Assembly (NCBI RefSeq): GCF_040938485.1
Contig: NW_027272318.1
Location: 62,001-126,000, forward strand
Length of the DNA: 64,000 bases
DNA from: Diadema antillarum
Taxonomy: Eukaryota
Direction: 5' to 3'
Below, in pieces: positions 1 through 64,000 of the stretch. The first letter of the stretch is position 1. Each line of letters begins with the position of its first letter. The position numbers and the translations under genes are program-made. The notes beneath the pieces are model-generated. The model was given only the letters and a program-made list of their open reading frames with translations, was not told where the DNA came from and did no database searches.

Positions 1-3000
1 GGTTGCTTTCACACCGGAAGCCGTTGATCATGAGGTGGACCAGCTGCGGCTTGAGACTCAGGAAGCTGATCTCTGGCTCGGACTTTGCCTCCTCCCCTGG
101 ACTCTCCTTCTGAATGATACCTGGAGGAATGCAAAGAGAAGTGTGATGTCAAAGCCATTTAATTGCCAGGGAAACTGGTTCTAAACAACCTTACCTGGGC
201 CCTGTTTCATGAAGCTGTTCGTAAATTTACGCATGACTTCACAAACGACTGAAATATGAAGTGCCAATATGTGTGCCCATTTTTTCCCCCTTCATGTTTT
301 AACTACGTACGACTGTACAATGTATGTCAATATTTCATCTACATTTGTTAATATGTAAGAATAATCATTATCTTTTGCAAATTTCAACCCTAGCTATTGA
401 AATGAACAATCATTAGGAAACCCACTTTGCTTGCCATATTCAAGTCCTTTGTAAAGTTGTGCGTAACTTTACGAAGAGCTTTATGAAACAGGGCACTGGC
501 CAGAAATATGAACACTATTGCGGGTAACTGTGCTTGCATCTGGTTCCAACCCAAGCTATAACGAAAAGACTGCAAGATCATCACTGTGTTACTCTTACAA
601 AGTTTGCTTCTGAGGGATTCAAAAAAACTACTGGTAATTCAGGGGTTTGCCACTAGCCGCGTGGCAAATGCTAAGGGGGGAGGGGGACTGTGATGACTTT
701 GTTGCGATGGTAACTTCTAGCTGTCGCTTTTCTCCTTGCAAAACAATTCCATCTCTATACAAAAATTCTGAGCCTGTGAAACAGTCATATCATGAATACC
801 ATCGACCTCCTTTGATCTTCAGCACTTTAACAAGTGACAGCTAGGAATTTTTTTTTTCACATCTTCGCATGGTAACATGTGTACAGTCATTTATATGTGC
901 TCCTTGAACTGTTTGCACGTCTGAATCATGAATGCATATACACTGCACTGCATAATCATTATTACTGAATTATTATTCAGTGCTTTGGAGGATGGAGTCA
1001 CTCATTACACACTCGGCTGTAAGAACAAGACAATCATATGTGTTACCATACTAGTAATACTTTGGGGACCACAGGCTACTACAGAAGTCAAGAGACTTGC
1101 ACTGCTTGAGACATCAGGTTTCGGTACAAGCCGAGTTCTTTCCCTGCTTATTTAGCTAACATCCTTTTTTTTGGTCAACATCTGCATATTGCTAAATCGG
1201 ATGACTGATAAATAATTTAATCTACATCCATTACCTTAAAGGTATTGTACAGTATTGGTTGAGACCTAATTTCAGGTTTCTAACATTTCTTGTTGAGATA
1301 ATGAGAAACCTCTTATGAAATATGAAAGAGCATGTAATTCTATGAGGAATTCAACGTTTATTTGATAAAAATTGGTTTTGAAATGGCTGAAATATCCAAA
1401 AAAGAGTGATTCCAATAAAGTGTGGGACCCACACTTTATTACGATTGCTTTGTTTTACTTTGTTTTTGGATGTTTCAGTCATTCCAAACCCGATTTTGAT
1501 CAAATAAACTTTGAATTCCTTTCAAAATGGTATGCTCTGTACTATTTCATAAGTGTTTTCTTGGTATCTCGCAAAAAGTTAAAAGCCCAATTCTCATCTC
1601 CACCAATACTGTACCATCCCTTTAAATACAGTTGTACGGCAAAAACGTCGGCTAATTCTACATCTCACATATCCTAGACACACAAGGAGAGACAAAAATA
1701 CACAAACATGCACCCACATACAGACACACACATGCAAACACAAACGATAAAGTTATTACTATTACAGTGTTTTTACCATCATGGTATTTAGTACTATTCT
1801 TTATAGCATATCCGTTTACGCCAAATATTTCGTGAGGTTTTTATTTTCGCGAATTTCGCGAGTCAGGTGCTATTCGCGAAATTAAAGACACACGAAAATA
1901 TTGACTCTGATCCCAATGTGAATGTAACATATGCGTATACACTTCTCCGTTCCAGTACAGGACTCCACGATCACAAATTTAATCACTTGCGAAATTGTCG
2001 GGAATTCCCGATTCGCAAAATTTTAGACTCGCGAAATATATGGCGTATACAGTACTTCTTTACCTTTTGCTTTTATACTTTGTACCATGTATTGCCTTCT
2101 GTTTCATGAAAATAAAGGAAAACGAATTGATTTTAATTGAATTGAATGTTTGAGAGATGTGGTTACCATGGCGACAAGAAGAGGAGAAAAAACTAACTTT
2201 GAATGGTGAGGTCCTTGAAGTGGTGAGGCAGACAGAGCATTGACATCAGCAGATGGATGCAGGCTCGCCGGAGCTCGTTCTTGGGCACCAGAGATCTGGC
2301 ACAATAATGCAACAAATTTGATCAGCATCATCTATACATCATATACCTGTATCTTGCATGGTTCAATGACGTTTGCTCCTGAGACAATTGCTCCCATGAA
2401 ATATCTACAGGTACATGCTAAGTCAAACATAAATTCTGCCCACAAACTTAACCCTAATCCTAATCCTCACAATAGACTAAGCCTAAAACACTATCACAAA
2501 CCTAATCCTAACCCTAAGTCCTATGAGAAAATTAGACCAGACTTAGATAACTGTTGCAGGAGCAAATGTTGTGTCACCATCGTGCATACATCTACATCCG
2601 GACACATTTCGCAATAACAGCTACAATTCAATAAACTAAGCCCAAGTCACTTTGGGCTGTATTGTCGAAAGTGTAAACAGTCCGACCTCTTATCCAGCCT
2701 CCCTTTATCCAGATCTCTCTATTACACCACTATACACCCTATCTACACTTAAGTGTAAACTTCTCATAGATGCTAATACATGTGCACCATAACATTGAAA
2801 CCTTTATCTACAACAAAAGTGTAAAATTTAATACATGCCACCATATGGACACCATTTTATTGACACCCTAATCTATACCTTAGCTTGAATGACTCACCTG
2901 AAGCGAAGCTCAGTGTCTGGAATGACGATTTCCATGGCGGTCAGGAGGTACGGGATGAGCACCTTGACCCCTGCCAGGTCAACCCGTAGAAGGTTGTCGG

Positions 3001-6000
3001 CATTGTAGAGGACATTGGACAACACAAGACCACTGACTGGCTAATGGGTTAAAAGAAAAAGAAGAAAAACATTATATTCTTTAAAATGTTTACGTACAGT
3101 ATTAAATCACTGATTGCTTTGTGTACAAAATTTTACTCTGAAATAGTACAGGGATTCTTTGTTTTATATGAGAAGTGGAAAAATTAAACAACTTAAAACT
3201 TACAAATTACCAACAACAATTCTGATGATGATGAAGATGATGATGATAACTATAACAATGATGATAAATACAACAGTACAAATAATAACACAAATGTCAA
3301 TTGTGGAAGTGATAATGATAGTGACAACAACAACAGTGAGAACCAGGTGCATCCAGCCACCAATGAGACCATGAGACATGATACTGACCTGTTTCCCGTT
3401 GGTGCAGAGTGCTTGGGTCAGGGTCAGGTAGAAGCGGGACAGGTAGAGAGGGAGGATGCTCTCCTCCGCCTTGCGGCTGGTGAAGATCCTGCACAGCGCC
3501 CCACAGGCCTCCGCCCGCCCTCCCTCATAGCTCTCGGGGGCGCCCAGGCGGTCGTTGCCTGGCGGGGACAGGGAGGCGGAGACGCCCGGAGACGAGATGG
3601 CCTCCCTCTCGTGGGGCTCACGGGTGTGAGGGACATCCGAGGAGGATGGGGTGGACTGGGCACGCCTCATCATACGGCCTGGACAGACACAGATAGAACT
3701 ACGAGTTTTGAATGGTGTCGGACATGGTGACAATTTAGGAATATGAACCCATTTCACAAATACCAACTCATACAGATCCGACGGTGACACATCTTAATCA
3801 ATTTTTCCCATGGGGCACTGGTCATTTTTACCTTCAAAGAAAACCAAAATTTGGTTTTTTTTTGCGAGGGGGGGGGGGGGGGGCTGGGGGTCTTTAAAGG
3901 ATACCATCATCCACAGAAAACATATCGATATCTAAAAGCTCTGCACAATCATTTAAATCGATCTACACACTATAATAAAGGCACAAAATGTTAGTTTACT
4001 GAACCATACAGGAAAAAAGTCTGAGACATATTCCAAAGGGAATGCATTTAGTAAATTGGACAGTAGTATTGCTTTGAAGTTTACAGGTAGCAGACCCTCA
4101 TCCATAGAGTCCCCACATCGTATATCATTATCAATCCTTGCATTTACATTGGTGTGTTTTGATGTAAAATATAGACAATTATTGCAAGCCGAGGGTCAGC
4201 AGTACGTATGATACATTATGTGCCTAGATAAACCGCTATGATAGAGTACCAATTCCAAGAATGTAATAAGAATGTGTTTAAAATGATTTTTGTCAATTAA
4301 TCTTAGTCTTTTTAAAATACTAAATTTGGTTGACTACCCATTAATGTACATAAAATTACAGAAAAAAAAGGAAAAAAAATATGTAAAGATTCAATGAAAT
4401 GACATTTGCATATTGAACTACCAATAGTGCATAAAACATGCATATGCACAAAGTAATTTAAAGTTCGAGTACACATTTAGGTAAATCTTTAAAAGTATGC
4501 AATTAGACAGAGATTGTTTGGCATGAAAATATACTCGATTGCACACTGTGATCTCTGGCAGCAACACTGTCAATTGTTGAACTTTGTTAAGGAAGTTGTT
4601 GATCTACAATTCTGTTAATCTTTTTTTTTTTCAAATCACACTATAACTTTACTTATATATGTATTTTACACAAATACAAAGATTATAAAAAAACAGACAG
4701 ACAGATCCATGTATAGAGACCCACTCTTTAGTATAGGACATACATGTGAATGGATAAATGAATGGGTGAATGATTATATACAGTCATGAATAAATCAAGG
4801 AATGAATAAGTCAAAATGAGTGACTTCCAAGATGTACTGCTGGCATGAAATAGGTTATAGCAATGAGTTTAACATGACCCAATTAGTACATTCTGTAACT
4901 CACAGCAATGGTTATTGTGTTTTATCACAAGAACATGAGATGTTACGGTGAATACTTCTGGTTTACTATGTGTAGATAGATGTATACGGAATGCATGCTT
5001 CTACTACTTCTTTGCGAAAATCTAGGGATGTTAACACTTATATTTCTACATTTGATAATTATATTTTGTGTAGGTGTGGTTTATTTGAATGGATCTTAGT
5101 AACCATTCAAACACCCTGTTGATGTGCGGTGGAAAAAAAGCAAGGCTGAAAAGACAAATTCCTATTTGCTGCAAACTATAGGCGTTGAACAAATCTAATC
5201 AAGCGATATTAGTGACACTACAAACATCTCTAGAAGAGGTGCATATTTTTTTTGTGCGAGGTTTGCTTAGACTTACCTCACAGATGACCTAAAGTAACAT
5301 CTCTATACTCAGGCCTCTCAAAATTTTGTCATATTAGACTTTCATTTGTTTACAGTAAAAAAAGGTGTGTGAAAACAAAACTGGAAAGATATGAACCATT
5401 TACCAAAAAACATATACATTAATAGAAAGAGTACACAAAAGAGGCATAGAAATATAAGATAAGATTCATCACCATGACCACAGGAATATGTTTATTCATG
5501 CACATTGTTCACTGAGAAGAAATCAAATGGCTGCATTAAAATATAGAGAAAATTTTCCTAATACCAGTGAAGGGCTTGAGTAAGGGTAGTTGATATTGGC
5601 TTGCTTGTGTTTCTGATGAAATTACAAAAGCTGTCGGATGGAGCCTTTTGACAAAGCTTTTTACCTTGTGAAAAGTTAACTACGTCTCCAGTTACAAGGA
5701 ATGGTTCCAGAATGATCACACTTTGTGTACCAGAGAATGTCGTCATCCACTCTTTGTTTCGAACGTGGAGTGGAGATGCAGTTTACAAATTCATGCTGTT
5801 ATGTAACCATGGAACTAGAGCAGAGGAATGCTATAGTTTGTGTTAGCTACTGGGATACAAAGAAACCTAAAGCTGGGAAGTTAGAGACATCAATGCACGA
5901 TAGGAAATGGGAGAAATTCTCATAGCGACAGTTCAGCTCATTGATTAGTGAAAGAGGACAGATACCAACTTGAAATTCCTTTTCTGTATTACTAACATGA

Positions 6001-9000
6001 GGTCATTTCAAGTACATCAATTCATGTGAGATGATTTTCAAAGTATATGATTGCTTTGAAAATTACTTCTTTTTTTTTTTCAAATGTGCTCAGATACATC
6101 ACATACACACAGACCCACACACATGTCCATACAAATCATGACTGAATAAAATCTATTGATTATGGGTAACATTGAATTCACATAGGACATATTTCCCCCT
6201 TTTCTCCATGAAAAATTTCCTCCTTCAGTTACTTATAATGTTCAAATGCCACTGGACTTACCATGGATCACAATTTACATTGCATTGATTACGTGTGCAA
6301 CTTAAAGTTGATATTATTCCACTTTGACATTCTAGGAGAGCCTTCAAATGGTTTTCTTGGTTATTCCTTCAAGTACAAATTTATATCGCAGGATGAGAGA
6401 GATTGCATGCACAGGTTAGTCATAAAGCAAAGGTGATGTGCCCAAATGGCTTAAAATATGGCTGGACTCAGGTCAACTGGTAAATTTTCAGCCAGAGAGA
6501 CAGAGTTTTTGTATCAATTAGAGAAGGATAAACGCTTTATACCTTATTGATTGCTTCAAGATAATTGTTACAAAAGATCTCAACACATCTTGATTATAAG
6601 CAGGCTATCAAATTCATCTTTTATGGTGGGGATGTTATTTAGATGTTCTAGCAACATAGGATGCTCTACCACATGAATGTGTGTTCATGCAACATCAAAC
6701 GGCACACATACCCACACCATGGGTGCGATGGTAGTTAGTAGCGTTACTGTTAGTAGAAGCGTTTGTGGCGGTGGTGGTGGAAGCAGTGAAGGTGGTGCTG
6801 GTGTTGTTGGTAGTGGTGATGGTGGTGGCAGAACTAATCGAAGACGCAGCAGCCGCAGCCGCCACCGCCGCCGCCGCCGATGGGGCGACGAAGACGGAGC
6901 CACTCCGCCGCGGGAGGGAAGCGGCGGTCCCTCCGCCGCCGAACTTACATCCCATCAGAGCCGCCTGGAAGAGCCACGCCCCAAATAGATGCAGGATGCT
7001 GTTGCACTCCGAGTGGCTCGGCCCCGGGAGCATGCCGCTGTGCAGGATATTGCTCCTTCCCCCGACCCGGATGCCGGCAGCCGGAGGGCCGCTCGATGTC
7101 CCCCTGATGGACCCGGTCCCCGACCCGCTCTTGGCCTTCTGCCCCGGAGCCTGGCTGAAGTTGCTCACAGGGATTGTTGGGGAGCGAGAGGGCATGGTCT
7201 GAGATGGATCTGTGATGTACCGATCAGTGGGGTAACCTGGATGAAAGGCAAAGGCATCCCTTTGTTGATACATCTACAAGTCTGCTTTTAAAACAGAGTG
7301 ACACAGGTGGCATAAGACATTGTTGCGGGCAGAGCACTATTTACAGTTTACTAGATCTAGAACTACATAAGATCATCTATGAACTACACACAACACACTT
7401 GCAGCATGGTAGTCAGAAGCAAAAAAAAAAGTATTTTTTCCGACAAAAAGTATTATTTTGCATGTTCAAAGACAACATCAATAGTTCAGGGACATCAGTG
7501 TGTGAACTTAAAGGTATTGTTTACCATTGGGAGCTATGATTTAAAATTTTTTTTGAGTTATCACATTTGATGCTTATGTGTAGGTCAGTTGTATCACAAA
7601 ACATCTTACCATTTTGCAATAGAAATACTATTTTGCAATAAAGCCTAATGTATAAGGAGATATCACTATTTTTCTCAATATACCATAACTGTTGACAGTT
7701 TATTCTAGAAACATTTTTATTATAACTATTGTTCACTTTTGTATATCGAACAATACTTAACACTGATTAAACTGATTAACATTTTTACATTGGTTGTTTC
7801 TATCCCTAACTCACATTTAAGAACTATTTTGAAGCACTAAAGCTGGGTTTTTGTTTCATCTGCAAATGGTAAATAACGCCTTTAAATAATAACATCTACC
7901 AAACATCAAGTTCACTCATGCATGGAGTGTCAATGGTAGGATCTTTGTCTCAGTCAACACTTGCAATGATACCCCCCATCAAAACGACAGTTTACTCACG
8001 GACAGATTTGGATCATTTATAGAAAAAACAGCTACCTGAGTGAGATTAATGATATAAACATGTAAACAGGTTACATGATGAGAATGCCACATCTACAATG
8101 AATGGAACCGAGACTCTTACAGCCATTGGCTAAATGATCTCAAGGTGTAATATATTCCTGTCCTTTTTTTTCTACATCTCAGCACAAGTTTGTTTTTAGG
8201 ATGTCATTTTCAGATGTAATCTCGCTCTGTTTGTGTTTTGGGTAATTAACTATTTCCTGTATGTATGTTTCCAGATCTTCCATCTTCTCCGCTAACCACT
8301 GCCTCTTCGAATGTGGGGACTTTGCTCGAGATGGCTTACCAAGGAATGCATCCACAAGGACCGAGAGTCCCTTCATGGCGCGGAGGAAGATTTCGGGCAG
8401 GGCCTGGAGACAGGCAAACTGGTCCGGGAACTTCTTGCCGTCCTTGAGCGAGGCCACAAACATGGGCGTCCTGCCGATGATCTCCGGGTGACACAGGTCC
8501 ACCGGGTTGCCCAGGACGTGGAGGAAGCGGAACCACGCCTGGGCGAGGCCGTCGTTGTCTAGCTCCGGTGGAATGATCCGCCCTTCATCGTCTCCTGCTT
8601 GTGAGTGAATGGACATTTTGGGGGCTTTAAAGGACAAGTTCACCCAAATATATGGGTGGATTGAGTGAATGCAGCAATATTAGTAGAAACACATCAGTAA
8701 AAGTTAAAGGAAAATCAGACAATCTGTTTAAACAGATATGAATCTTTTAAGTTTCAGTGCCGCCATTGCTGGATGGGAAGAATACTACAATTTTTGATGT
8801 CACATGTGTAGAATGATATAACGAAAATATAAAGAGAATTTTTTAAAAGTTTTTTTTTTCCAATGAAAAGTACACATTCCTTGACTTCTTACTGACATAT
8901 GATTATGCTATATAAAGGGTAATACTATTCACACTGCTTTCTTAAGGAGACAAGTCCAGTGCTCTTTTATTATGCTAGAAAATGAAAAATATGTGGAAGT

Positions 9001-12000
9001 TTTACATTTTCTATATACTGTTCTTCATATGTGACATCAAAAACTGAACTAGTATTCTTATCCAGTCATGGCTGTACACAAACTGTAAAAACTCATAACT
9101 TTTGAATGGATTGTCTGACTTTCCTCCAGCTTTCACTGATGTACTCTACTAATATTACTGCTTTCACTGAAATCCACACATATATTTGGGTGATTTTGTC
9201 CTTCAACAAATATGCATCATAGATACATAGTAAAAATCTAGGGCATGTCATGTTCTGTTTAACCCAAGCACTTAAGCATATAGACAACAAATTATAGTAA
9301 AACTCCTTTTCCAATCCAATACTTACCCAGCTATTCAGTAGTTAACCTTGTACTTTCCACTTCAAGCTATGACTTTCATCCTAACTGTTCAAACTCCTGT
9401 CCTCCTGATCACAAATTGTCCTTTCACTTCCTAATATTTAAGTTTGACACAGTTTAAAGGGAGAAAACTTGTAATCGTTCCTGCGTCAATATCGAACAGT
9501 TGTAGGCAATTTGATTGTGAGTAAAGCGTTTCAGAAGAAGGTATCAAACACAGAAACCCCTCTGCAGCTCATTTTTCCCCCAGCTCTACGGCGAAATATA
9601 CTGACGAAGGTAGTGGTGCTGACCTATTCTCAGCGACGGGAAGGCCGGTCCGTAGAGCACCTGGATGAGCTGTGCAGTGAGGACCTTGTTGATCCGATTC
9701 CACTGGGCCACGGTGGAGGGGTAGTGCCTCCAAGTGCAGCACATCTCCCTGAAGGTCCTCCACAGGGTCGGGGATGGGAAGCAGCGGGCGCACGCCAGCA
9801 GCCACACCTCAAAGAGCACACTCAGCAAGCGCTCGCACAGCTGCTCAGCCANNNNNNNNNNNNNNNNNNNNNNNNNNNNNNNNNNNNNNNNNNNNNNNNN
9901 NNNNNNNNNNNNNNNNNNNNNNNNNNNNNNNNNNNNNNNNNNNNNNNNNNNNNNNNNNNNNNNNNNNNNNNNNNNNNNNNNNNNNNNNNNNNNNNNNNNN
10001 NNNNNNNNNNNNNNNNNNNNNNNNNNNNNNNNNNNNNNNNNNNNNNNNNNNNNNNNNNNNNNNNNNNNNNNNNNNNNNNNNNNNNNNNNNNNNNNNNNNN
10101 NNGATATATAAGTCATCTAATGAACCATTTGAGTGGGTACTTCAATTTTTTGCTGTTGTTGTTGTTGCAGAAAGTGTGTTTCCAAATGCCTCTTCTTGTA
10201 TTGATTATAGACATGAACACACTGTAATTATTTGTTTCCTGTGTATTATTCAAATGCATGTTCAATCATAGTTTCAATCATTACTTTGTAAATTCTGTTG
10301 AAAAAAAACAAACATGAAAATAAAGTTTGAACTTTGAAAGTCAACTAATATGCTTTACCCTTTCAAACAACAATTCACGAAGTGCTGATGGTGTCAACAA
10401 TAACACATTGATTCACACACTTTCACACTATGGACCTCCTGAGAGTGTTAGCTTGCAAATCTCAGTTATTTTTCATAATGGGGGCCAGTAGATGTCATAC
10501 AAGCTGAGAGATCTGATGGATCCCCCCCCAAAAAAAAGACAACCCATGCATAGTCTTTCATGTTCCACATTGCTAATGAGGTAACCTACACTCAGGTTTG
10601 AGATCATGATTTACTTGGTGATGATTTGTGGTTATCATGTCAAATCAATCACCTCTTCTGTTTTCCTCTCCTTGTGAATTTGCATCACTATAAAAAAAAA
10701 AAAAAAAAAAAAGATCTGTAGATATGGATACTGAGCCAGAAACTTGTAAACAAATTTGGCTATAATGATGTATTTGATTTGACTCAATGTAAGACAAGAA
10801 CCTATGAATATATATCATATCCAAAAATATTTGTTTATTTTGTTCATTGAATAAAAAGATCAAATGTGTCCAGCTCAAGCAATAGTTCAATGTAATCATA
10901 TTCCTTAATACTTTGTGTGCTTTGAGTGACCCTTGGCACAGAGAACCCTACAGCACAGCACACACTGTCCAAAGTCCCTGGAACAGAAAGGATTAAATTG
11001 CTCCATTTAAACACTTAGGTTCTACAATAGGCGTTTTCACATCAGCCCGATGTTTCGAAATAGCGCGATATTTTCTGACTTGGGAAATTAACCCGATCAC
11101 GAAATAGCGCGCTATTTGATAATATGAACACAAATTAGCGCGCTAATTGTATCGCTCTGATCGAGAAAAATTCGGGAAATTTCTGAAATAGCGGGATAAC
11201 ATAGCGAACTAGCGCGCTATTTGATAATGTGAAATCGTCTCAAGAAATTAGCGCAATGAATCCCATCATGCCTAGCGTGTGTGACCCGAAAGCGTGCGCT
11301 CTACTGGAATACCCGACACTGTTTGCGCATGCTCAGCTGTCGAATTAGCTCGAAAAAATTTCGGGCTAATTCTCTTCGGGCTGATGTGAATAGGAAATGA
11401 AATAGCGCGCTAATTTGCGATCGCGAAAAATATCTCGAGCTTGGATTTTTATCAGCCTGATGTGAAAACGCCTAGTGTGTCTCATAAACCTCCTGATATC
11501 TTGGGGCATGCCACATCCTCTATTAACCCACTGGAGACTTGTCCCAGAGTATACTTATGTACAGGTGTCAATGGGAAATGCATGCTATAGCAAAACCAGC
11601 TTGTCTTCAACAGGTTAAAGTACCTGTTTCCAGTGGTGGTGAAAGAAGTGTGTTGTTGATTGACAGCAGAAACCTGAGTAGGACCTCCCAAGTGTGTTTC
11701 GTCATGACGATGCTCTCCGTGGCAACGGACTGGACAGAGCGCAGCACACGGTGACAAAGCACTGCCTGCTTGTTGGTGTCACTCTTTCCTGATGGGAGGC
11801 GACCGAAACAAGAACGTATTTCAGCCCCCAAGATTCAGGGATCATAGAAAGGTCTCCCAGCCAAAATAAATGTAAACAGTTACTGCTTATCATGATGGAA
11901 AATATCATTTGTTGAAAAAAATAAAGAACATTCCATCACTCTTTATTGCATGTTTTATTATGCCAAGCATATTCTTCTATATCAGTGTGACTTGAAGCAT

Positions 12001-15000
12001 TTCAACTTGAACAGACAAAATCCAGGACATGGTTCACACTGTATTATCCTTTCAAAAATCTTAAAGCGAAGTGTAATGATTAAATCAAAATAACAAAACA
12101 AAACAAAACTGATAGAAGTCCTTCAGGGCAACTACAATTATTCTAAATGCTAGGACACAATAGACAAACATAAAACTGCAGAACATATAAATTGTCATAT
12201 CATTTTGTATTTTACTTTGCATGCAACAAGAAAGAAAAATCGCAAAATACTGGTGAAGAAATGGGAGTATGGCAAAGTGCAATATCAAATCCGTAAGTAG
12301 CAAAACAAGAAAACTGACCTTCATTATTGTTGTTTGCACAACCAATCTTTACAACAGAAACATATTATGTAAGTGCAACAATAACTTGTTCCTTCTCTTC
12401 CTGCCTGATATGAATGAACATCATGCTGTGTGAAACAATATTATTGATATCGACCGACTTTTATTTGCAAGGGACAATATCTTCTCCAAGACTCTTAATG
12501 CAGTTGTTTTGACTTGTGTCATAAGAATGTTTCTAGCTCAGGCAATATATGAAAAGTGCACAAGAGAAAATGCTTCACTGTGATATTCAATAAAGTATGT
12601 ACTTTGGTATCTGATTACCTACTTTCCACTCAGCAGTTCTGCACCAGAATTAAAAACAATCAATGTCACCATGGGTCCAATCAAATCAATCAAAATTGCG
12701 CTAAAGAATACACCATATAATTTCCTACTCTCTCAAGGACAGCAGCTGCATGACTACAGAATCTTAATGTCATCTACATGGCCAGCAAAGTTCACTGACC
12801 TTGATGCCTGGGTTTGAAGAGGTTAACAAGGTGCTGGAAGATCTTCTGGATGTACGGATTGGGGTCCTTAATGAGCGGCATGGGTAATGTTGGTTGGGGG
12901 ATGGTCAGCGCCTTGAGCCACTCGCAGTACACACTCACACAGTCACGGATGGCCTCATGTTCACTCAGTGGGAGGCCAAGCCCATAGCATATCACCTGAA
13001 AAGTAGAACAACATTTTATCATTTAATGAAACAAATGTGACTAACAAGGTTGGGAATTTGGGGCTGTCATCAATTACCTACTATCAGATACAGTAGTATT
13101 CCTGCTCCATCCACTGAGTGTGTGTGTGTCAAAATTTGTCTTTTAATATGACCTCGGTTGCCTTTTACTATCAGCTTTAGTTATAGTTTTGACTTATTGA
13201 TTCATTGTAGACACTAATGCACTTTTGTATTTATGTGGATATCTTGACCTGAATTGAATTTATTTTCTACTTCAAAGATAAAAGAGCAAACATGTACATT
13301 AAACATGATACACACAAAAATATACAAATTACGGGAGTGGTTGAGAATAGCTCATAAACAAATGAATGACAGGATGCAAGAGTCTACTCTGACGAAACCA
13401 CCCAGAAATCAGTGACTGTGTGTAATGCAAGCCGCCCATTAATAGACTACAATGCCGTCCCAAATTCTACCGCCAGCTACGTGTAGAAACCTATGAGCCT
13501 TTGCGCACAGTCGAACCTTGGTGCAGGTGCTGTACACAATCAACTGACGCATAAGTTCACTCTTCTTTGCTTACAAACATTATAAAGAAACCAAGTCCAG
13601 ATCTGCAGTAGGTGACTGTAATTTTCTGGGAAGGATTCTACTCATCATTGACATTATATACAACTTACAAGCTGCGACCAGCCAAAACACAAAGCGTAAA
13701 ACGGAGTGCCCTGGGGTTACCTAGACATGGGGTACAACCAGCATCTCATATTTATACACATTCATGGTCTAGAAACCTACCAATTTAACATGTTATTTAA
13801 ACCTCAAGCAATCGCAATCATGTTTAAGTTTCTTTGCATCATACATTATGTAAATCGCCCAGCCCACCAGTTGCAAGTTGGAAAGTAGACAGAAAGATCC
13901 GTCTGTCCGGAGGACTCTTTTATATTTTGCCATTAACGCTGTCCTCCGTAGACAGACGGAAGGTTGCAATACCCATTGCTGTGTGGATGTTCTTAACCAC
14001 TGTCTCTATGGAAAATTGGGTGAGGTACCTCACCCTTCTCGATTGCGTCTAATTCACGGCCCTACGTCGGCAAATTTAAGCTTGTATAGTGGAATCAACT
14101 ATTCAAGAGTATATTGCACTCACCAGATGAATGAATAATCCAACATTTTGGTCGAATTTTCAACGTAAAACACACATCAACCAGCCCGTCGCGTCGTCAC
14201 GTTCAAACTGCAGCAACATACAGTACGAATCTATTAGCCAATCACATGCGAGGTAGTTTCTACGTGTTTTTTTTACTGAAACATGTACCTCACATGTGAT
14301 TGGCTTACAGATTCAAAATGGCGACTTACGGCTAGCGGACGGCGATGTTGCGATATGGATAAAATTTCTGCGTTATAACCGAGTTACTGTGAGTATTTCG
14401 ATTGCAAAATGTGAGAAATTAACCCCAAATATTGCTGCATAATGTGTCAAACTGTCATGTCATGTCAAACTTATTTGAATGTAAAAAAGCTGCCTGAAAT
14501 TTGGTTTATCGCAACGTTTGATCTGTGCGCTACTGCCACACAGGAGCTGGCATCATTGACTTCGGTCTGTATACGGAGGGGATCCGTGAAGCCAGACGCA
14601 GTCTCCGCGGAACATTCCCCGACGGACTATCAGTAGGGGTGCTGGTCCGAGAATGCGGATCGTCCGCACAAACGAGGGTATCTTCGTAAACGCGGACAAA
14701 TCGCGTCTGCGAAAATCGGGATCGGTAGCTTTTTCACGGACGATCTTTTTCCTCGGGGCTTTGCGGGCTTAGGGGTACCGAACCGCACGTTCTAGATGCG
14801 ATAGACGGATTCCTCGTGTACAAATACCCCTAGTTCACCGTCTACTTTTGTGGGTTGTCCGTCTTCCCGTGGATTTATCGCGCGAAATGTGAAAGTCGCT
14901 GTGCTGTCAATGGCAATACATGTACACGCATCATGGAGCAACTTAACACACCTACGAAGTCACCAATGCACTTTGCAGTGGAATTACGGCAAATTTGAAC

Positions 15001-18000
15001 GGTATGAATATTTCTTATGAATAAAATATTAATTCTAATTATTGTTAATTAATATTCCGATTTCCGATTGTCTGGTTTGGCGACTGTATGCCGGTACCTA
15101 CAAATCCCGTTGTGAACACATCGTGACGTTGTGTTGAAAACTACTTGCTGGTAATGTGTTGTATGTCCGACTGCACGTGCGCAGCTACCGACGCTAGTTT
15201 CCCATGTATAATGTATGCATGCACATGGGCATTTAAATGATCAAAAACAAAACGGCAAGTGCTTTAATATTCAAGGAACGGTTGAATAAAACTAACAACA
15301 AAACTCTATAAACAAAACAAAACAAAAACAAACGAAAAAAAAATAATTGTGAAACAGTGGAAACGAAATTATCAAAGATACTTCTTTCGATCGCATCTAA
15401 ATGATATTCCCATTTTTAAAATCCTTATGATCAAATGATTTATAAAATAAACTTGAAAATGGCTCCCGTAAGCGAGTACTGCAGCAATTTTAAAGACTGG
15501 TCGCACTACAGTTATAGAGTATGCAGTGCTGATAGTTTAACCAAACTGTGTTTGATTTTATGAATCATTGTATCTATGAGGGTGAGCTCTCACCTGTAGG
15601 TCCGGCGGTAGCACGCCCGTCATCGTGGAGTCAAGTGAGGGGAGAGGCCAGTGCTATGGTAAGAAAAGTTACCAGAACTTCTCACATGATGGCCCACACG
15701 CATGCTTCATTAATTGGTCGGTGAATGATGATATCACATTTGTTTTATTGGTTATTGCATCATAAGCGCATCATAAGCAGAAACAAATTACATGCGTACT
15801 TCTTTAGAAGTGTTACACGTGTGCCACATCAATTCTGTTTGAATCTAGATGCAAGTATACTAACCAAACTACATCTGTTAATTTCATAAAGATGACCTCC
15901 AAGAACTGATGGATGCTCACATTCAGGAAATGAAGGAGTTGCGTAATGAAGGCCAAAACGAACAAGGTAAGCAACGTTACACATAAAAGTAACATTGATA
16001 TATTGCCACCAATCTGATTCAGTATTAATATCACACTGCATATTTGTCTTTCTCTCTGTGAAACTGGAACATTTCTTAACAGTTTTTGATATATTTTCTT
16101 TCCTTGTCTTATGGCACAGATCCCAACAGCACAATCGAAGCTGAGCAAGGTAAGATCGTACGATGTGTAGGATAATGGCAGCCCTGAAATAGGCCCTCCA
16201 ATCTTCCCTGAATCATTATTAATGCTCAACAATGATTCTGCATGTTGCGTTGGCAAGAGGAGCTGATATGGTGCACTTGCGTTACCACGAACGACATATT
16301 GTTACAACGTCGAAGCACATGCAAAAATTAAGATCTAAAAATAAACGTCATTGAGTCCCTCAAAAGTAAAACATTTATAGCTAAATTTTCGATTTAACGA
16401 AGTAATTTCCGGGCGACATTGAAAAAGAAAAATGAACGAAATTTATTCTATAAGGCCCTATAACGAAATGCGGGACGCTTACGATATACAGTATGACTTC
16501 AGCATAAGAAAAATTTAGCGAGCGTCTCTTTGTTGAAGAACGCATCACATTTTTGTGGGTTTAAATAGAAATCGCTCTGCGTTTCAGAGAACTTGCATTA
16601 GGCCATATTATAAGATAATCCGAAATGAAATAACGATCGTTTTTTCCGAAGGTTCGTAATTCCAAAACACACAAATTCTGTTTGCAGTGTACCTAGATGT
16701 TCGTTGCAAATCCGAAATAAACTACTGTCCGTCATTGCGACATAGTTTGTATGGCATATGACGTTACTGCGAAGATTCATTTTTCCTTGCATTCAGTAAT
16801 CCGAAAATGAAATAAGGTTCGCTATTACGAATGTTCCTTAACCTAAAAATGTTTGGAATCTTTGTGTTTCAAGGTTCGTTAATCGGAAATGAAAATCGTT
16901 TGTTAATCCGAAAATGAAGATGTGATTATAGGACTGCTAACAAAAACATACATCATTGTTTTTAGACCAACAAGTCTTCAGATAATGAACCGTTTTCATT
17001 TAAGGATGAACGATCTTTTTTATGAACAATGAACCTTATTTCCATTTTATGATAAACGAAATGAAATAACATTTTCTCATTGACGGATGAACAAACCTTC
17101 GGAAAAAACGAATGATACCGGTACTTCATTTCGGATTAATGGACTTCCAGCATAGCAAACCTTAAATTTCCTTTTCATATAAAAAGAACCTTTCATTGAA
17201 GATGAACAAACCTTCGGAAAAATCGAATGATACTTCATTTCGGATTAATGGACTTTCAGAATAACAAACCATAAATTTCCTTTTCATTTAAAAAAGAACC
17301 TTTTGAACAACTGTTACGAACCTTGGGAATAGCGAGCCGTAAAACCGACGACCCGTCGAAACGGCAAACCTTTTATAGTACAACGGACATTAGGAACAAC
17401 GAACCTTTAGAATAGTACTCGAATCCTCAACTACTTTGATGTGATTTCAAACTATAAGCATGAAGTACAAACAACTTTCTCTATTAAATGTACAATATCG
17501 ATGAAATTAAAGTGATAGCATTGCATTTAATATTGCTTTTTAGCGTATTATGAGTAGTCGATAATCACATATTTGAGTGTTTGTTTTTTTTTGTGTTGTT
17601 GTACACAAAATTTTGATACAACGAAACAAAACTGCCGATCCCAAAGACTTTGTTCTAACGTCAGTACACTGTACTTCGGCAAGATACCTTTTAGTGTGCA
17701 GATGTGTTTATTTCATGTATAATTCTGCCCACTACACTCTAAACTGCCGAGTTACTTTTGTTGTACACATTAATTATACTATAGTATTAATTTGTTCTTC
17801 TCTTTGATTTAGGGAATGATCTTGGTGGACAGAACACGACAGCAGTTCTAGAAATTGATGTTGAAGGGCACATGTTCATGCAAGTTGGGCTACTCTCAAT
17901 TCATGTTCGCATGTTCGGCTTGCTCCTCACGAATGTCGGCTTTCCCGGCGGCTCTCAGTACCAGTGTCACGGCGTCATGAAGCATAGCTTGCACTTGTTG

Positions 18001-20108
18001 TCATGCAATTAACATCCAGAATTACTGCTCAATGACTTTCCTTCAGCTTGTTCTTGATGGGAATGATGCTGTAACCTTTACTTCTCATGAATTAATTCTG
18101 TAGAAAAAGAAAATGACATTTTTATTTCGAAACGGGGAAAACTTGTGTGATATCAAAGTAAGATCATAAAGTGTACGCATAATGTTAAAATATTGTGTAC
18201 TTGACCAACGGTGTTGTTTATAATGTTAAGGGACATTCCTTCCTGATATGTTGCTGTGTATGAACAGCTATGTGCTTAGCATCTGCCCATTCTGTTTGTA
18301 ACTGAAAAAAAGTCACCAAACTATCTTTTTCCGAGGACAAAAGATAAAAAGTCTTGACATCAGCTCCTATAATAAAGTCATACTTTTGTTTGTGCCCTCC
18401 TCGGCAACTCCAAGGCCAAGCTCTGTCTGTGCCAAACCGTTTGGTAACTGTTTAATAACAATTAAAGTGCAATTTCACGTTCAATACTCTAAAATCTTTT
18501 ACAATTTACTAAGTTTATTATTATGTCTGTTATACTTAAATTGTCACTGATCTATTTGTTTCTCTTTTTTTTTTGCTTTCCAGTACGTTATCTTACTGCT
18601 GAATGTTTCATTATTCTAGGCGTACAATGTAATTAGGCTTTTAGTCTTTTTTTTTTGTATTATAATTCTAGTCTATAGCATTATTGTCAGCACAGAAAGG
18701 ATACATGCATGTATCGTGTACTGTGATACCTGTGCCTATTTTTGTTTAAAAGCTGATTTTTTTTTTTGTCTATAGAATTGGAAATAAAATGTGAAGATTT
18801 GTGTGTGTGTGCGTTTGTGATTAATTGGTACCGGTACCTGATTTCTTGGCGCTTGTTTTGTTTGTTTGTTTGTTCTTAATGTATGATAACAATTTCCTGG
18901 CATTTGGGTATCTCAAACACCCCCAGTTACACATGCATACCCACACAAGACTTCTAATACATGCAGGTTTCGTCAGCGCTATAACATTGAATGGAAAATA
19001 CTAAATGTGTGTCGTTTTCAATTAAAAATTGTAGTAATTAAATGATAGACGTAAACTGACGTGAAACTCGTCTGCCTTTCACATACAAGTCAACATGCTA
19101 CAATAGGCCGCTTGCAAGAATTATTCACAATTTACAGTATATCCTGAAACGTCCATGAATCCAAGCTCATCTAGATCTAGAGATCTTCTAAATTTTACAT
19201 AGATCTACAATTGTAGGTACAATGTTATGCTTGTAGCTGTATAAACATCACAATGATAGTAGGACATCGATACTCACATTTAGGTTGAAGAGCATTTCAC
19301 TAATACCATGATCCATATTGGTCCTAGAAACGCAAAATTTGCTCGACTTGATGTCGCAATGCGCAGCATGCAGCGGTACAACGAAGGTACATTTGTACAG
19401 TGTATTACATGTATAGAGATAGCCCGATATCATACATGTATTACATGTATGTCAGCTTCAACTTACAACAAAACATATGCATGGGCACACAGAAAACGGT
19501 GAAAGCAGTGATCTCTGTTTATTGCACATCGTCCTTATTTACGAGGGTCAAAGCAAGAAGCAGTCAACAGTCGCGCTTTTGCGTCCTTACTTTTGGGGAC
19601 AATCATAGTTTTCTAAGCTTATATCGGTTTTTAAGGACGCGTCCTCATTTATCGGGACGCCGTTCGCCGAGAAGTCGGCAGCTTGTGACGTCGTCACCGT
19701 ATACGAAGACGACCCTCATAAATATACAAATACGATCCTCATTCTCGGACCAGCACCCCTACTGACTATACAGACCGATCTTTCGGTCAAGTTGGAAAGG
19801 TGAAACAACTTCTTCATTTATTTACTGTACGAACAACAAAATACATTTATCGTTTACGAGTACAATTATACCTCCATCGTCCATTCTACTTGCTTCTCTG
19901 ACTCCAGGGGGTTGCTTGCTGTTACACCATCTCCTCTCTGCAGTTGCTGCTGTTGATTTGCAGCAAGTGCTGCGGTGTTCGCTGCCAGTTGCTTCACCAC
20001 AGATACGGCGACATCTTTCCCCACGGCTTCGGGGAATGTATGCAGGACGCTCTGGTTACTTTGGTCAGTCTCTATGGCCTCTTGAAGCGAGGCCCAGCCG
20101 GAATACAT
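1..20108 (-). CDS. RALGAPB: Ral GTPase-activating protein subunit beta, 5' part (first 10 coding exons; continues beyond base 1)
   Basis: Exons in transcript order: 20108-19872, 12995-12800, 11788-11624, (acceptor in N gap, >9851)-9624, 8594-8340, 7236-6712, 3678-3389, 3040-2898, 2295-2198, 120-<1. All visible sites are GT-AG with compatible phases. The peptides [95 protein letters not shown] and ISFLSLK match human RALGAPB as I recall it. Confidence 0.95.
198..495. mobile_element. PIF/Harbinger-like MITE
   Basis: TIR GGCCCTGTTTCATGAAGCT / AGCTTTATGAAACAGGGCA; CTG direct repeat at 195-197 and 496-498. Confidence 0.65.
1240..1621. mobile_element. Kolobok-like MITE (TTAA|AGG...CCT|TTAA), family A
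   Basis: TTAA on both sides; nearly the same sequence recurs at 55379-55753 and 62816-62998. Confidence 0.8.
1811..2052. mobile_element. TA-flanked MITE, related family
   Basis: Ends GGCGTATACAG|TA and has TTCGCGAA motifs; the left terminus is decayed. Confidence 0.55.
2360..2578. mobile_element. MITE with telomere-like (CCTAA(C/T)) interior, copy 1
   Basis: Subterminal TIR TTTGCTCCTG/CAGGAGCAAA, AT|GG...CC|AT flanks and an AACCCTAATCCTAA interior; the reverse-orientation copy is at 34469-34677. Confidence 0.65.
7512..7881. mobile_element. Kolobok-like MITE
   Basis: TIR AGGTATTGTTTACCATT / AATGGTAAATAACGCCT with TTAA on both sides. Confidence 0.7.
8631..9202. mobile_element. Kolobok-like MITE
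   Basis: TTAA|AGGACAAGTTCACCC...GGGTGATTTTGTCCT|TCAA, with long internal inverted similarity and a decayed right TSD. Confidence 0.65.
9852..10101. other. Assembly gap (250 N) hiding the acceptor and first bases of RALGAPB exon 4
   Basis: N run directly abutting coding sequence. Confidence 0.95.
11030..11472. mobile_element. MITE with GGCGTTTTCACATCAG TIRs (Harbinger-like termini)
   Basis: Perfect 16-bp TIR, TA on both sides, and multiple internal AATAGCGCG/AATTAGCGCG motifs. Confidence 0.75.
14227..14394 (+). promoter_or_regulatory. Promoter-like segment: inverted CCAAT pair, CAAAATGGCG motif and exon donor
   Basis: 29-bp arms at 14227-14255 and 14286-14314 (26/29) each contain CCAAT/ATTGG. 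CAAAATGGCG (YY1/initiator-like) is at 14314-14323 and a GTGAGT donor at 14389. Confidence 0.45.
14910..18012 (+). CDS. Predicted nested five-exon ORF of unknown function (151 aa), antisense in RALGAPB intron 1 and inside a TIR element
   Basis: Exons: 14910-15001, 15600-15658, 15892-15966, 16120-16149, 17813-18012; 456 nt with no internal stop. Donors are GTATGA, GTAAGA, GTAAGC and GTAAGA; a TACTAAC branch-like motif lies upstream of 15892; AATAAA is at 18371. I recognise no homologue and there is no transcript evidence. Confidence 0.45.
16610..17410. repeat. Foldback-type repeat with reiterated AAGGTTCG/CGAACCTT and TCCGAAAATGAA motifs and a 115-bp tandem duplication
   Basis: The motifs occur in opposite orientation in the two halves; the duplicated unit starts at 17086 and 17201. 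Boundaries are approximate. Confidence 0.6.
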
Positions 20109-20544
20109 CTTCAGTCGTTAGACCAATGCAATAGTATTGTACTGTATACCATGACAAACGACAAACGACCGGAAAATATAATTATTTTATGTTTTTCAAT
20201 CCGGGTGGTTCTCATTCTATGTCTTCCGTGAAGTTAGCTCTGACCTCTACTCTCTAGGCTTAGCTGCGCGATCCTTTATGATTAGACTGCTAATTAAGCG
20301 GTCTGCTCTTAAGCACAACAAAAATCGATGCAATAAAGAAAATAGTACAATAATTATATTTAAAATTCATTTAATATACTTTTTAAATTTATCAATAACA
20401 GTCAACTCACTGTTGCGGCAAACTAACTCTTTTGAAAATAAAATAATTTTTGAAAACGACTGGGATGTCTTGTTTAGCATTGTTTTTGCAATTTCTGCGG
20501 AAAAGTGAAGTCGTCTGAAGTCAGTGAAGACACAAGTAAGAAAA
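20109..20544. promoter_or_regulatory. Bidirectional promoter region RALGAPB/ARPIN
   Basis: The divergent start codons are only 436 nt apart. Transcription start sites were not mapped. Confidence 0.7.
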
Positions 20545-23500
20545 ATGTCTCGCATCTACCATAATGAAGCGCTGCTTTCTGTTCCTGTAGAAAACCAGTC
20601 TTGGCCAAGCCAGTGGAAACCTGATGATTTTCAAAGGCAAGGAGTACAAAGCAAGAACCGACTTTGGTGGATCTTTTACCCTCTGTCGGATAGGATCTGC
20701 CCATTTCCTATACACGGTCCCATACGTTCAGGATGGAGTTGGGAGAGTGTGAAAGGCTGAAGTAAAGGACCGGAGTAACTGCACTGTCTACCACTCTCCT
20801 CTCTCTCTGTCTGTCTCTCTTTTGTAATTCAGTATTTTTAGATTCAAGAAAAAACTGCAAATATCGAAGAACCTTTTCTATAGGTACTTTTTAGAATGTT
20901 ATGCATTCTCTAGATAATATGGTTTACCCAATGGCAATTGTCATCATTGCATTGGTCCAGTGGCAGTACTGCAGTAGTGAGGTTATTTTTTTTTCTAAGT
21001 TACAGTAAATTTAAATTTAGAATTAGTGTATCATACTCAATCTTATTTCTTTCTTGTTTTTATCTGTATGCGTTTTGTAGTATTAGTCATAGGTGTGTGT
21101 GTGTGTATGTATGTTTGTGTGTGCATCACACCTGATAATGCATGTAATGATTAGCATAGATGCCAAGTTCAAAAATTTTTTTATGAGTGAGATTTTCATG
21201 ACTCAGCATCTCGGCACGTGCACATGTGCGTGAGTGAGGGAGCGAAGCGACTGAGCGAGGGGAGGGTGTGGGAGGGGGGTGTCCGCCCCGAATCCGGTCA
21301 AAACGTCCCCGGGTCAAAACGTCCCCACTGTGTTCCAACCAAAACGTCCCCGGGTCAAGTACTGGTACCAGAACGTCCCCGCTTTTGCATTACAGCTCGC
21401 AACTCTGTGAAGTCACCCAGATTTTGTTGTTTTTGCTTTCACTAAATCTTTTTTTTTTTCAAATGGGTATGAATCGTTCTGACCTTACATCACATTCTCC
21501 ATGATCTAATTATTTATTTTGATATGAACAAAGTGACAATTATTACGCAAAGGGCACAAATTCTACTCACGTTTCGCCATGGTCGAGTTCGGTTTGTTGT
21601 TGACAATTCTATCTCGCGTACGTATTCTCATCACAAGACTCTAGAAATATGCTGGCTTGCTGCTCTAAATAACAAAATTCTATTTTCACAGTTACCATTA
21701 TGAATTGATAAGTGATACTTGTATGAACATAGATTTCATAAAAATTTATGACATAGAACATTTTGACTCGAGGACATTTTGGTGCCAGCTGGGCCCAGGG
21801 ACGTTTTGGTCGTACCCGAGGACGTTTTGGCTCGGGGACGTTTTGACGTGGGGACGTTATGACCAGTAAGCGTCCGCCCTCCCACGGTAGGGAGCTTTTT
21901 CAATTCTTGGCTCTTAATGGTGCAAGCTGGTGCATACTTAAGTGACTATTTTTTGCTTATTTTGAAAGACAAAAGGGAAATATGCCTTCAATTGCAACTC
22001 TCACTTTAATCCTTTAAGCTATGCTCCCAATGCGTGAGAAAAATGGGTGTCATGCGTGAGATCGTGAGACAGACTTTAAATGCTTGAGTCTTACTCACAA
22101 TGCATGAGACTTGGTAGCTCTGGATTAGTCATTTTGATGGTTGCGTCATATCACTTCATTTTAGACTAGAACATGAAGAATGTATGCATGAATTAAATCT
22201 ATTGTATTTTCTTCATTAACGTCTGTCTGGATGGAAGGACTTATGTTCTCAATTGCAAGTTGTTTTGTTAAGTTTCTGTAATTTTTGTCTTTGTTTTCAC
22301 TACAGTGGGACTGGTGCACTAATTGAAGGAAAAATAGAAGCAAGATCGAAGCATGTCATTACAGATTCCAAGCAACAAAAGGTATGTCACAGAAAATCCC
22401 CTCTCACCTCATATCCATTTGTTGTCCCCGCCGAACGAGTTCGAGCAGGGGACTATGAAACGGGCTCCGTACGTGTGTGTGTCCGTGTGTCCGTCCGTCC
22501 ATCCGTCCGTCTGTCTGTGCGTCCGTGTGTGATCAAAATGTTCAATTTGCTACTTCTCTGTCATTTATGAGCCAATTTTGATTCTGTTTGCTTTATATGA
22601 TAGCACTACATGGGAGCTTTGAAATTGCTACACAGAATTTTAGTTGTGACCTTTGACCTTGACCTTTGACCTATATTGTACATTTTGCTTCAAAATGCTA
22701 CTCCTTGGCCATTTCTAACCCGATTTCGATTCCGTCTGCTTTATATGATGGCACTAGGTGAGGGCTTCAAAGATCCTACACAGAATTTTGACCTTTGACT
22801 TCTTTGACCTTTGACCTTGATTTTTGACCTGCATTGTACATTTTGTTACAAAATGCTACTCCTTCGCCATTTCTAACCCAATTTCACTTCGGTTTGCTTT
22901 ATGTGATGGCACTAGGTGAGGGCTTCAAAACTTCTACACAGAATTTTGACCCTTGACTTCTTTGACCTTTGACCTTGATTTTTGACCTATATTGTACATT
23001 GGCTACAAAATGCTACTCCTTCGCCATTTCTAACCCGATTTTGATTCCGTTTTCTTTATGTGATGGCACTAGGTGAGGGCTTCAAAACTTCTACACAGAA
23101 TTTTGACCTTTGACTTCTTTGACCTTTGACCTTGATTTTTGACCTGCATTGTACATTTTGCTACAAAATGCTACTCCTTCGCCATTTCTAACCCAATTTC
23201 ACTTCCGTTTGCTTTATGTGATGGCACTAGGTGAGGGCTTCAAAACTTCTTCACAGAATTTTGACCCTTGACTTCTTTGACCTTTGACCTTGATTTTTGA
23301 CCTATATTGTACATTGGCTACAAAATGCTACTCCTTCGCCATTTCTAGCCCGATTTTGATTCCGTTTTCTTTATGTGATGGCACTAGGTGAGGGCTTCAA
23401 AATTTCGACACAGAATTTTGACCTTTGACTTCTTTGACCTTTGACCTTGATTTTTGACCTATATTGTACATTGGCTACAAAATGCTACTCCTTCGCCATT

Positions 23501-26500
23501 TCTAACCCGATTTCGATTCTGTTTGCTTTTTGTGATGGCACTAGGTGAGGGCTTCAAAACTTCTACACAGAATTTTGACCTTTGACTTCTTTGACCTTTG
23601 ACCTTGATTTTTTACCGATATTGTACATTTTGCTACTAAATACTACTTCCGGTGGGGACATATTTTACGCACCGCGTAATTTCTACTTTTCCTTGTTTTC
23701 AATGTTTTCATATTTTTTTTCACAACTGATGCACACATTTATTAGACACAAACATTTACTCATGAGCAACATAAATATCTGCCAAGTACATGTCAGTACT
23801 TTAGAAGAATTCATTCTGCATTTTTACTTTTATAGATACGATACCTCGTCTTGCATGTCAGAGTGAAGGTCGCCCACAGACGAAAGTTCAACAGCAATGG
23901 AGAGGAAATCGAACCAAACATGGACAACACACAGAAAGTCAACACTGGTTATCTCATGTCATCCTACAGTAAGATTCCCCCCTCCCCCTTTTTTTTCTGT
24001 GATTGTGTGTGTGTGTGTGTGTGTGTTTGGTTTTGTTCCTTTTTTTTCTTGTTTTTCAATGATCAGCTACTTTTCATCATCAGCTCAAAAGTGACTTTAT
24101 TGTCCCCGCCGAACGAGTGAATTTTTGGTGAATACAGCATGAACTTTGTTGCAGCTTTGTTACTTATCTTTTTATCTTGCCANNNNNNNNNNNNNNNNNN
24201 NNNNNNNNNNNNNNNNNNNNNNNNNNNNNNNNNNNNNNNNNNNNNNNNNNNNNNNNNNNNNNNNNNNNNNNNNNNNNNNNNNNNNNNNNNNNNNNNNNNN
24301 NNNNNNNNNNNNNNNNNNNNNNNNNNNTCAAGTTTTACCCTTTGTTAGCTTCAGTGGACAGCTGCTGTCACGGCGGATTCACATTTTCTTTTTCCTGACA
24401 GAGGTTGAAGCCAAGGGGCTAACTGACCACCTGACCCAAACCCAGCTTCAGTCCATGGTCAGCAAACCTGCCCTGGAGGCCCTCACAAGAAAACACATGC
24501 CAGCGGGATGTCTGGCCTTCTGGATGACCGAGCAAGAGCTGGTGGACTTGGAACTTGAGGATGGTGATACCGTCAAACTCAGAACCAAGGGGGATGGACC
24601 TTTCTTGGGTATGTCCAACATACACTATATTAATGCCCAGGGAAATGAAAGAGCAAAGCCTTAAGCCTTAAAGCCTTATTTTTTATAATTTAGTTTAAAG
24701 GGGCATAGTCCCGGTAGTGTAGAGGGCGCTGTTGATGATACTGCCGATCACCGTTAGCATTGATATGAAGATTACCGAAGTTGAGCTGTCATCAAGAGTA
24801 TAGTGCGTAGGTGTTGCTAAGTAACGTTGCCTTTGTTGTCTTCTCTGCACATCGCGCAGTCTGTAGTAATGCCAGGGTGCATGCATATGTGCTTCTTATT
24901 GTGACATCACAAAAGAAGTTTACTAAAGCTGTCTTCCCCCTCAGCCGAATCATGAACTGAACTGTGATCGGACCACTGACTACAGTTAATCAGACTTCTT
25001 CAGACTTGGGGAAGTGGGCCAAAGCGTAAGCGCTAAAGAGGAGTCGAGAGCGTAGGTCTCTATAGGAAACTTGCGCTGTGTGCCCGTGTACGCATTTGAC
25101 TAAAACACCGGGACCATGCACCTTTAAACACTGTGTCCCCATTTTACAGAGTAAGTGCAGGATCTGTCTCCCCAATTTCATTCAGTCTAAATCAAGCTCA
25201 TGAGTTTTATATGATGCTGTGTATTTGTTATGTTAATGTAATTGGTATTTGTATTGTTAGAATGTTCATATAATGTATGTTGTTTGATGTAATTTACATG
25301 TTTTTTAATGTGATGCATTATAATTTAGCCTTCGGGCTACTACTTTGCATGTTTGTTCTAATAAACCATTATCAAATCAAATCGAAGTATATATTTGATA
25401 TTGTAATTTGCATCAAAAAGTGTCAAGACAGTTTTCATATTTGGCCTCCCTAAATAATGAAGTAATTTCCCTTTATTACAGTTCACATAGCATTTAGTAG
25501 CTTTACTTAGTCAACTACTGAGCAAGTGATATCATCCCTGCTTCAGAAAAATGGAAACCATGAGGCGGCCAGGCTTTGGTTGCCCTATAATTCAAAATGT
25601 GCTTATGAAAAATCATCATGCTGCCAGTGCTGCTTGACAAGTTTGACATCAAATAGAGCATATTCCATTTTGTGTCATGCAGAAAGCCTGAAATGGAAAT
25701 GTAAAAGAATGTGGGCAATGGACACTGCATTCTATTTTCAAGTGTTTTGTAAAAGATGATTAATCTCTAGCATGTCTCAATGCCTTAGCTTTTGCATGAA
25801 GCAAACACCCTAACATTCAAACACCAAAGATTACTCGGTGTCAAACGCAATTGAAGTAATAGTTACTGTTGTTCTTATATGCATAAAGACGGAATGTTTA
25901 TTTTTGCTTTGTTACTAATATATTTGTTTTGTTAAATTGTATACCTACTTCCTCTCCTTGGTTTGCCTTCATTTTGTGCAGACTCAGTGGGCAAACTGGA
26001 CACTGTCACAAAAGAAATGACCACTATGGCCGGTTCGGGACAAGTCGGTGTGTCCTGGACTGACAAGATCATGACAGTCAAGTCACAAAATCTGCCTGAT
26101 CCAAAGCCTTTGGAGGAGGAGAATGAAGGAGCCGGGGATGATGAATGGGTGAGACAGTGTCTGCAATATCCACAAGGATTCAAATTTATGAATTCTTGCA
26201 TCGAGTTGTTTTTATTGCAGTAGATTGACAAATCACCCTACATCAATGTAAATAAGTGGTGATTGAACAGTCTTTTTTAATAGTAGTAGCCAGGACGTAG
26301 GGCAGTTTACCAGTCAGTTCCAATAAAAACAACTCAATCCAAGAATTCATTAATTTGAATAATTGCACAGTACCTGCTGCATGCAGTTAGGATAACAACT
26401 AGTACTGACTGTCAGGCAGAAGCTTGGTGGTCAAGTAGACATGATACCTCTCTAGTAATCAGGAGATCATTGGTTCGAATCCAGCCCGAGTGTGTATGCC

Positions 26501-27131
26501 CATGATTTCTTTGTCATTTTTTACTACTAAAACACTGATTAATCTGTGTTTATCAACGTCGATGTACGGCAATATGTCAATCAATTACGATCTTCAAGGA
26601 TGTTTCCATGATAAGATTGTTGATTATGAATTCAAATCAATTTACCCTTCTAAATATCTAATGAGCAGGCATCGCCACATTGTACAAAGTGCTGTATGGC
26701 ATGATAACTGGAAAAAAAAAGAGATTTTTTTTTATTTTTTTATTTTTTTCCAATATTAAGTTTTAAAATTATTGCAGATTAACATGTGACCACTCTTGAT
26801 AAACTCAAACATGGTATTACAAGTAATTGTAATAGGTTATGAGTTTATTAGTGAAATGCATAAGCTACATAATAATGTGCTCAAATATTGTTCTCTCTGT
26901 ATGCTCAAATGGTTCTAAGCTATACAGGAATTTTAAGTGTCACAGCTTAAGTGTACTAGGAGAGCTTTATCAACTGAAGTGCCAGTAATTTTCTGAAAGC
27001 TATCACAAAAAAAAAAATGGATTTATAGGAATGTACCCATATCATGCAGCCATTACCGATTAATTTCTTCACATTTACAGTTGTATCATATACAGAAAAT
27101 TTTCCTATCCTTGTCATTTCAGGACGACTGA
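20545..27131 (+). CDS. ARPIN: Arpin, Arp2/3 complex inhibitor (227 aa, 6 coding exons)
   Basis: Exons: 20545-20636 (GC donor), 22306-22381, 23836-23968, 24402-24608, 25982-26148, 27123-27131 (GAC GAC TGA); 684 nt in total. The start MSRIYH, the motifs HRRKFNSNGEEIEPN, KVNTGYLMSSYKVEAKG, KLRTKGDGPFLDS and SWTDKIM, and the acidic tail GAGDDEWDD* are all typical of Arpin. Confidence 0.95.
21156..22121. mobile_element. hAT-like host MITE interrupted by the 21290-21871 element
   Basis: The right end GAGACTTGGTAGCTCTG is CAG-type; the interior rejoins across the TSD; the left end is decayed and approximate. Confidence 0.45.
21290..21871. mobile_element. Mutator-like element with subterminal AAAACGTCCCC repeats
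   Basis: Inverted clusters of AAAACGTCCC / GGGACGTTTT at the two ends; 9-bp TSD GTCCGCCCC / GTCCGCCCT (21281-21289, 21872-21880). Confidence 0.75.
22422..23686 (+). mobile_element. Helentron-associated (HINE/DINE-1-like) element carrying a 157-158-bp tandem array
   Basis: Subterminal IR TGTCCCCGCCG (22423) / CGGTGGGGACA (23650), a (GTCC/GTCT)n microsatellite at about 22490-22530, a 3' stem-loop TTACGC-ACC-GCGTAA (23665-23679) and T-rich flanks. Confidence 0.75.
22600..23640 (+). repeat. Tandem array, about 6.5 units of 157-158 bp
   Basis: The marker GGCACTAGGTGAGGGC recurs at 22750, 22908, 23065, 23223, 23380 and 23537. Confidence 0.95.
24183..24327. other. Assembly gap (145 N) in ARPIN intron 3
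   Basis: N run. Confidence 0.95.
24699..25123. mobile_element. Kolobok-like MITE
   Basis: TIR AGGGGCATAGTCCCGGT / ACCGGGACCATGCACCT (15/17) with TTAA on both sides. Confidence 0.75.
25200..25383 (+). mobile_element. 3' tail of a non-LTR retroelement (LINE/SINE)
   Basis: TAGCC-TTCG-GGCTA stem-loop (25326-25339), AATAAA (25360) and an (AAATC)n tail; 5' boundary approximate. Confidence 0.5.
26422..26491 (+). other. tRNA-derived SINE head or tRNA pseudogene in ARPIN intron 5
   Basis: A-box-like TGGTCAAGTAG, B-box GGTTCGAATCC and GCTTGG/CCGAGT acceptor-like pairing; the stems are imperfect. Confidence 0.45.
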
Positions 27132-30100
27132 TGTCAGCTGTTCTTCTCCATATAATCCCCATGAAGCCCAAGTCAAGGATATAAAGAGAATCAGACAGAA
27201 TGAGTAATATCAAATAACTGCACTATACTAATATAGTATGTACTATTCAAATTTTGAATATAAAAATCTCAGGTTCTAATTCTGCAGACAGAACTCCTTT
27301 TTTGTGACAAGATTTGAGTATTGATCTATTTTACACGTTTGTGCCAAGCTCTGATGTATATACATATAAAACACAGAAAGTACAAAGTAGTGTAATAACC
27401 AGTACAATTGACACTTGTCATAACAAGCTCCATATGACCAGTAAAATCGCTCTGTTATATCTTTTTTTTTTTCAGAGTTTGAAAAGCAATAGAATACAAA
27501 GAAATTTATTCTGTAACTTTGGGGCAAGATACATGTGTACTAGTATCAGCATTCTCTATAGCTTACAAGTGTACTTACAGCTTGATGACTAAGATCAGAG
27601 AACTCAAATGGAAGATATTTCTTGCCATGTGCTGATGTAGAGTATTAAATCTTATTTTGAGACTTGTACTTCACTACCAGTACACATCATTTGTATTGTT
27701 CATCCCAGTACTGACCAAATTGTATGAACTGTGCACATGCCTAGATATGATAGATAAGTCAATATTTTGTTAACCCAAAAAAGTACTGAACTTTTCAAGT
27801 ACAATTCCTATGATTTCATGCATGTTTAAAACAATTTAGAAATGTTTGTGTTTATTGTGTAAGGAGTCCATTCTATTCATTAGTTGTCGTTGTTGGTCTG
27901 TCAAATGTGGCGTGTTTTTATCACCATGTTCATAATTTAAAAACTTAAGAACTGTTGCATAAAGTGATGCTGGATTTTAGACTTCTTTGAAAATTTGCTC
28001 TGAAAGCATGCATCCATGATTTGAACTGTTTGTATGTCTCTTTTACTGGTATTTACAGTATGTTTGTTTATATTTTGAATATGCCCTTTGCATAGTGAAA
28101 ACAAAAAGTGATCTGATTGTTTTCGGCAACATTATCAAAAGTGTTCATTATGAATTAGAGTGTTGATTTCAATGGAATGAAAATAGTGCTATCATATGAA
28201 GTACAAGAAGGCATTACTGCTTGTAGGACCACTTGGAACTCCTTTGATCATATCATTCAGTAGGTGGTAAAACTCTGAAGTGATATTCTATACATTTTTA
28301 GGTGTAGATTTCATGTGATTTTTTTTTCCTGTTGACCTAGGCCCTACTCACTTGACCTATGGAATGCCTTAAATCATGGGGCAATGAAAAACGAAGGTAC
28401 TGAACTTGTTAACTAATCATTTAAAAGCTATTTTCACAATGAATAGCTACCAAAGTAGTCACATTTGTATTTATAAAGAGTCGCCAGAGCACTTGCCTTC
28501 AGTCGCAAGTGTCTACATTCAGGTCTTCCAAAATATCACCTGGGCAGTATTGGCAGAAGTCTGCACAGGTCTCCAACAAAAATTTGTTATGTTCTGTACA
28601 TAATACATGTACCACTTGTGGTGAAAATGTTGTACAGTGTAGCTTCATTAACTTGTCTAAGTATGACTACCAGCACATCAATTTCATTGCTACATTTAGT
28701 GCCTAATTTTGAAGAAATTCTTAGTGTATGAATCAAACAGAGGGTACCCATATTCTTCAACATGAGATGAAAGTAACTTTGTAGGGCATAGTTCTGTTGT
28801 TTCCATTTGAATTGTAATTTTCTGCATATTTAGACATTTTACTTGTGAAGGTCATCACTGAAATAGCCACTATATCAAATCTGCTGATTCAAAGAACTGT
28901 GTAAAATGTTATAGGGCAAGGGAGTAGTTGCAATATTATGTTTTTGTGTTAATATTTTTCTTTCTACAGAACCAGAGTGACAGTACATAGCTATATCAGA
29001 CCTTCAAAAATATATTAGCTTGTTGAGAGGATGATTATCACAAGTGCAAAACTTGTCCTTAGCTACATTGTAGTTCACACGAAAGAATACTCGGTACCAA
29101 CATTTTCTGCCAGTACATTTAAAACACATTTTTATTCAAAAACCAGAAACATGTATCGCTCATAAAGATGAGTGTAGTTTACCATAAAACAGTACACATC
29201 TACCATTTTTCTTAAAGCTACTTGTACAACGGTACTATCTAACACCATGAGTAAGACTTTGTCATTATACACATACCATTGCTCATATATATATGTACTA
29301 CAGTTGGATATAATCTCATGTGTATATATACACAGATATATTGTCATATTCAGAATAAAGTATCTTTTATATCTTTGCAAAGATGAAACAAAAACTTGAT
29401 CATGTGCAGTGTATGCTGAACGAAATGTTCTGAAAATTGGCCTGGAGGAATGAAAGATGGGTGTGTAAAATGCACTATTGCATAATGCTGAGAGAGTTGG
29501 TGTAGATACTCCTTACCAACTGACCGAGTGCATTTTATATTTGAAGGCAACTATCTTTGCTTTGTCTCCCAAGTCAGGGCTGCAGGGAAGGTACATGCAT
29601 TAAGACAATAGCTATCACAACAGCGTCCGAGTGACCACATTTAAATTTAACGGTTCTACCCAATGTATATTCTCTGTGCTCATGCATGGTTTTGCTGTGT
29701 GGCCTCACAAACCGTACGCCTTGCTTGTGTGAATGTTGCTGCATCAGGACAAAGGCCCAATGCTCACAACTGGTCAGTCATGACTTTATATACATGTACC
29801 TTTAAAGTCGGTCAACACTTCTTCTTTTTTTTTCTAGGGGTAGGGAATTCCACTTGTAGCCAAGGGAAAAAAAAGAATCACTCGACAATGATAGCAGTTG
29901 GTTGGATCAGATCCACAGCAATAGCCTGCATGGCTCATTCCCGATAATAGTGGACGATGAGTTCAAACAACTATAGCTAGTAATGATCAAGAGGTTTCAG
30001 ATGCTGTTTTTACTGAGATTAAAATTATTACACACATCCAGAAATGAATTTTGCATTGCATTTTAAACTCCAAATGTGCAACATGCACTTGGACATGGCA

Positions 30101-32441
30101 TCTCCTCCAACACTGGTCAACATTTTTAATATGATGTACATGCGGCAGTGTGACAAGTGTGGGAAACTGGGATAAGGAAAAGTCCCAACTAGGCGTTTTG
30201 AATGGAATAACTGCCATTACTTTAAAAGCATGTGCTTTAAAAAAAAATAATTGCTGAGCAGTAGCATGTACCTTCATTTTTTTTTTTGAACGAAGACCAA
30301 TAACAAATCTAAAATCTAATATTAGTCATTTCTGAGGGTGTGAACAAGCATCTGCTGACTAATATCAGGTTATTCTCAGTTAAAGAGAAAATAACAGCTA
30401 CACCTGCATCTAATGAGATCTTAGTGTGAAATGGTAGCAAGCTTTACACCCAATAAATGCCAGTTTGACTCACATGACATTGTATTTTTAATTGGTTCTC
30501 AGAACTGCTCATCTTGGAAATGATAGCCTTAACACAATGACAAAATAACAAAGAAAAAAAAAGGAAAAAATGTAAGAGGAGTCCCAACTTTCTTTGTTTT
30601 GGAATAATTTATACATGTATTCACTATCAAAAAACACAAACTATGATGCTTGCACAAGTGATGTCTACAATGACTTTCCAACAGTCACACTGAGATTGAG
30701 CATCACAAGAAATAAACCCTTTCCCGTTTGGCTACTTTCTTCACCCTCCACCTTCTTTTTAAACACTTTTACATGCACTGCATAAGTACAAGTACTGACA
30801 ATATGCACAGTGTGGAATGAGAAGCACTACATTCCATACTGCACTTACAAGCCTGGTTGATATTGAGGAAAAGTACATGCTACATAGTAAATACTGCTGA
30901 GAATGTAATCTCACATTCTTTTTTTTCATAATGTAGCTGACCTAACCTCTTCAGCAGCAATATATACTAACACAACTGTAAACAATTTTGGTGAAATCTG
31001 TGCTTAAGTATTAATACTATCACAACATAACAAAAAAAAAATTATAACAGGACTATTTGGAGATTGTTGACAGAAGTACTCTAATCTTGGAAATCACATA
31101 CCCATGAACTTCCTGGGAAATAACCCAGTGCAAAAGTTTGCACATTCACAGCATTCCAGAGGACATTGGAATGCAAATCTTAATTCACACTAGTACAGGG
31201 CACATTTCAATAATTAACATTTCATTTCCCTATGCAGTAACGCTACAGCATAGTGAATATGCTGTTGATATGAGTTGCACTGGTTGTAACTTGTGAAATA
31301 CTGATAAACTAAAACAATTTGATACATATGGGGGATTTATAGAGAACATGAAATAAGCTACTAAATATATCATCTTTTCTTGCATTCCATCAACCAAGAG
31401 TCTCTACAATGATAATGATATGCTGCATAACTGCAAAAAAAGACCCATTTTACAGTGAATATGGAGCAATGTTACACTTCTTGGGATACTGTAAAACCAG
31501 AAATTTGGGCATGAATGAAGCTTTTGCAAATTTTGCAAGAAGCCAACATTCACACGAGTTCTCACACACACAATGCATTGAATGCCAGTACAATACTGTA
31601 TACTATCATGGTCGGCCACTTACTAATAATTCACGCTGTGAAAAAGACCATCGGCTCCAATTCAAAACAATTTTATGCCTTTAATGTTTCTGGTTATACA
31701 GTATACAGATGACCACACATGACCCATCTTAGTCACAAACATTATACAAATTTGTGTCATGATCTGTCTCTATCGGGCTTATTACAGGCACAACATATGT
31801 ACCTGCACTATCTGCAGCTCCGCTGGCCACAAACCATCTATCCAAGAGGGTCATTAACAGAGTTGCGCACTGATTGAAAACATGTTGCGATGATTCTGGT
31901 CTGCTCCTGTGTGCTCTTTTTGACAACATGACTCTGTTCAGGAACAATGTGGCTTCTTAAAAAAATGGTTCAGCATCCACAGGAATTCACATACTAGTGT
32001 GCATGCTCAACATTCCCTGCAAAATCTGTTTGGTAAGAGTATCAACAGCGCAGAACCAGATTGTTTTGTTTGTCTGTTTGTTTGTTTTACATACACAAGG
32101 TATAATATGAGCACGGTGTTGTCCAATGTATCATGAAGGAACTTTTCTGACCAGAGCATGAATTTGCGATGTCCTACAACATTTCATGATCTCCCAATGA
32201 GAAGGCTATGATAGTCCTTCTGCTCAGATCTCTCTCAAAACATTTCTTATTCTCAATGCATTTCATTACCTACACACTTTTCCATTTCGAAAAACCCATT
32301 CACACTGCACCAACAAAATAGTTCAAACTTAATATATTTCAAATGGTACACCATTTCTTGACATCAAAATATACTGTAGCATGATATGTAAATATACATG
32401 TACATCTCTACTATTTTTCTCCTAAATCCTATGTCTCAGCA

Positions 32442-35400
32442 CTATGAGTCGAAGAGTAAATCTTCGTCTGCGTCGTCGTCGATGAGGTTCCGGACATCGC
32501 CGTCTGCGCCGGCCGCCTGCCTCAGCTTCTTGCGTTCCTCCTCCTTGGCCTTCAAAATCTTCTTCTTCTCCTGGATCTTCTTCAGACGGTAGAACTCCTC
32601 CCTCTCCCGCTCGTCCAGTTCCGTGGTGATGTACGAGATAGTGTTCTCGATCTTGGGGATGATTACTGTGGAATACAGAAGGGAGACACGCAAACCCTGC
32701 CTGTCAGTATGAAGACACAGTGCGGCAGAACAGACACTGCTTTGATTGGATCTATTACAAATGTACCTTATAATCACTTCATACTTTTGAAGGAAATCTT
32801 TACATATAGTCTGTACATACATACATACATACATACATACATTCATATTGTTGCACTCAAACATACAGTGCATACATATAATCACAAGATTTGCAAATTA
32901 TCTCAAATACATATCAATGAAAGTTAAAAGGGTTGTACAGGGCTGCACTCTCACCCATTTTTTTCTACCAGTGCAAACTTTCTGTTAGGCCAGTAGATAC
33001 CCAATTTTTCCAGTTTTTACTGGTCCATTCCTGAAAAAGTTACTGGTCCGACAGTGATTTTTACTGGTCAGAGATCGTCGGACTAGTGCCAGGGTGCAGC
33101 GTTGGGTTGCCAATGGACAGCTAAAACCAGAAGGGTACACACACAACAATATAATGGTCAAGAGGAAACTTAAATACTGAATAAAACTTGAGAGTAAAAA
33201 CGCACCATGTTCAATAGCATTGACACGCCTGTTTGTGATCTTAATGACCTCATCGAGGGTGACGAATGACGTCTGTAGCGAGGCCAGCTCGACCAGGAGC
33301 TCGATGGCCTTGGCGTAGTTCTTCTTCAGTCGATCCACCTGCTGCCCTCCCCGTGACAGACCAGTCAGCTCATAAGCTTTGAAGGGAAGATAAGGTGGCA
33401 AGATATTAATCTCGAGTTGGATCATATCTGTCGATTACCTGTAAGCTGCTCTTCGGCACATAACGTATGTTATAAAATACAATCATCTTACAACAAGAGG
33501 AAAAGATCTTCATTTCCATTAGTCAAGACTGTTCTTCAGACCAATCTGGTTTAAAATTTGTTGAAAGCTAGTAGAATTTTGCTTTCTTCCTTTCAAAAAC
33601 CTTTAAGAAATCTATTCTATCATTTTCTTAAATATAAGACAATAATTACTTAGGAGTTGTTATGTAGTCTGCCTACAGCTTGGTTGTAAGTTGCATAGAG
33701 AATGAATTAATGATTATTATGCCCTAAATAAATCACAATTCTTGTTATTGTTATTCCTGAAATAGTCCTGGATAGTCCTATAGTGTCCCTCATCCCTTCA
33801 TGGGTTTTGAGTGCTGATGGGCACAGAAAACCCCATAGCTTTGTACATACTGTGCAAAGTTCCTGGCACAGAATGGGTTAAACAGCTGCAGTAATCAGTA
33901 CAGCACAAGGCACAAAATACCCCATGGCATATCTATGCCTCGGGTTGAGACAATATGATAATTGTACGGGAGGAAAGGGAAAATATACCTTCACGTTCCT
34001 AAATTGCTGCTGTGTTTCTCTGTACAAATGTCTACATTTGATTAGCCACGCTAATTCAAACAAATGATGCAATAAGGAGATGATGCAAAAATTTAAAGAG
34101 ATGATACAACAGGGAATAACTTTCAAACTCAAATTTGATTAGCAATTTCAGCTGATGAAAAATATCTCCAATGATATCCTGTACACTTCTATGTAAGAAA
34201 ACTGCTACACAAAAGTTAGTTTGTGTAGCAGTGGTGTAAAAAAGCATAGCAAATTGCGATGCGATACCAGGAAAATTATTCCCTGCACAATGAAATATAA
34301 ACATACAATATAGCAAACTCTTCTCTCATGACCAAATCATGAAACAAACTCCATTTGTAATTGGTCTGTTAGGCAAGCCAAGGCTTGACATTGGCAGTTG
34401 GCCTGGTGGCCGATGGCCACTAAGAATTGATGTTGGGCCACCAAATTTCCAAAAAGGCTATCATTTGGGGTTTAATGTCATTTGCTCCTGCGACAATTGC
34501 CATGGTCTTATTTTCTTGAAGGACTTAGCGTTAGGGTTGTGATGGGGTTTTAAGTCTAGTTTGATTTGAGGATTAGGATTAGGGTAAGGGTTTATGTTTG
34601 TGGGTGGAATTTACGGTTGGCTTAGAGCGCAGATATTTCGCAGGAGCAACTGTCGCAGAAGCAAGCGTCATGGAACCATCGTTTGGTGGCCCAATTGGGC
34701 ACCTACGATTTGAAATGGATTGCTATGTTTCCATTAATTTTGGGCCACCAAAACTTCATATTAAAGGTTTAGATGGTCGAATGGGCCATAAGAGGGGAAA
34801 AAATGGCATTGTTGAGTCCTGGTTGACTATATTTTTTTTTTGTTTGAGCTACTGATTAAGCCACATGGGAGAGAACCTGGGTGCCATTATCTTTCCACTC
34901 ACTGTCTGCTCCATCGGTGTAATGTTCAAAGACTGGCAAGTTGACTCCGGCCACGTTTTCCCTCTTTGACCTGACCTTGGTCTGTGCCTTGGTGACATTC
35001 TGCAGGACATTGTGGCTACAAAGGAGTTAAATGACAGTGGAAGGATGAGTAATTGATGCAACAAGTCTTCCAGTGAATTGCTATATATAGCAAAGATATT
35101 GTCCATTACAAAGAGAGAGACATTAATCAGTTTATGCATTTCTAATCTCTTTTTCCTTACACAGCTTTCTCCCTTCAACACAGAAAGACTTTTAACGTAA
35201 TGTACAGTTTCTCTTTTCTTTCTTTTTTCTCAATGTTTCTTTAATTTGCGCTTTTATTATCTACAAAAGTACAACTCTCGTGGATACTAGCATTATTACC
35301 ACATAGAATAATTTCAGTTCATGAGACTCTGTATGAACAATATGGGTTCCATGCAGCAAAAATTAAACAAAAGTCTTAGCATGCAGATTCAAATAATTTT

Positions 35401-36431
35401 CTTCTGCTCTAATGAGTAATATCATGACAGAAACTTTTTTTTATACGCCTAGAACTACAGCTGTGTATTGCTACATACAAAATTCAAGACCTGAAAGAAA
35501 TAATCACAGTAGTGAAAGCTTTACAACATATGATATGTATATACTCGATTAGGAGATTCACTAAAATGCTGAATTTACTATTTAGAAGGATAAAAATGTC
35601 ATAAAAAATGGTCCAAATTACCTGATGTCCCCCATGGCAAACTTGGCTTCAGCAAGTGACAGTGATGCCAGCTTCATGGCTTCTCCCATTAATGTTTTGT
35701 TCTATGCAAAGAGGAAAAGTTAAACAGAAAGATTTCATCAATTCAATAAAGGTATTCTAGACAACAGCTGGATGCATGTCAGACATGTTTGATATAGTTT
35801 TTCCCACAAGGTAAGGGTTCTAATATAACAAATACCAATGTACAGGAAACAAGGAAAAGGTTCTTGTTAGACTATCAAATCTTGTTGACAGCTTAAAACA
35901 CTGTGCTGACTCACAAACTGAGAATGTGGGATTGAAGTTTAGAAGTAAAAATCATTACCCAGCTTCTTTTTTTTCACATTTCAACTTAAAGGCATGTCAT
36001 TGGATCATGCCATAAGAAGACACTGGGTGTCAAACAGCAAAACATGAGCAAATATAGTGATTACAAAGTTGTACTGTTTTTGTGTCGTTATGCATATTAA
36101 AATGTTTTGCTGCATTTTTCTTATATTTTTATTCAAAATGAAATGAAAATGAAAATGAAACTTGGGTACCTGTCATACCTGCTCAAGTTGCTCAGTTATA
36201 ATATCAATTGTACTTTGGAAATCATACAAAATGTATCTTTGTTTTCCACACATCTTTGATGCAATGTGACCATGACACTACTTTTATCTACAAAATAATT
36301 TAAATGTTTTAGATGATACCCTACGTACATCTTTTAACTTCAATTCCAAATTTGCAGCTGGTCATTCACTAAAAGGTCTTCCATACATGCACAAACACAA
36401 GAACATATGCATGATTACACACTGCTGTCTA

Positions 36432-36492
<61 letters not shown>

Positions 36493-39003
36493 ACACGCTG
36501 AGTATTTCCTCTGAATGTTGAATCTCTATTTCCTCCAAAGTCTTGTTCTGATTCAAGTAAACTTCCTGTGTGGTTGTACTCCACACACTTTCGGTGTGTG
36601 CATGACAAGCATCTGGGCAGAGTTTCTCATTTCCAAACTACGGATAAGAATCTCTGCTAAGTCTGTTGAGCAGAATGATTTTGTTCTTTTAATCATTGCA
36701 TGTTGGGGATATGGCAATGGCTTCAGCAAGAGAGCAATGTCGCATAATATGTTGTTTTCAAATATGTTCCTTCCAAAGTACGCCACAAAAAGGCTACCAA
36801 AAAAAAAATTGCAGAACTTATATTTTAATTCATAATATGTACATGAAAACACTGACATCTCTTGTTGAGGTGGCCAAATTTTGCAAACACACTCTGAATG
36901 TTTAATAAGTACTCTATCCAAAAGTCAAACATTTTATAAAGCTCACTGAAAAAGACCACAAAAAAAATGCAACCATAAAATTAATAATGAACCATCCCAA
37001 ATATTAATACTAAACATGTGAACCTAGTTTCGATTGCAGTATGACTTGATTTGTGATCTGTGTGCTTAGGCATATGTTCCTGCAATGATCCGTAGTTGAA
37101 GGCATTCATTGTGTAGGCATATATGAACATACAGACAGACAAACATAAAAAGCCTAAAGAGCCTGGCAAACATCTTCCAAAATATCTAAGTTGGCATGTC
37201 ACTTTCAGTTGGAAGTGGCTATCTTTCTTACCCTGTGTAGAAATGTGCACATTACAGCATGTGAACCTAAAATGACCATAATTTGGCAATACCATTGGTC
37301 ATATCATTATGATAAAATGCATCATATCATTATCTGTGAATGCTGTATACTATGTATGTACAGTACTTCTAACTCTTGCTCCAATCTTAATTTAGACCAG
37401 ACTTTATAATGCTGAAATTCTGAATGTAAGAGCAAAACTTTATGACACTGACATTTTCATTGTACAAGGTCTCTCCTCAATAAATAGAAACATGTAGAGT
37501 ATAATGTATAAAGTAAACTTAATGAACTAAGAAGGATAGACAAGATCATGTATGAAGCCATGATACTCAGTACACACACAAAAAAAAGTGAGATATCTAT
37601 AAATGATAGAAAATAATGCATAGAATTGTTAAACTAACCTCAATGATTTTCCCCAAGATCTGCCTGAACCTCAGGGTGAGAGCATCTGCCTTCTTCTTGA
37701 GGAGACTGTGACCCTTCTGGGCCCCCTTGAGACGAACCTTCATGGTCGTCAGAGCCCTAAATCAGAGGTAAACAGGGTAGATGTTGGCAATATGTTAATA
37801 GATAATGATAATAAACTGTAAAAGCATGTAGATTAATAGATCTACACTTTAAACAATACTTTTGGTGTCTTCATTGTCAGAGTTATCAATCTGTGCATCT
37901 TCTTATTTTTCTAACTTTAAAACGATAGTGTATCCACATGCATTAACAACTGTGTAGCATGGGGATTCATGGCTGGCCCAATACATTCACTGCCCATCGG
38001 GGACATTCGAAAACCACAATAACACTGGTCAGGGAATATGTGCATCAAAGCATACGATGCACACTCATTGGTAATAGTCAACTCCAGTTGCCATTCTTCA
38101 GCTGCGCGTGTCAAAAAAAAAAAATACAATCAGACGTTCTGCAATGATAAGTAGTGAATCAATCAAAATGCAATTTCAGGGTATGAAACTAGAACTTATC
38201 ACCTACATCCCACAGAGAGCCCCATTTAATTTGCTTTGAACAGTGGACACAGAGAAATGGGGATTTTTTTTTTAATGCATGTCAGAAGTCCCTTTCTCAG
38301 AGTTTTGTGAGGAGATGTGATATCCATTTGCAAATTACAAATACCAACTTCTTCATTGTGTTCCCTGACAAAAATCTCTTTTAAAAGAGTGAGAGCTTAA
38401 TTTGTTTTTATTGTCAAATAAAGAAATGAAAAGTGAATTGCATAAAAAAGGATTAAAAAGCATTAGCAAGGAGTGAAAATGAATGATTAAAGAAAGATAT
38501 AAAAGTATTAACTCACTGAAAACTAGATTGTTGTCATCTTCCTTTTTGGCTTTCTGTTTCTGTTTTCTGTTTCTTTTTTCTCTCTTCATTATCAAGGCGA
38601 CCATGACAGCAATATTTATATATTTACACATCTGTATACTCACAATGATGTAATGTTATGCATGAAATTTCAATTCATGTGTTGGCTGCCATTGTGAGTT
38701 GTGAGCAAAATATTTTTATTCATATGGATGCCACGACCATCCAAGTGCTAAACTTGAGAGAAATGGATGGATCCATAACATAAATTACAAAGATCCTCAT
38801 TTCTCCATGCCCTTTGAAGTTTAAGCCAAACTGAATTGGGTTTTCTGCAAGATGGACATACAAGTTATTGTTTTGAATACCTGGTACCCTGAAATAGCAT
38901 TTAGATTGTTAAGGTACAGCTGTATTTTGAAAGAACTTTATCCATGCAAGAAGTAAGATTGTATCTTCTTCTTTTTTTCTCTCTCTCTCTTTTTTTTTTT
39001 TTT

Positions 39004-39034
<31 letters not shown>

Positions 39035-42000
39035 GAGGCATATAGAAATCAGTGATAAAGCTGTACACAATTCATAACAGGTACTCTCAAATGGATAACC
39101 AGCCCAACCTTCCAATCGTATGAATCTCTAATATGCTATTGGGTCTTTTAACTGTGACAAAGAACAAAGGCCATATATGCAAGACTGCACACCACAATGG
39201 ACAAACACACAAACAAACAAACCCTTGAACAGAAGTTTCCCTGTATCAGTTATCAGTTCTCATCTCATGTTACATGAAAGATGATGTACAAATGACAACT
39301 TATACCACGTATACACTACACAGCTTGCTTCAATTTTGTCAACATATTTAACTACCATACCGGTACCTATCATATCACACAACTGTAGTTATGGGTACAC
39401 TCCGCCTAGCTGGTAAACTTGGCCACTTATAATGCACGCGCTGAGCTTGGGGCTGAGTTTACCCATAACTACGTTACCTTAGGGAGAAAAAAAAGGAATA
39501 TGTGACCCGCGACAACGGTTTCAGGCAAAAGTCGCAAGAGCAAATTTCCTCCTAGGCAGGGTACAAAGATCTTTACCATTATTTTTGTCGATTTGGGTTT
39601 TTTGCAGAAATCAAATCTTTGATAAGTTTTCTACATCTACACTTGATTTCATACCATAAGACTACGTTTTTCCTATCGAAAAAGGAATTTTAAGCACCCT
39701 ATAGATGTTGGATCGCACTCGTCAGGTTCGAGCTTCTTTCGAACGCCGCGCCAATATCCCCAGCGTTGCTACGGCGCAAGGTCTCGCATGCGATTGGCTG
39801 GTGCGTCGCACACATTTACATAATTTGGCTTTCGGAGACACCAGTTGCAGCGTTTGGGGAATGCTTTGTCCACGCATGCATGATTACATGCTCCATTGTT
39901 CTTGCTATAGTGGTTTATACGGTGTAGTGTGTGCTCTTCGTTTGGCTTTCTATCCAAACTATTCTACCGTAATGTTCGACAACGGAAGTGAAACAAATAT
40001 CATTTAGCCCGACATAATCGTGTGAAAAGAAAAAAAAACAATAGTCTACTTGTACGTGTAGTAAAAATTATGACAGCAGACTGACTCAAGGGAAGGTAGA
40101 TGAGAGGAAAGGAGAGGTCACATGAAACCAGTTATATTCAAATACTACACTTCAAGATCGCACGAAACTAACGAGACGTGTTTGTTTGTTTGTTTTAATA
40201 TAATTAACACCACCGAACAAGGCAACATATGCACGGCTTGTAAAAGCAAAACAAACAGGAAGCGTGACCTTTGACAGCACTGGCATTTTTCTGCCTACAA
40301 AAGGGTCGCCAAAGTCAAATCAACAACAATGAAAACGCGATTTGTAAATGTGTGGATTCGCCACCCGCTCCTGTTACATGCACATGGTCATGGCGTGTGG
40401 ATGCGTGCGCCCATACACATGTACACTATACGTGCAATTATCGTATCCGCCATCTTGAAAGACGTAATGGTAAAACAAACCCGAGCGAACCGCATTGTTT
40501 TTCGGCTCCATACGCTGAGCTCCTAGGAAGGGTGCCCGGGAAATTTGACTCTCTCAGTGAGCCAATTAGAAGGCGATGTGGTTGCTAGAGGCGGAGCTTA
40601 ACATCGATTGGCACCATCGTACGGATGGGTGATTCTCACCTCGCATCGCCGCTCGGACATTGTCTTTGAGAAAGAGGTGAATCTTCAAAGCCTGTTTTCT
40701 CGCAATTTTGTCAGGCTAACAACTTCAAAAGTGCATTTTATTTCGCTTTCCATGCCCACTTATGGTGCCAAAGAATGCAAGTGTTTTATATCAAGCAAAG
40801 CTTAGGAAATGGGTAATGTGATTCAGTGAAAAAATGAATTTTCAAAAGGCCCGACTTTTGCCTGAAACAATTGTCGCCGGTCACATATGGTCTACTTTGA
40901 TATACCATACCATACCACTGATAAGTCAGCAGGTGGCAAATTACACTCTACCAAACTCTGCGCAAGTAGAAATATTGTCAAAAGGATGAGAATTTTAAAT
41001 CTCAAGTGGTAAATGCGTAATACTTTTTAAACTCCAACCATAAATCCTCTCAGACAAATATACACCCGACATCTGTATCAAGAACCCGTAGCATGGGCAG
41101 ACATGGATGGATTGTCCGAATGAATTAATCTTCATTTGCTGCCTGTCAGCCACTTGAAAGCAGATAGGAGGTATCGCACACAATGCATCGACGACATTCA
41201 CACCCAATAGCAACAGTCATCTTTCTCCAGTCAAATTTCTTTGGCTATGCATGTACATGTTTATTACTTACATCTGACATAAAGATCGATAAAGCTGTAA
41301 AAGTAGATTCTCGAGCTATATTAAACTAAATTAAATAGACTTTGAGTTGACTCCTATACGGGGATTCTCGAAGAGTCAAATAAATTACATACTATCATCG
41401 GTCACTACTGTAAAACATGATATATTCGCGGCATGAAATTCTCGCGATTTGGAGCTGACAGCCTTTTTCATGGCAGGAAATTTTCGCGAAGTGCCACTGG
41501 CGTTTAATGCATATAGTGTAAACAAGAACTTTCGCGTGCATTTTAATTTTGCGAATCTTGGCGCTCGCGAAATTCGCGAAATTAAAGTGCACGCGAAAAT
41601 TCCTCGTTTTACAGTATCTGCTCTACCGGAACCGATTGTTGGTATGGTAGCCCTACTACATATCGACCACCTTCTTTTATACCGACCGCGTATAATTCGC
41701 GCACTGAACACTTAGTACGCACTTCTCTGCGCGCAAAGCACATAAAAATGGATTGGCTTTGAATGTAGATGAGGATGGAGTGGGAAAACGCGATAATTCA
41801 CTGTTCATTAATGGTTTTAATCAAGGACGAAATTTCAAATGAATATTTTCGCCGAATCGTAATGACAGCACAATGTAATGTCTATGGAAGTTTCTAAAAC
41901 TTTAAAAAGGCTCCTAAAAACCTTCGTACAACACGGTGTTCAATACAACTCGGTTTGCGTGCATTGTCAATGCAAAAACAGCGGTCGATCCTAATATCAA

Positions 42001-42798
42001 TAACGCGATTTACCGCGGGGAGCTGAAACAAGGCCACACAAGTTCGTCGGCGATATTTTTGCACTGAAACTTCGAATCGAAAAGGGAACAACGGCATTTG
42101 ATAGAGCTGGATTAACTCAATCACATAGGTCAAGTTTTTAACGTGAATTTCAGTGTTAAATATTCTTATCAAGCAAATAAACATTAGGCGGTCGATGAGT
42201 AGTAGGTCCAACCCTACTGCGTCTTTAAAGATTGAAGGCTCTACTATCTACCTAGTTAGCTCTTCTCACCTCAGACAGAAAAATCTATGATTTTCAAACT
42301 TTTACGGCTCTTCTCAGTATGAGAAGTGGCTTCCGAGGTGAAGCCAGACATACTCGTCGGTTGAGAATGATAAGGGCGTTAAGTGACCACAAAACCCATA
42401 GTGTTCGAGAAGACTTAATGCCCTTCTCATTCTCAACAGACGAATTATAGGCTAGGTCTTGTCTCCGCAGAACATACAAATTGTATCCCCAACGACAAGA
42501 TACAGCATTGACATTGTAAAGACTGATCTTTCTGACCAAGATGCTGACAGGATCTGCTGTTTCTCAACCCTAATTTTTGGACTGTTGAAGTAATTCTCAA
42601 TCAATTATTAATTTTTTTTTGCATGGCTACAAATAAGGTTTCCCTAGGGTTATCATCATAAGAAAGTCAAAACATCTAAGTAATCTAGGAAGTAGGATCA
42701 TCATTCATGGACATGGTCAAACAAAAACAAATCTCTTTAGCTCATGACATGACTCACATTCGTGATGGGAAAACAGCAATCCTCTCTTTTCCGGACAT
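32442..42798 (-). CDS. ATP6V1D: V-type proton ATPase subunit D (248 aa, 6 coding exons)
   Basis: Exons: 42798-42758, 37756-37639, 35701-35622, 35015-34903, 33376-33206, 32665-32442; 747 nt, all GT-AG and in phase. Peptides: MSGKERIAVFPSRM, LLKKKADALTLRFRQIL, ENVAGVNLPVFEHY, LVELASLQTSFVTLDEVIKITNRRVNAIEHVIIP, ELDEREREEFYRLKKIQEKKK. Confidence 0.97.
32813..32841. repeat. (TACA)n microsatellite
   Basis: About 7 units. Confidence 0.9.
32938..33104. mobile_element. Short hAT-like MITE
   Basis: Imperfect TIR CAGGGCTGCACTCT / AGGGTGCAGCGTTG; degenerate flanking repeat GGGTTG. Confidence 0.4.
34469..34677. mobile_element. MITE with telomere-like interior, copy 2 (reverse orientation)
   Basis: CATTTGCTCCTGCGACAATTGC terminus and TTAGGG/TTAGGA interior. 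Confidence 0.6.
36434..36497. repeat. (CA)n microsatellite
   Basis: About 30 CA units with one interruption. Confidence 0.95.
39385..39472. repeat. 88-bp hairpin (MITE-like)
   Basis: Arms GTAGTTATGGGTACACTC / GAGTTTACCCATAACTAC (17/18). Confidence 0.55.
39502..40884. mobile_element. 1.38-kb non-autonomous DNA transposon with ATAT TSD in ATP6V1D intron 1
   Basis: TIR of about 33 bp, GTGACC(CG/GG)CGACAA..GTTTCAGGCAAAAGTCG; ATAT at 39498-39501 and 40885-40888. Confidence 0.8.
41408..41614. mobile_element. TA-flanked MITE (Tc1/mariner-like, CTGTAAAA termini)
   Basis: TA|CTGTAAAAC...GTTTTACAG|TA with internal TTTCGCG/CGCGAAA motifs. Confidence 0.75.
42355..42442. mobile_element. 88-bp hairpin MITE, second copy (opposite orientation)
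   Basis: Colinear with the reverse complement of 63161-63248; TSD decayed. Confidence 0.65.
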
Positions 42799-43687
42799 AA
42801 TGCAGCTGCTCTTTCCTCGATGTCTGATCAACCAAAATACGGTAGACCAATGAGAATGAAGATGATGATGGCTACCCTTTCAATTTTTGATGAAAAGCAC
42901 CTAGAAGTGTTGTATATTTCAGGCAGAGAGATCCCTATTTGGTTTGTGTTGATCAAACTTGTTTGATCCCCCTCTACTACACACACACTATACAGCACAC
43001 CACAGAAGCTGTAGTTGATGTGCGTATCATCTCACACACCCGGTATACCGTGTACCCTCGCCTCCGAGATCCCGAGCGAGTCACGAGCTGTGTAGATGGC
43101 GCTGTTTGCTCTAGCGCGAGAACACCACAGAACTCAGAGTCAGAGTTCTGTGGAGAACACTGCACTCGATTGATGATGAGGCGCTAGGCATCGGTGTGCG
43201 CGTGCATGCAGATTGATGTGCAATTCATACAGTGCCCGACCGTACCGCCGCGCGCCGTGCAATTACAATCTTTTCGTGTAATAATATTGTGCATGCGATA
43301 TATAACGCTATCGCTAGCGTCGCAAGTGACATGGACAGTTGTCATCCAGAACAGAGGCACTGGTACTCCACCTAGAATACTATAGAAAGTAGGTTGTACA
43401 TTATTCCAAGAAGTGAATGAAATGAGTCCGAGTACCATCCACTACTGTGATTCACTTGGCCAGGAAGATCTGCTCCTCCTCTTTCACTTTTAGAGGGGTT
43501 TTTCATCGCATGCATCTGTGCATTGGACCATCCTACCTGTACTGAAACGTGTCGGACTAAGGAAAGGACACACAGAGCGTCACCAGAGGCCAGGCCAGGC
43601 CTTTCCGACTGGAGTTCAGTTAGTGTACAGTGCTACTCCTGCTAGGTAGACGCTTCACACATCCGTGCGTGGTTGCAGAACATCATC
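42799..43687. promoter_or_regulatory. Bidirectional promoter region ATP6V1D/TBP
   Basis: The divergent start codons are 889 nt apart, with a CpG-rich core at about 43040-43330. It contains an AGATGGCG motif and an 11-bp inverted repeat (43125-43153); both ATGs are preceded by acceptor-like sites, implying non-coding first exons. Confidence 0.7.
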
Positions 43688-46600
43688 ATGTATAGCCAGC
43701 AGAACATCACCCCTGTATCAATTCATAAAGCTGCTGGGGTAGGTCACCCACTGTCATGATGTCATCACACCAGCAGCCTTCGCCCTTGCGGCAAGATTTT
43801 TTTTTTTTTTTTTTTTTTTTTGTCGCGTAGTCAGTAGATCTACAACATGACATAAAATCGACTAAATTCATTTAAAGTTAGCAGTTCAACTCGATGTTTA
43901 ATTGTCTAATTAGCAGAAGCCTGGAGCAGAGATCTCCATTAAATTTACAGCAAATACAGCCCCAGGATTTATGAAATTATGAATATGATTTATGTCAATG
44001 TGTAACATTGTCATTGACAACCAAGGTTAATTTAATAGAGTCTAGACCTTTCACAGCATATTTTCATTTGCTGGATTTGAAGTTGATAGACCTGTGGGCC
44101 TCATCTACTTGTACAGTGGAGGTGTAAATTACTCTGCACGACCTGTGCTGCAGTCTCCATCTGTTTACTGCTATGTGCACACTCCTGATGTTGGCCAAGG
44201 TTGAGTTGTATAAAGTATCTGTTGCTGTAATGTTATAACTTGTTTTTCAATCAATTAAATCCTAAGATATTAAAAGTTCTTACCGTTTTAAATGAGAAAT
44301 TATCTAAATGGTCTTATATTGCTCTATAAATTGCATGTTCAGGGTTGACAAAAGTTACATTCCTTACATTGATTTGAAAGGACAACGAGCAATACATTAG
44401 TTTATATCAAAACAGTCTTTGTACAAAGGCAAGTTTTCCTATTTCTCTTGCTCTTAGGGTTTGCATCAAGGTCATGGATCGCAAGAGAATCAAGATGAAG
44501 GTCCGCGAAGTCAGTACCTCCCCGTGGGTTCCAATCAGTCTCAGTCCTACCTGTCGGTTCCTTCCATCGGCACCTCAGCATTTGGTTCCTCCCCCCACAC
44601 GGTGGGCAGTGCTTCGCCGATGCAGCCTGGTAGCAACTTCCCCGCCTCTCCCATGGCCCCAATGACTCCAGTGGCATCAACCAGCAGTGAATCCTCGGGA
44701 ATAATCCCCCAGCTCCAGTAAGTTTAGAAGCCTAACAGAGAAATCTCGCCATTGGAAGACCGCTCTCCCATCTGGATAAACACTTCTTCTTCTTCTTCTT
44801 CTTCTCCTTCTCCTTCTCTTTGACAAGAATGTCGGTGACACATTCTGTGCAGTAATGTTGAAACCAACAATGGGAACAGTAAAGAAATTGTAATCACTTC
44901 AATTATTTTTATGAGAAGATTAATTTGACAATCATCCATAGTGTTTTGACTAGCATCCTCTATAACAAGAAAAAGACAAAACATAGTTTTTGCCGTGCAA
45001 AACGAGAATGGATTAAACAAACAGACATGTACCATTGTATGGCAGCAAAAAGTCATAGATATTTCATGCATGGTTTGTAGTCTCACAGCTGTTGGAGATG
45101 AATGGAAATGGAAGGTGCCTTTATTTCTTTCTTTTTTTTTGTATTTGAAAATGTTAGCTTTGGATTTATTGCCAGTTAAAGATAATAAAAAGTTTTGGTA
45201 CCTCAAAAGTTTCCCTGAATTTCCTTGTCTTAGTTTGTGTTTCAGGTTAAAGTACCTTTCATATAACTAACACTGTGAGACTTACTCGCCCCAAAGTGCT
45301 CTCATGTCTTAGCAATCATGCAATTAACTGCGACCAGCAGCCCCATACGCATAGCGTAATGGAGCTTCGCATTGTAGCATTCAGGATCATGACAGATTTA
45401 GTATTGCGGGTAAATATCAATTTAAAATCCACAAATTTCATCAATTTGAAGACTTACCAATTAAGTTGTAGCATTGAAAACAGGCTTTGGGCAACGTTTG
45501 GTTCTGCCAATAGTCCCTTTCTGTTCGCATTGATGACTGAATGTGACTCGGTCGAGAGGACCTTGGGAGAGCTACATACACTGAATACTACAGCCAGTGC
45601 ATGCGAACACATCACATGCGCACAAATTTCAAATCCATGAACGGATAAGATGTTTGTGTGCGCATGCGCTAGCCGTAGTATTCAGTGTATGTAGCTCTCC
45701 CAAGGTCCTCTCGACCGAGTCACATTCAGTCATCAATTCAAACAGAAAGGGACTATTGGCAGAACCAAACGTTGTCCGAAGCCTGTTTTCAATACTTTAA
45801 CTTAATTGGTAAGTCTTCAAATTGAAGAAATTTTTGGATTTTAAGTTGACATTTACCCGCGATACTAAATCTGTCATGATCCTGTATGCTACAATGCGAA
45901 GCCCCATTACGCTATGCGTATGGGGCTGCTGGTCGCAGTTAGCTATGCGTATGGGGCTGCACACTGCTGGTCGCAGTCAGTGGTTTCGTACAATACTACC
46001 TCGCCGCCGTGTCGCCGCCGTACGGTGGCGGCTCTGGTACGAAACCATTATTGCATGATTACTAAGACATGAGAGCACTTTGGGGCGAGTAAGTCCCACA
46101 GACAACGTTCTTTAACCTGAAACACAAACTAAGACAAGGAAATTCAGGGAAACTTTTGAGGTACCAAACTTTTTATTATCTTTAAGAAGCACACTTGTAA
46201 CTGGAAAATACCAATTGTTTACATTCAATTTGAATAGGTTATCACTTGCTTTGATTCATGTCATTCTATTCATTTTCATAAAGCATCCACAGTGTCTCCT
46301 ACTAATTGGTTAGTGTAATGTTATTGCATACTTCTTCTCACAGGAATATTGTGTCCACAGTAAATCTTGGCTGCAAGCTTGATTTGAAGAAAATTGCCCT
46401 CCATGCCAGAAACGCAGAGTACAATCCAAAGGTGAGATCTAATTGTTGCTTTCCAACTAACATAGGAAATCATACATTATCATTTTAACATGCTGTTTTT
46501 CCTGGTGAATGTATCTTTGTTTTTATCAGTGCTTCTCAGCTCCATATCAAAATGATTAACACATAAATGTTACTTCATTCCCACTCAGTGTCTAGTAGGA

Positions 46601-49600
46601 CGTCTACAATCCAGTCTTACCCACTGAAACTACACATTATGGCAAAGGAAATGAGACCTCTTTACTAAATAAGATAGAAGTACAACTCAAATCCCTTGAA
46701 TTGTTTTGCATCCATTTTCAGAAAATATAAATGGCAGAAGACTGATGCTCTGGCGCATTTACATAAATGTTTTTTCTTACAGCGGTTTGCGGCTGTCATC
46801 ATGAGGATACGGGAACCGCGGACAACAGCTCTCATTTTCAGCTCGGGCAAGATGGTGTGCACTGGTGCCAAGAGTGAAGATAATTCAAAATTGGCAGCCA
46901 GGAAGTATGCCAGGGTAGTGCAGAAACTGGGCTTTCCGGTGAGTGTTTGTTTTTATTTCCGTACAGTAGTTGTTAATTCTCAGTGCAATTAGATATGGAG
47001 TAGAGATGTACACATATGAATATTTCTCTGATGGTCAAGGCAACTTGTCTGTTATCTCTTTTTAATACCTTTGCCGTAAAGTGTTGCTGGAGGCAGTATG
47101 TTTTTTGGGGTTTGACCGTAAGGTCAAAGGTCAAATTAGAATATTAAAATTTCACTTTTTTGTCAATTTGTTGGAAATAGCTCAAGGTATCTTCATAAAA
47201 TGCAGTACATATACATGTATTACCTAACATTGATTCCTTTTAGAAGTTCTGGATCATGAAGTCAAAGGTCAGCTAAAAATGCTAGAATTACCCATACATT
47301 ACTCGTGTTGAAACTACACTATTTTCTTCATACCTTGGAAGTGACTAAATGTATACACATACAGCATAATTACTGTGCCAGGTTAATTTGGTATAAACAT
47401 GCATTACCGAACAGTGATTAGGTAAGTATTGAGCTATGAGGTCAATGGTCAAATGAAAATGGTAAAATTTCACCTGTTTTCCATAGTTAAATGCAGCTTG
47501 AATTGTAATGGAAATTTATGTGTAATGACAAGATAGTGATTATTTGCTAATCATGTGAAGCTGTTGTCTCGTACTGGCAATATGCACTGTAGACCTATTG
47601 GGAGAATAATGTGATATGACGGAGGCATACCAGTTGCTAAAGCGACTTTTCCTGTGAGCAAGTATTGTTTTGTTTAGACAAGTAATCCGCATATAAATCA
47701 GAAACAGTTGTTCTGTTTCAATAATAGCGCAAAATTATGTAATACATGTAGATGCCAAGTATTCCTTAACTTCTATATCAGATCACATAGCATTTTCTCA
47801 GCGTGAAAGGAATGGCATTTGGACTGTGATAAATCTAGCTTTGAAAGAATATTTTTAGAATTACCAAGTGGCAAGTAGAATAAAAGTGTGTAGGTGTAAT
47901 TAGAAAATAGTGATGATAATGATGATACGTTTATTTGCAATACTCTATTACACAAATTTTTTTCCAAAGCATTATATATCGATAAATAGCAGGAAAATCA
48001 ATTAAATTATAAGTATGTTGTAAGGTCAGGAGTCTTTCATAAGTTACAATTTGCGGATGCAGTACTGATGCAATAGGCTGTGTTGTACTTGGTACTTATT
48101 AGTCTGCTTCATCTGCATTACTTTCTACACACAGGCCAAGTTTCTCGACTTCAAAATCCAAAATATGGTGGGCAGCTGTGACGTCAAGTTCCCAATCCGT
48201 TTGGAGGGTCTTGTGCTTACCCACGTACAGTTCTCCAGGTAATTCATGCTCTTTGCACACTCTCTGCTTTTTACAGTACTTCTGTGGTATTTATGTTGTT
48301 TTTTTTAGCATGCGCACTTTGAGTTTCTCAATTTTACTCTTGTATACATTTTGACTCATGCACACTTTCTCATGGTAGCTTACACTCCACACTTGATACT
48401 GAATTACTGCGGTATTAGTAAAGGTAATTCTCTAGGTAGTTCATGCTCAGCGTATAGATGTCCATTGAACATAGTATCCCTTATCTAGAACTTAAGGTAT
48501 AAAAATATACTTTTTGTTTGTTTTGTTTTTATGTTTTTGTGGGGTTTTTTTTTTTTTTTGGGGGGGGTTATTGTATGTGTGTGTGGATGAGTGCATCAGG
48601 ATCATCATCGTCATCCAGTTTTGCTCCGGGTTTGTCCCCGATAACAGGGGTGACCATATTTAACTTACTCTAACACTGACAGAAACCATAGTCACACCTT
48701 TTTGTCAACCTCCTTCCTCAAGCGAACTTTCCCAAGCTCCCCCTCCTCCACCTGTGTCTCTTCCATGTCTTCTTTCAATTGGTTGTCCTCTCTTCTGGAG
48801 TTTATTCACTTTAAACATTTTTTGGGTGTATTTTAGCTGTCCAGGTTGCTTCAGAGAGCCCTATTTTCACTTGCTTGTAGCCGGACAGATACATTGTTGG
48901 CAGGGGGAGGGGAATGATGCCTTTCAAATTTGTGGAGTCATGTACCTCCAACTCCCTTCCCGTCAATCCTTTGTTTAAAGACTAGTTTGTGGCTCTGTGG
49001 AGGGTCAAACAACAAAAATTAGATACATGTATGTACCGAACAAGGCATCAAAATATGCCACTAGTATTTCATTTGTATTGCACAAAGAACATTTCACTTT
49101 AAAATATTTTACACTTGCATCTCTGACATTGCTTTTGTCTGTAGTTATGAACCGGAGCTGTTTCCTGGTCTGATTTACCGAATGGTGAAGCCACGCATCG
49201 TTCTCCTTATTTTCGTCTCAGGGAAAGTTGTCTTGACAGGTAAGCTATCAGACATTCGCAACACAAGGATGGCAGATCTTTTCTATGACCAAAAGAAAAC
49301 AGTAATTTATAATGCACTTCAAACTCTCCATCAGTAGAACTCTAGCTCAGTTTCAGAAGTGAGTAGAATAGAAATGGTGTCATTGAATTAGAAATTTTTT
49401 TAACCTATATTCAGTATGGTTAGTAATATTAGGACAGTAATATAGTGTATTGATGTGTATGAGAATTGTGCTATGGCACTTACTCAAAATATAGACTTTA
49501 CCATTTTAGGATAAGTTGAAGTTGCTGAAACAATGATTAGCCATAACAGATCCTCTGTTATTTGTAAGTGTATATCAGGATTATGGATAAAGAGTGTGAA

Positions 49601-49876
49601 TGAGTAACTGCATTTATGTTTGGTTCAAACCCGCCTACTCTTTGTATTAACCCTAAAAGGGCCAGGCTTTTTTGGCTATGCTAAGACCAGAGGGGGGCGG
49701 ATTCCACCCCTCCAAGATCTTGGCCATCGATGGTGCGATCGTGATGAAATTTTGCATGCGTGAGACCCACGTCATAATCTACAAGATTTTTTGAAACAAT
49801 CAATTTCTAATTTTGAGTAATAAATTATGCAAATTAACCCTAATCAGGCTGGGCTTTTTTTGGCTATGCTACATCT

Positions 49877-49917
<41 letters not shown>

Positions 49918-51332
49918 TTCCGCCCCCCCCCCCTTTCAGATCTCGCCTATGGAACGCGTGATTGCGCCGAAAATGGGCACACGCGACGCCCGCGACGTAT
50001 ACTATCAAAATGTATGGTTGCTTTCTCCGAAAAATTTTTCTTATATTTTGTATTAATTAATTGTTGTAATTTATGCATAAAATCAGTTTTGGGCTCTAAA
50101 TCACTTATTAATGCTCTAATTAAGCTAATTTCTTTTTAAAAATGTTTCTTGTATCATTCTCCTGAGACATAGGATAAAAAAAATCTGTATCGAAATTAAT
50201 TTCTTATGTATTTGATTGTTTTTTGAATTTCTTATGTATTTCCTTGTTTTTCGACATTTTGTTTTTGTTTGTTTTTTGGCCGAGATTTATCACAGACATT
50301 TTTCGAAGCTTTATTATGCTAAAATAAATTAATTTCGTCCATTCTAAGTCAAGATATGAATTTTTATGTGAATTAATTGAAAAAAACACAATTTGCATTG
50401 GATTTGTACACAAAATCACGTTTTGGAGCAATTTTGGGGTTGACAAATTTTTTTCAAGCGGGTGTCGCGTCAAAACGTTACGCGCGGGCGCAACAATTTT
50501 GGTCTCAAAAGTTGCGCGATACTTGAAAGAAAAAAGTCATGAAACATCGCGGTGGGAGCTTATCGCGCTGCAAAGATATTGCGCGAAACATCGAGGGGGG
50601 GCGCATTCCGCCCCCCCCCCCCAGCCTGATTAGGGTTAAGCTCAACATCATATTTTAGCTGAATTAAAAGCATTGAGAGTCTATTTTTGGTTTGTAAATC
50701 TGTTTTAGCATATTCAACCAATTGTACATCACAAAAACTTCCAAAACTCGTTTCAATTCTTATGTATTTTATTGTTTTCAGAATTTCTTATGTATTTCTT
50801 TGTTTTTCAACTTTTGTTTTTTCTTTGTTTTTTATTGGAAATTGTCACTGACCACTTTGCTACCATAATTAGCATAATATTAATCAATGAAAGTGATTGA
50901 TTGTAAAAATAATCAGGTTTTTATGACTTTCATGACAGAGCACTGTTTTCCATAGGAAATGTACACAAAATCACAAAATTGTGCCCGTTTAGGGGCGACA
51001 TTCTGTTACAAAAATGGGCGTGGCTTCACAAAAGTATGCGCGTACGTTGCAAATTTGGTCGCAAAAGTTGCGTGAGACTTGAGAACAAAGAAAGTCAAGA
51101 AGCCTCGTGACGAGGCCGCCTCGCGTTACAGAATTATAGCGCAAAACGTAGAGGGGGCGGATTCTGCCCCCCTCAGCCCTTTTAGGGTTAAGGTATTTCA
51201 CAAAGGTTTTATCAATGTTTGTCCATTACTGAAAATGACATTTTTTCCTCTGCAGGTGCAAAGGTAAGACAGGAGATCTACGATGCTTTCAACAACATCT
51301 ACCCAATTTTGAAGTCTTTCAAGAAGACATAG
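43688..51332 (+). CDS. TBP: TATA-box-binding protein (276 aa, 7 coding exons)
   Basis: Exons: 43688-43738, 44458-44717, 46344-46431, 46783-46938, 48135-48238, 49145-49239, 51256-51332; 831 nt. The core runs [62 protein letters not shown]...[34 protein letters not shown]. The N-terminus ([14 protein letters not shown]...[12 protein letters not shown]) resembles sea-urchin TBP from memory. Confidence 0.97.
45180..46181. mobile_element. 1-kb foldback element with TTAA TSD (Kolobok-like) in TBP intron 2
   Basis: Arms of about 420 bp (about 45180-45600 vs 45670-46181) are near-perfect inverted copies. TTAA is at 45176-45179 and 46182-46185; the right arm carries an insertion of about 110 bp. Confidence 0.85.
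47061..47651 (+). mobile_element. Second HINE-like element in TBP intron 4
   Basis: T-rich start, GGTCAAAGGTCA motifs and a 3' stem-loop AGTTGC-TAAA-GCGACT followed by TTTT; boundaries approximate. Confidence 0.45.
49651..51187. mobile_element. piggyBac-like MITE (outer) in TBP intron 6
   Basis: TTAA|CCCTAAAAGGGC...GCCCTTTTAGGG|TTAA. Confidence 0.8.
49838..50635. mobile_element. piggyBac-like MITE (inner), nested in a related element
   Basis: TTAA|CCCTAATCAGGCTGGG...CCCAGCCTGATTAGGG|TTAA, a perfect 16-bp TIR. Confidence 0.85.
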
Positions 51333-51927
51333 TAGTAGTGCTAAATGCATGAATCAGACATTTTTGGCTCAGGCCGGCTGTGTGAAGTCAGGAAGGTGGA
51401 ACAGCAACCAAACGAAAGACTGTAGACATGTTTACTTTGGAACATAGAATGGAAAATTGGTGCTGCTGACAGTGTATCTCACCAGCGGACGATACTAAGT
51501 TTTTGCACATGGAGTCCATTGCTGTTTTCTGCGGCCGACCCATCTCACCATGATGATGGTACAGGTGCCAGGAGAAAGCTGTTGGACGAAGGAGAGTTCT
51601 TGCACGACTGTGATTGAGCTGGCAGAGACATTGTATGGATGAATGCCATAACGTCAAAGAGGAATGTACCATAATAGTTATTAATGTGTAGATTCAGTGA
51701 ATGCAGAAATATTAGTAGAATATATCAATGAAATTAGAAGGAAATCGGACAAGCCTCCAATAGTTTACCTTGATTTGATAATTTATATACTGTCATTTGC
51801 TGGATAAGAAGGCTATAACAATTTGAAATGTGTATGTAGTTTCACTTATCATTTAAAAGTATACATTCCCCTGGTTTGTTGCGGATAATATTGTTCCCCC
51901 TTCTTTTAAATGAGGTAAAGTCAGGTA

Positions 51928-52135
51928 CTGTAAAAGTGGAAATTTTTGCAGTGTTCACATTTTCACATATTTTGTGCAACCAGAAACTAGTGCGAAAATA
52001 AGAGCATGTAAATATTTTTTCTTGCCATATGTTCCTGTACTTGGTGTCTATATTCGCGGAATTAAAAACATGCGAAACTCTTCTTACCTGGCCAAGCACA
52101 AAGAATTGGTTGCGTGAAAATATCCACTTTTACAG
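51928..52135. mobile_element. TA-flanked MITE (CTGTAAAAGTGG termini), probably within the TBP 3' UTR
   Basis: TA|CTGTAAAAGTGG...CCACTTTTACAG|TA; the first AATAAA I found after the TBP stop is at 52921. Confidence 0.75.
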
Positions 52136-53312
52136 TACTCTACATTCACATTTCTCCACCTTTTTTAACCAGAGGTCCACTTTGGCTTCTATAATTGGAA
52201 TATGTCATATTCTCTTTTTGCTACAGTGTACTGTGACTTCCCAAATCATGTAGCCTTCTTATGCCACAATGGATTTGACCAAAATTTGAAACATTCATTA
52301 GTTTTGAATGTATTGTCTGATTTTTTTTCAAACTTAACTGATATGTTCTACTGATACTCTTACATTGCATTTCTATGTAGATTCATTGAATCCACATGCT
52401 CTGAAAGTGGAAATTTGTAAAAGTGGAAATTCTCATGCATTTCGTGTGACCAGAAACAAGTGCAAAAAAAAGAAAGTATCCATACTTTTGGTGTTGTATG
52501 TACCACCATGTATGGAATCTTGATTCTGTGGAATCTTGCACTCAAAATTCATCTTAACTCGGCAGAGAAAAAAAATGCAAAAACATCCACTTTTACAGTA
52601 GATGTCTAGGGGTAATGTGTCCCTTTAACAGATGACTGTACTGTGAATTATTTAGCTGTCCTGACGTGGACATGTTGCATTCAGGGTTATCTGTTTTTTT
52701 TATGTAGCAGTTATTCTGAGTTTCATGTTAGTCAATATTTTGATAGAAAGGTCCATCAGATTTATTGTCTTGATCATGCCAAAAAAAAAAGTTGAAACAT
52801 GTACAAATCTACGATATCTTCCAATATTGAAAACAAAAAAGATAGCTGTGTTCAAGATTTGTTTTATGTGTTTAACTTCTTAAAAGAATTAAAAATCCAA
52901 GATTTTAGATGATTGATGTGAATAAATAAGGTGGTAATAAATCTATATGAAACCACCACCAAATCTTGATGCTAATGACAAGCCAACATCGTTAAAAGAA
53001 AGCGATTACATTTGTTTGTATGAATACCTTGTGTAAAAGAAAAAAGAAATCAGATTTTATTTCTGTCTTTTATCATCTGTCAAAGAGGGAATTTAAGCTG
53101 AAAAAAAAAACTACCCAGTGACTGAGGTGAAATTGATAGAGTAAAATGATGCAATCTAAGCAGTAGAAGTTTTCATTCTTGCAGTATATTTGTATTTTGT
53201 AAAATTTTGTAGCATCTTTCAGCTGCGTGAAATGGAAGGGATTTCCATCTCATGTATTTATAGTATATGATGTATGATTATGAGTCTTCTCTTGTGAATA
53301 TGATTCTAAGTA

Positions 53313-53513
53313 CTGTAAAAGTGGTTTCTTTTGCGGTGGTTTTATTTTCGCGCTTTGAGGTTGAACTGCGAATTTAACATCACACGAAAACGTTTTGAAC
53401 TCGTCGCTGTTACAACGCTATCATTACCGACCGCGAATTTAAACACATGCGAAAAAGTCGGCACCGATGGAAACCGCGAAAGTTTCTGTATGCGAAAGAA
53501 ACTACTTTTACAG
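53313..53513. mobile_element. TA-flanked MITE (CTGTAAAAGT termini)
   Basis: TA|CTGTAAAAGTGG...CTACTTTTACAG|TA. Confidence 0.75.
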
Positions 53514-54727
53514 TAGTCTTCTGGCAGCTGTGATGAGATCTTGTATGTTGTTAGCCATGTGTATGTACATCGTAAGCTGCCACTCATATTCAAAGGGATC
53601 TTTTCACTCATTGAAATGAGGTGTCCGAAGGCAAACTCCCTTTGAGGAGCAGAGATGTAGTATCTGTGTAAGAATTGCAATGAGAATGGATCCACAGGTG
53701 GTGATCAACGAGAAAGATAAACTACAAATTGTGTAGAAAGATGTACTAATGTTAACAATGGGTGTGACGTCTAGCAATCAAAGCAGTTTCAGATATGTGT
53801 CTTTTTCTGCAAAGATTTGTTTTAGCATCACTCACAAATATTCTCAGCATAATCAGACAGTTTATCTGAGTAACATATGACAACTTTTGTTTGTCTCGCT
53901 CTGTAGGCCATGAGCAACACCAATGCAATACTCGGATAGAAGAGTTTCCTAAGTGCTCTCAAAACAGTTACACCATACATCAAAAGCATATGAGTTTAAT
54001 GTCCTACCCCGTATCGCATTCAGTAATGTATGTATATTAAACGCTGTGTTTTTTATTAGTTAACTGGGCATCCATCAAACATACCAAGAATGGTAATGTG
54101 GCACATGCAGCATTACTGTAAGATTAAACAGATTAGATATGAAATGTGTCGCAAGAAATAAGAATTATTGTTTCATTTTTGTTACAGTACCAGTGGGATG
54201 CCATCTTCGTGCAGATTGCAGTTAGAACCTATATTTTTTAACCAAAAAGGTGACAAAATACAGATATATTATTTTTCATCATGATTGACTGAAAAAAAAA
54301 GAATGACAGCATTAGCATATTTCACCTTGAAATAAAAGTATATGTTTAAAAACACCAAAATCTTTGCTGTTCAGCTATGCATGTTGTAGTATCATTCCAT
54401 GTGTAGTATTACGATGTCCAATGACCTTAGAAAGGTAGTATGCTTGTCTTCAAACTTTTGTTGCAACTGTAGTTTTTCTTCCCATCTTTAGAGTAAAGAA
54501 AAAGTATATAGATATACAATACAGTATGTATCAATGTGTAAAGAAGTGGTTTATGTATACAAAAATTCAACAGAACATATCCTAACCATTCATTCAGCTG
54601 AAACAAGCTGCAACTACTGTTTTTGAATGCAGTGCTGGATGAAATATTCTTCTTTTTTTTTCCTAGGAGAATAATCAAGTCATATCTTATTGAGACTGTC
54701 AATGATCATATGATGCATAACGCATTA

Positions 54728-55040
54728 CCCCGGGGTACTGTAGTACCCCGGAGTACCACGTTGTATAGTGCCATCTCATGTCCACTCAAGGACAGCCGCA
54801 AAGAAATGCATGCACTGTGTGTGTGTACATAGTTATTCCCATGCCACTGCATGTAATACTATGCATGCATGGCATGCTGTGCTAGCAATAGCGTGTGCTT
54901 CAGTGCAGTGCAGTGCAGTGGCTAGCATGCGCTAGCTCCAGCACCAACATAATTTCCACTTTTTGGCAACCCAGGGTATAACCTTTTTAAAAAAATAAAT
55001 AATTCAACAAAATGGCTGATTTTCATTTGGTACCCCGGGA
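54728..55040. mobile_element. TA-flanked MITE with CCCGGGGTAC termini
   Basis: TA|CCCCGGGGTAC...GTACCCCGGGA|TA. Confidence 0.6.
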
Positions 55041-55378
55041 TACCATTTATGTCTTCATATTTGTAAGGCTGCATTGTCAGAAAGGGTTGAATACTATTTC
55101 TTATGATCATCTTTTCTTTTGTAGTCCTTACCTTTGTAATTTAAAGTTGAATTGGTTTCAAACATTTGTAATTGTGCAGTAGTTGTTTTGAATAAGGATG
55201 CCAGGATCACACATGGATGTACTGTATACACCATGTATTTCACGAGACTTGACTTTTTGCAAACTGAGACTTCCTGATAATGTTATTGTGCAGATGTTTA
55301 AAATTGCGATCATGGAGCGCAGCAATGAAAGGAGACATGCACACATGCAAGTTGAATTCATGTGAAGGTCTGAGTTAA

Positions 55379-55753
55379 AGGGATCGTACAGTTTTGGTTG
55401 AGACCTAATTTCAGGTTTCTAACATTTTTTGGTGAGATAATGAGAAACCTCTTATGAAAGAGCATGTAATTCCATGAGGAATTCAATGTTTATTTGATGA
55501 AAATCGGTTTTGAAATGGCTGAGATATCCAAAACAGAGTGATTCTAATAAAATGTGGGACCCACATTTTATTACGACTGCTTTGTTTTACTTTGTTTTTG
55601 GATGTTTCAGTCATTCCAAACCCGATTTTCATCAAATAAACTTTAAATTCCTCGTAAAATGGCATGCTCTGTACTGTTTCATAGATGTTTTCTTGGTATC
55701 TCGCAAAAAGTTAAAAGCCCAATTCTCATCTCCACCAATACTGTACCATCCCT
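55379..55753. mobile_element. Kolobok-like MITE, family A
   Basis: TTAA at 55375-55378 and 55754-55757; colinear with 1240-1621. Confidence 0.8.
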
Positions 55754-57051
55754 TTAATCATTTTGCTTGTTTTTAATTTTCCTGAATAGTGCCCGACTAG
55801 CAAAATTTACAAAAATAAAAATGCTCGAGAAATACACAACGTATAAGATACTGTACCATATTTCACCCTTGCTCACAGAGAAAAGCAAATATATCAATGG
55901 GTACAGAGTGATAACAAAACATTGCATCCACTTGTTGACAACAGAATTATCATTGAGGCAAGTGGGAATGTACTCTGAGCGTGTTAAAGTGACAATACCT
56001 CTCTGTGTTCAAATGTTTTTAATGGGGTATAGTAAATTCAAACAAGTAGAACTACTGAAGTTTCCTTGAGGTAAGGTCAAAAGATTATAAAAATCTTACA
56101 TCTATCGCATGTTTTGTATGAAAGAGTGTCATCAGTCATAGCCAAATATGCTAATTAGACTAGATAATGATGATGTCCTAACTTCACACAGTTTTGTTAG
56201 GCTTTTTAATCAAAAGTTGATGTCAAAATATCTACATATGGGTTGATAAAGCAGCAAATGCAATCCTTCCCCATCAAGCACTATTTCTAAGGCATAACAA
56301 CTCTATTATGATTCGATGCAGTGAACATGATTTTCATTAGGTGAGTTTTTTTTTAAATAAAATTTAGTGAAGATTTGTGTACAAGGTCATTGGGTGACTT
56401 GTTTGCAAAGTCATCATCTCATTCAATGTTGCATTAATGACTGTGACAGATGTGTACTGTTTCCTGGAAACATGAAGCTTCCATAATTCTGTATCTGATT
56501 TTAATTGAACAACTTCTACCGTTCTGTTTATTTCATTTTACTTCGCTCGTTGTAGTCAATATGAACATGGAATGGTTTTTAAGTTCTTTCATGACTAGAC
56601 CTGTTTAAAGTACTGTATACATGTAATTTGTACAAACTGTAGAATATGTTTATATCTTGTGCGATATTTGTGTCATTTTTCTGTACAAAGGCATGTTAAT
56701 AAATACATGGCAGTTGCCAACATCTGAACATGAAAAATGATTTATTTTTGTTCAGTCTTAACTATGATTACATATATTTAGGTGGAACATGGACATGAGA
56801 AATAGATACATGATCGTGAGACTAAATCAGACATACACTGTACTTTACACAGACATATGCATCTTATGTAAACTTTTTTTTCTTTTTAGTCTGCTGTTTT
56901 GATGTTGTTTTGGGGGTCCTGATACCTTGGATGATCTTTTGAGAAAAAAAAAAGAGAGAAATATAACAAATAATGTAAACATACAAACCAAAAACTTGAG
57001 TCGTTATAATCTTTTCAATTGCTAGGATTGAAATGCAAGTTCTAGTTGATT

Positions 57052-57186
57052 CATACTTGCCAACATTTTCATTTGAGAAAGCGGGTAGAATCCAGGACGC
57101 CTATGCGAGCAGCGCTAGCTTGAATGCTAATGAAATCTTTCAAAAGCGGTAGTCTACCGCCAAATGCGGTAGAGTTGGCAAGTATG
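57052..57186. mobile_element. 135-bp MITE with 13-bp perfect TIR and 7-bp TSD
   Basis: CATACTTGCCAAC...GTTGGCAAGTATG; GTTGATT at 57045-57051 and 57187-57193. Confidence 0.8.
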
Positions 57187-57749
57187 GTTGATTCATTAAC
57201 AATCAAGTGGAGGAAGACAGAGGGAGAGAGCATTGTAGGCACCTAAATACTGAAACCGGCATTTATTTACTACCTCCGAAAATTTGATCTGAACTAAATC
57301 CTTTTCATTGTAATTTTATTTTAGAGATCTATTTCATTCTTTTCTTTGTTTTTGTTTTTTGTGAACCATATGAGTCGTACTGCAAATGCTGGACTTTGGA
57401 GAGGATACGTTTTGTAATGAAATCCCAGCTGACATTTACAAACAACTATGACGTCATACACCGAGTTCGGGTTATTTTGTCACCCTGTTGTCGACTGCAT
57501 GAAATGCCACTGCTGCTACGTTTTTGTGGTTACAAAGATACTATTGCCGGTTTGACTACTCCATATTATGCGAACATGATTTGATACCAGATGGAATAGT
57601 TTGTTAAATATAAATCTTCTTAAATCATCTGAATAATACATTTCACATTTTGAAATAACATAATAAATGGATTAATTAAGTTTAATATTGAAAAAATATA
57701 TGTATATCCACATCTTAATCGGTTCATAGAGACAGGGTGGATATCCAAG

Positions 57750-58248
57750 ATGGCAGCTTACAGGGACAGTGAAGAAATTTCTGCAGACGACGACGTAGGA
57801 CGCTTTGTACCTCCTCTGGCCGGGATGTGCATAGCTTTTGAGAAATGTCCATTGTGTTTTACGACAAGGAGACCGTTTACATGTGCATCTTGCGTAGAAA
57901 AGGGCGATTTCTGTCACTCTTCGAGCAAATCTGCAGAGGCTGAAAGGTAAACAAAAGATCGAATACATTCGCATTGCAGTCAATGACAATGGTTCATAGC
58001 AGGCAGCGCGCGCCGCTGCTCGCAGCTGCAGCTCCACGGGCCACAGTCGCTGTGTCGCGCAGTGTCCAAAACATTGCAATGCACTTAGCTGAGCCTGAGA
58101 GCTCTTTCAATTCAATGCAGTTGCGTTGCTGTTTCCGGAGTTTTGAAGGCAAGCCCAAGGTACGGATTGGCAGGTCTTCAAATAAATGAAGCTCTGGCTC
58201 CGAACAGTTTCGCTGATTGCCATCATGTGGTGCAACACGACATTATGC

Positions 58249-58279
<31 letters not shown>

Positions 58280-61200
58280 AAGAGGGTCAGTAGGTCGGGT
58301 TTTTGTTTGTTTGTTGTTGTTTTTTATACCGGGTCTGCATTTTTTCTTTGGGGCAGTGTCCGCTGTTTGGCGGACTACATTGTTAGCACCTCCAGTGCAT
58401 TTGCGGCATGATTCGTTTCTGGCAATTCTTCAAGTTCGAGTTCAACTTTGAACAAAATATGGCGCAAATTTAATAGTTAATACACTCAACACTGAAGCGA
58501 TTCATTCAAACTAACAATAACATCTTGCCAGGGCCCAGTACCAGTGGGCGAGGCAGAAACACTAACTGACAAACGGTCTTCTTTGATGAATTTAGCAAAC
58601 AGCTCAAAAAAAGTACCTTCCAGTGAGATGCTGGCAACCGAACTCCATCCACACAGTTTTGCTGCCATGACAGCTGGTTACGGATACTGCAAAAGTGGCC
58701 ATCTTGGCAGTCGCGCTGCGCTGCCGTGGTAGCTAGCTATGCGCATGCATGCATCGATTGGATTTCGTACATGTGCATGCATGTGAGCCAAAAAGCTAGC
58801 TAGCAGTGTATGCTAAACGTATAGCCTGCGGCCCCACGCGCCATGCGGCTTTAATACGCTTACGTGTACTGTACAACATGATTTACGATGGGTTGATGTG
58901 ATGAAAAAATATTTTTAGACTTTTCTCATTCTTTTTTCAGTTCAAAATGGAAAATTTTTGGTTTAAAACTGTTTACAATTTTAGACGCTGTAGAAAGATG
59001 AAATTCATGGGAAATTTTAAACTCAAAAGAGTAAAAAAAAATAAATAAATAAAAAACCCGACCCGAGATTTCTGTGATTTTCGGTCGGTCGCAAAGAGCA
59101 AACAAACCTTTTTTTTTTTTTTTTGCCTTATGTTGCCTACCAATACACAATATTTCTAGAGCCTTTTGTTACTGTATAGAAGAATCCAGTAGATGGTCTA
59201 TATAGGCCCTACTAAAAAAGCTGATCTGCATACAGCTACAGGTTGTACAAGCTAGCATGGTGCATAGCCATTGCATGGGATCTCAATCATGATGATGTAC
59301 ATCTCTGCACCCAAATTTAATGAATTTCCTACGTGTATATGATAGATGAATACATAACAATAACAAACACGTACAGTGCAGTACAATCCCATCTTACATC
59401 AAACACGGGTGTAAATGAGTAAAAAGTCAGTTCCCCAAATTATAAGTATTAAACTAGACCTACTTTGTGGCACAACATTTCCTTACAACAAATGAGGATA
59501 TATAGTGAAATTCCCATTATAATGAAGTCATTTCTGATTACCATTGATAAAGGAGAACAAAAGAAGTGTGCTCCTTTTTCACAAAATAAAAAAACAGTAG
59601 CTGATAGACTCTAATAATTATTCCCACACTTTCTTGAAAAAAAAAAAATGAAGCTATTTTGAATACAGAATTGTATTTGAGCTAGAGCTGTATAAGTATT
59701 TGATACCTTATCTGGAAAAAGAAGCAAACGCGAACATAAAGAAAAAGTTACTGCACACCGCATGCTGTGACAGTTGTTTGGTTCTATATGCATTAAAAAA
59801 AAATAATGTAGTGACAGTTTATATATGCATAAACAGACAAAGAAAACTATGTAGTGAACATGTCATCATGATCTTGTGACTGTTGTGTCTATGTTGAGGT
59901 GGTTGTATGACATTCACATCATTTTTTTTTTTTGTTTCAAGATGTTGAATATGTGTATGTAATGTGTGATTTACTTGAATTTTCATAAAAACATTGTTTT
60001 TCAGTCTGAAATATTTTTCTTGATGGGCATTATTCTCCATTATGAAATTCTTGCTTTTGTTAATCTTACAGTTTCCCATTTTTCTCCTCTTTATCCTTCT
60101 GTTTTGAGGTTTTGTTTGTTTTTTTAAAACAACAGAATAATTCAAATTGAGCCTTTTGCCTCGTTTGCTTGTTTAAATCATAATACGTGTATGTGTGTTG
60201 AAACAGGTATTGTGAAAGGAGAGACAGGCTGATGCGACTCAGGAAAGAAAAAGAACGCCTGTCTGCAAAGTGAGTGATATCACATTTAATTTTTTATTTT
60301 TTTGTCTAAGATAAAAAATAAAAAGTGAAAGCTATTCTACAGCACTGATGTACAGTGTATGTAAAGTGTTTGCTACCAGTCATGAATTCTGGAGAACAGG
60401 ATCAATGCACAGATTCCTTATTCATGGGACCTGAAAAAATAAGTGACATTACTTTGAATATGAATTTAAAGATGTACAGTATATCAGAGTTCACAACTTT
60501 TCTGAAAAGTCAGTATATCAGAGTACACAACTTTTCTGAAAAGAGCCTTCAAAAATTATTGTGCAAGCTGTATCTGACACTTGTGAACACAATAACAGGG
60601 ATAGATTTCTGCCTGATTTCTGCCAATGCAAGAGTTGTTGGTTACACAGTCTAGGCTGGCATTATTGCCCTTCCAATAGGCATCGGACATTCATTATGCA
60701 GAGTATTAGTAAATATACCATTTTCTGCCTTTTATGCAGACCTATTTATTTATTTTTTTTTATTCATTCATTATCCATGTAGATGATATCCATATTTATA
60801 ATGGTTTTTACATTTTCTTTCATTACTCACCAAGGCTTTGTGAAAGACTGAGAAGGAAAAATGCAATAGCAGAAAAGGTATGGACATCACATTGTGTCAA
60901 AGTCATCATTACACTATAATGCTACACAATGTTTTCATACATTTCACATGATGTAAAGTTTGAGTTATGGTTTGCATGGAGTGCAAATTTTTTGCTTCTT
61001 TTTATATTTTCTTTATAGGTACATGGTACCTATATATATATAGGTACATGTACTGTGTTTTGAAATCAGTTTGTGAAGACAAGAATAAGTGACAGTTTGT
61101 TACAAACCAAGAAGGAAAGTACAGGGACATATATCTATAACATGGATTAAGTTTTCATTTTAAAGAGCCCCTGGCACAATTTTTTTTTTAAATGACAATG

Positions 61201-64000
61201 CCACTTCTTTGTAGAAAATACACAGTTAAGTTACTTTGTCTTTTGCTTGTGACAGTTATACAGTGTACTATGTGTGTAACATACTTGAAAGGATTGATTT
61301 CTTCTAGCATTGAGTGTTTGTTACCTTATTCTTATGCAGCACTGGGAAGTTTCATTGATGAAAGGAAGGTTACAGATGACACAGAAGGCCATCGCTGACG
61401 AGAAAAGCAACCTAGATAGAGGTGCGAATGAGTTCAGTGGAATATCTGGTATCCCTTGAACAATTGATATACTGTAAAAGTGGATATTTTCGCGCCTGGC
61501 CGGGTCAGAAGAGTTTTGCGTGTTTTTAATTCCGCGGAATCAAGTTGTCGAGCACAGGAACATATGGCAAGCAAAAATCTTCGCGGGCTTTTATTTTTGT
61601 GCTAGTTTCTTGTTGCGCAAAATGCGCGAAAATTTCAACACCGCGAAAATTTCCACTTTTACAGTATTTCTTTGTTCTTTTTCTTTTCATCCTATTTACG
61701 GTGTATATTTGTTTGTGGAACCTTGTTTTTTGCACTAAGTTCAGGAGGAGGAGAAAATGGAAAGGGGCACTCCAGACAATTTATATAATTTGATATCAAG
61801 TAGTGCATAAATCGATAGTGTCATGTACAGATTTGTGGAACTTTTGTGGTCTTGAGCAAATAAACCAATACTCTGAAAAACCCCAAACAAATTACACTAA
61901 ACAAGGATGATGACGTAGGAGACTAACACGTTCCAGTATTATGATAATAATAATAATAATAATTGCATTTATATGGCGCTTCATACTGGCGTTTCTAAGC
62001 ACACATAGCATTGTAATTCCATTAGAATACCTCTTGCTGAGCAGGTTCACGTGTGTAGAAGTTATGCATGCTTTGTTCCTTTTTCTGCTTCCTTGAACAC
62101 CCAATCATGCATTCTTATGTAAACCTGATAGGTCATCATCCGTGTTCATTGTTATTTGTTATGAATTTTGAAAACATTCTTATTCTTCATCCCAATCACT
62201 CTGAATTTTGAAACTCTCTACCCAGTGTCTCCAATTTATAGATGTTCAGATTCAAAAATCTGATAATCATCAGGAGGTCTCTTTTAAGACAAAAAGGAAA
62301 AGCCTTCATGGACATCAGCATGTGGGCATCTTCTGCTGTTGTATAGAAGAGAGTATAAGTATACCAAGTATATGTGACGTTGTTTGTTGACATCTGACAG
62401 ATCTATTTGTGTGTTTGTTTTTGACTTACGTTTTCATGTTTTTATGAACCACTATCAAGATCAACATGATTTCCTAATACTGTGTCCATATTGGTACTTT
62501 TTATTGCTAAAACGTGATCCCTCCTTTTATGTAAAAGTTACATTTGGTATCATTAATGCCACCTTTACTTCTGTACAGTGAATGAAGAGATGATAAGTAA
62601 AGATATTGCCACTGTAATTTGACGTGACAATTGTTTATGTTTTTATTTTGTACAGATAAACAGTCACTCCAAAGTGTTGTTGAGAAAAAGAAATTGGAGA
62701 AAATTAGAAGGGATGAACACAACAAGAAATTGCAAAAGATTCAAAAGTATATGGGTAAGTGCACCTCTTGTAACGTAAGAAAGTGACGTTAGAGGCCTTG
62801 CAGAGAGTTGCTTAAAGGGATCATATAGTTTTGGTTGAGACCTAATTTCAGGTTTCTGACATTTTTTGGTGAGATAATGAGAAACCTCTTATGAAATACG
62901 AAAGAGCATGTAATTCCATTTCTTAAAATGGTATGTTCTGTACTATTTCATAAGTGTTTTCTTGGTATTCTCATCTCCACCAATACTGTACCATCCCTTT
63001 AAAGTGATGAGTAGATAGTCGTCAAACAACAATTACAGTGATAGAATGCCTGGTACGTAATGACTTTCGATATTAAATGTGGAATTACACATATTTAATA
63101 GACATACATGCTTGACAATCATAATCACTTTTATTTTTCCTTATCATATCAGCTCAATATCGTCTGTTGAGAATGAGAAGGATGTTAAGTTGTCTCGAAC
63201 ACTATGGGTTTAGTGGCAACTTAACGCCCTTATCATTCTCAACCGACGATATGATGAGGTTATGTTGTTTTCTCATGTTTGAACCAATTGACGTTTGCAT
63301 TCATTCCTAACTGTTAACAAATTTCCAATAACTATGGTTACAATGTACATGAGGTTCTTCCACCAATTCAAACTCTTGAAAATATCTGTTGAATACAAAT
63401 ATGTAGTATTCTGAGTATCGAGAGGGAGTTGTAACTCTACACTGTCTCAAGGAGCAAACATGGAGGCATAGCCTCTACATAGTACGATGTGTTAAAGGGA
63501 GGTTATATTTTGGTTTAGATGGGGCTTCAGGTTTCCAACTTTTTTGTGACATAATGACAAACCACTCATGAAATATGAAAGGGCATACAATTCCAAGAGG
63601 GATTCAAAGTTTATTTGATGAAAATTGGTTTTGAAATGGCTGAGATATCCTTTAAAAAAAAGAAAAAAGAAAGAGGTCCTAATAAAAGGTGGGACCCATC
63701 TTTTAGGACCACTCTGTTTTATTTTGTTTTTGGATATCTCGGCCATTTCAAAACCAATTTTCATCAAATAAACTTTGATATCCTCTTAGAATTGTATGCT
63801 CTTTCATATTTCATAAGTGATTTCTACTTATCTGGCAAAAAGTTAAAATCTGAATCCCCACCTCAACCCAAACTATGCCATCCCTTTAAGTTTGTGTGGT
63901 TGGCACATTAACTTTCCGCAGAGCACATAGGAACAAATATTGAGAGTCGGAAGGAGTCGCTGGAGGAGAAGAGTGAATTGTTGCAAGTCAAGAGGAGAGA
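57750..64000 (+). CDS. ATG14: Beclin 1-associated autophagy regulator ATG14/Barkor, 5' part (first 6 exons; continues past window)
   Basis: Exons: 57750-57946, 60207-60269, 60835-60877, 61340-61421, 62656-62754, 63922->64000, all in phase. The N-terminal cysteine motif [24 protein letters not shown] is followed by coiled-coil exons ([16 protein letters not shown]; [12 protein letters not shown]). Confidence 0.92.
58246..59127. mobile_element. Harbinger-like element in ATG14 intron 1
   Basis: TTA|(T)GCAAAAAA...TTTTTTGCC|TTA, with subterminal GGTCGGGTTT (58293) / AAACCCGACC (59053). Confidence 0.55.
61472..61664. mobile_element. TA-flanked MITE (CTGTAAAAGTGG termini)
   Basis: TA|CTGTAAAAGTGG...CCACTTTTACAG|TA. 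Confidence 0.75.
61940..62010 (-). mobile_element. 3' tail of an L2-type LINE or SINE
   Basis: The minus strand reads ...GCGCCATATAAATGCAATTATTATTATT, an (ATT)n tail. Confidence 0.45.
62816..62998. mobile_element. Kolobok-like MITE, family A, internally deleted copy
   Basis: Both termini and both TTAA are intact; about 190 bp of the interior is missing relative to 1240-1621. Confidence 0.75.
63161..63248. mobile_element. 88-bp hairpin MITE with ATAT TSD
   Basis: Arms of about 30 bp; ATAT at 63157-63160 and 63249-63252; a second copy lies at 42355-42442. Confidence 0.7.
63496..63885. mobile_element. Kolobok-like MITE, related foldback subfamily
   Basis: TTAA flanks, AGG...CCT termini, and long internal inverted arms (about 63570-63650 vs 63735-63815). 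Confidence 0.75.

What the first reader, a model, noticed from the sequence alone, without database searches (positions are those of the whole stretch)
14626..19769. 5.1-kb gene-carrying DNA transposon with 5-bp TSD and non-canonical CAGTAGGGG termini in RALGAPB intron 1
Seen: 33-bp TIRs (32/33 identical) bound 5,134 bp, flanked by ACTAT on both sides. Deleting the element and one ACTAT restores a 12-bp perfect inverted repeat (14562-14573 vs TAT+ACAGACCGA), so the flanks were once contiguous. I found no transposase-sized ORF inside, but there are splice-competent exons on both strands, converging around 17700-18400. Known: 5-bp TSDs characterise Transib/RAG-like transposons (termini CAC) and hAT5; convergent intron-containing genes are the ProtoRAG layout. 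Inference: the termini start CAG rather than CAC and no RAG1/Transib core is visible, so this may be an unclassified family or a Pack-type derivative that carries genes.
Basis: partly seen in the sequence, partly recalled or inferred. Interest (0 to 1): 0.85.

Follow-up and report, generated by a model that had tools for sequence, protein, structure and literature searches.

The report
Gene-less 5.1-kb DNA transposon in intron
This is a real but ordinary jumping-gene insertion in the first intron of a sea-urchin RALGAPB gene: a 5.1-kb passenger copy with matching inverted ends that shows no sign of carrying genes, and whose family cannot be named from this one copy.

Summary
Inverted repeats of 33 nt (32/33 identical) at 14631-14663 and 19732-19764 bound 5,134 bp. 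ACTAT flanks both sides, and the repeat occurs nowhere else in the window. The element sits inside a ~764-bp MITE-like element, about 97 nt past the donor site of the first coding exon of RALGAPB (minus strand).

Nothing inside looks like a gene:
- All 57 stop-free stretches of 40 aa or more are blank in Pfam.
- Three stretches, including the best "exon", have no real homologues in billion-scale protein libraries.
- Random sequence of the same composition yields spliced ORFs of 157-327 aa, so "splice-competent exons" carry no weight.

There is no RAG1/RAG2/Transib signal. The ends fail the Transib CAC heptamer and nonamer.

A 5-bp duplication with CA...TG ends and CpG-rich subterminal repeats best fits a non-autonomous cut-and-paste element moved in trans. 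It is most like hAT5, less likely a Transib/CMCT relative. Neither can be shown without a transposase or other copies.

A 3-bp (CTA) reading predicts the same empty site, so the empty site cannot separate the two readings.

The genome-wide copy census and the empty-site test could not be run with these tools. Two other first-stage notes of this scan cover the same stretch of DNA.

The parts
14626..14630 (.). Left copy of the target-site duplication ACTAT
   Evidence: Read directly. Identical to 19765-19769.
14631..14663 (+). Left terminal inverted repeat, begins CAGTAGGGGTGCTGG
   Evidence: the repeat finder I2 gives 34 nt at 97%. The 25-mer occurs only at the two ends of the element.
14664..14880 (.). 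Left subterminal region: CpG-rich, with short repeated CGTCC/GGACG and CGGAC/GTCCG motifs and weaker inverted similarity to the right end out to about 75 nt
   Evidence: Alignment of the two ends. Motifs are enriched 10-20x over the interior. CpG o/e over the terminal 250 nt (14631-14880, TIR included) is 1.53.
14631..19764 (.). Whole non-autonomous element, 5,134 bp
   Evidence: Bounded by TIRs and TSD. No coding signal.
16600..17410 (.). Internal cluster of ~110-nt repeat units in direct and inverted orientation, including a 2-copy tandem of period 109 at 17077-17303
   Evidence: the repeat finder I1, I6, I10, D13, D20. TRF. blastn self-hits.
17791..18009 (+). Stop-free 73-aa stretch put forward as a terminal exon; no evidence that it codes
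   Evidence: Pfam blank. Among 1.84 billion representatives, only spurious hits to tandem-repeat proteins.
19515..19731 (.). Right subterminal region, CpG-rich, with the same short motifs
   Evidence: CpG o/e over the terminal 250 nt (19515-19764, TIR included) is 1.52.
19732..19764 (-). Right terminal inverted repeat
19765..19769 (.). Right copy of the target-site duplication ACTAT
13886..14625 (.). Left and main part of the host MITE-like element into which the 5.1-kb element inserted (left TIR GACAGAAAGATCCGTCTGT at 13888-13906)
   Evidence: A direct repeat (C)AAGTTGGAAAG lies at 13874-13885 and 19788-19799.
19770..19788 (.). Right end (TIR) of the host MITE-like element
   Evidence: 0 mismatches to the degenerate 19-mer; 0.02 expected by chance.
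19862..20108 (-). RALGAPB first coding exon; its donor site lies about 97 nt from the element's right end
   Evidence: The 80-aa ORF matches PDB 9qwp_B residues 35-103, E 2.5e-8. Splice site read.
12795..13022 (-). Stop-free stretch holding the RALGAPB second coding exon
   Evidence: Matches 9qwp_B residues 100-166, E 9e-20.

Best explanation
A non-autonomous cut-and-paste (TIR) DNA transposon of 5,134 bp inserted into the right subterminal part of an older ~764-bp MITE-like element. The site is in the first coding intron of RALGAPB in the sea urchin Diadema antillarum (organism name taken from earlier scan notes).

It encodes nothing recognisable. It must have been moved in trans by a DDE transposase made by an autonomous relative elsewhere in the genome.

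Inferred mechanism: the enzyme binds the 33-nt TIRs and the short CpG-containing subterminal repeats, cuts at the CA...TG ends, and joins the ends to target DNA cut with a 5-nt stagger. Repair of that stagger gave the ACTAT duplication.

Shown: TIRs, TSD, nesting, absence of coding signal, intron position.
Inferred: trans-mobilisation, the 5-nt stagger, the superfamily.

My split for the superfamily:
- hAT5-like hAT, about 0.4
- Transib/CMCT lineage with atypical ends, about 0.2
- another or undescribed lineage, about 0.4
For: - TIR pair 32/33, unique in the window, 0 expected by chance.
- Exact 5-nt flanking repeat.
- The flanks belong to one palindromic MITE end (12/12 inverted repeat; 19-nt outer TIRs plus an 11-12-nt direct repeat).
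- Inverted similarity of the ends extends to about 75 nt, and subterminal CGTCC/GTCCG motifs are enriched 10-20x.
- CpG o/e is 1.0-1.5 in the element against 0.47 in the adjoining intron and 0.61 in the window. This fits a comparatively young, foreign block.
- No coding signal: 57 of 57 stop-free stretches of 40 aa or more are Pfam-negative. There are no homologues for the 137-aa, 162-aa and 73-aa stretches, and the Atlas gives nothing usable.
[quoted passage not shown] CMCT lineages share CA..TG ends and 2-5-bp TSDs (PMC12730594).
Against: - Only one copy is available, so mobility of the family, TSD length and target preference rest on a single insertion.
- No empty site could be fetched.
- The fifth base of the hAT YARNG motif is A, not G.
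- The 33-nt perfect TIR is longer than I recall as typical for hAT.
- 5.1 kb is large for a non-autonomous element. A many-exon transposase of a family invisible to Pfam cannot be formally excluded; a Transib-lineage transposase without domain hits is reported in bioRxiv 10.64898/2026.08.26.747230.
- High CpG could also reflect closeness to the RALGAPB 5' end rather than youth.
Confidence: 0.8

Rival explanations
1. One reading: a gene-carrying element with convergent intron-containing genes, either ProtoRAG-like or a Pack-type derivative carrying captured host genes.
For: GT/AG-bounded stretches with consistent frames can be strung together on the + strand (15891-15969, 16121-16150, 17813-18009), read. 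The 5-bp TSD is shared with Transib/RAG (PMC1131882).
Against: - Random Markov-1 sequence of the same length and composition gives best spliced ORFs of 157-327 aa. The element gives 217 and 268 aa, and other 5.1-kb blocks of the window give 185-424 aa.
- No Pfam family for any of the 57 stretches.
- The 73-aa 'terminal exon' matches only tandem-repeat artefacts among 1.84 billion representatives.
- No homologues for the 162-aa and 137-aa stretches.
- No similarity of the interior to anything else in the window.
- No RAG1, RAG2 or Transib signal anywhere.
Confidence: 0.04
2. The duplication is 3 bp (CTA) and the ends are TCAG...CTGA. The element would then belong to a 3-bp-TSD group: PIF/Harbinger-PHIS, Zator, or EnSpm/Chapaev-type CMC.
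For: The TIR match extends one base further (T/A), giving 34 nt. The predicted empty site is identical under both readings. The same ambiguity is documented for NuwaII, C|TNA|G (PMC4482050).
Against: - Under a 3-bp TSD, the extra A and T completing ACTAT must match by chance (1/16). Under a 5-bp TSD only the T/A complementarity is chance (1/4). That favours 5 bp about 4:1.
- CTA fits none of the PHIS target motifs (TWA from my recollection; ANT, CWG, TNA from PMC4482050), and PHIS TIRs mostly start GG or AG.
- TC..GA ends lack the CA..TG signature of the CMCT lineages (PMC12730594).
- No DDE_Tnp_4 or Myb ORF remnants (Pfam calls).
Confidence: 0.15
3. A Transib-lineage non-autonomous element with diverged ends.
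For: 5-bp TSD and CA..TG ends. Earlier scan notes report canonical Transib/RAG-like elements in this genome (unchecked). A 2026 preprint reports that TIR and TSD features vary within a Transib lineage.
Against: - Positions 1-3 (CAC) are reported as perfectly conserved in the 21 Transib families analysed in that paper (PMC1131882); here they are CAG.
- There is no A-rich nonamer after a 12- or 23-nt spacer: positions 31-39 read CGTCCGCAC and CGTATTTGT (sequences).
- The target ACTAT is AT-rich, whereas Transib prefers GC-rich targets.
Confidence: 0.2
4. Not a mobile element: a chance inverted repeat, or two unrelated solo ends bracketing ordinary intron sequence.
For: Only one copy was seen and no empty site was recovered.
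Against: - 32/33 inverted identity against 0 expected.
- An exact 5-nt flanking repeat at the symmetric boundaries (1/1024).
- The flanks reconstitute one MITE end.
- The CpG content changes at the block.
Confidence: 0.02

Closest known systems
hAT5 group of the hAT superfamily (Kapitonov & Jurka 2007, as cited in PMC12730594; also PMC9004415)
   Same: 5-bp target-site duplication. Terminus begins CAG and matches YARNG at 4 of 5 positions. Short repeated subterminal motifs. Reported from invertebrates and fish.
   Different: The fifth terminal base is A, not G. The 33-nt perfect TIR is longer than I recall as usual for hAT. No hAT transposase, BED finger or hATC domain remnant is present, so membership cannot be shown.
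Transib / RAG-like transposons, including ProtoRAG
   Same: 5-bp TSD. CA..TG ends. TIR length of 30-40 nt.
   Different: CAG instead of the invariant CAC. No nonamer-like A-tract. AT-rich target. No RAG1-like or RAG2-like coding sequence and no convergent gene pair.
Long non-autonomous internal-deletion derivatives, such as the 1.4-kb Kodama derivative of Nozomi (bioRxiv 10.64898/2026.08.26.747230)
   Same: TIRs kept, no transposase, longer than a classical MITE, presumably mobilised in trans.
   Different: The interior here shows no remnant of a transposase gene at all. It may be unrelated filler rather than a deleted autonomous element.
NuwaII / PHIS elements with an ambiguous 3- or 5-bp duplication (PMC4482050)
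   Same: The same logical ambiguity: palindromic bases at the junction make 3 bp and 5 bp indistinguishable from an empty site.
   Different: The target motif (C|TNA|G) and GG-starting TIRs do not match A|CTA|T and TCAG. No DDE_4 or Myb genes.

Membership tests
Transib / RAG-like | 5-bp target-site duplication | tested here: met
   ACTAT on both sides. A 3-bp reading is not excluded.
Transib / RAG-like | TIR begins with a CAC heptamer (CACAATG-like); positions 1-3 invariant (PMC1131882) | tested here: not met
   The terminus is CAGTAGG at both ends.
Transib / RAG-like | A-rich nonamer after a 12- or 23-nt spacer | tested here: not met
   Positions 31-39 are CGTCCGCAC (left) and CGTATTTGT (right). 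Positions 20-28 are GAGAATGCG and GAGAATGAG (sequences).
Transib / RAG-like | RAG1-core-like DDE transposase (plus a RAG2-like gene for ProtoRAG) | tested here: not met
   No Pfam hit in the 57 stop-free stretches. No homologues for the three stretches searched. This copy is non-autonomous, so the family's enzyme stays unknown.
hAT (hAT5 group) | 5-bp TSD (the hAT5 definition) | tested here: met
   definition from PMC12730594 and PMC9004415.
hAT (hAT5 group) | Terminal motif YARNG (PMC3014272) | tested here: inconclusive
   CAGTA: Y, A, R and N fit; the fifth base is A instead of G.
hAT (hAT5 group) | hAT transposase (hATC dimerisation domain, BED finger) | tested here: not met
   No such Pfam hit in this copy. 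An autonomous partner was not available.
PIF/Harbinger-PHIS | 3-bp TSD of type TWA, ANT, CWG or TNA, with TIRs starting GG/AG (PMC4482050) | tested here: not met
   The 3-bp reading gives CTA with TIR TCAG. The CWG and ANT readings give unequal flanks.
Tc1/mariner-pogo | TA target-site duplication next to CAGT-type ends | tested here: not met
   The flanks next to CAG/CTG are AT and AC. No symmetric boundary gives TA/TA.
Pack-type (gene-fragment-carrying) elements | Interior homologous to host gene exons | tested here: not met
   No similarity to the rest of the window. No protein homologues or Pfam domains. The whole genome was not searchable.

The most novel reading that the evidence does not exclude
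The element represents an undescribed lineage of cut-and-paste transposons that makes 5-bp duplications but has CAG rather than CAC ends. Examples would be a deep branch between hAT5 and the Transib/CMCT groups, or a Transib relative that has lost the RSS-like heptamer. Its autonomous partner would sit elsewhere in the Diadema genome.
Probability: 0.12. Interest if true: 0.5.

Novelty: new member of a known kind. Interest (0 to 1): 0.2.

Why it matters
As it stands, this matters little. It is one more non-autonomous DNA transposon nested in another, in an intron of a TE-rich sea-urchin genome.

It lies about 100 nt from the first splice donor of RALGAPB, so it could affect splicing or promoter-proximal regulation. 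Nothing here shows that it does.

It would gain interest only if a genome-wide census linked these CAG-ended, 5-bp-TSD termini to a transposase outside hAT5 and Transib. The end and target rules of the RAG/Transib and hAT lineages are used to trace the origin of V(D)J recombination signals, so such a link would bear on that question.

Tried and rejected
- Other copies. The TIR 25-mer and 15-mer with up to 3 mismatches occur only at the two ends in the window. blastn of 13.8-20.6 kb against the window gave only self-hits. The 22-mer in JGI metagenome contigs gave 0 hits. Earlier-notes look-ups by sequence were blank.
- Using ORF translations as a proxy to find copies in public assemblies. The right-end 137 aa and the 162-aa stretch gave nothing.
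- Empty site. The exact RALGAPB exon ORFs are not on record. Exon-1 homologues at 83% and 81% identity exist in ENA sample ERZ26222911, but their DNA cannot be fetched. A 68%-identity hit on an 862-bp contig was judged too distant to align intron sequence.
- Coding potential. Tried Pfam on all stop-free stretches of 40 aa or more, the ESM Atlas on the 162-aa stretch (recognition below the useful range), and the exhaustive HMMER search on the 73-aa stretch. The top hit of the HMMER search (E 3.8e-10) is an artefact of about 20 tandem repeats, each 28% identical.
- Small RNAs. Rfam gave sub-threshold C/D snoRNA-like hits at 15987-16077 and 18058-18131. One lacks the C box and the other the D box; rejected. 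No tRNA was found.
- Literature search for the terminal 9-mer returned only unrelated primers.
- Rejected boundary readings: an 8-bp TSD with TAGGGG ends (flanks unequal), CWG or ANT PHIS readings (flanks unequal), and a TA TSD (needs ends unequal by 1 nt).

Full report
**What is there.** The window carries a pair of inverted repeats at 14631-14663 and 19732-19764. They are 33 nt long with one mismatch, or 34 nt at 97% if the adjoining T/A is counted. The 25-nt terminus occurs exactly twice in the 64 kb, in opposite orientation, against zero matches in 100 dinucleotide-preserving shuffles. Relaxing to a 15-mer with three mismatches adds nothing. The repeats bound 5,134 bp. ACTAT lies immediately outside both ends (14626-14630 and 19765-19769). 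Weaker inverted similarity continues to about 75 nt from each end. The terminal 300 nt on both sides are enriched 10-20-fold over the interior for CGTCC/GGACG and CGGAC/GTCCG. Such short subterminal repeats are, from general knowledge of hAT, CACTA, P and Mutator elements, typical transposase-binding arrays.

**Where it sits.** According to earlier notes of this scan, which I did not verify, the genome is that of the sea urchin Diadema antillarum. On the minus strand, the 80-aa ORF at 19869-20108 matches residues 35-103 of the solved human RalGAP beta chain 9qwp_B. The stretch 12795-13022 matches residues 100-166, and a later exon at 8182-8643 matches residues 297-391. These are consecutive coding exons, so the element lies in the first coding intron, with its right end about 97 nt from the donor site (read).

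The element is itself nested. A 19-nt imperfect inverted repeat, GACAGAAAGATCCGTCTGT (13888-13906) and its partner at 19770-19788, is flanked by the direct repeat (C)AAGTTGGAAAG at 13874-13885 and 19788-19799. Once the 5.1-kb insert is removed, this defines a ~764-bp MITE-like host. Another first-stage note on this same DNA (s1-234810) had suggested this nesting, and I could verify its anatomy. Its right arm is already intact in the present sequence, so excision only brings the arms together. It still supports flanks that were once contiguous.

**Length of the duplication.** Three readings fit this single copy:
- 5 bp: ACTAT with ends CAG...CTG.
- 3 bp: CTA with ends TCAG...CTGA.
- 6 bp: GACTAT, with ends unequal by one base.

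The 5-bp and 3-bp readings predict exactly the same empty site, GACGGACTATACAGACC. The same ambiguity is described for NuwaII elements (PMC4482050). A simple likelihood argument favours 5 bp about 4:1: a 1/4 chance coincidence under 5 bp against 1/16 under 3 bp. In addition, CA...TG ends are the common signature of hAT and of the CMCT lineages (PMC12730594).

**Does it carry genes?** I found no evidence that it does.
- The longest stop-free stretch is 162 aa.
- All 57 stop-free stretches of 40 aa or more were scanned against Pfam. None reached a curated threshold or hit a transposase, RAG, Myb or any plausible family.
- The 137-aa stretch running into the right TIR and the 162-aa stretch have no homologues in the 5.8-billion-cluster library.
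- The 73-aa stretch that would be the 'terminal exon' of the + strand model (17791-18009) was compared with all 1.84 billion representatives. The four hits are repeat artefacts. The best is a protein of about 20 tandem 61-aa repeats, each only 28% identical to the query.
- The ESM Atlas gave nothing usable.

To test the weight of 'splice-competent exons', I wrote a dynamic-programming search for the longest ATG-to-stop ORF. It allowed up to four GT-AG introns with moderately strict splice-site filters. The element gives 217 aa (+) and 268 aa (-). Forty Markov-1 random sequences of the same length and composition give 157-327 aa, and other 5.1-kb blocks of the window give 185-424 aa. A 151-aa five-exon ORF, the subject of another first-stage note (s1-234802), is therefore expected by chance.

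Two sub-threshold C/D snoRNA-like Rfam hits inside the putative introns lack a C box or a D box. There is no tRNA. The interior contains a cluster of ~110-nt repeat units and resembles nothing else in the window.

**What it most likely is.** It is a non-autonomous cut-and-paste transposon mobilised in trans. CpG observed/expected is 1.5 in the terminal 250 nt and 1.0 in the interior. The adjoining intron stands at 0.47 and the window as a whole at 0.61. Together with the near-perfect TIRs and intact TSD, this fits a comparatively recent insertion. Closeness to the RALGAPB 5' end is an alternative cause of the high CpG.

**Comparison with known families.**
- Transib. The 38-nt consensus TIR is a CACAATG heptamer, a 23-nt spacer and an A-rich nonamer. 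Positions 1-3 were perfectly conserved in all 21 families analysed, and targets are GC-rich (PMC1131882). Here the end is CAGTAGG, there is no nonamer, and the target is AT-rich. Of the defining features, only the TSD length is met.
- A recent preprint shows that TIR and TSD features can drift within a Transib lineage, and that classification should rest on the transposase. Transib affinity is therefore lowered, not excluded.
[quoted passage not shown] This is the closest known description, but without a transposase it remains a resemblance.
- PHIS, Tc1/mariner and Pack-type readings each fail a tested feature.

**What could not be done.** No echinoderm genome, Repbase or Dfam is reachable with these tools.
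- The TIR is absent from JGI metagenome contigs.
- Earlier-notes look-ups by sequence were blank.
- Exact-match look-ups of RALGAPB exon ORFs found nothing.
- The only related exon-1 ORFs (83% and 81% identity, ENA ERZ26222911) come without retrievable DNA.

They are listed as next steps.

**Verdict.** The insertion is real and cleanly delimited, but ordinary. The exciting parts of the interpretation (carried genes, ProtoRAG-like layout) are not supported. Whether the family is new cannot be judged from one non-autonomous copy. Interest is low, at 0.2. I put about 0.12 on the termini belonging to an undescribed 5-bp-TSD lineage.

Noticed in passing
window 13874-14625 and 19770-19799: Host element of the nest: a ~764-bp MITE-like element with 19-nt imperfect TIRs and an 11-12-nt flanking direct repeat (C)AAGTTGGAAAG. 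It starts only about 73 nt past the RALGAPB exon-1 donor. An 11-12-nt duplication would be unusually long (Mutator-like range).
   Followed up: partly
window 14227-14314: Near-perfect hairpin (29-nt arms, 90%, 30-nt loop) inside the host MITE. It gives sub-threshold hits to plant miRNA precursor models (MIR2600, MIR3440), most likely just because it is a hairpin.
   Followed up: no
window 13886-19788 versus the rest: CpG observed/expected averages 1.07 inside the nested block against 0.53 elsewhere. Other CpG-rich patches at about 10.5-11.5 kb, 39.5-42 kb and 50 kb may mark further young repeats in an otherwise CpG-depleted region.
   Followed up: partly
window 22527-23770: Tandem array of about 157-nt units (7 or more copies; neighbouring pairs up to 98% identical).
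   Followed up: no
window 45188-46174: Large nested palindrome: 287-nt arms at 94% (45325-45611 / 45655-45941), enclosed by further inverted pairs of 52 and 71 nt. It looks like a foldback-type element.
   Followed up: no
window 39498-39534 / 40852-40888: Another TIR pair (37 nt, 92%) bounding about 1.39 kb; a candidate separate DNA transposon. TSD not resolved.
   Followed up: no
window 1235-1626, 55374-55758, 62811-63003, 63541-63890: Dispersed repeat family of about 300-400 nt in both orientations (76-100% identity); probably a MITE or SINE family.
   Followed up: no
window 24329-24661 (+) and 32445-33425 (-): Neighbouring genes: an Arpin-like exon (PF10574, E 1.5e-19) and two exons of V-ATPase subunit D (PF01813, E 6e-18 and 5e-13).
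   Followed up: partly
proteins P0001 and P0002 (ENA sample ERZ26222911): Two different RALGAPB exon-1-like ORFs (83% and 81% identical to this window) lie on two contigs of one ENA sample. One contig also carries a p31comet-like ORF and the other a Fringe/galactosyltransferase ORF. These could be two haplotypes, paralogues or species of another echinoderm. The DNA is not retrievable.
   Followed up: no
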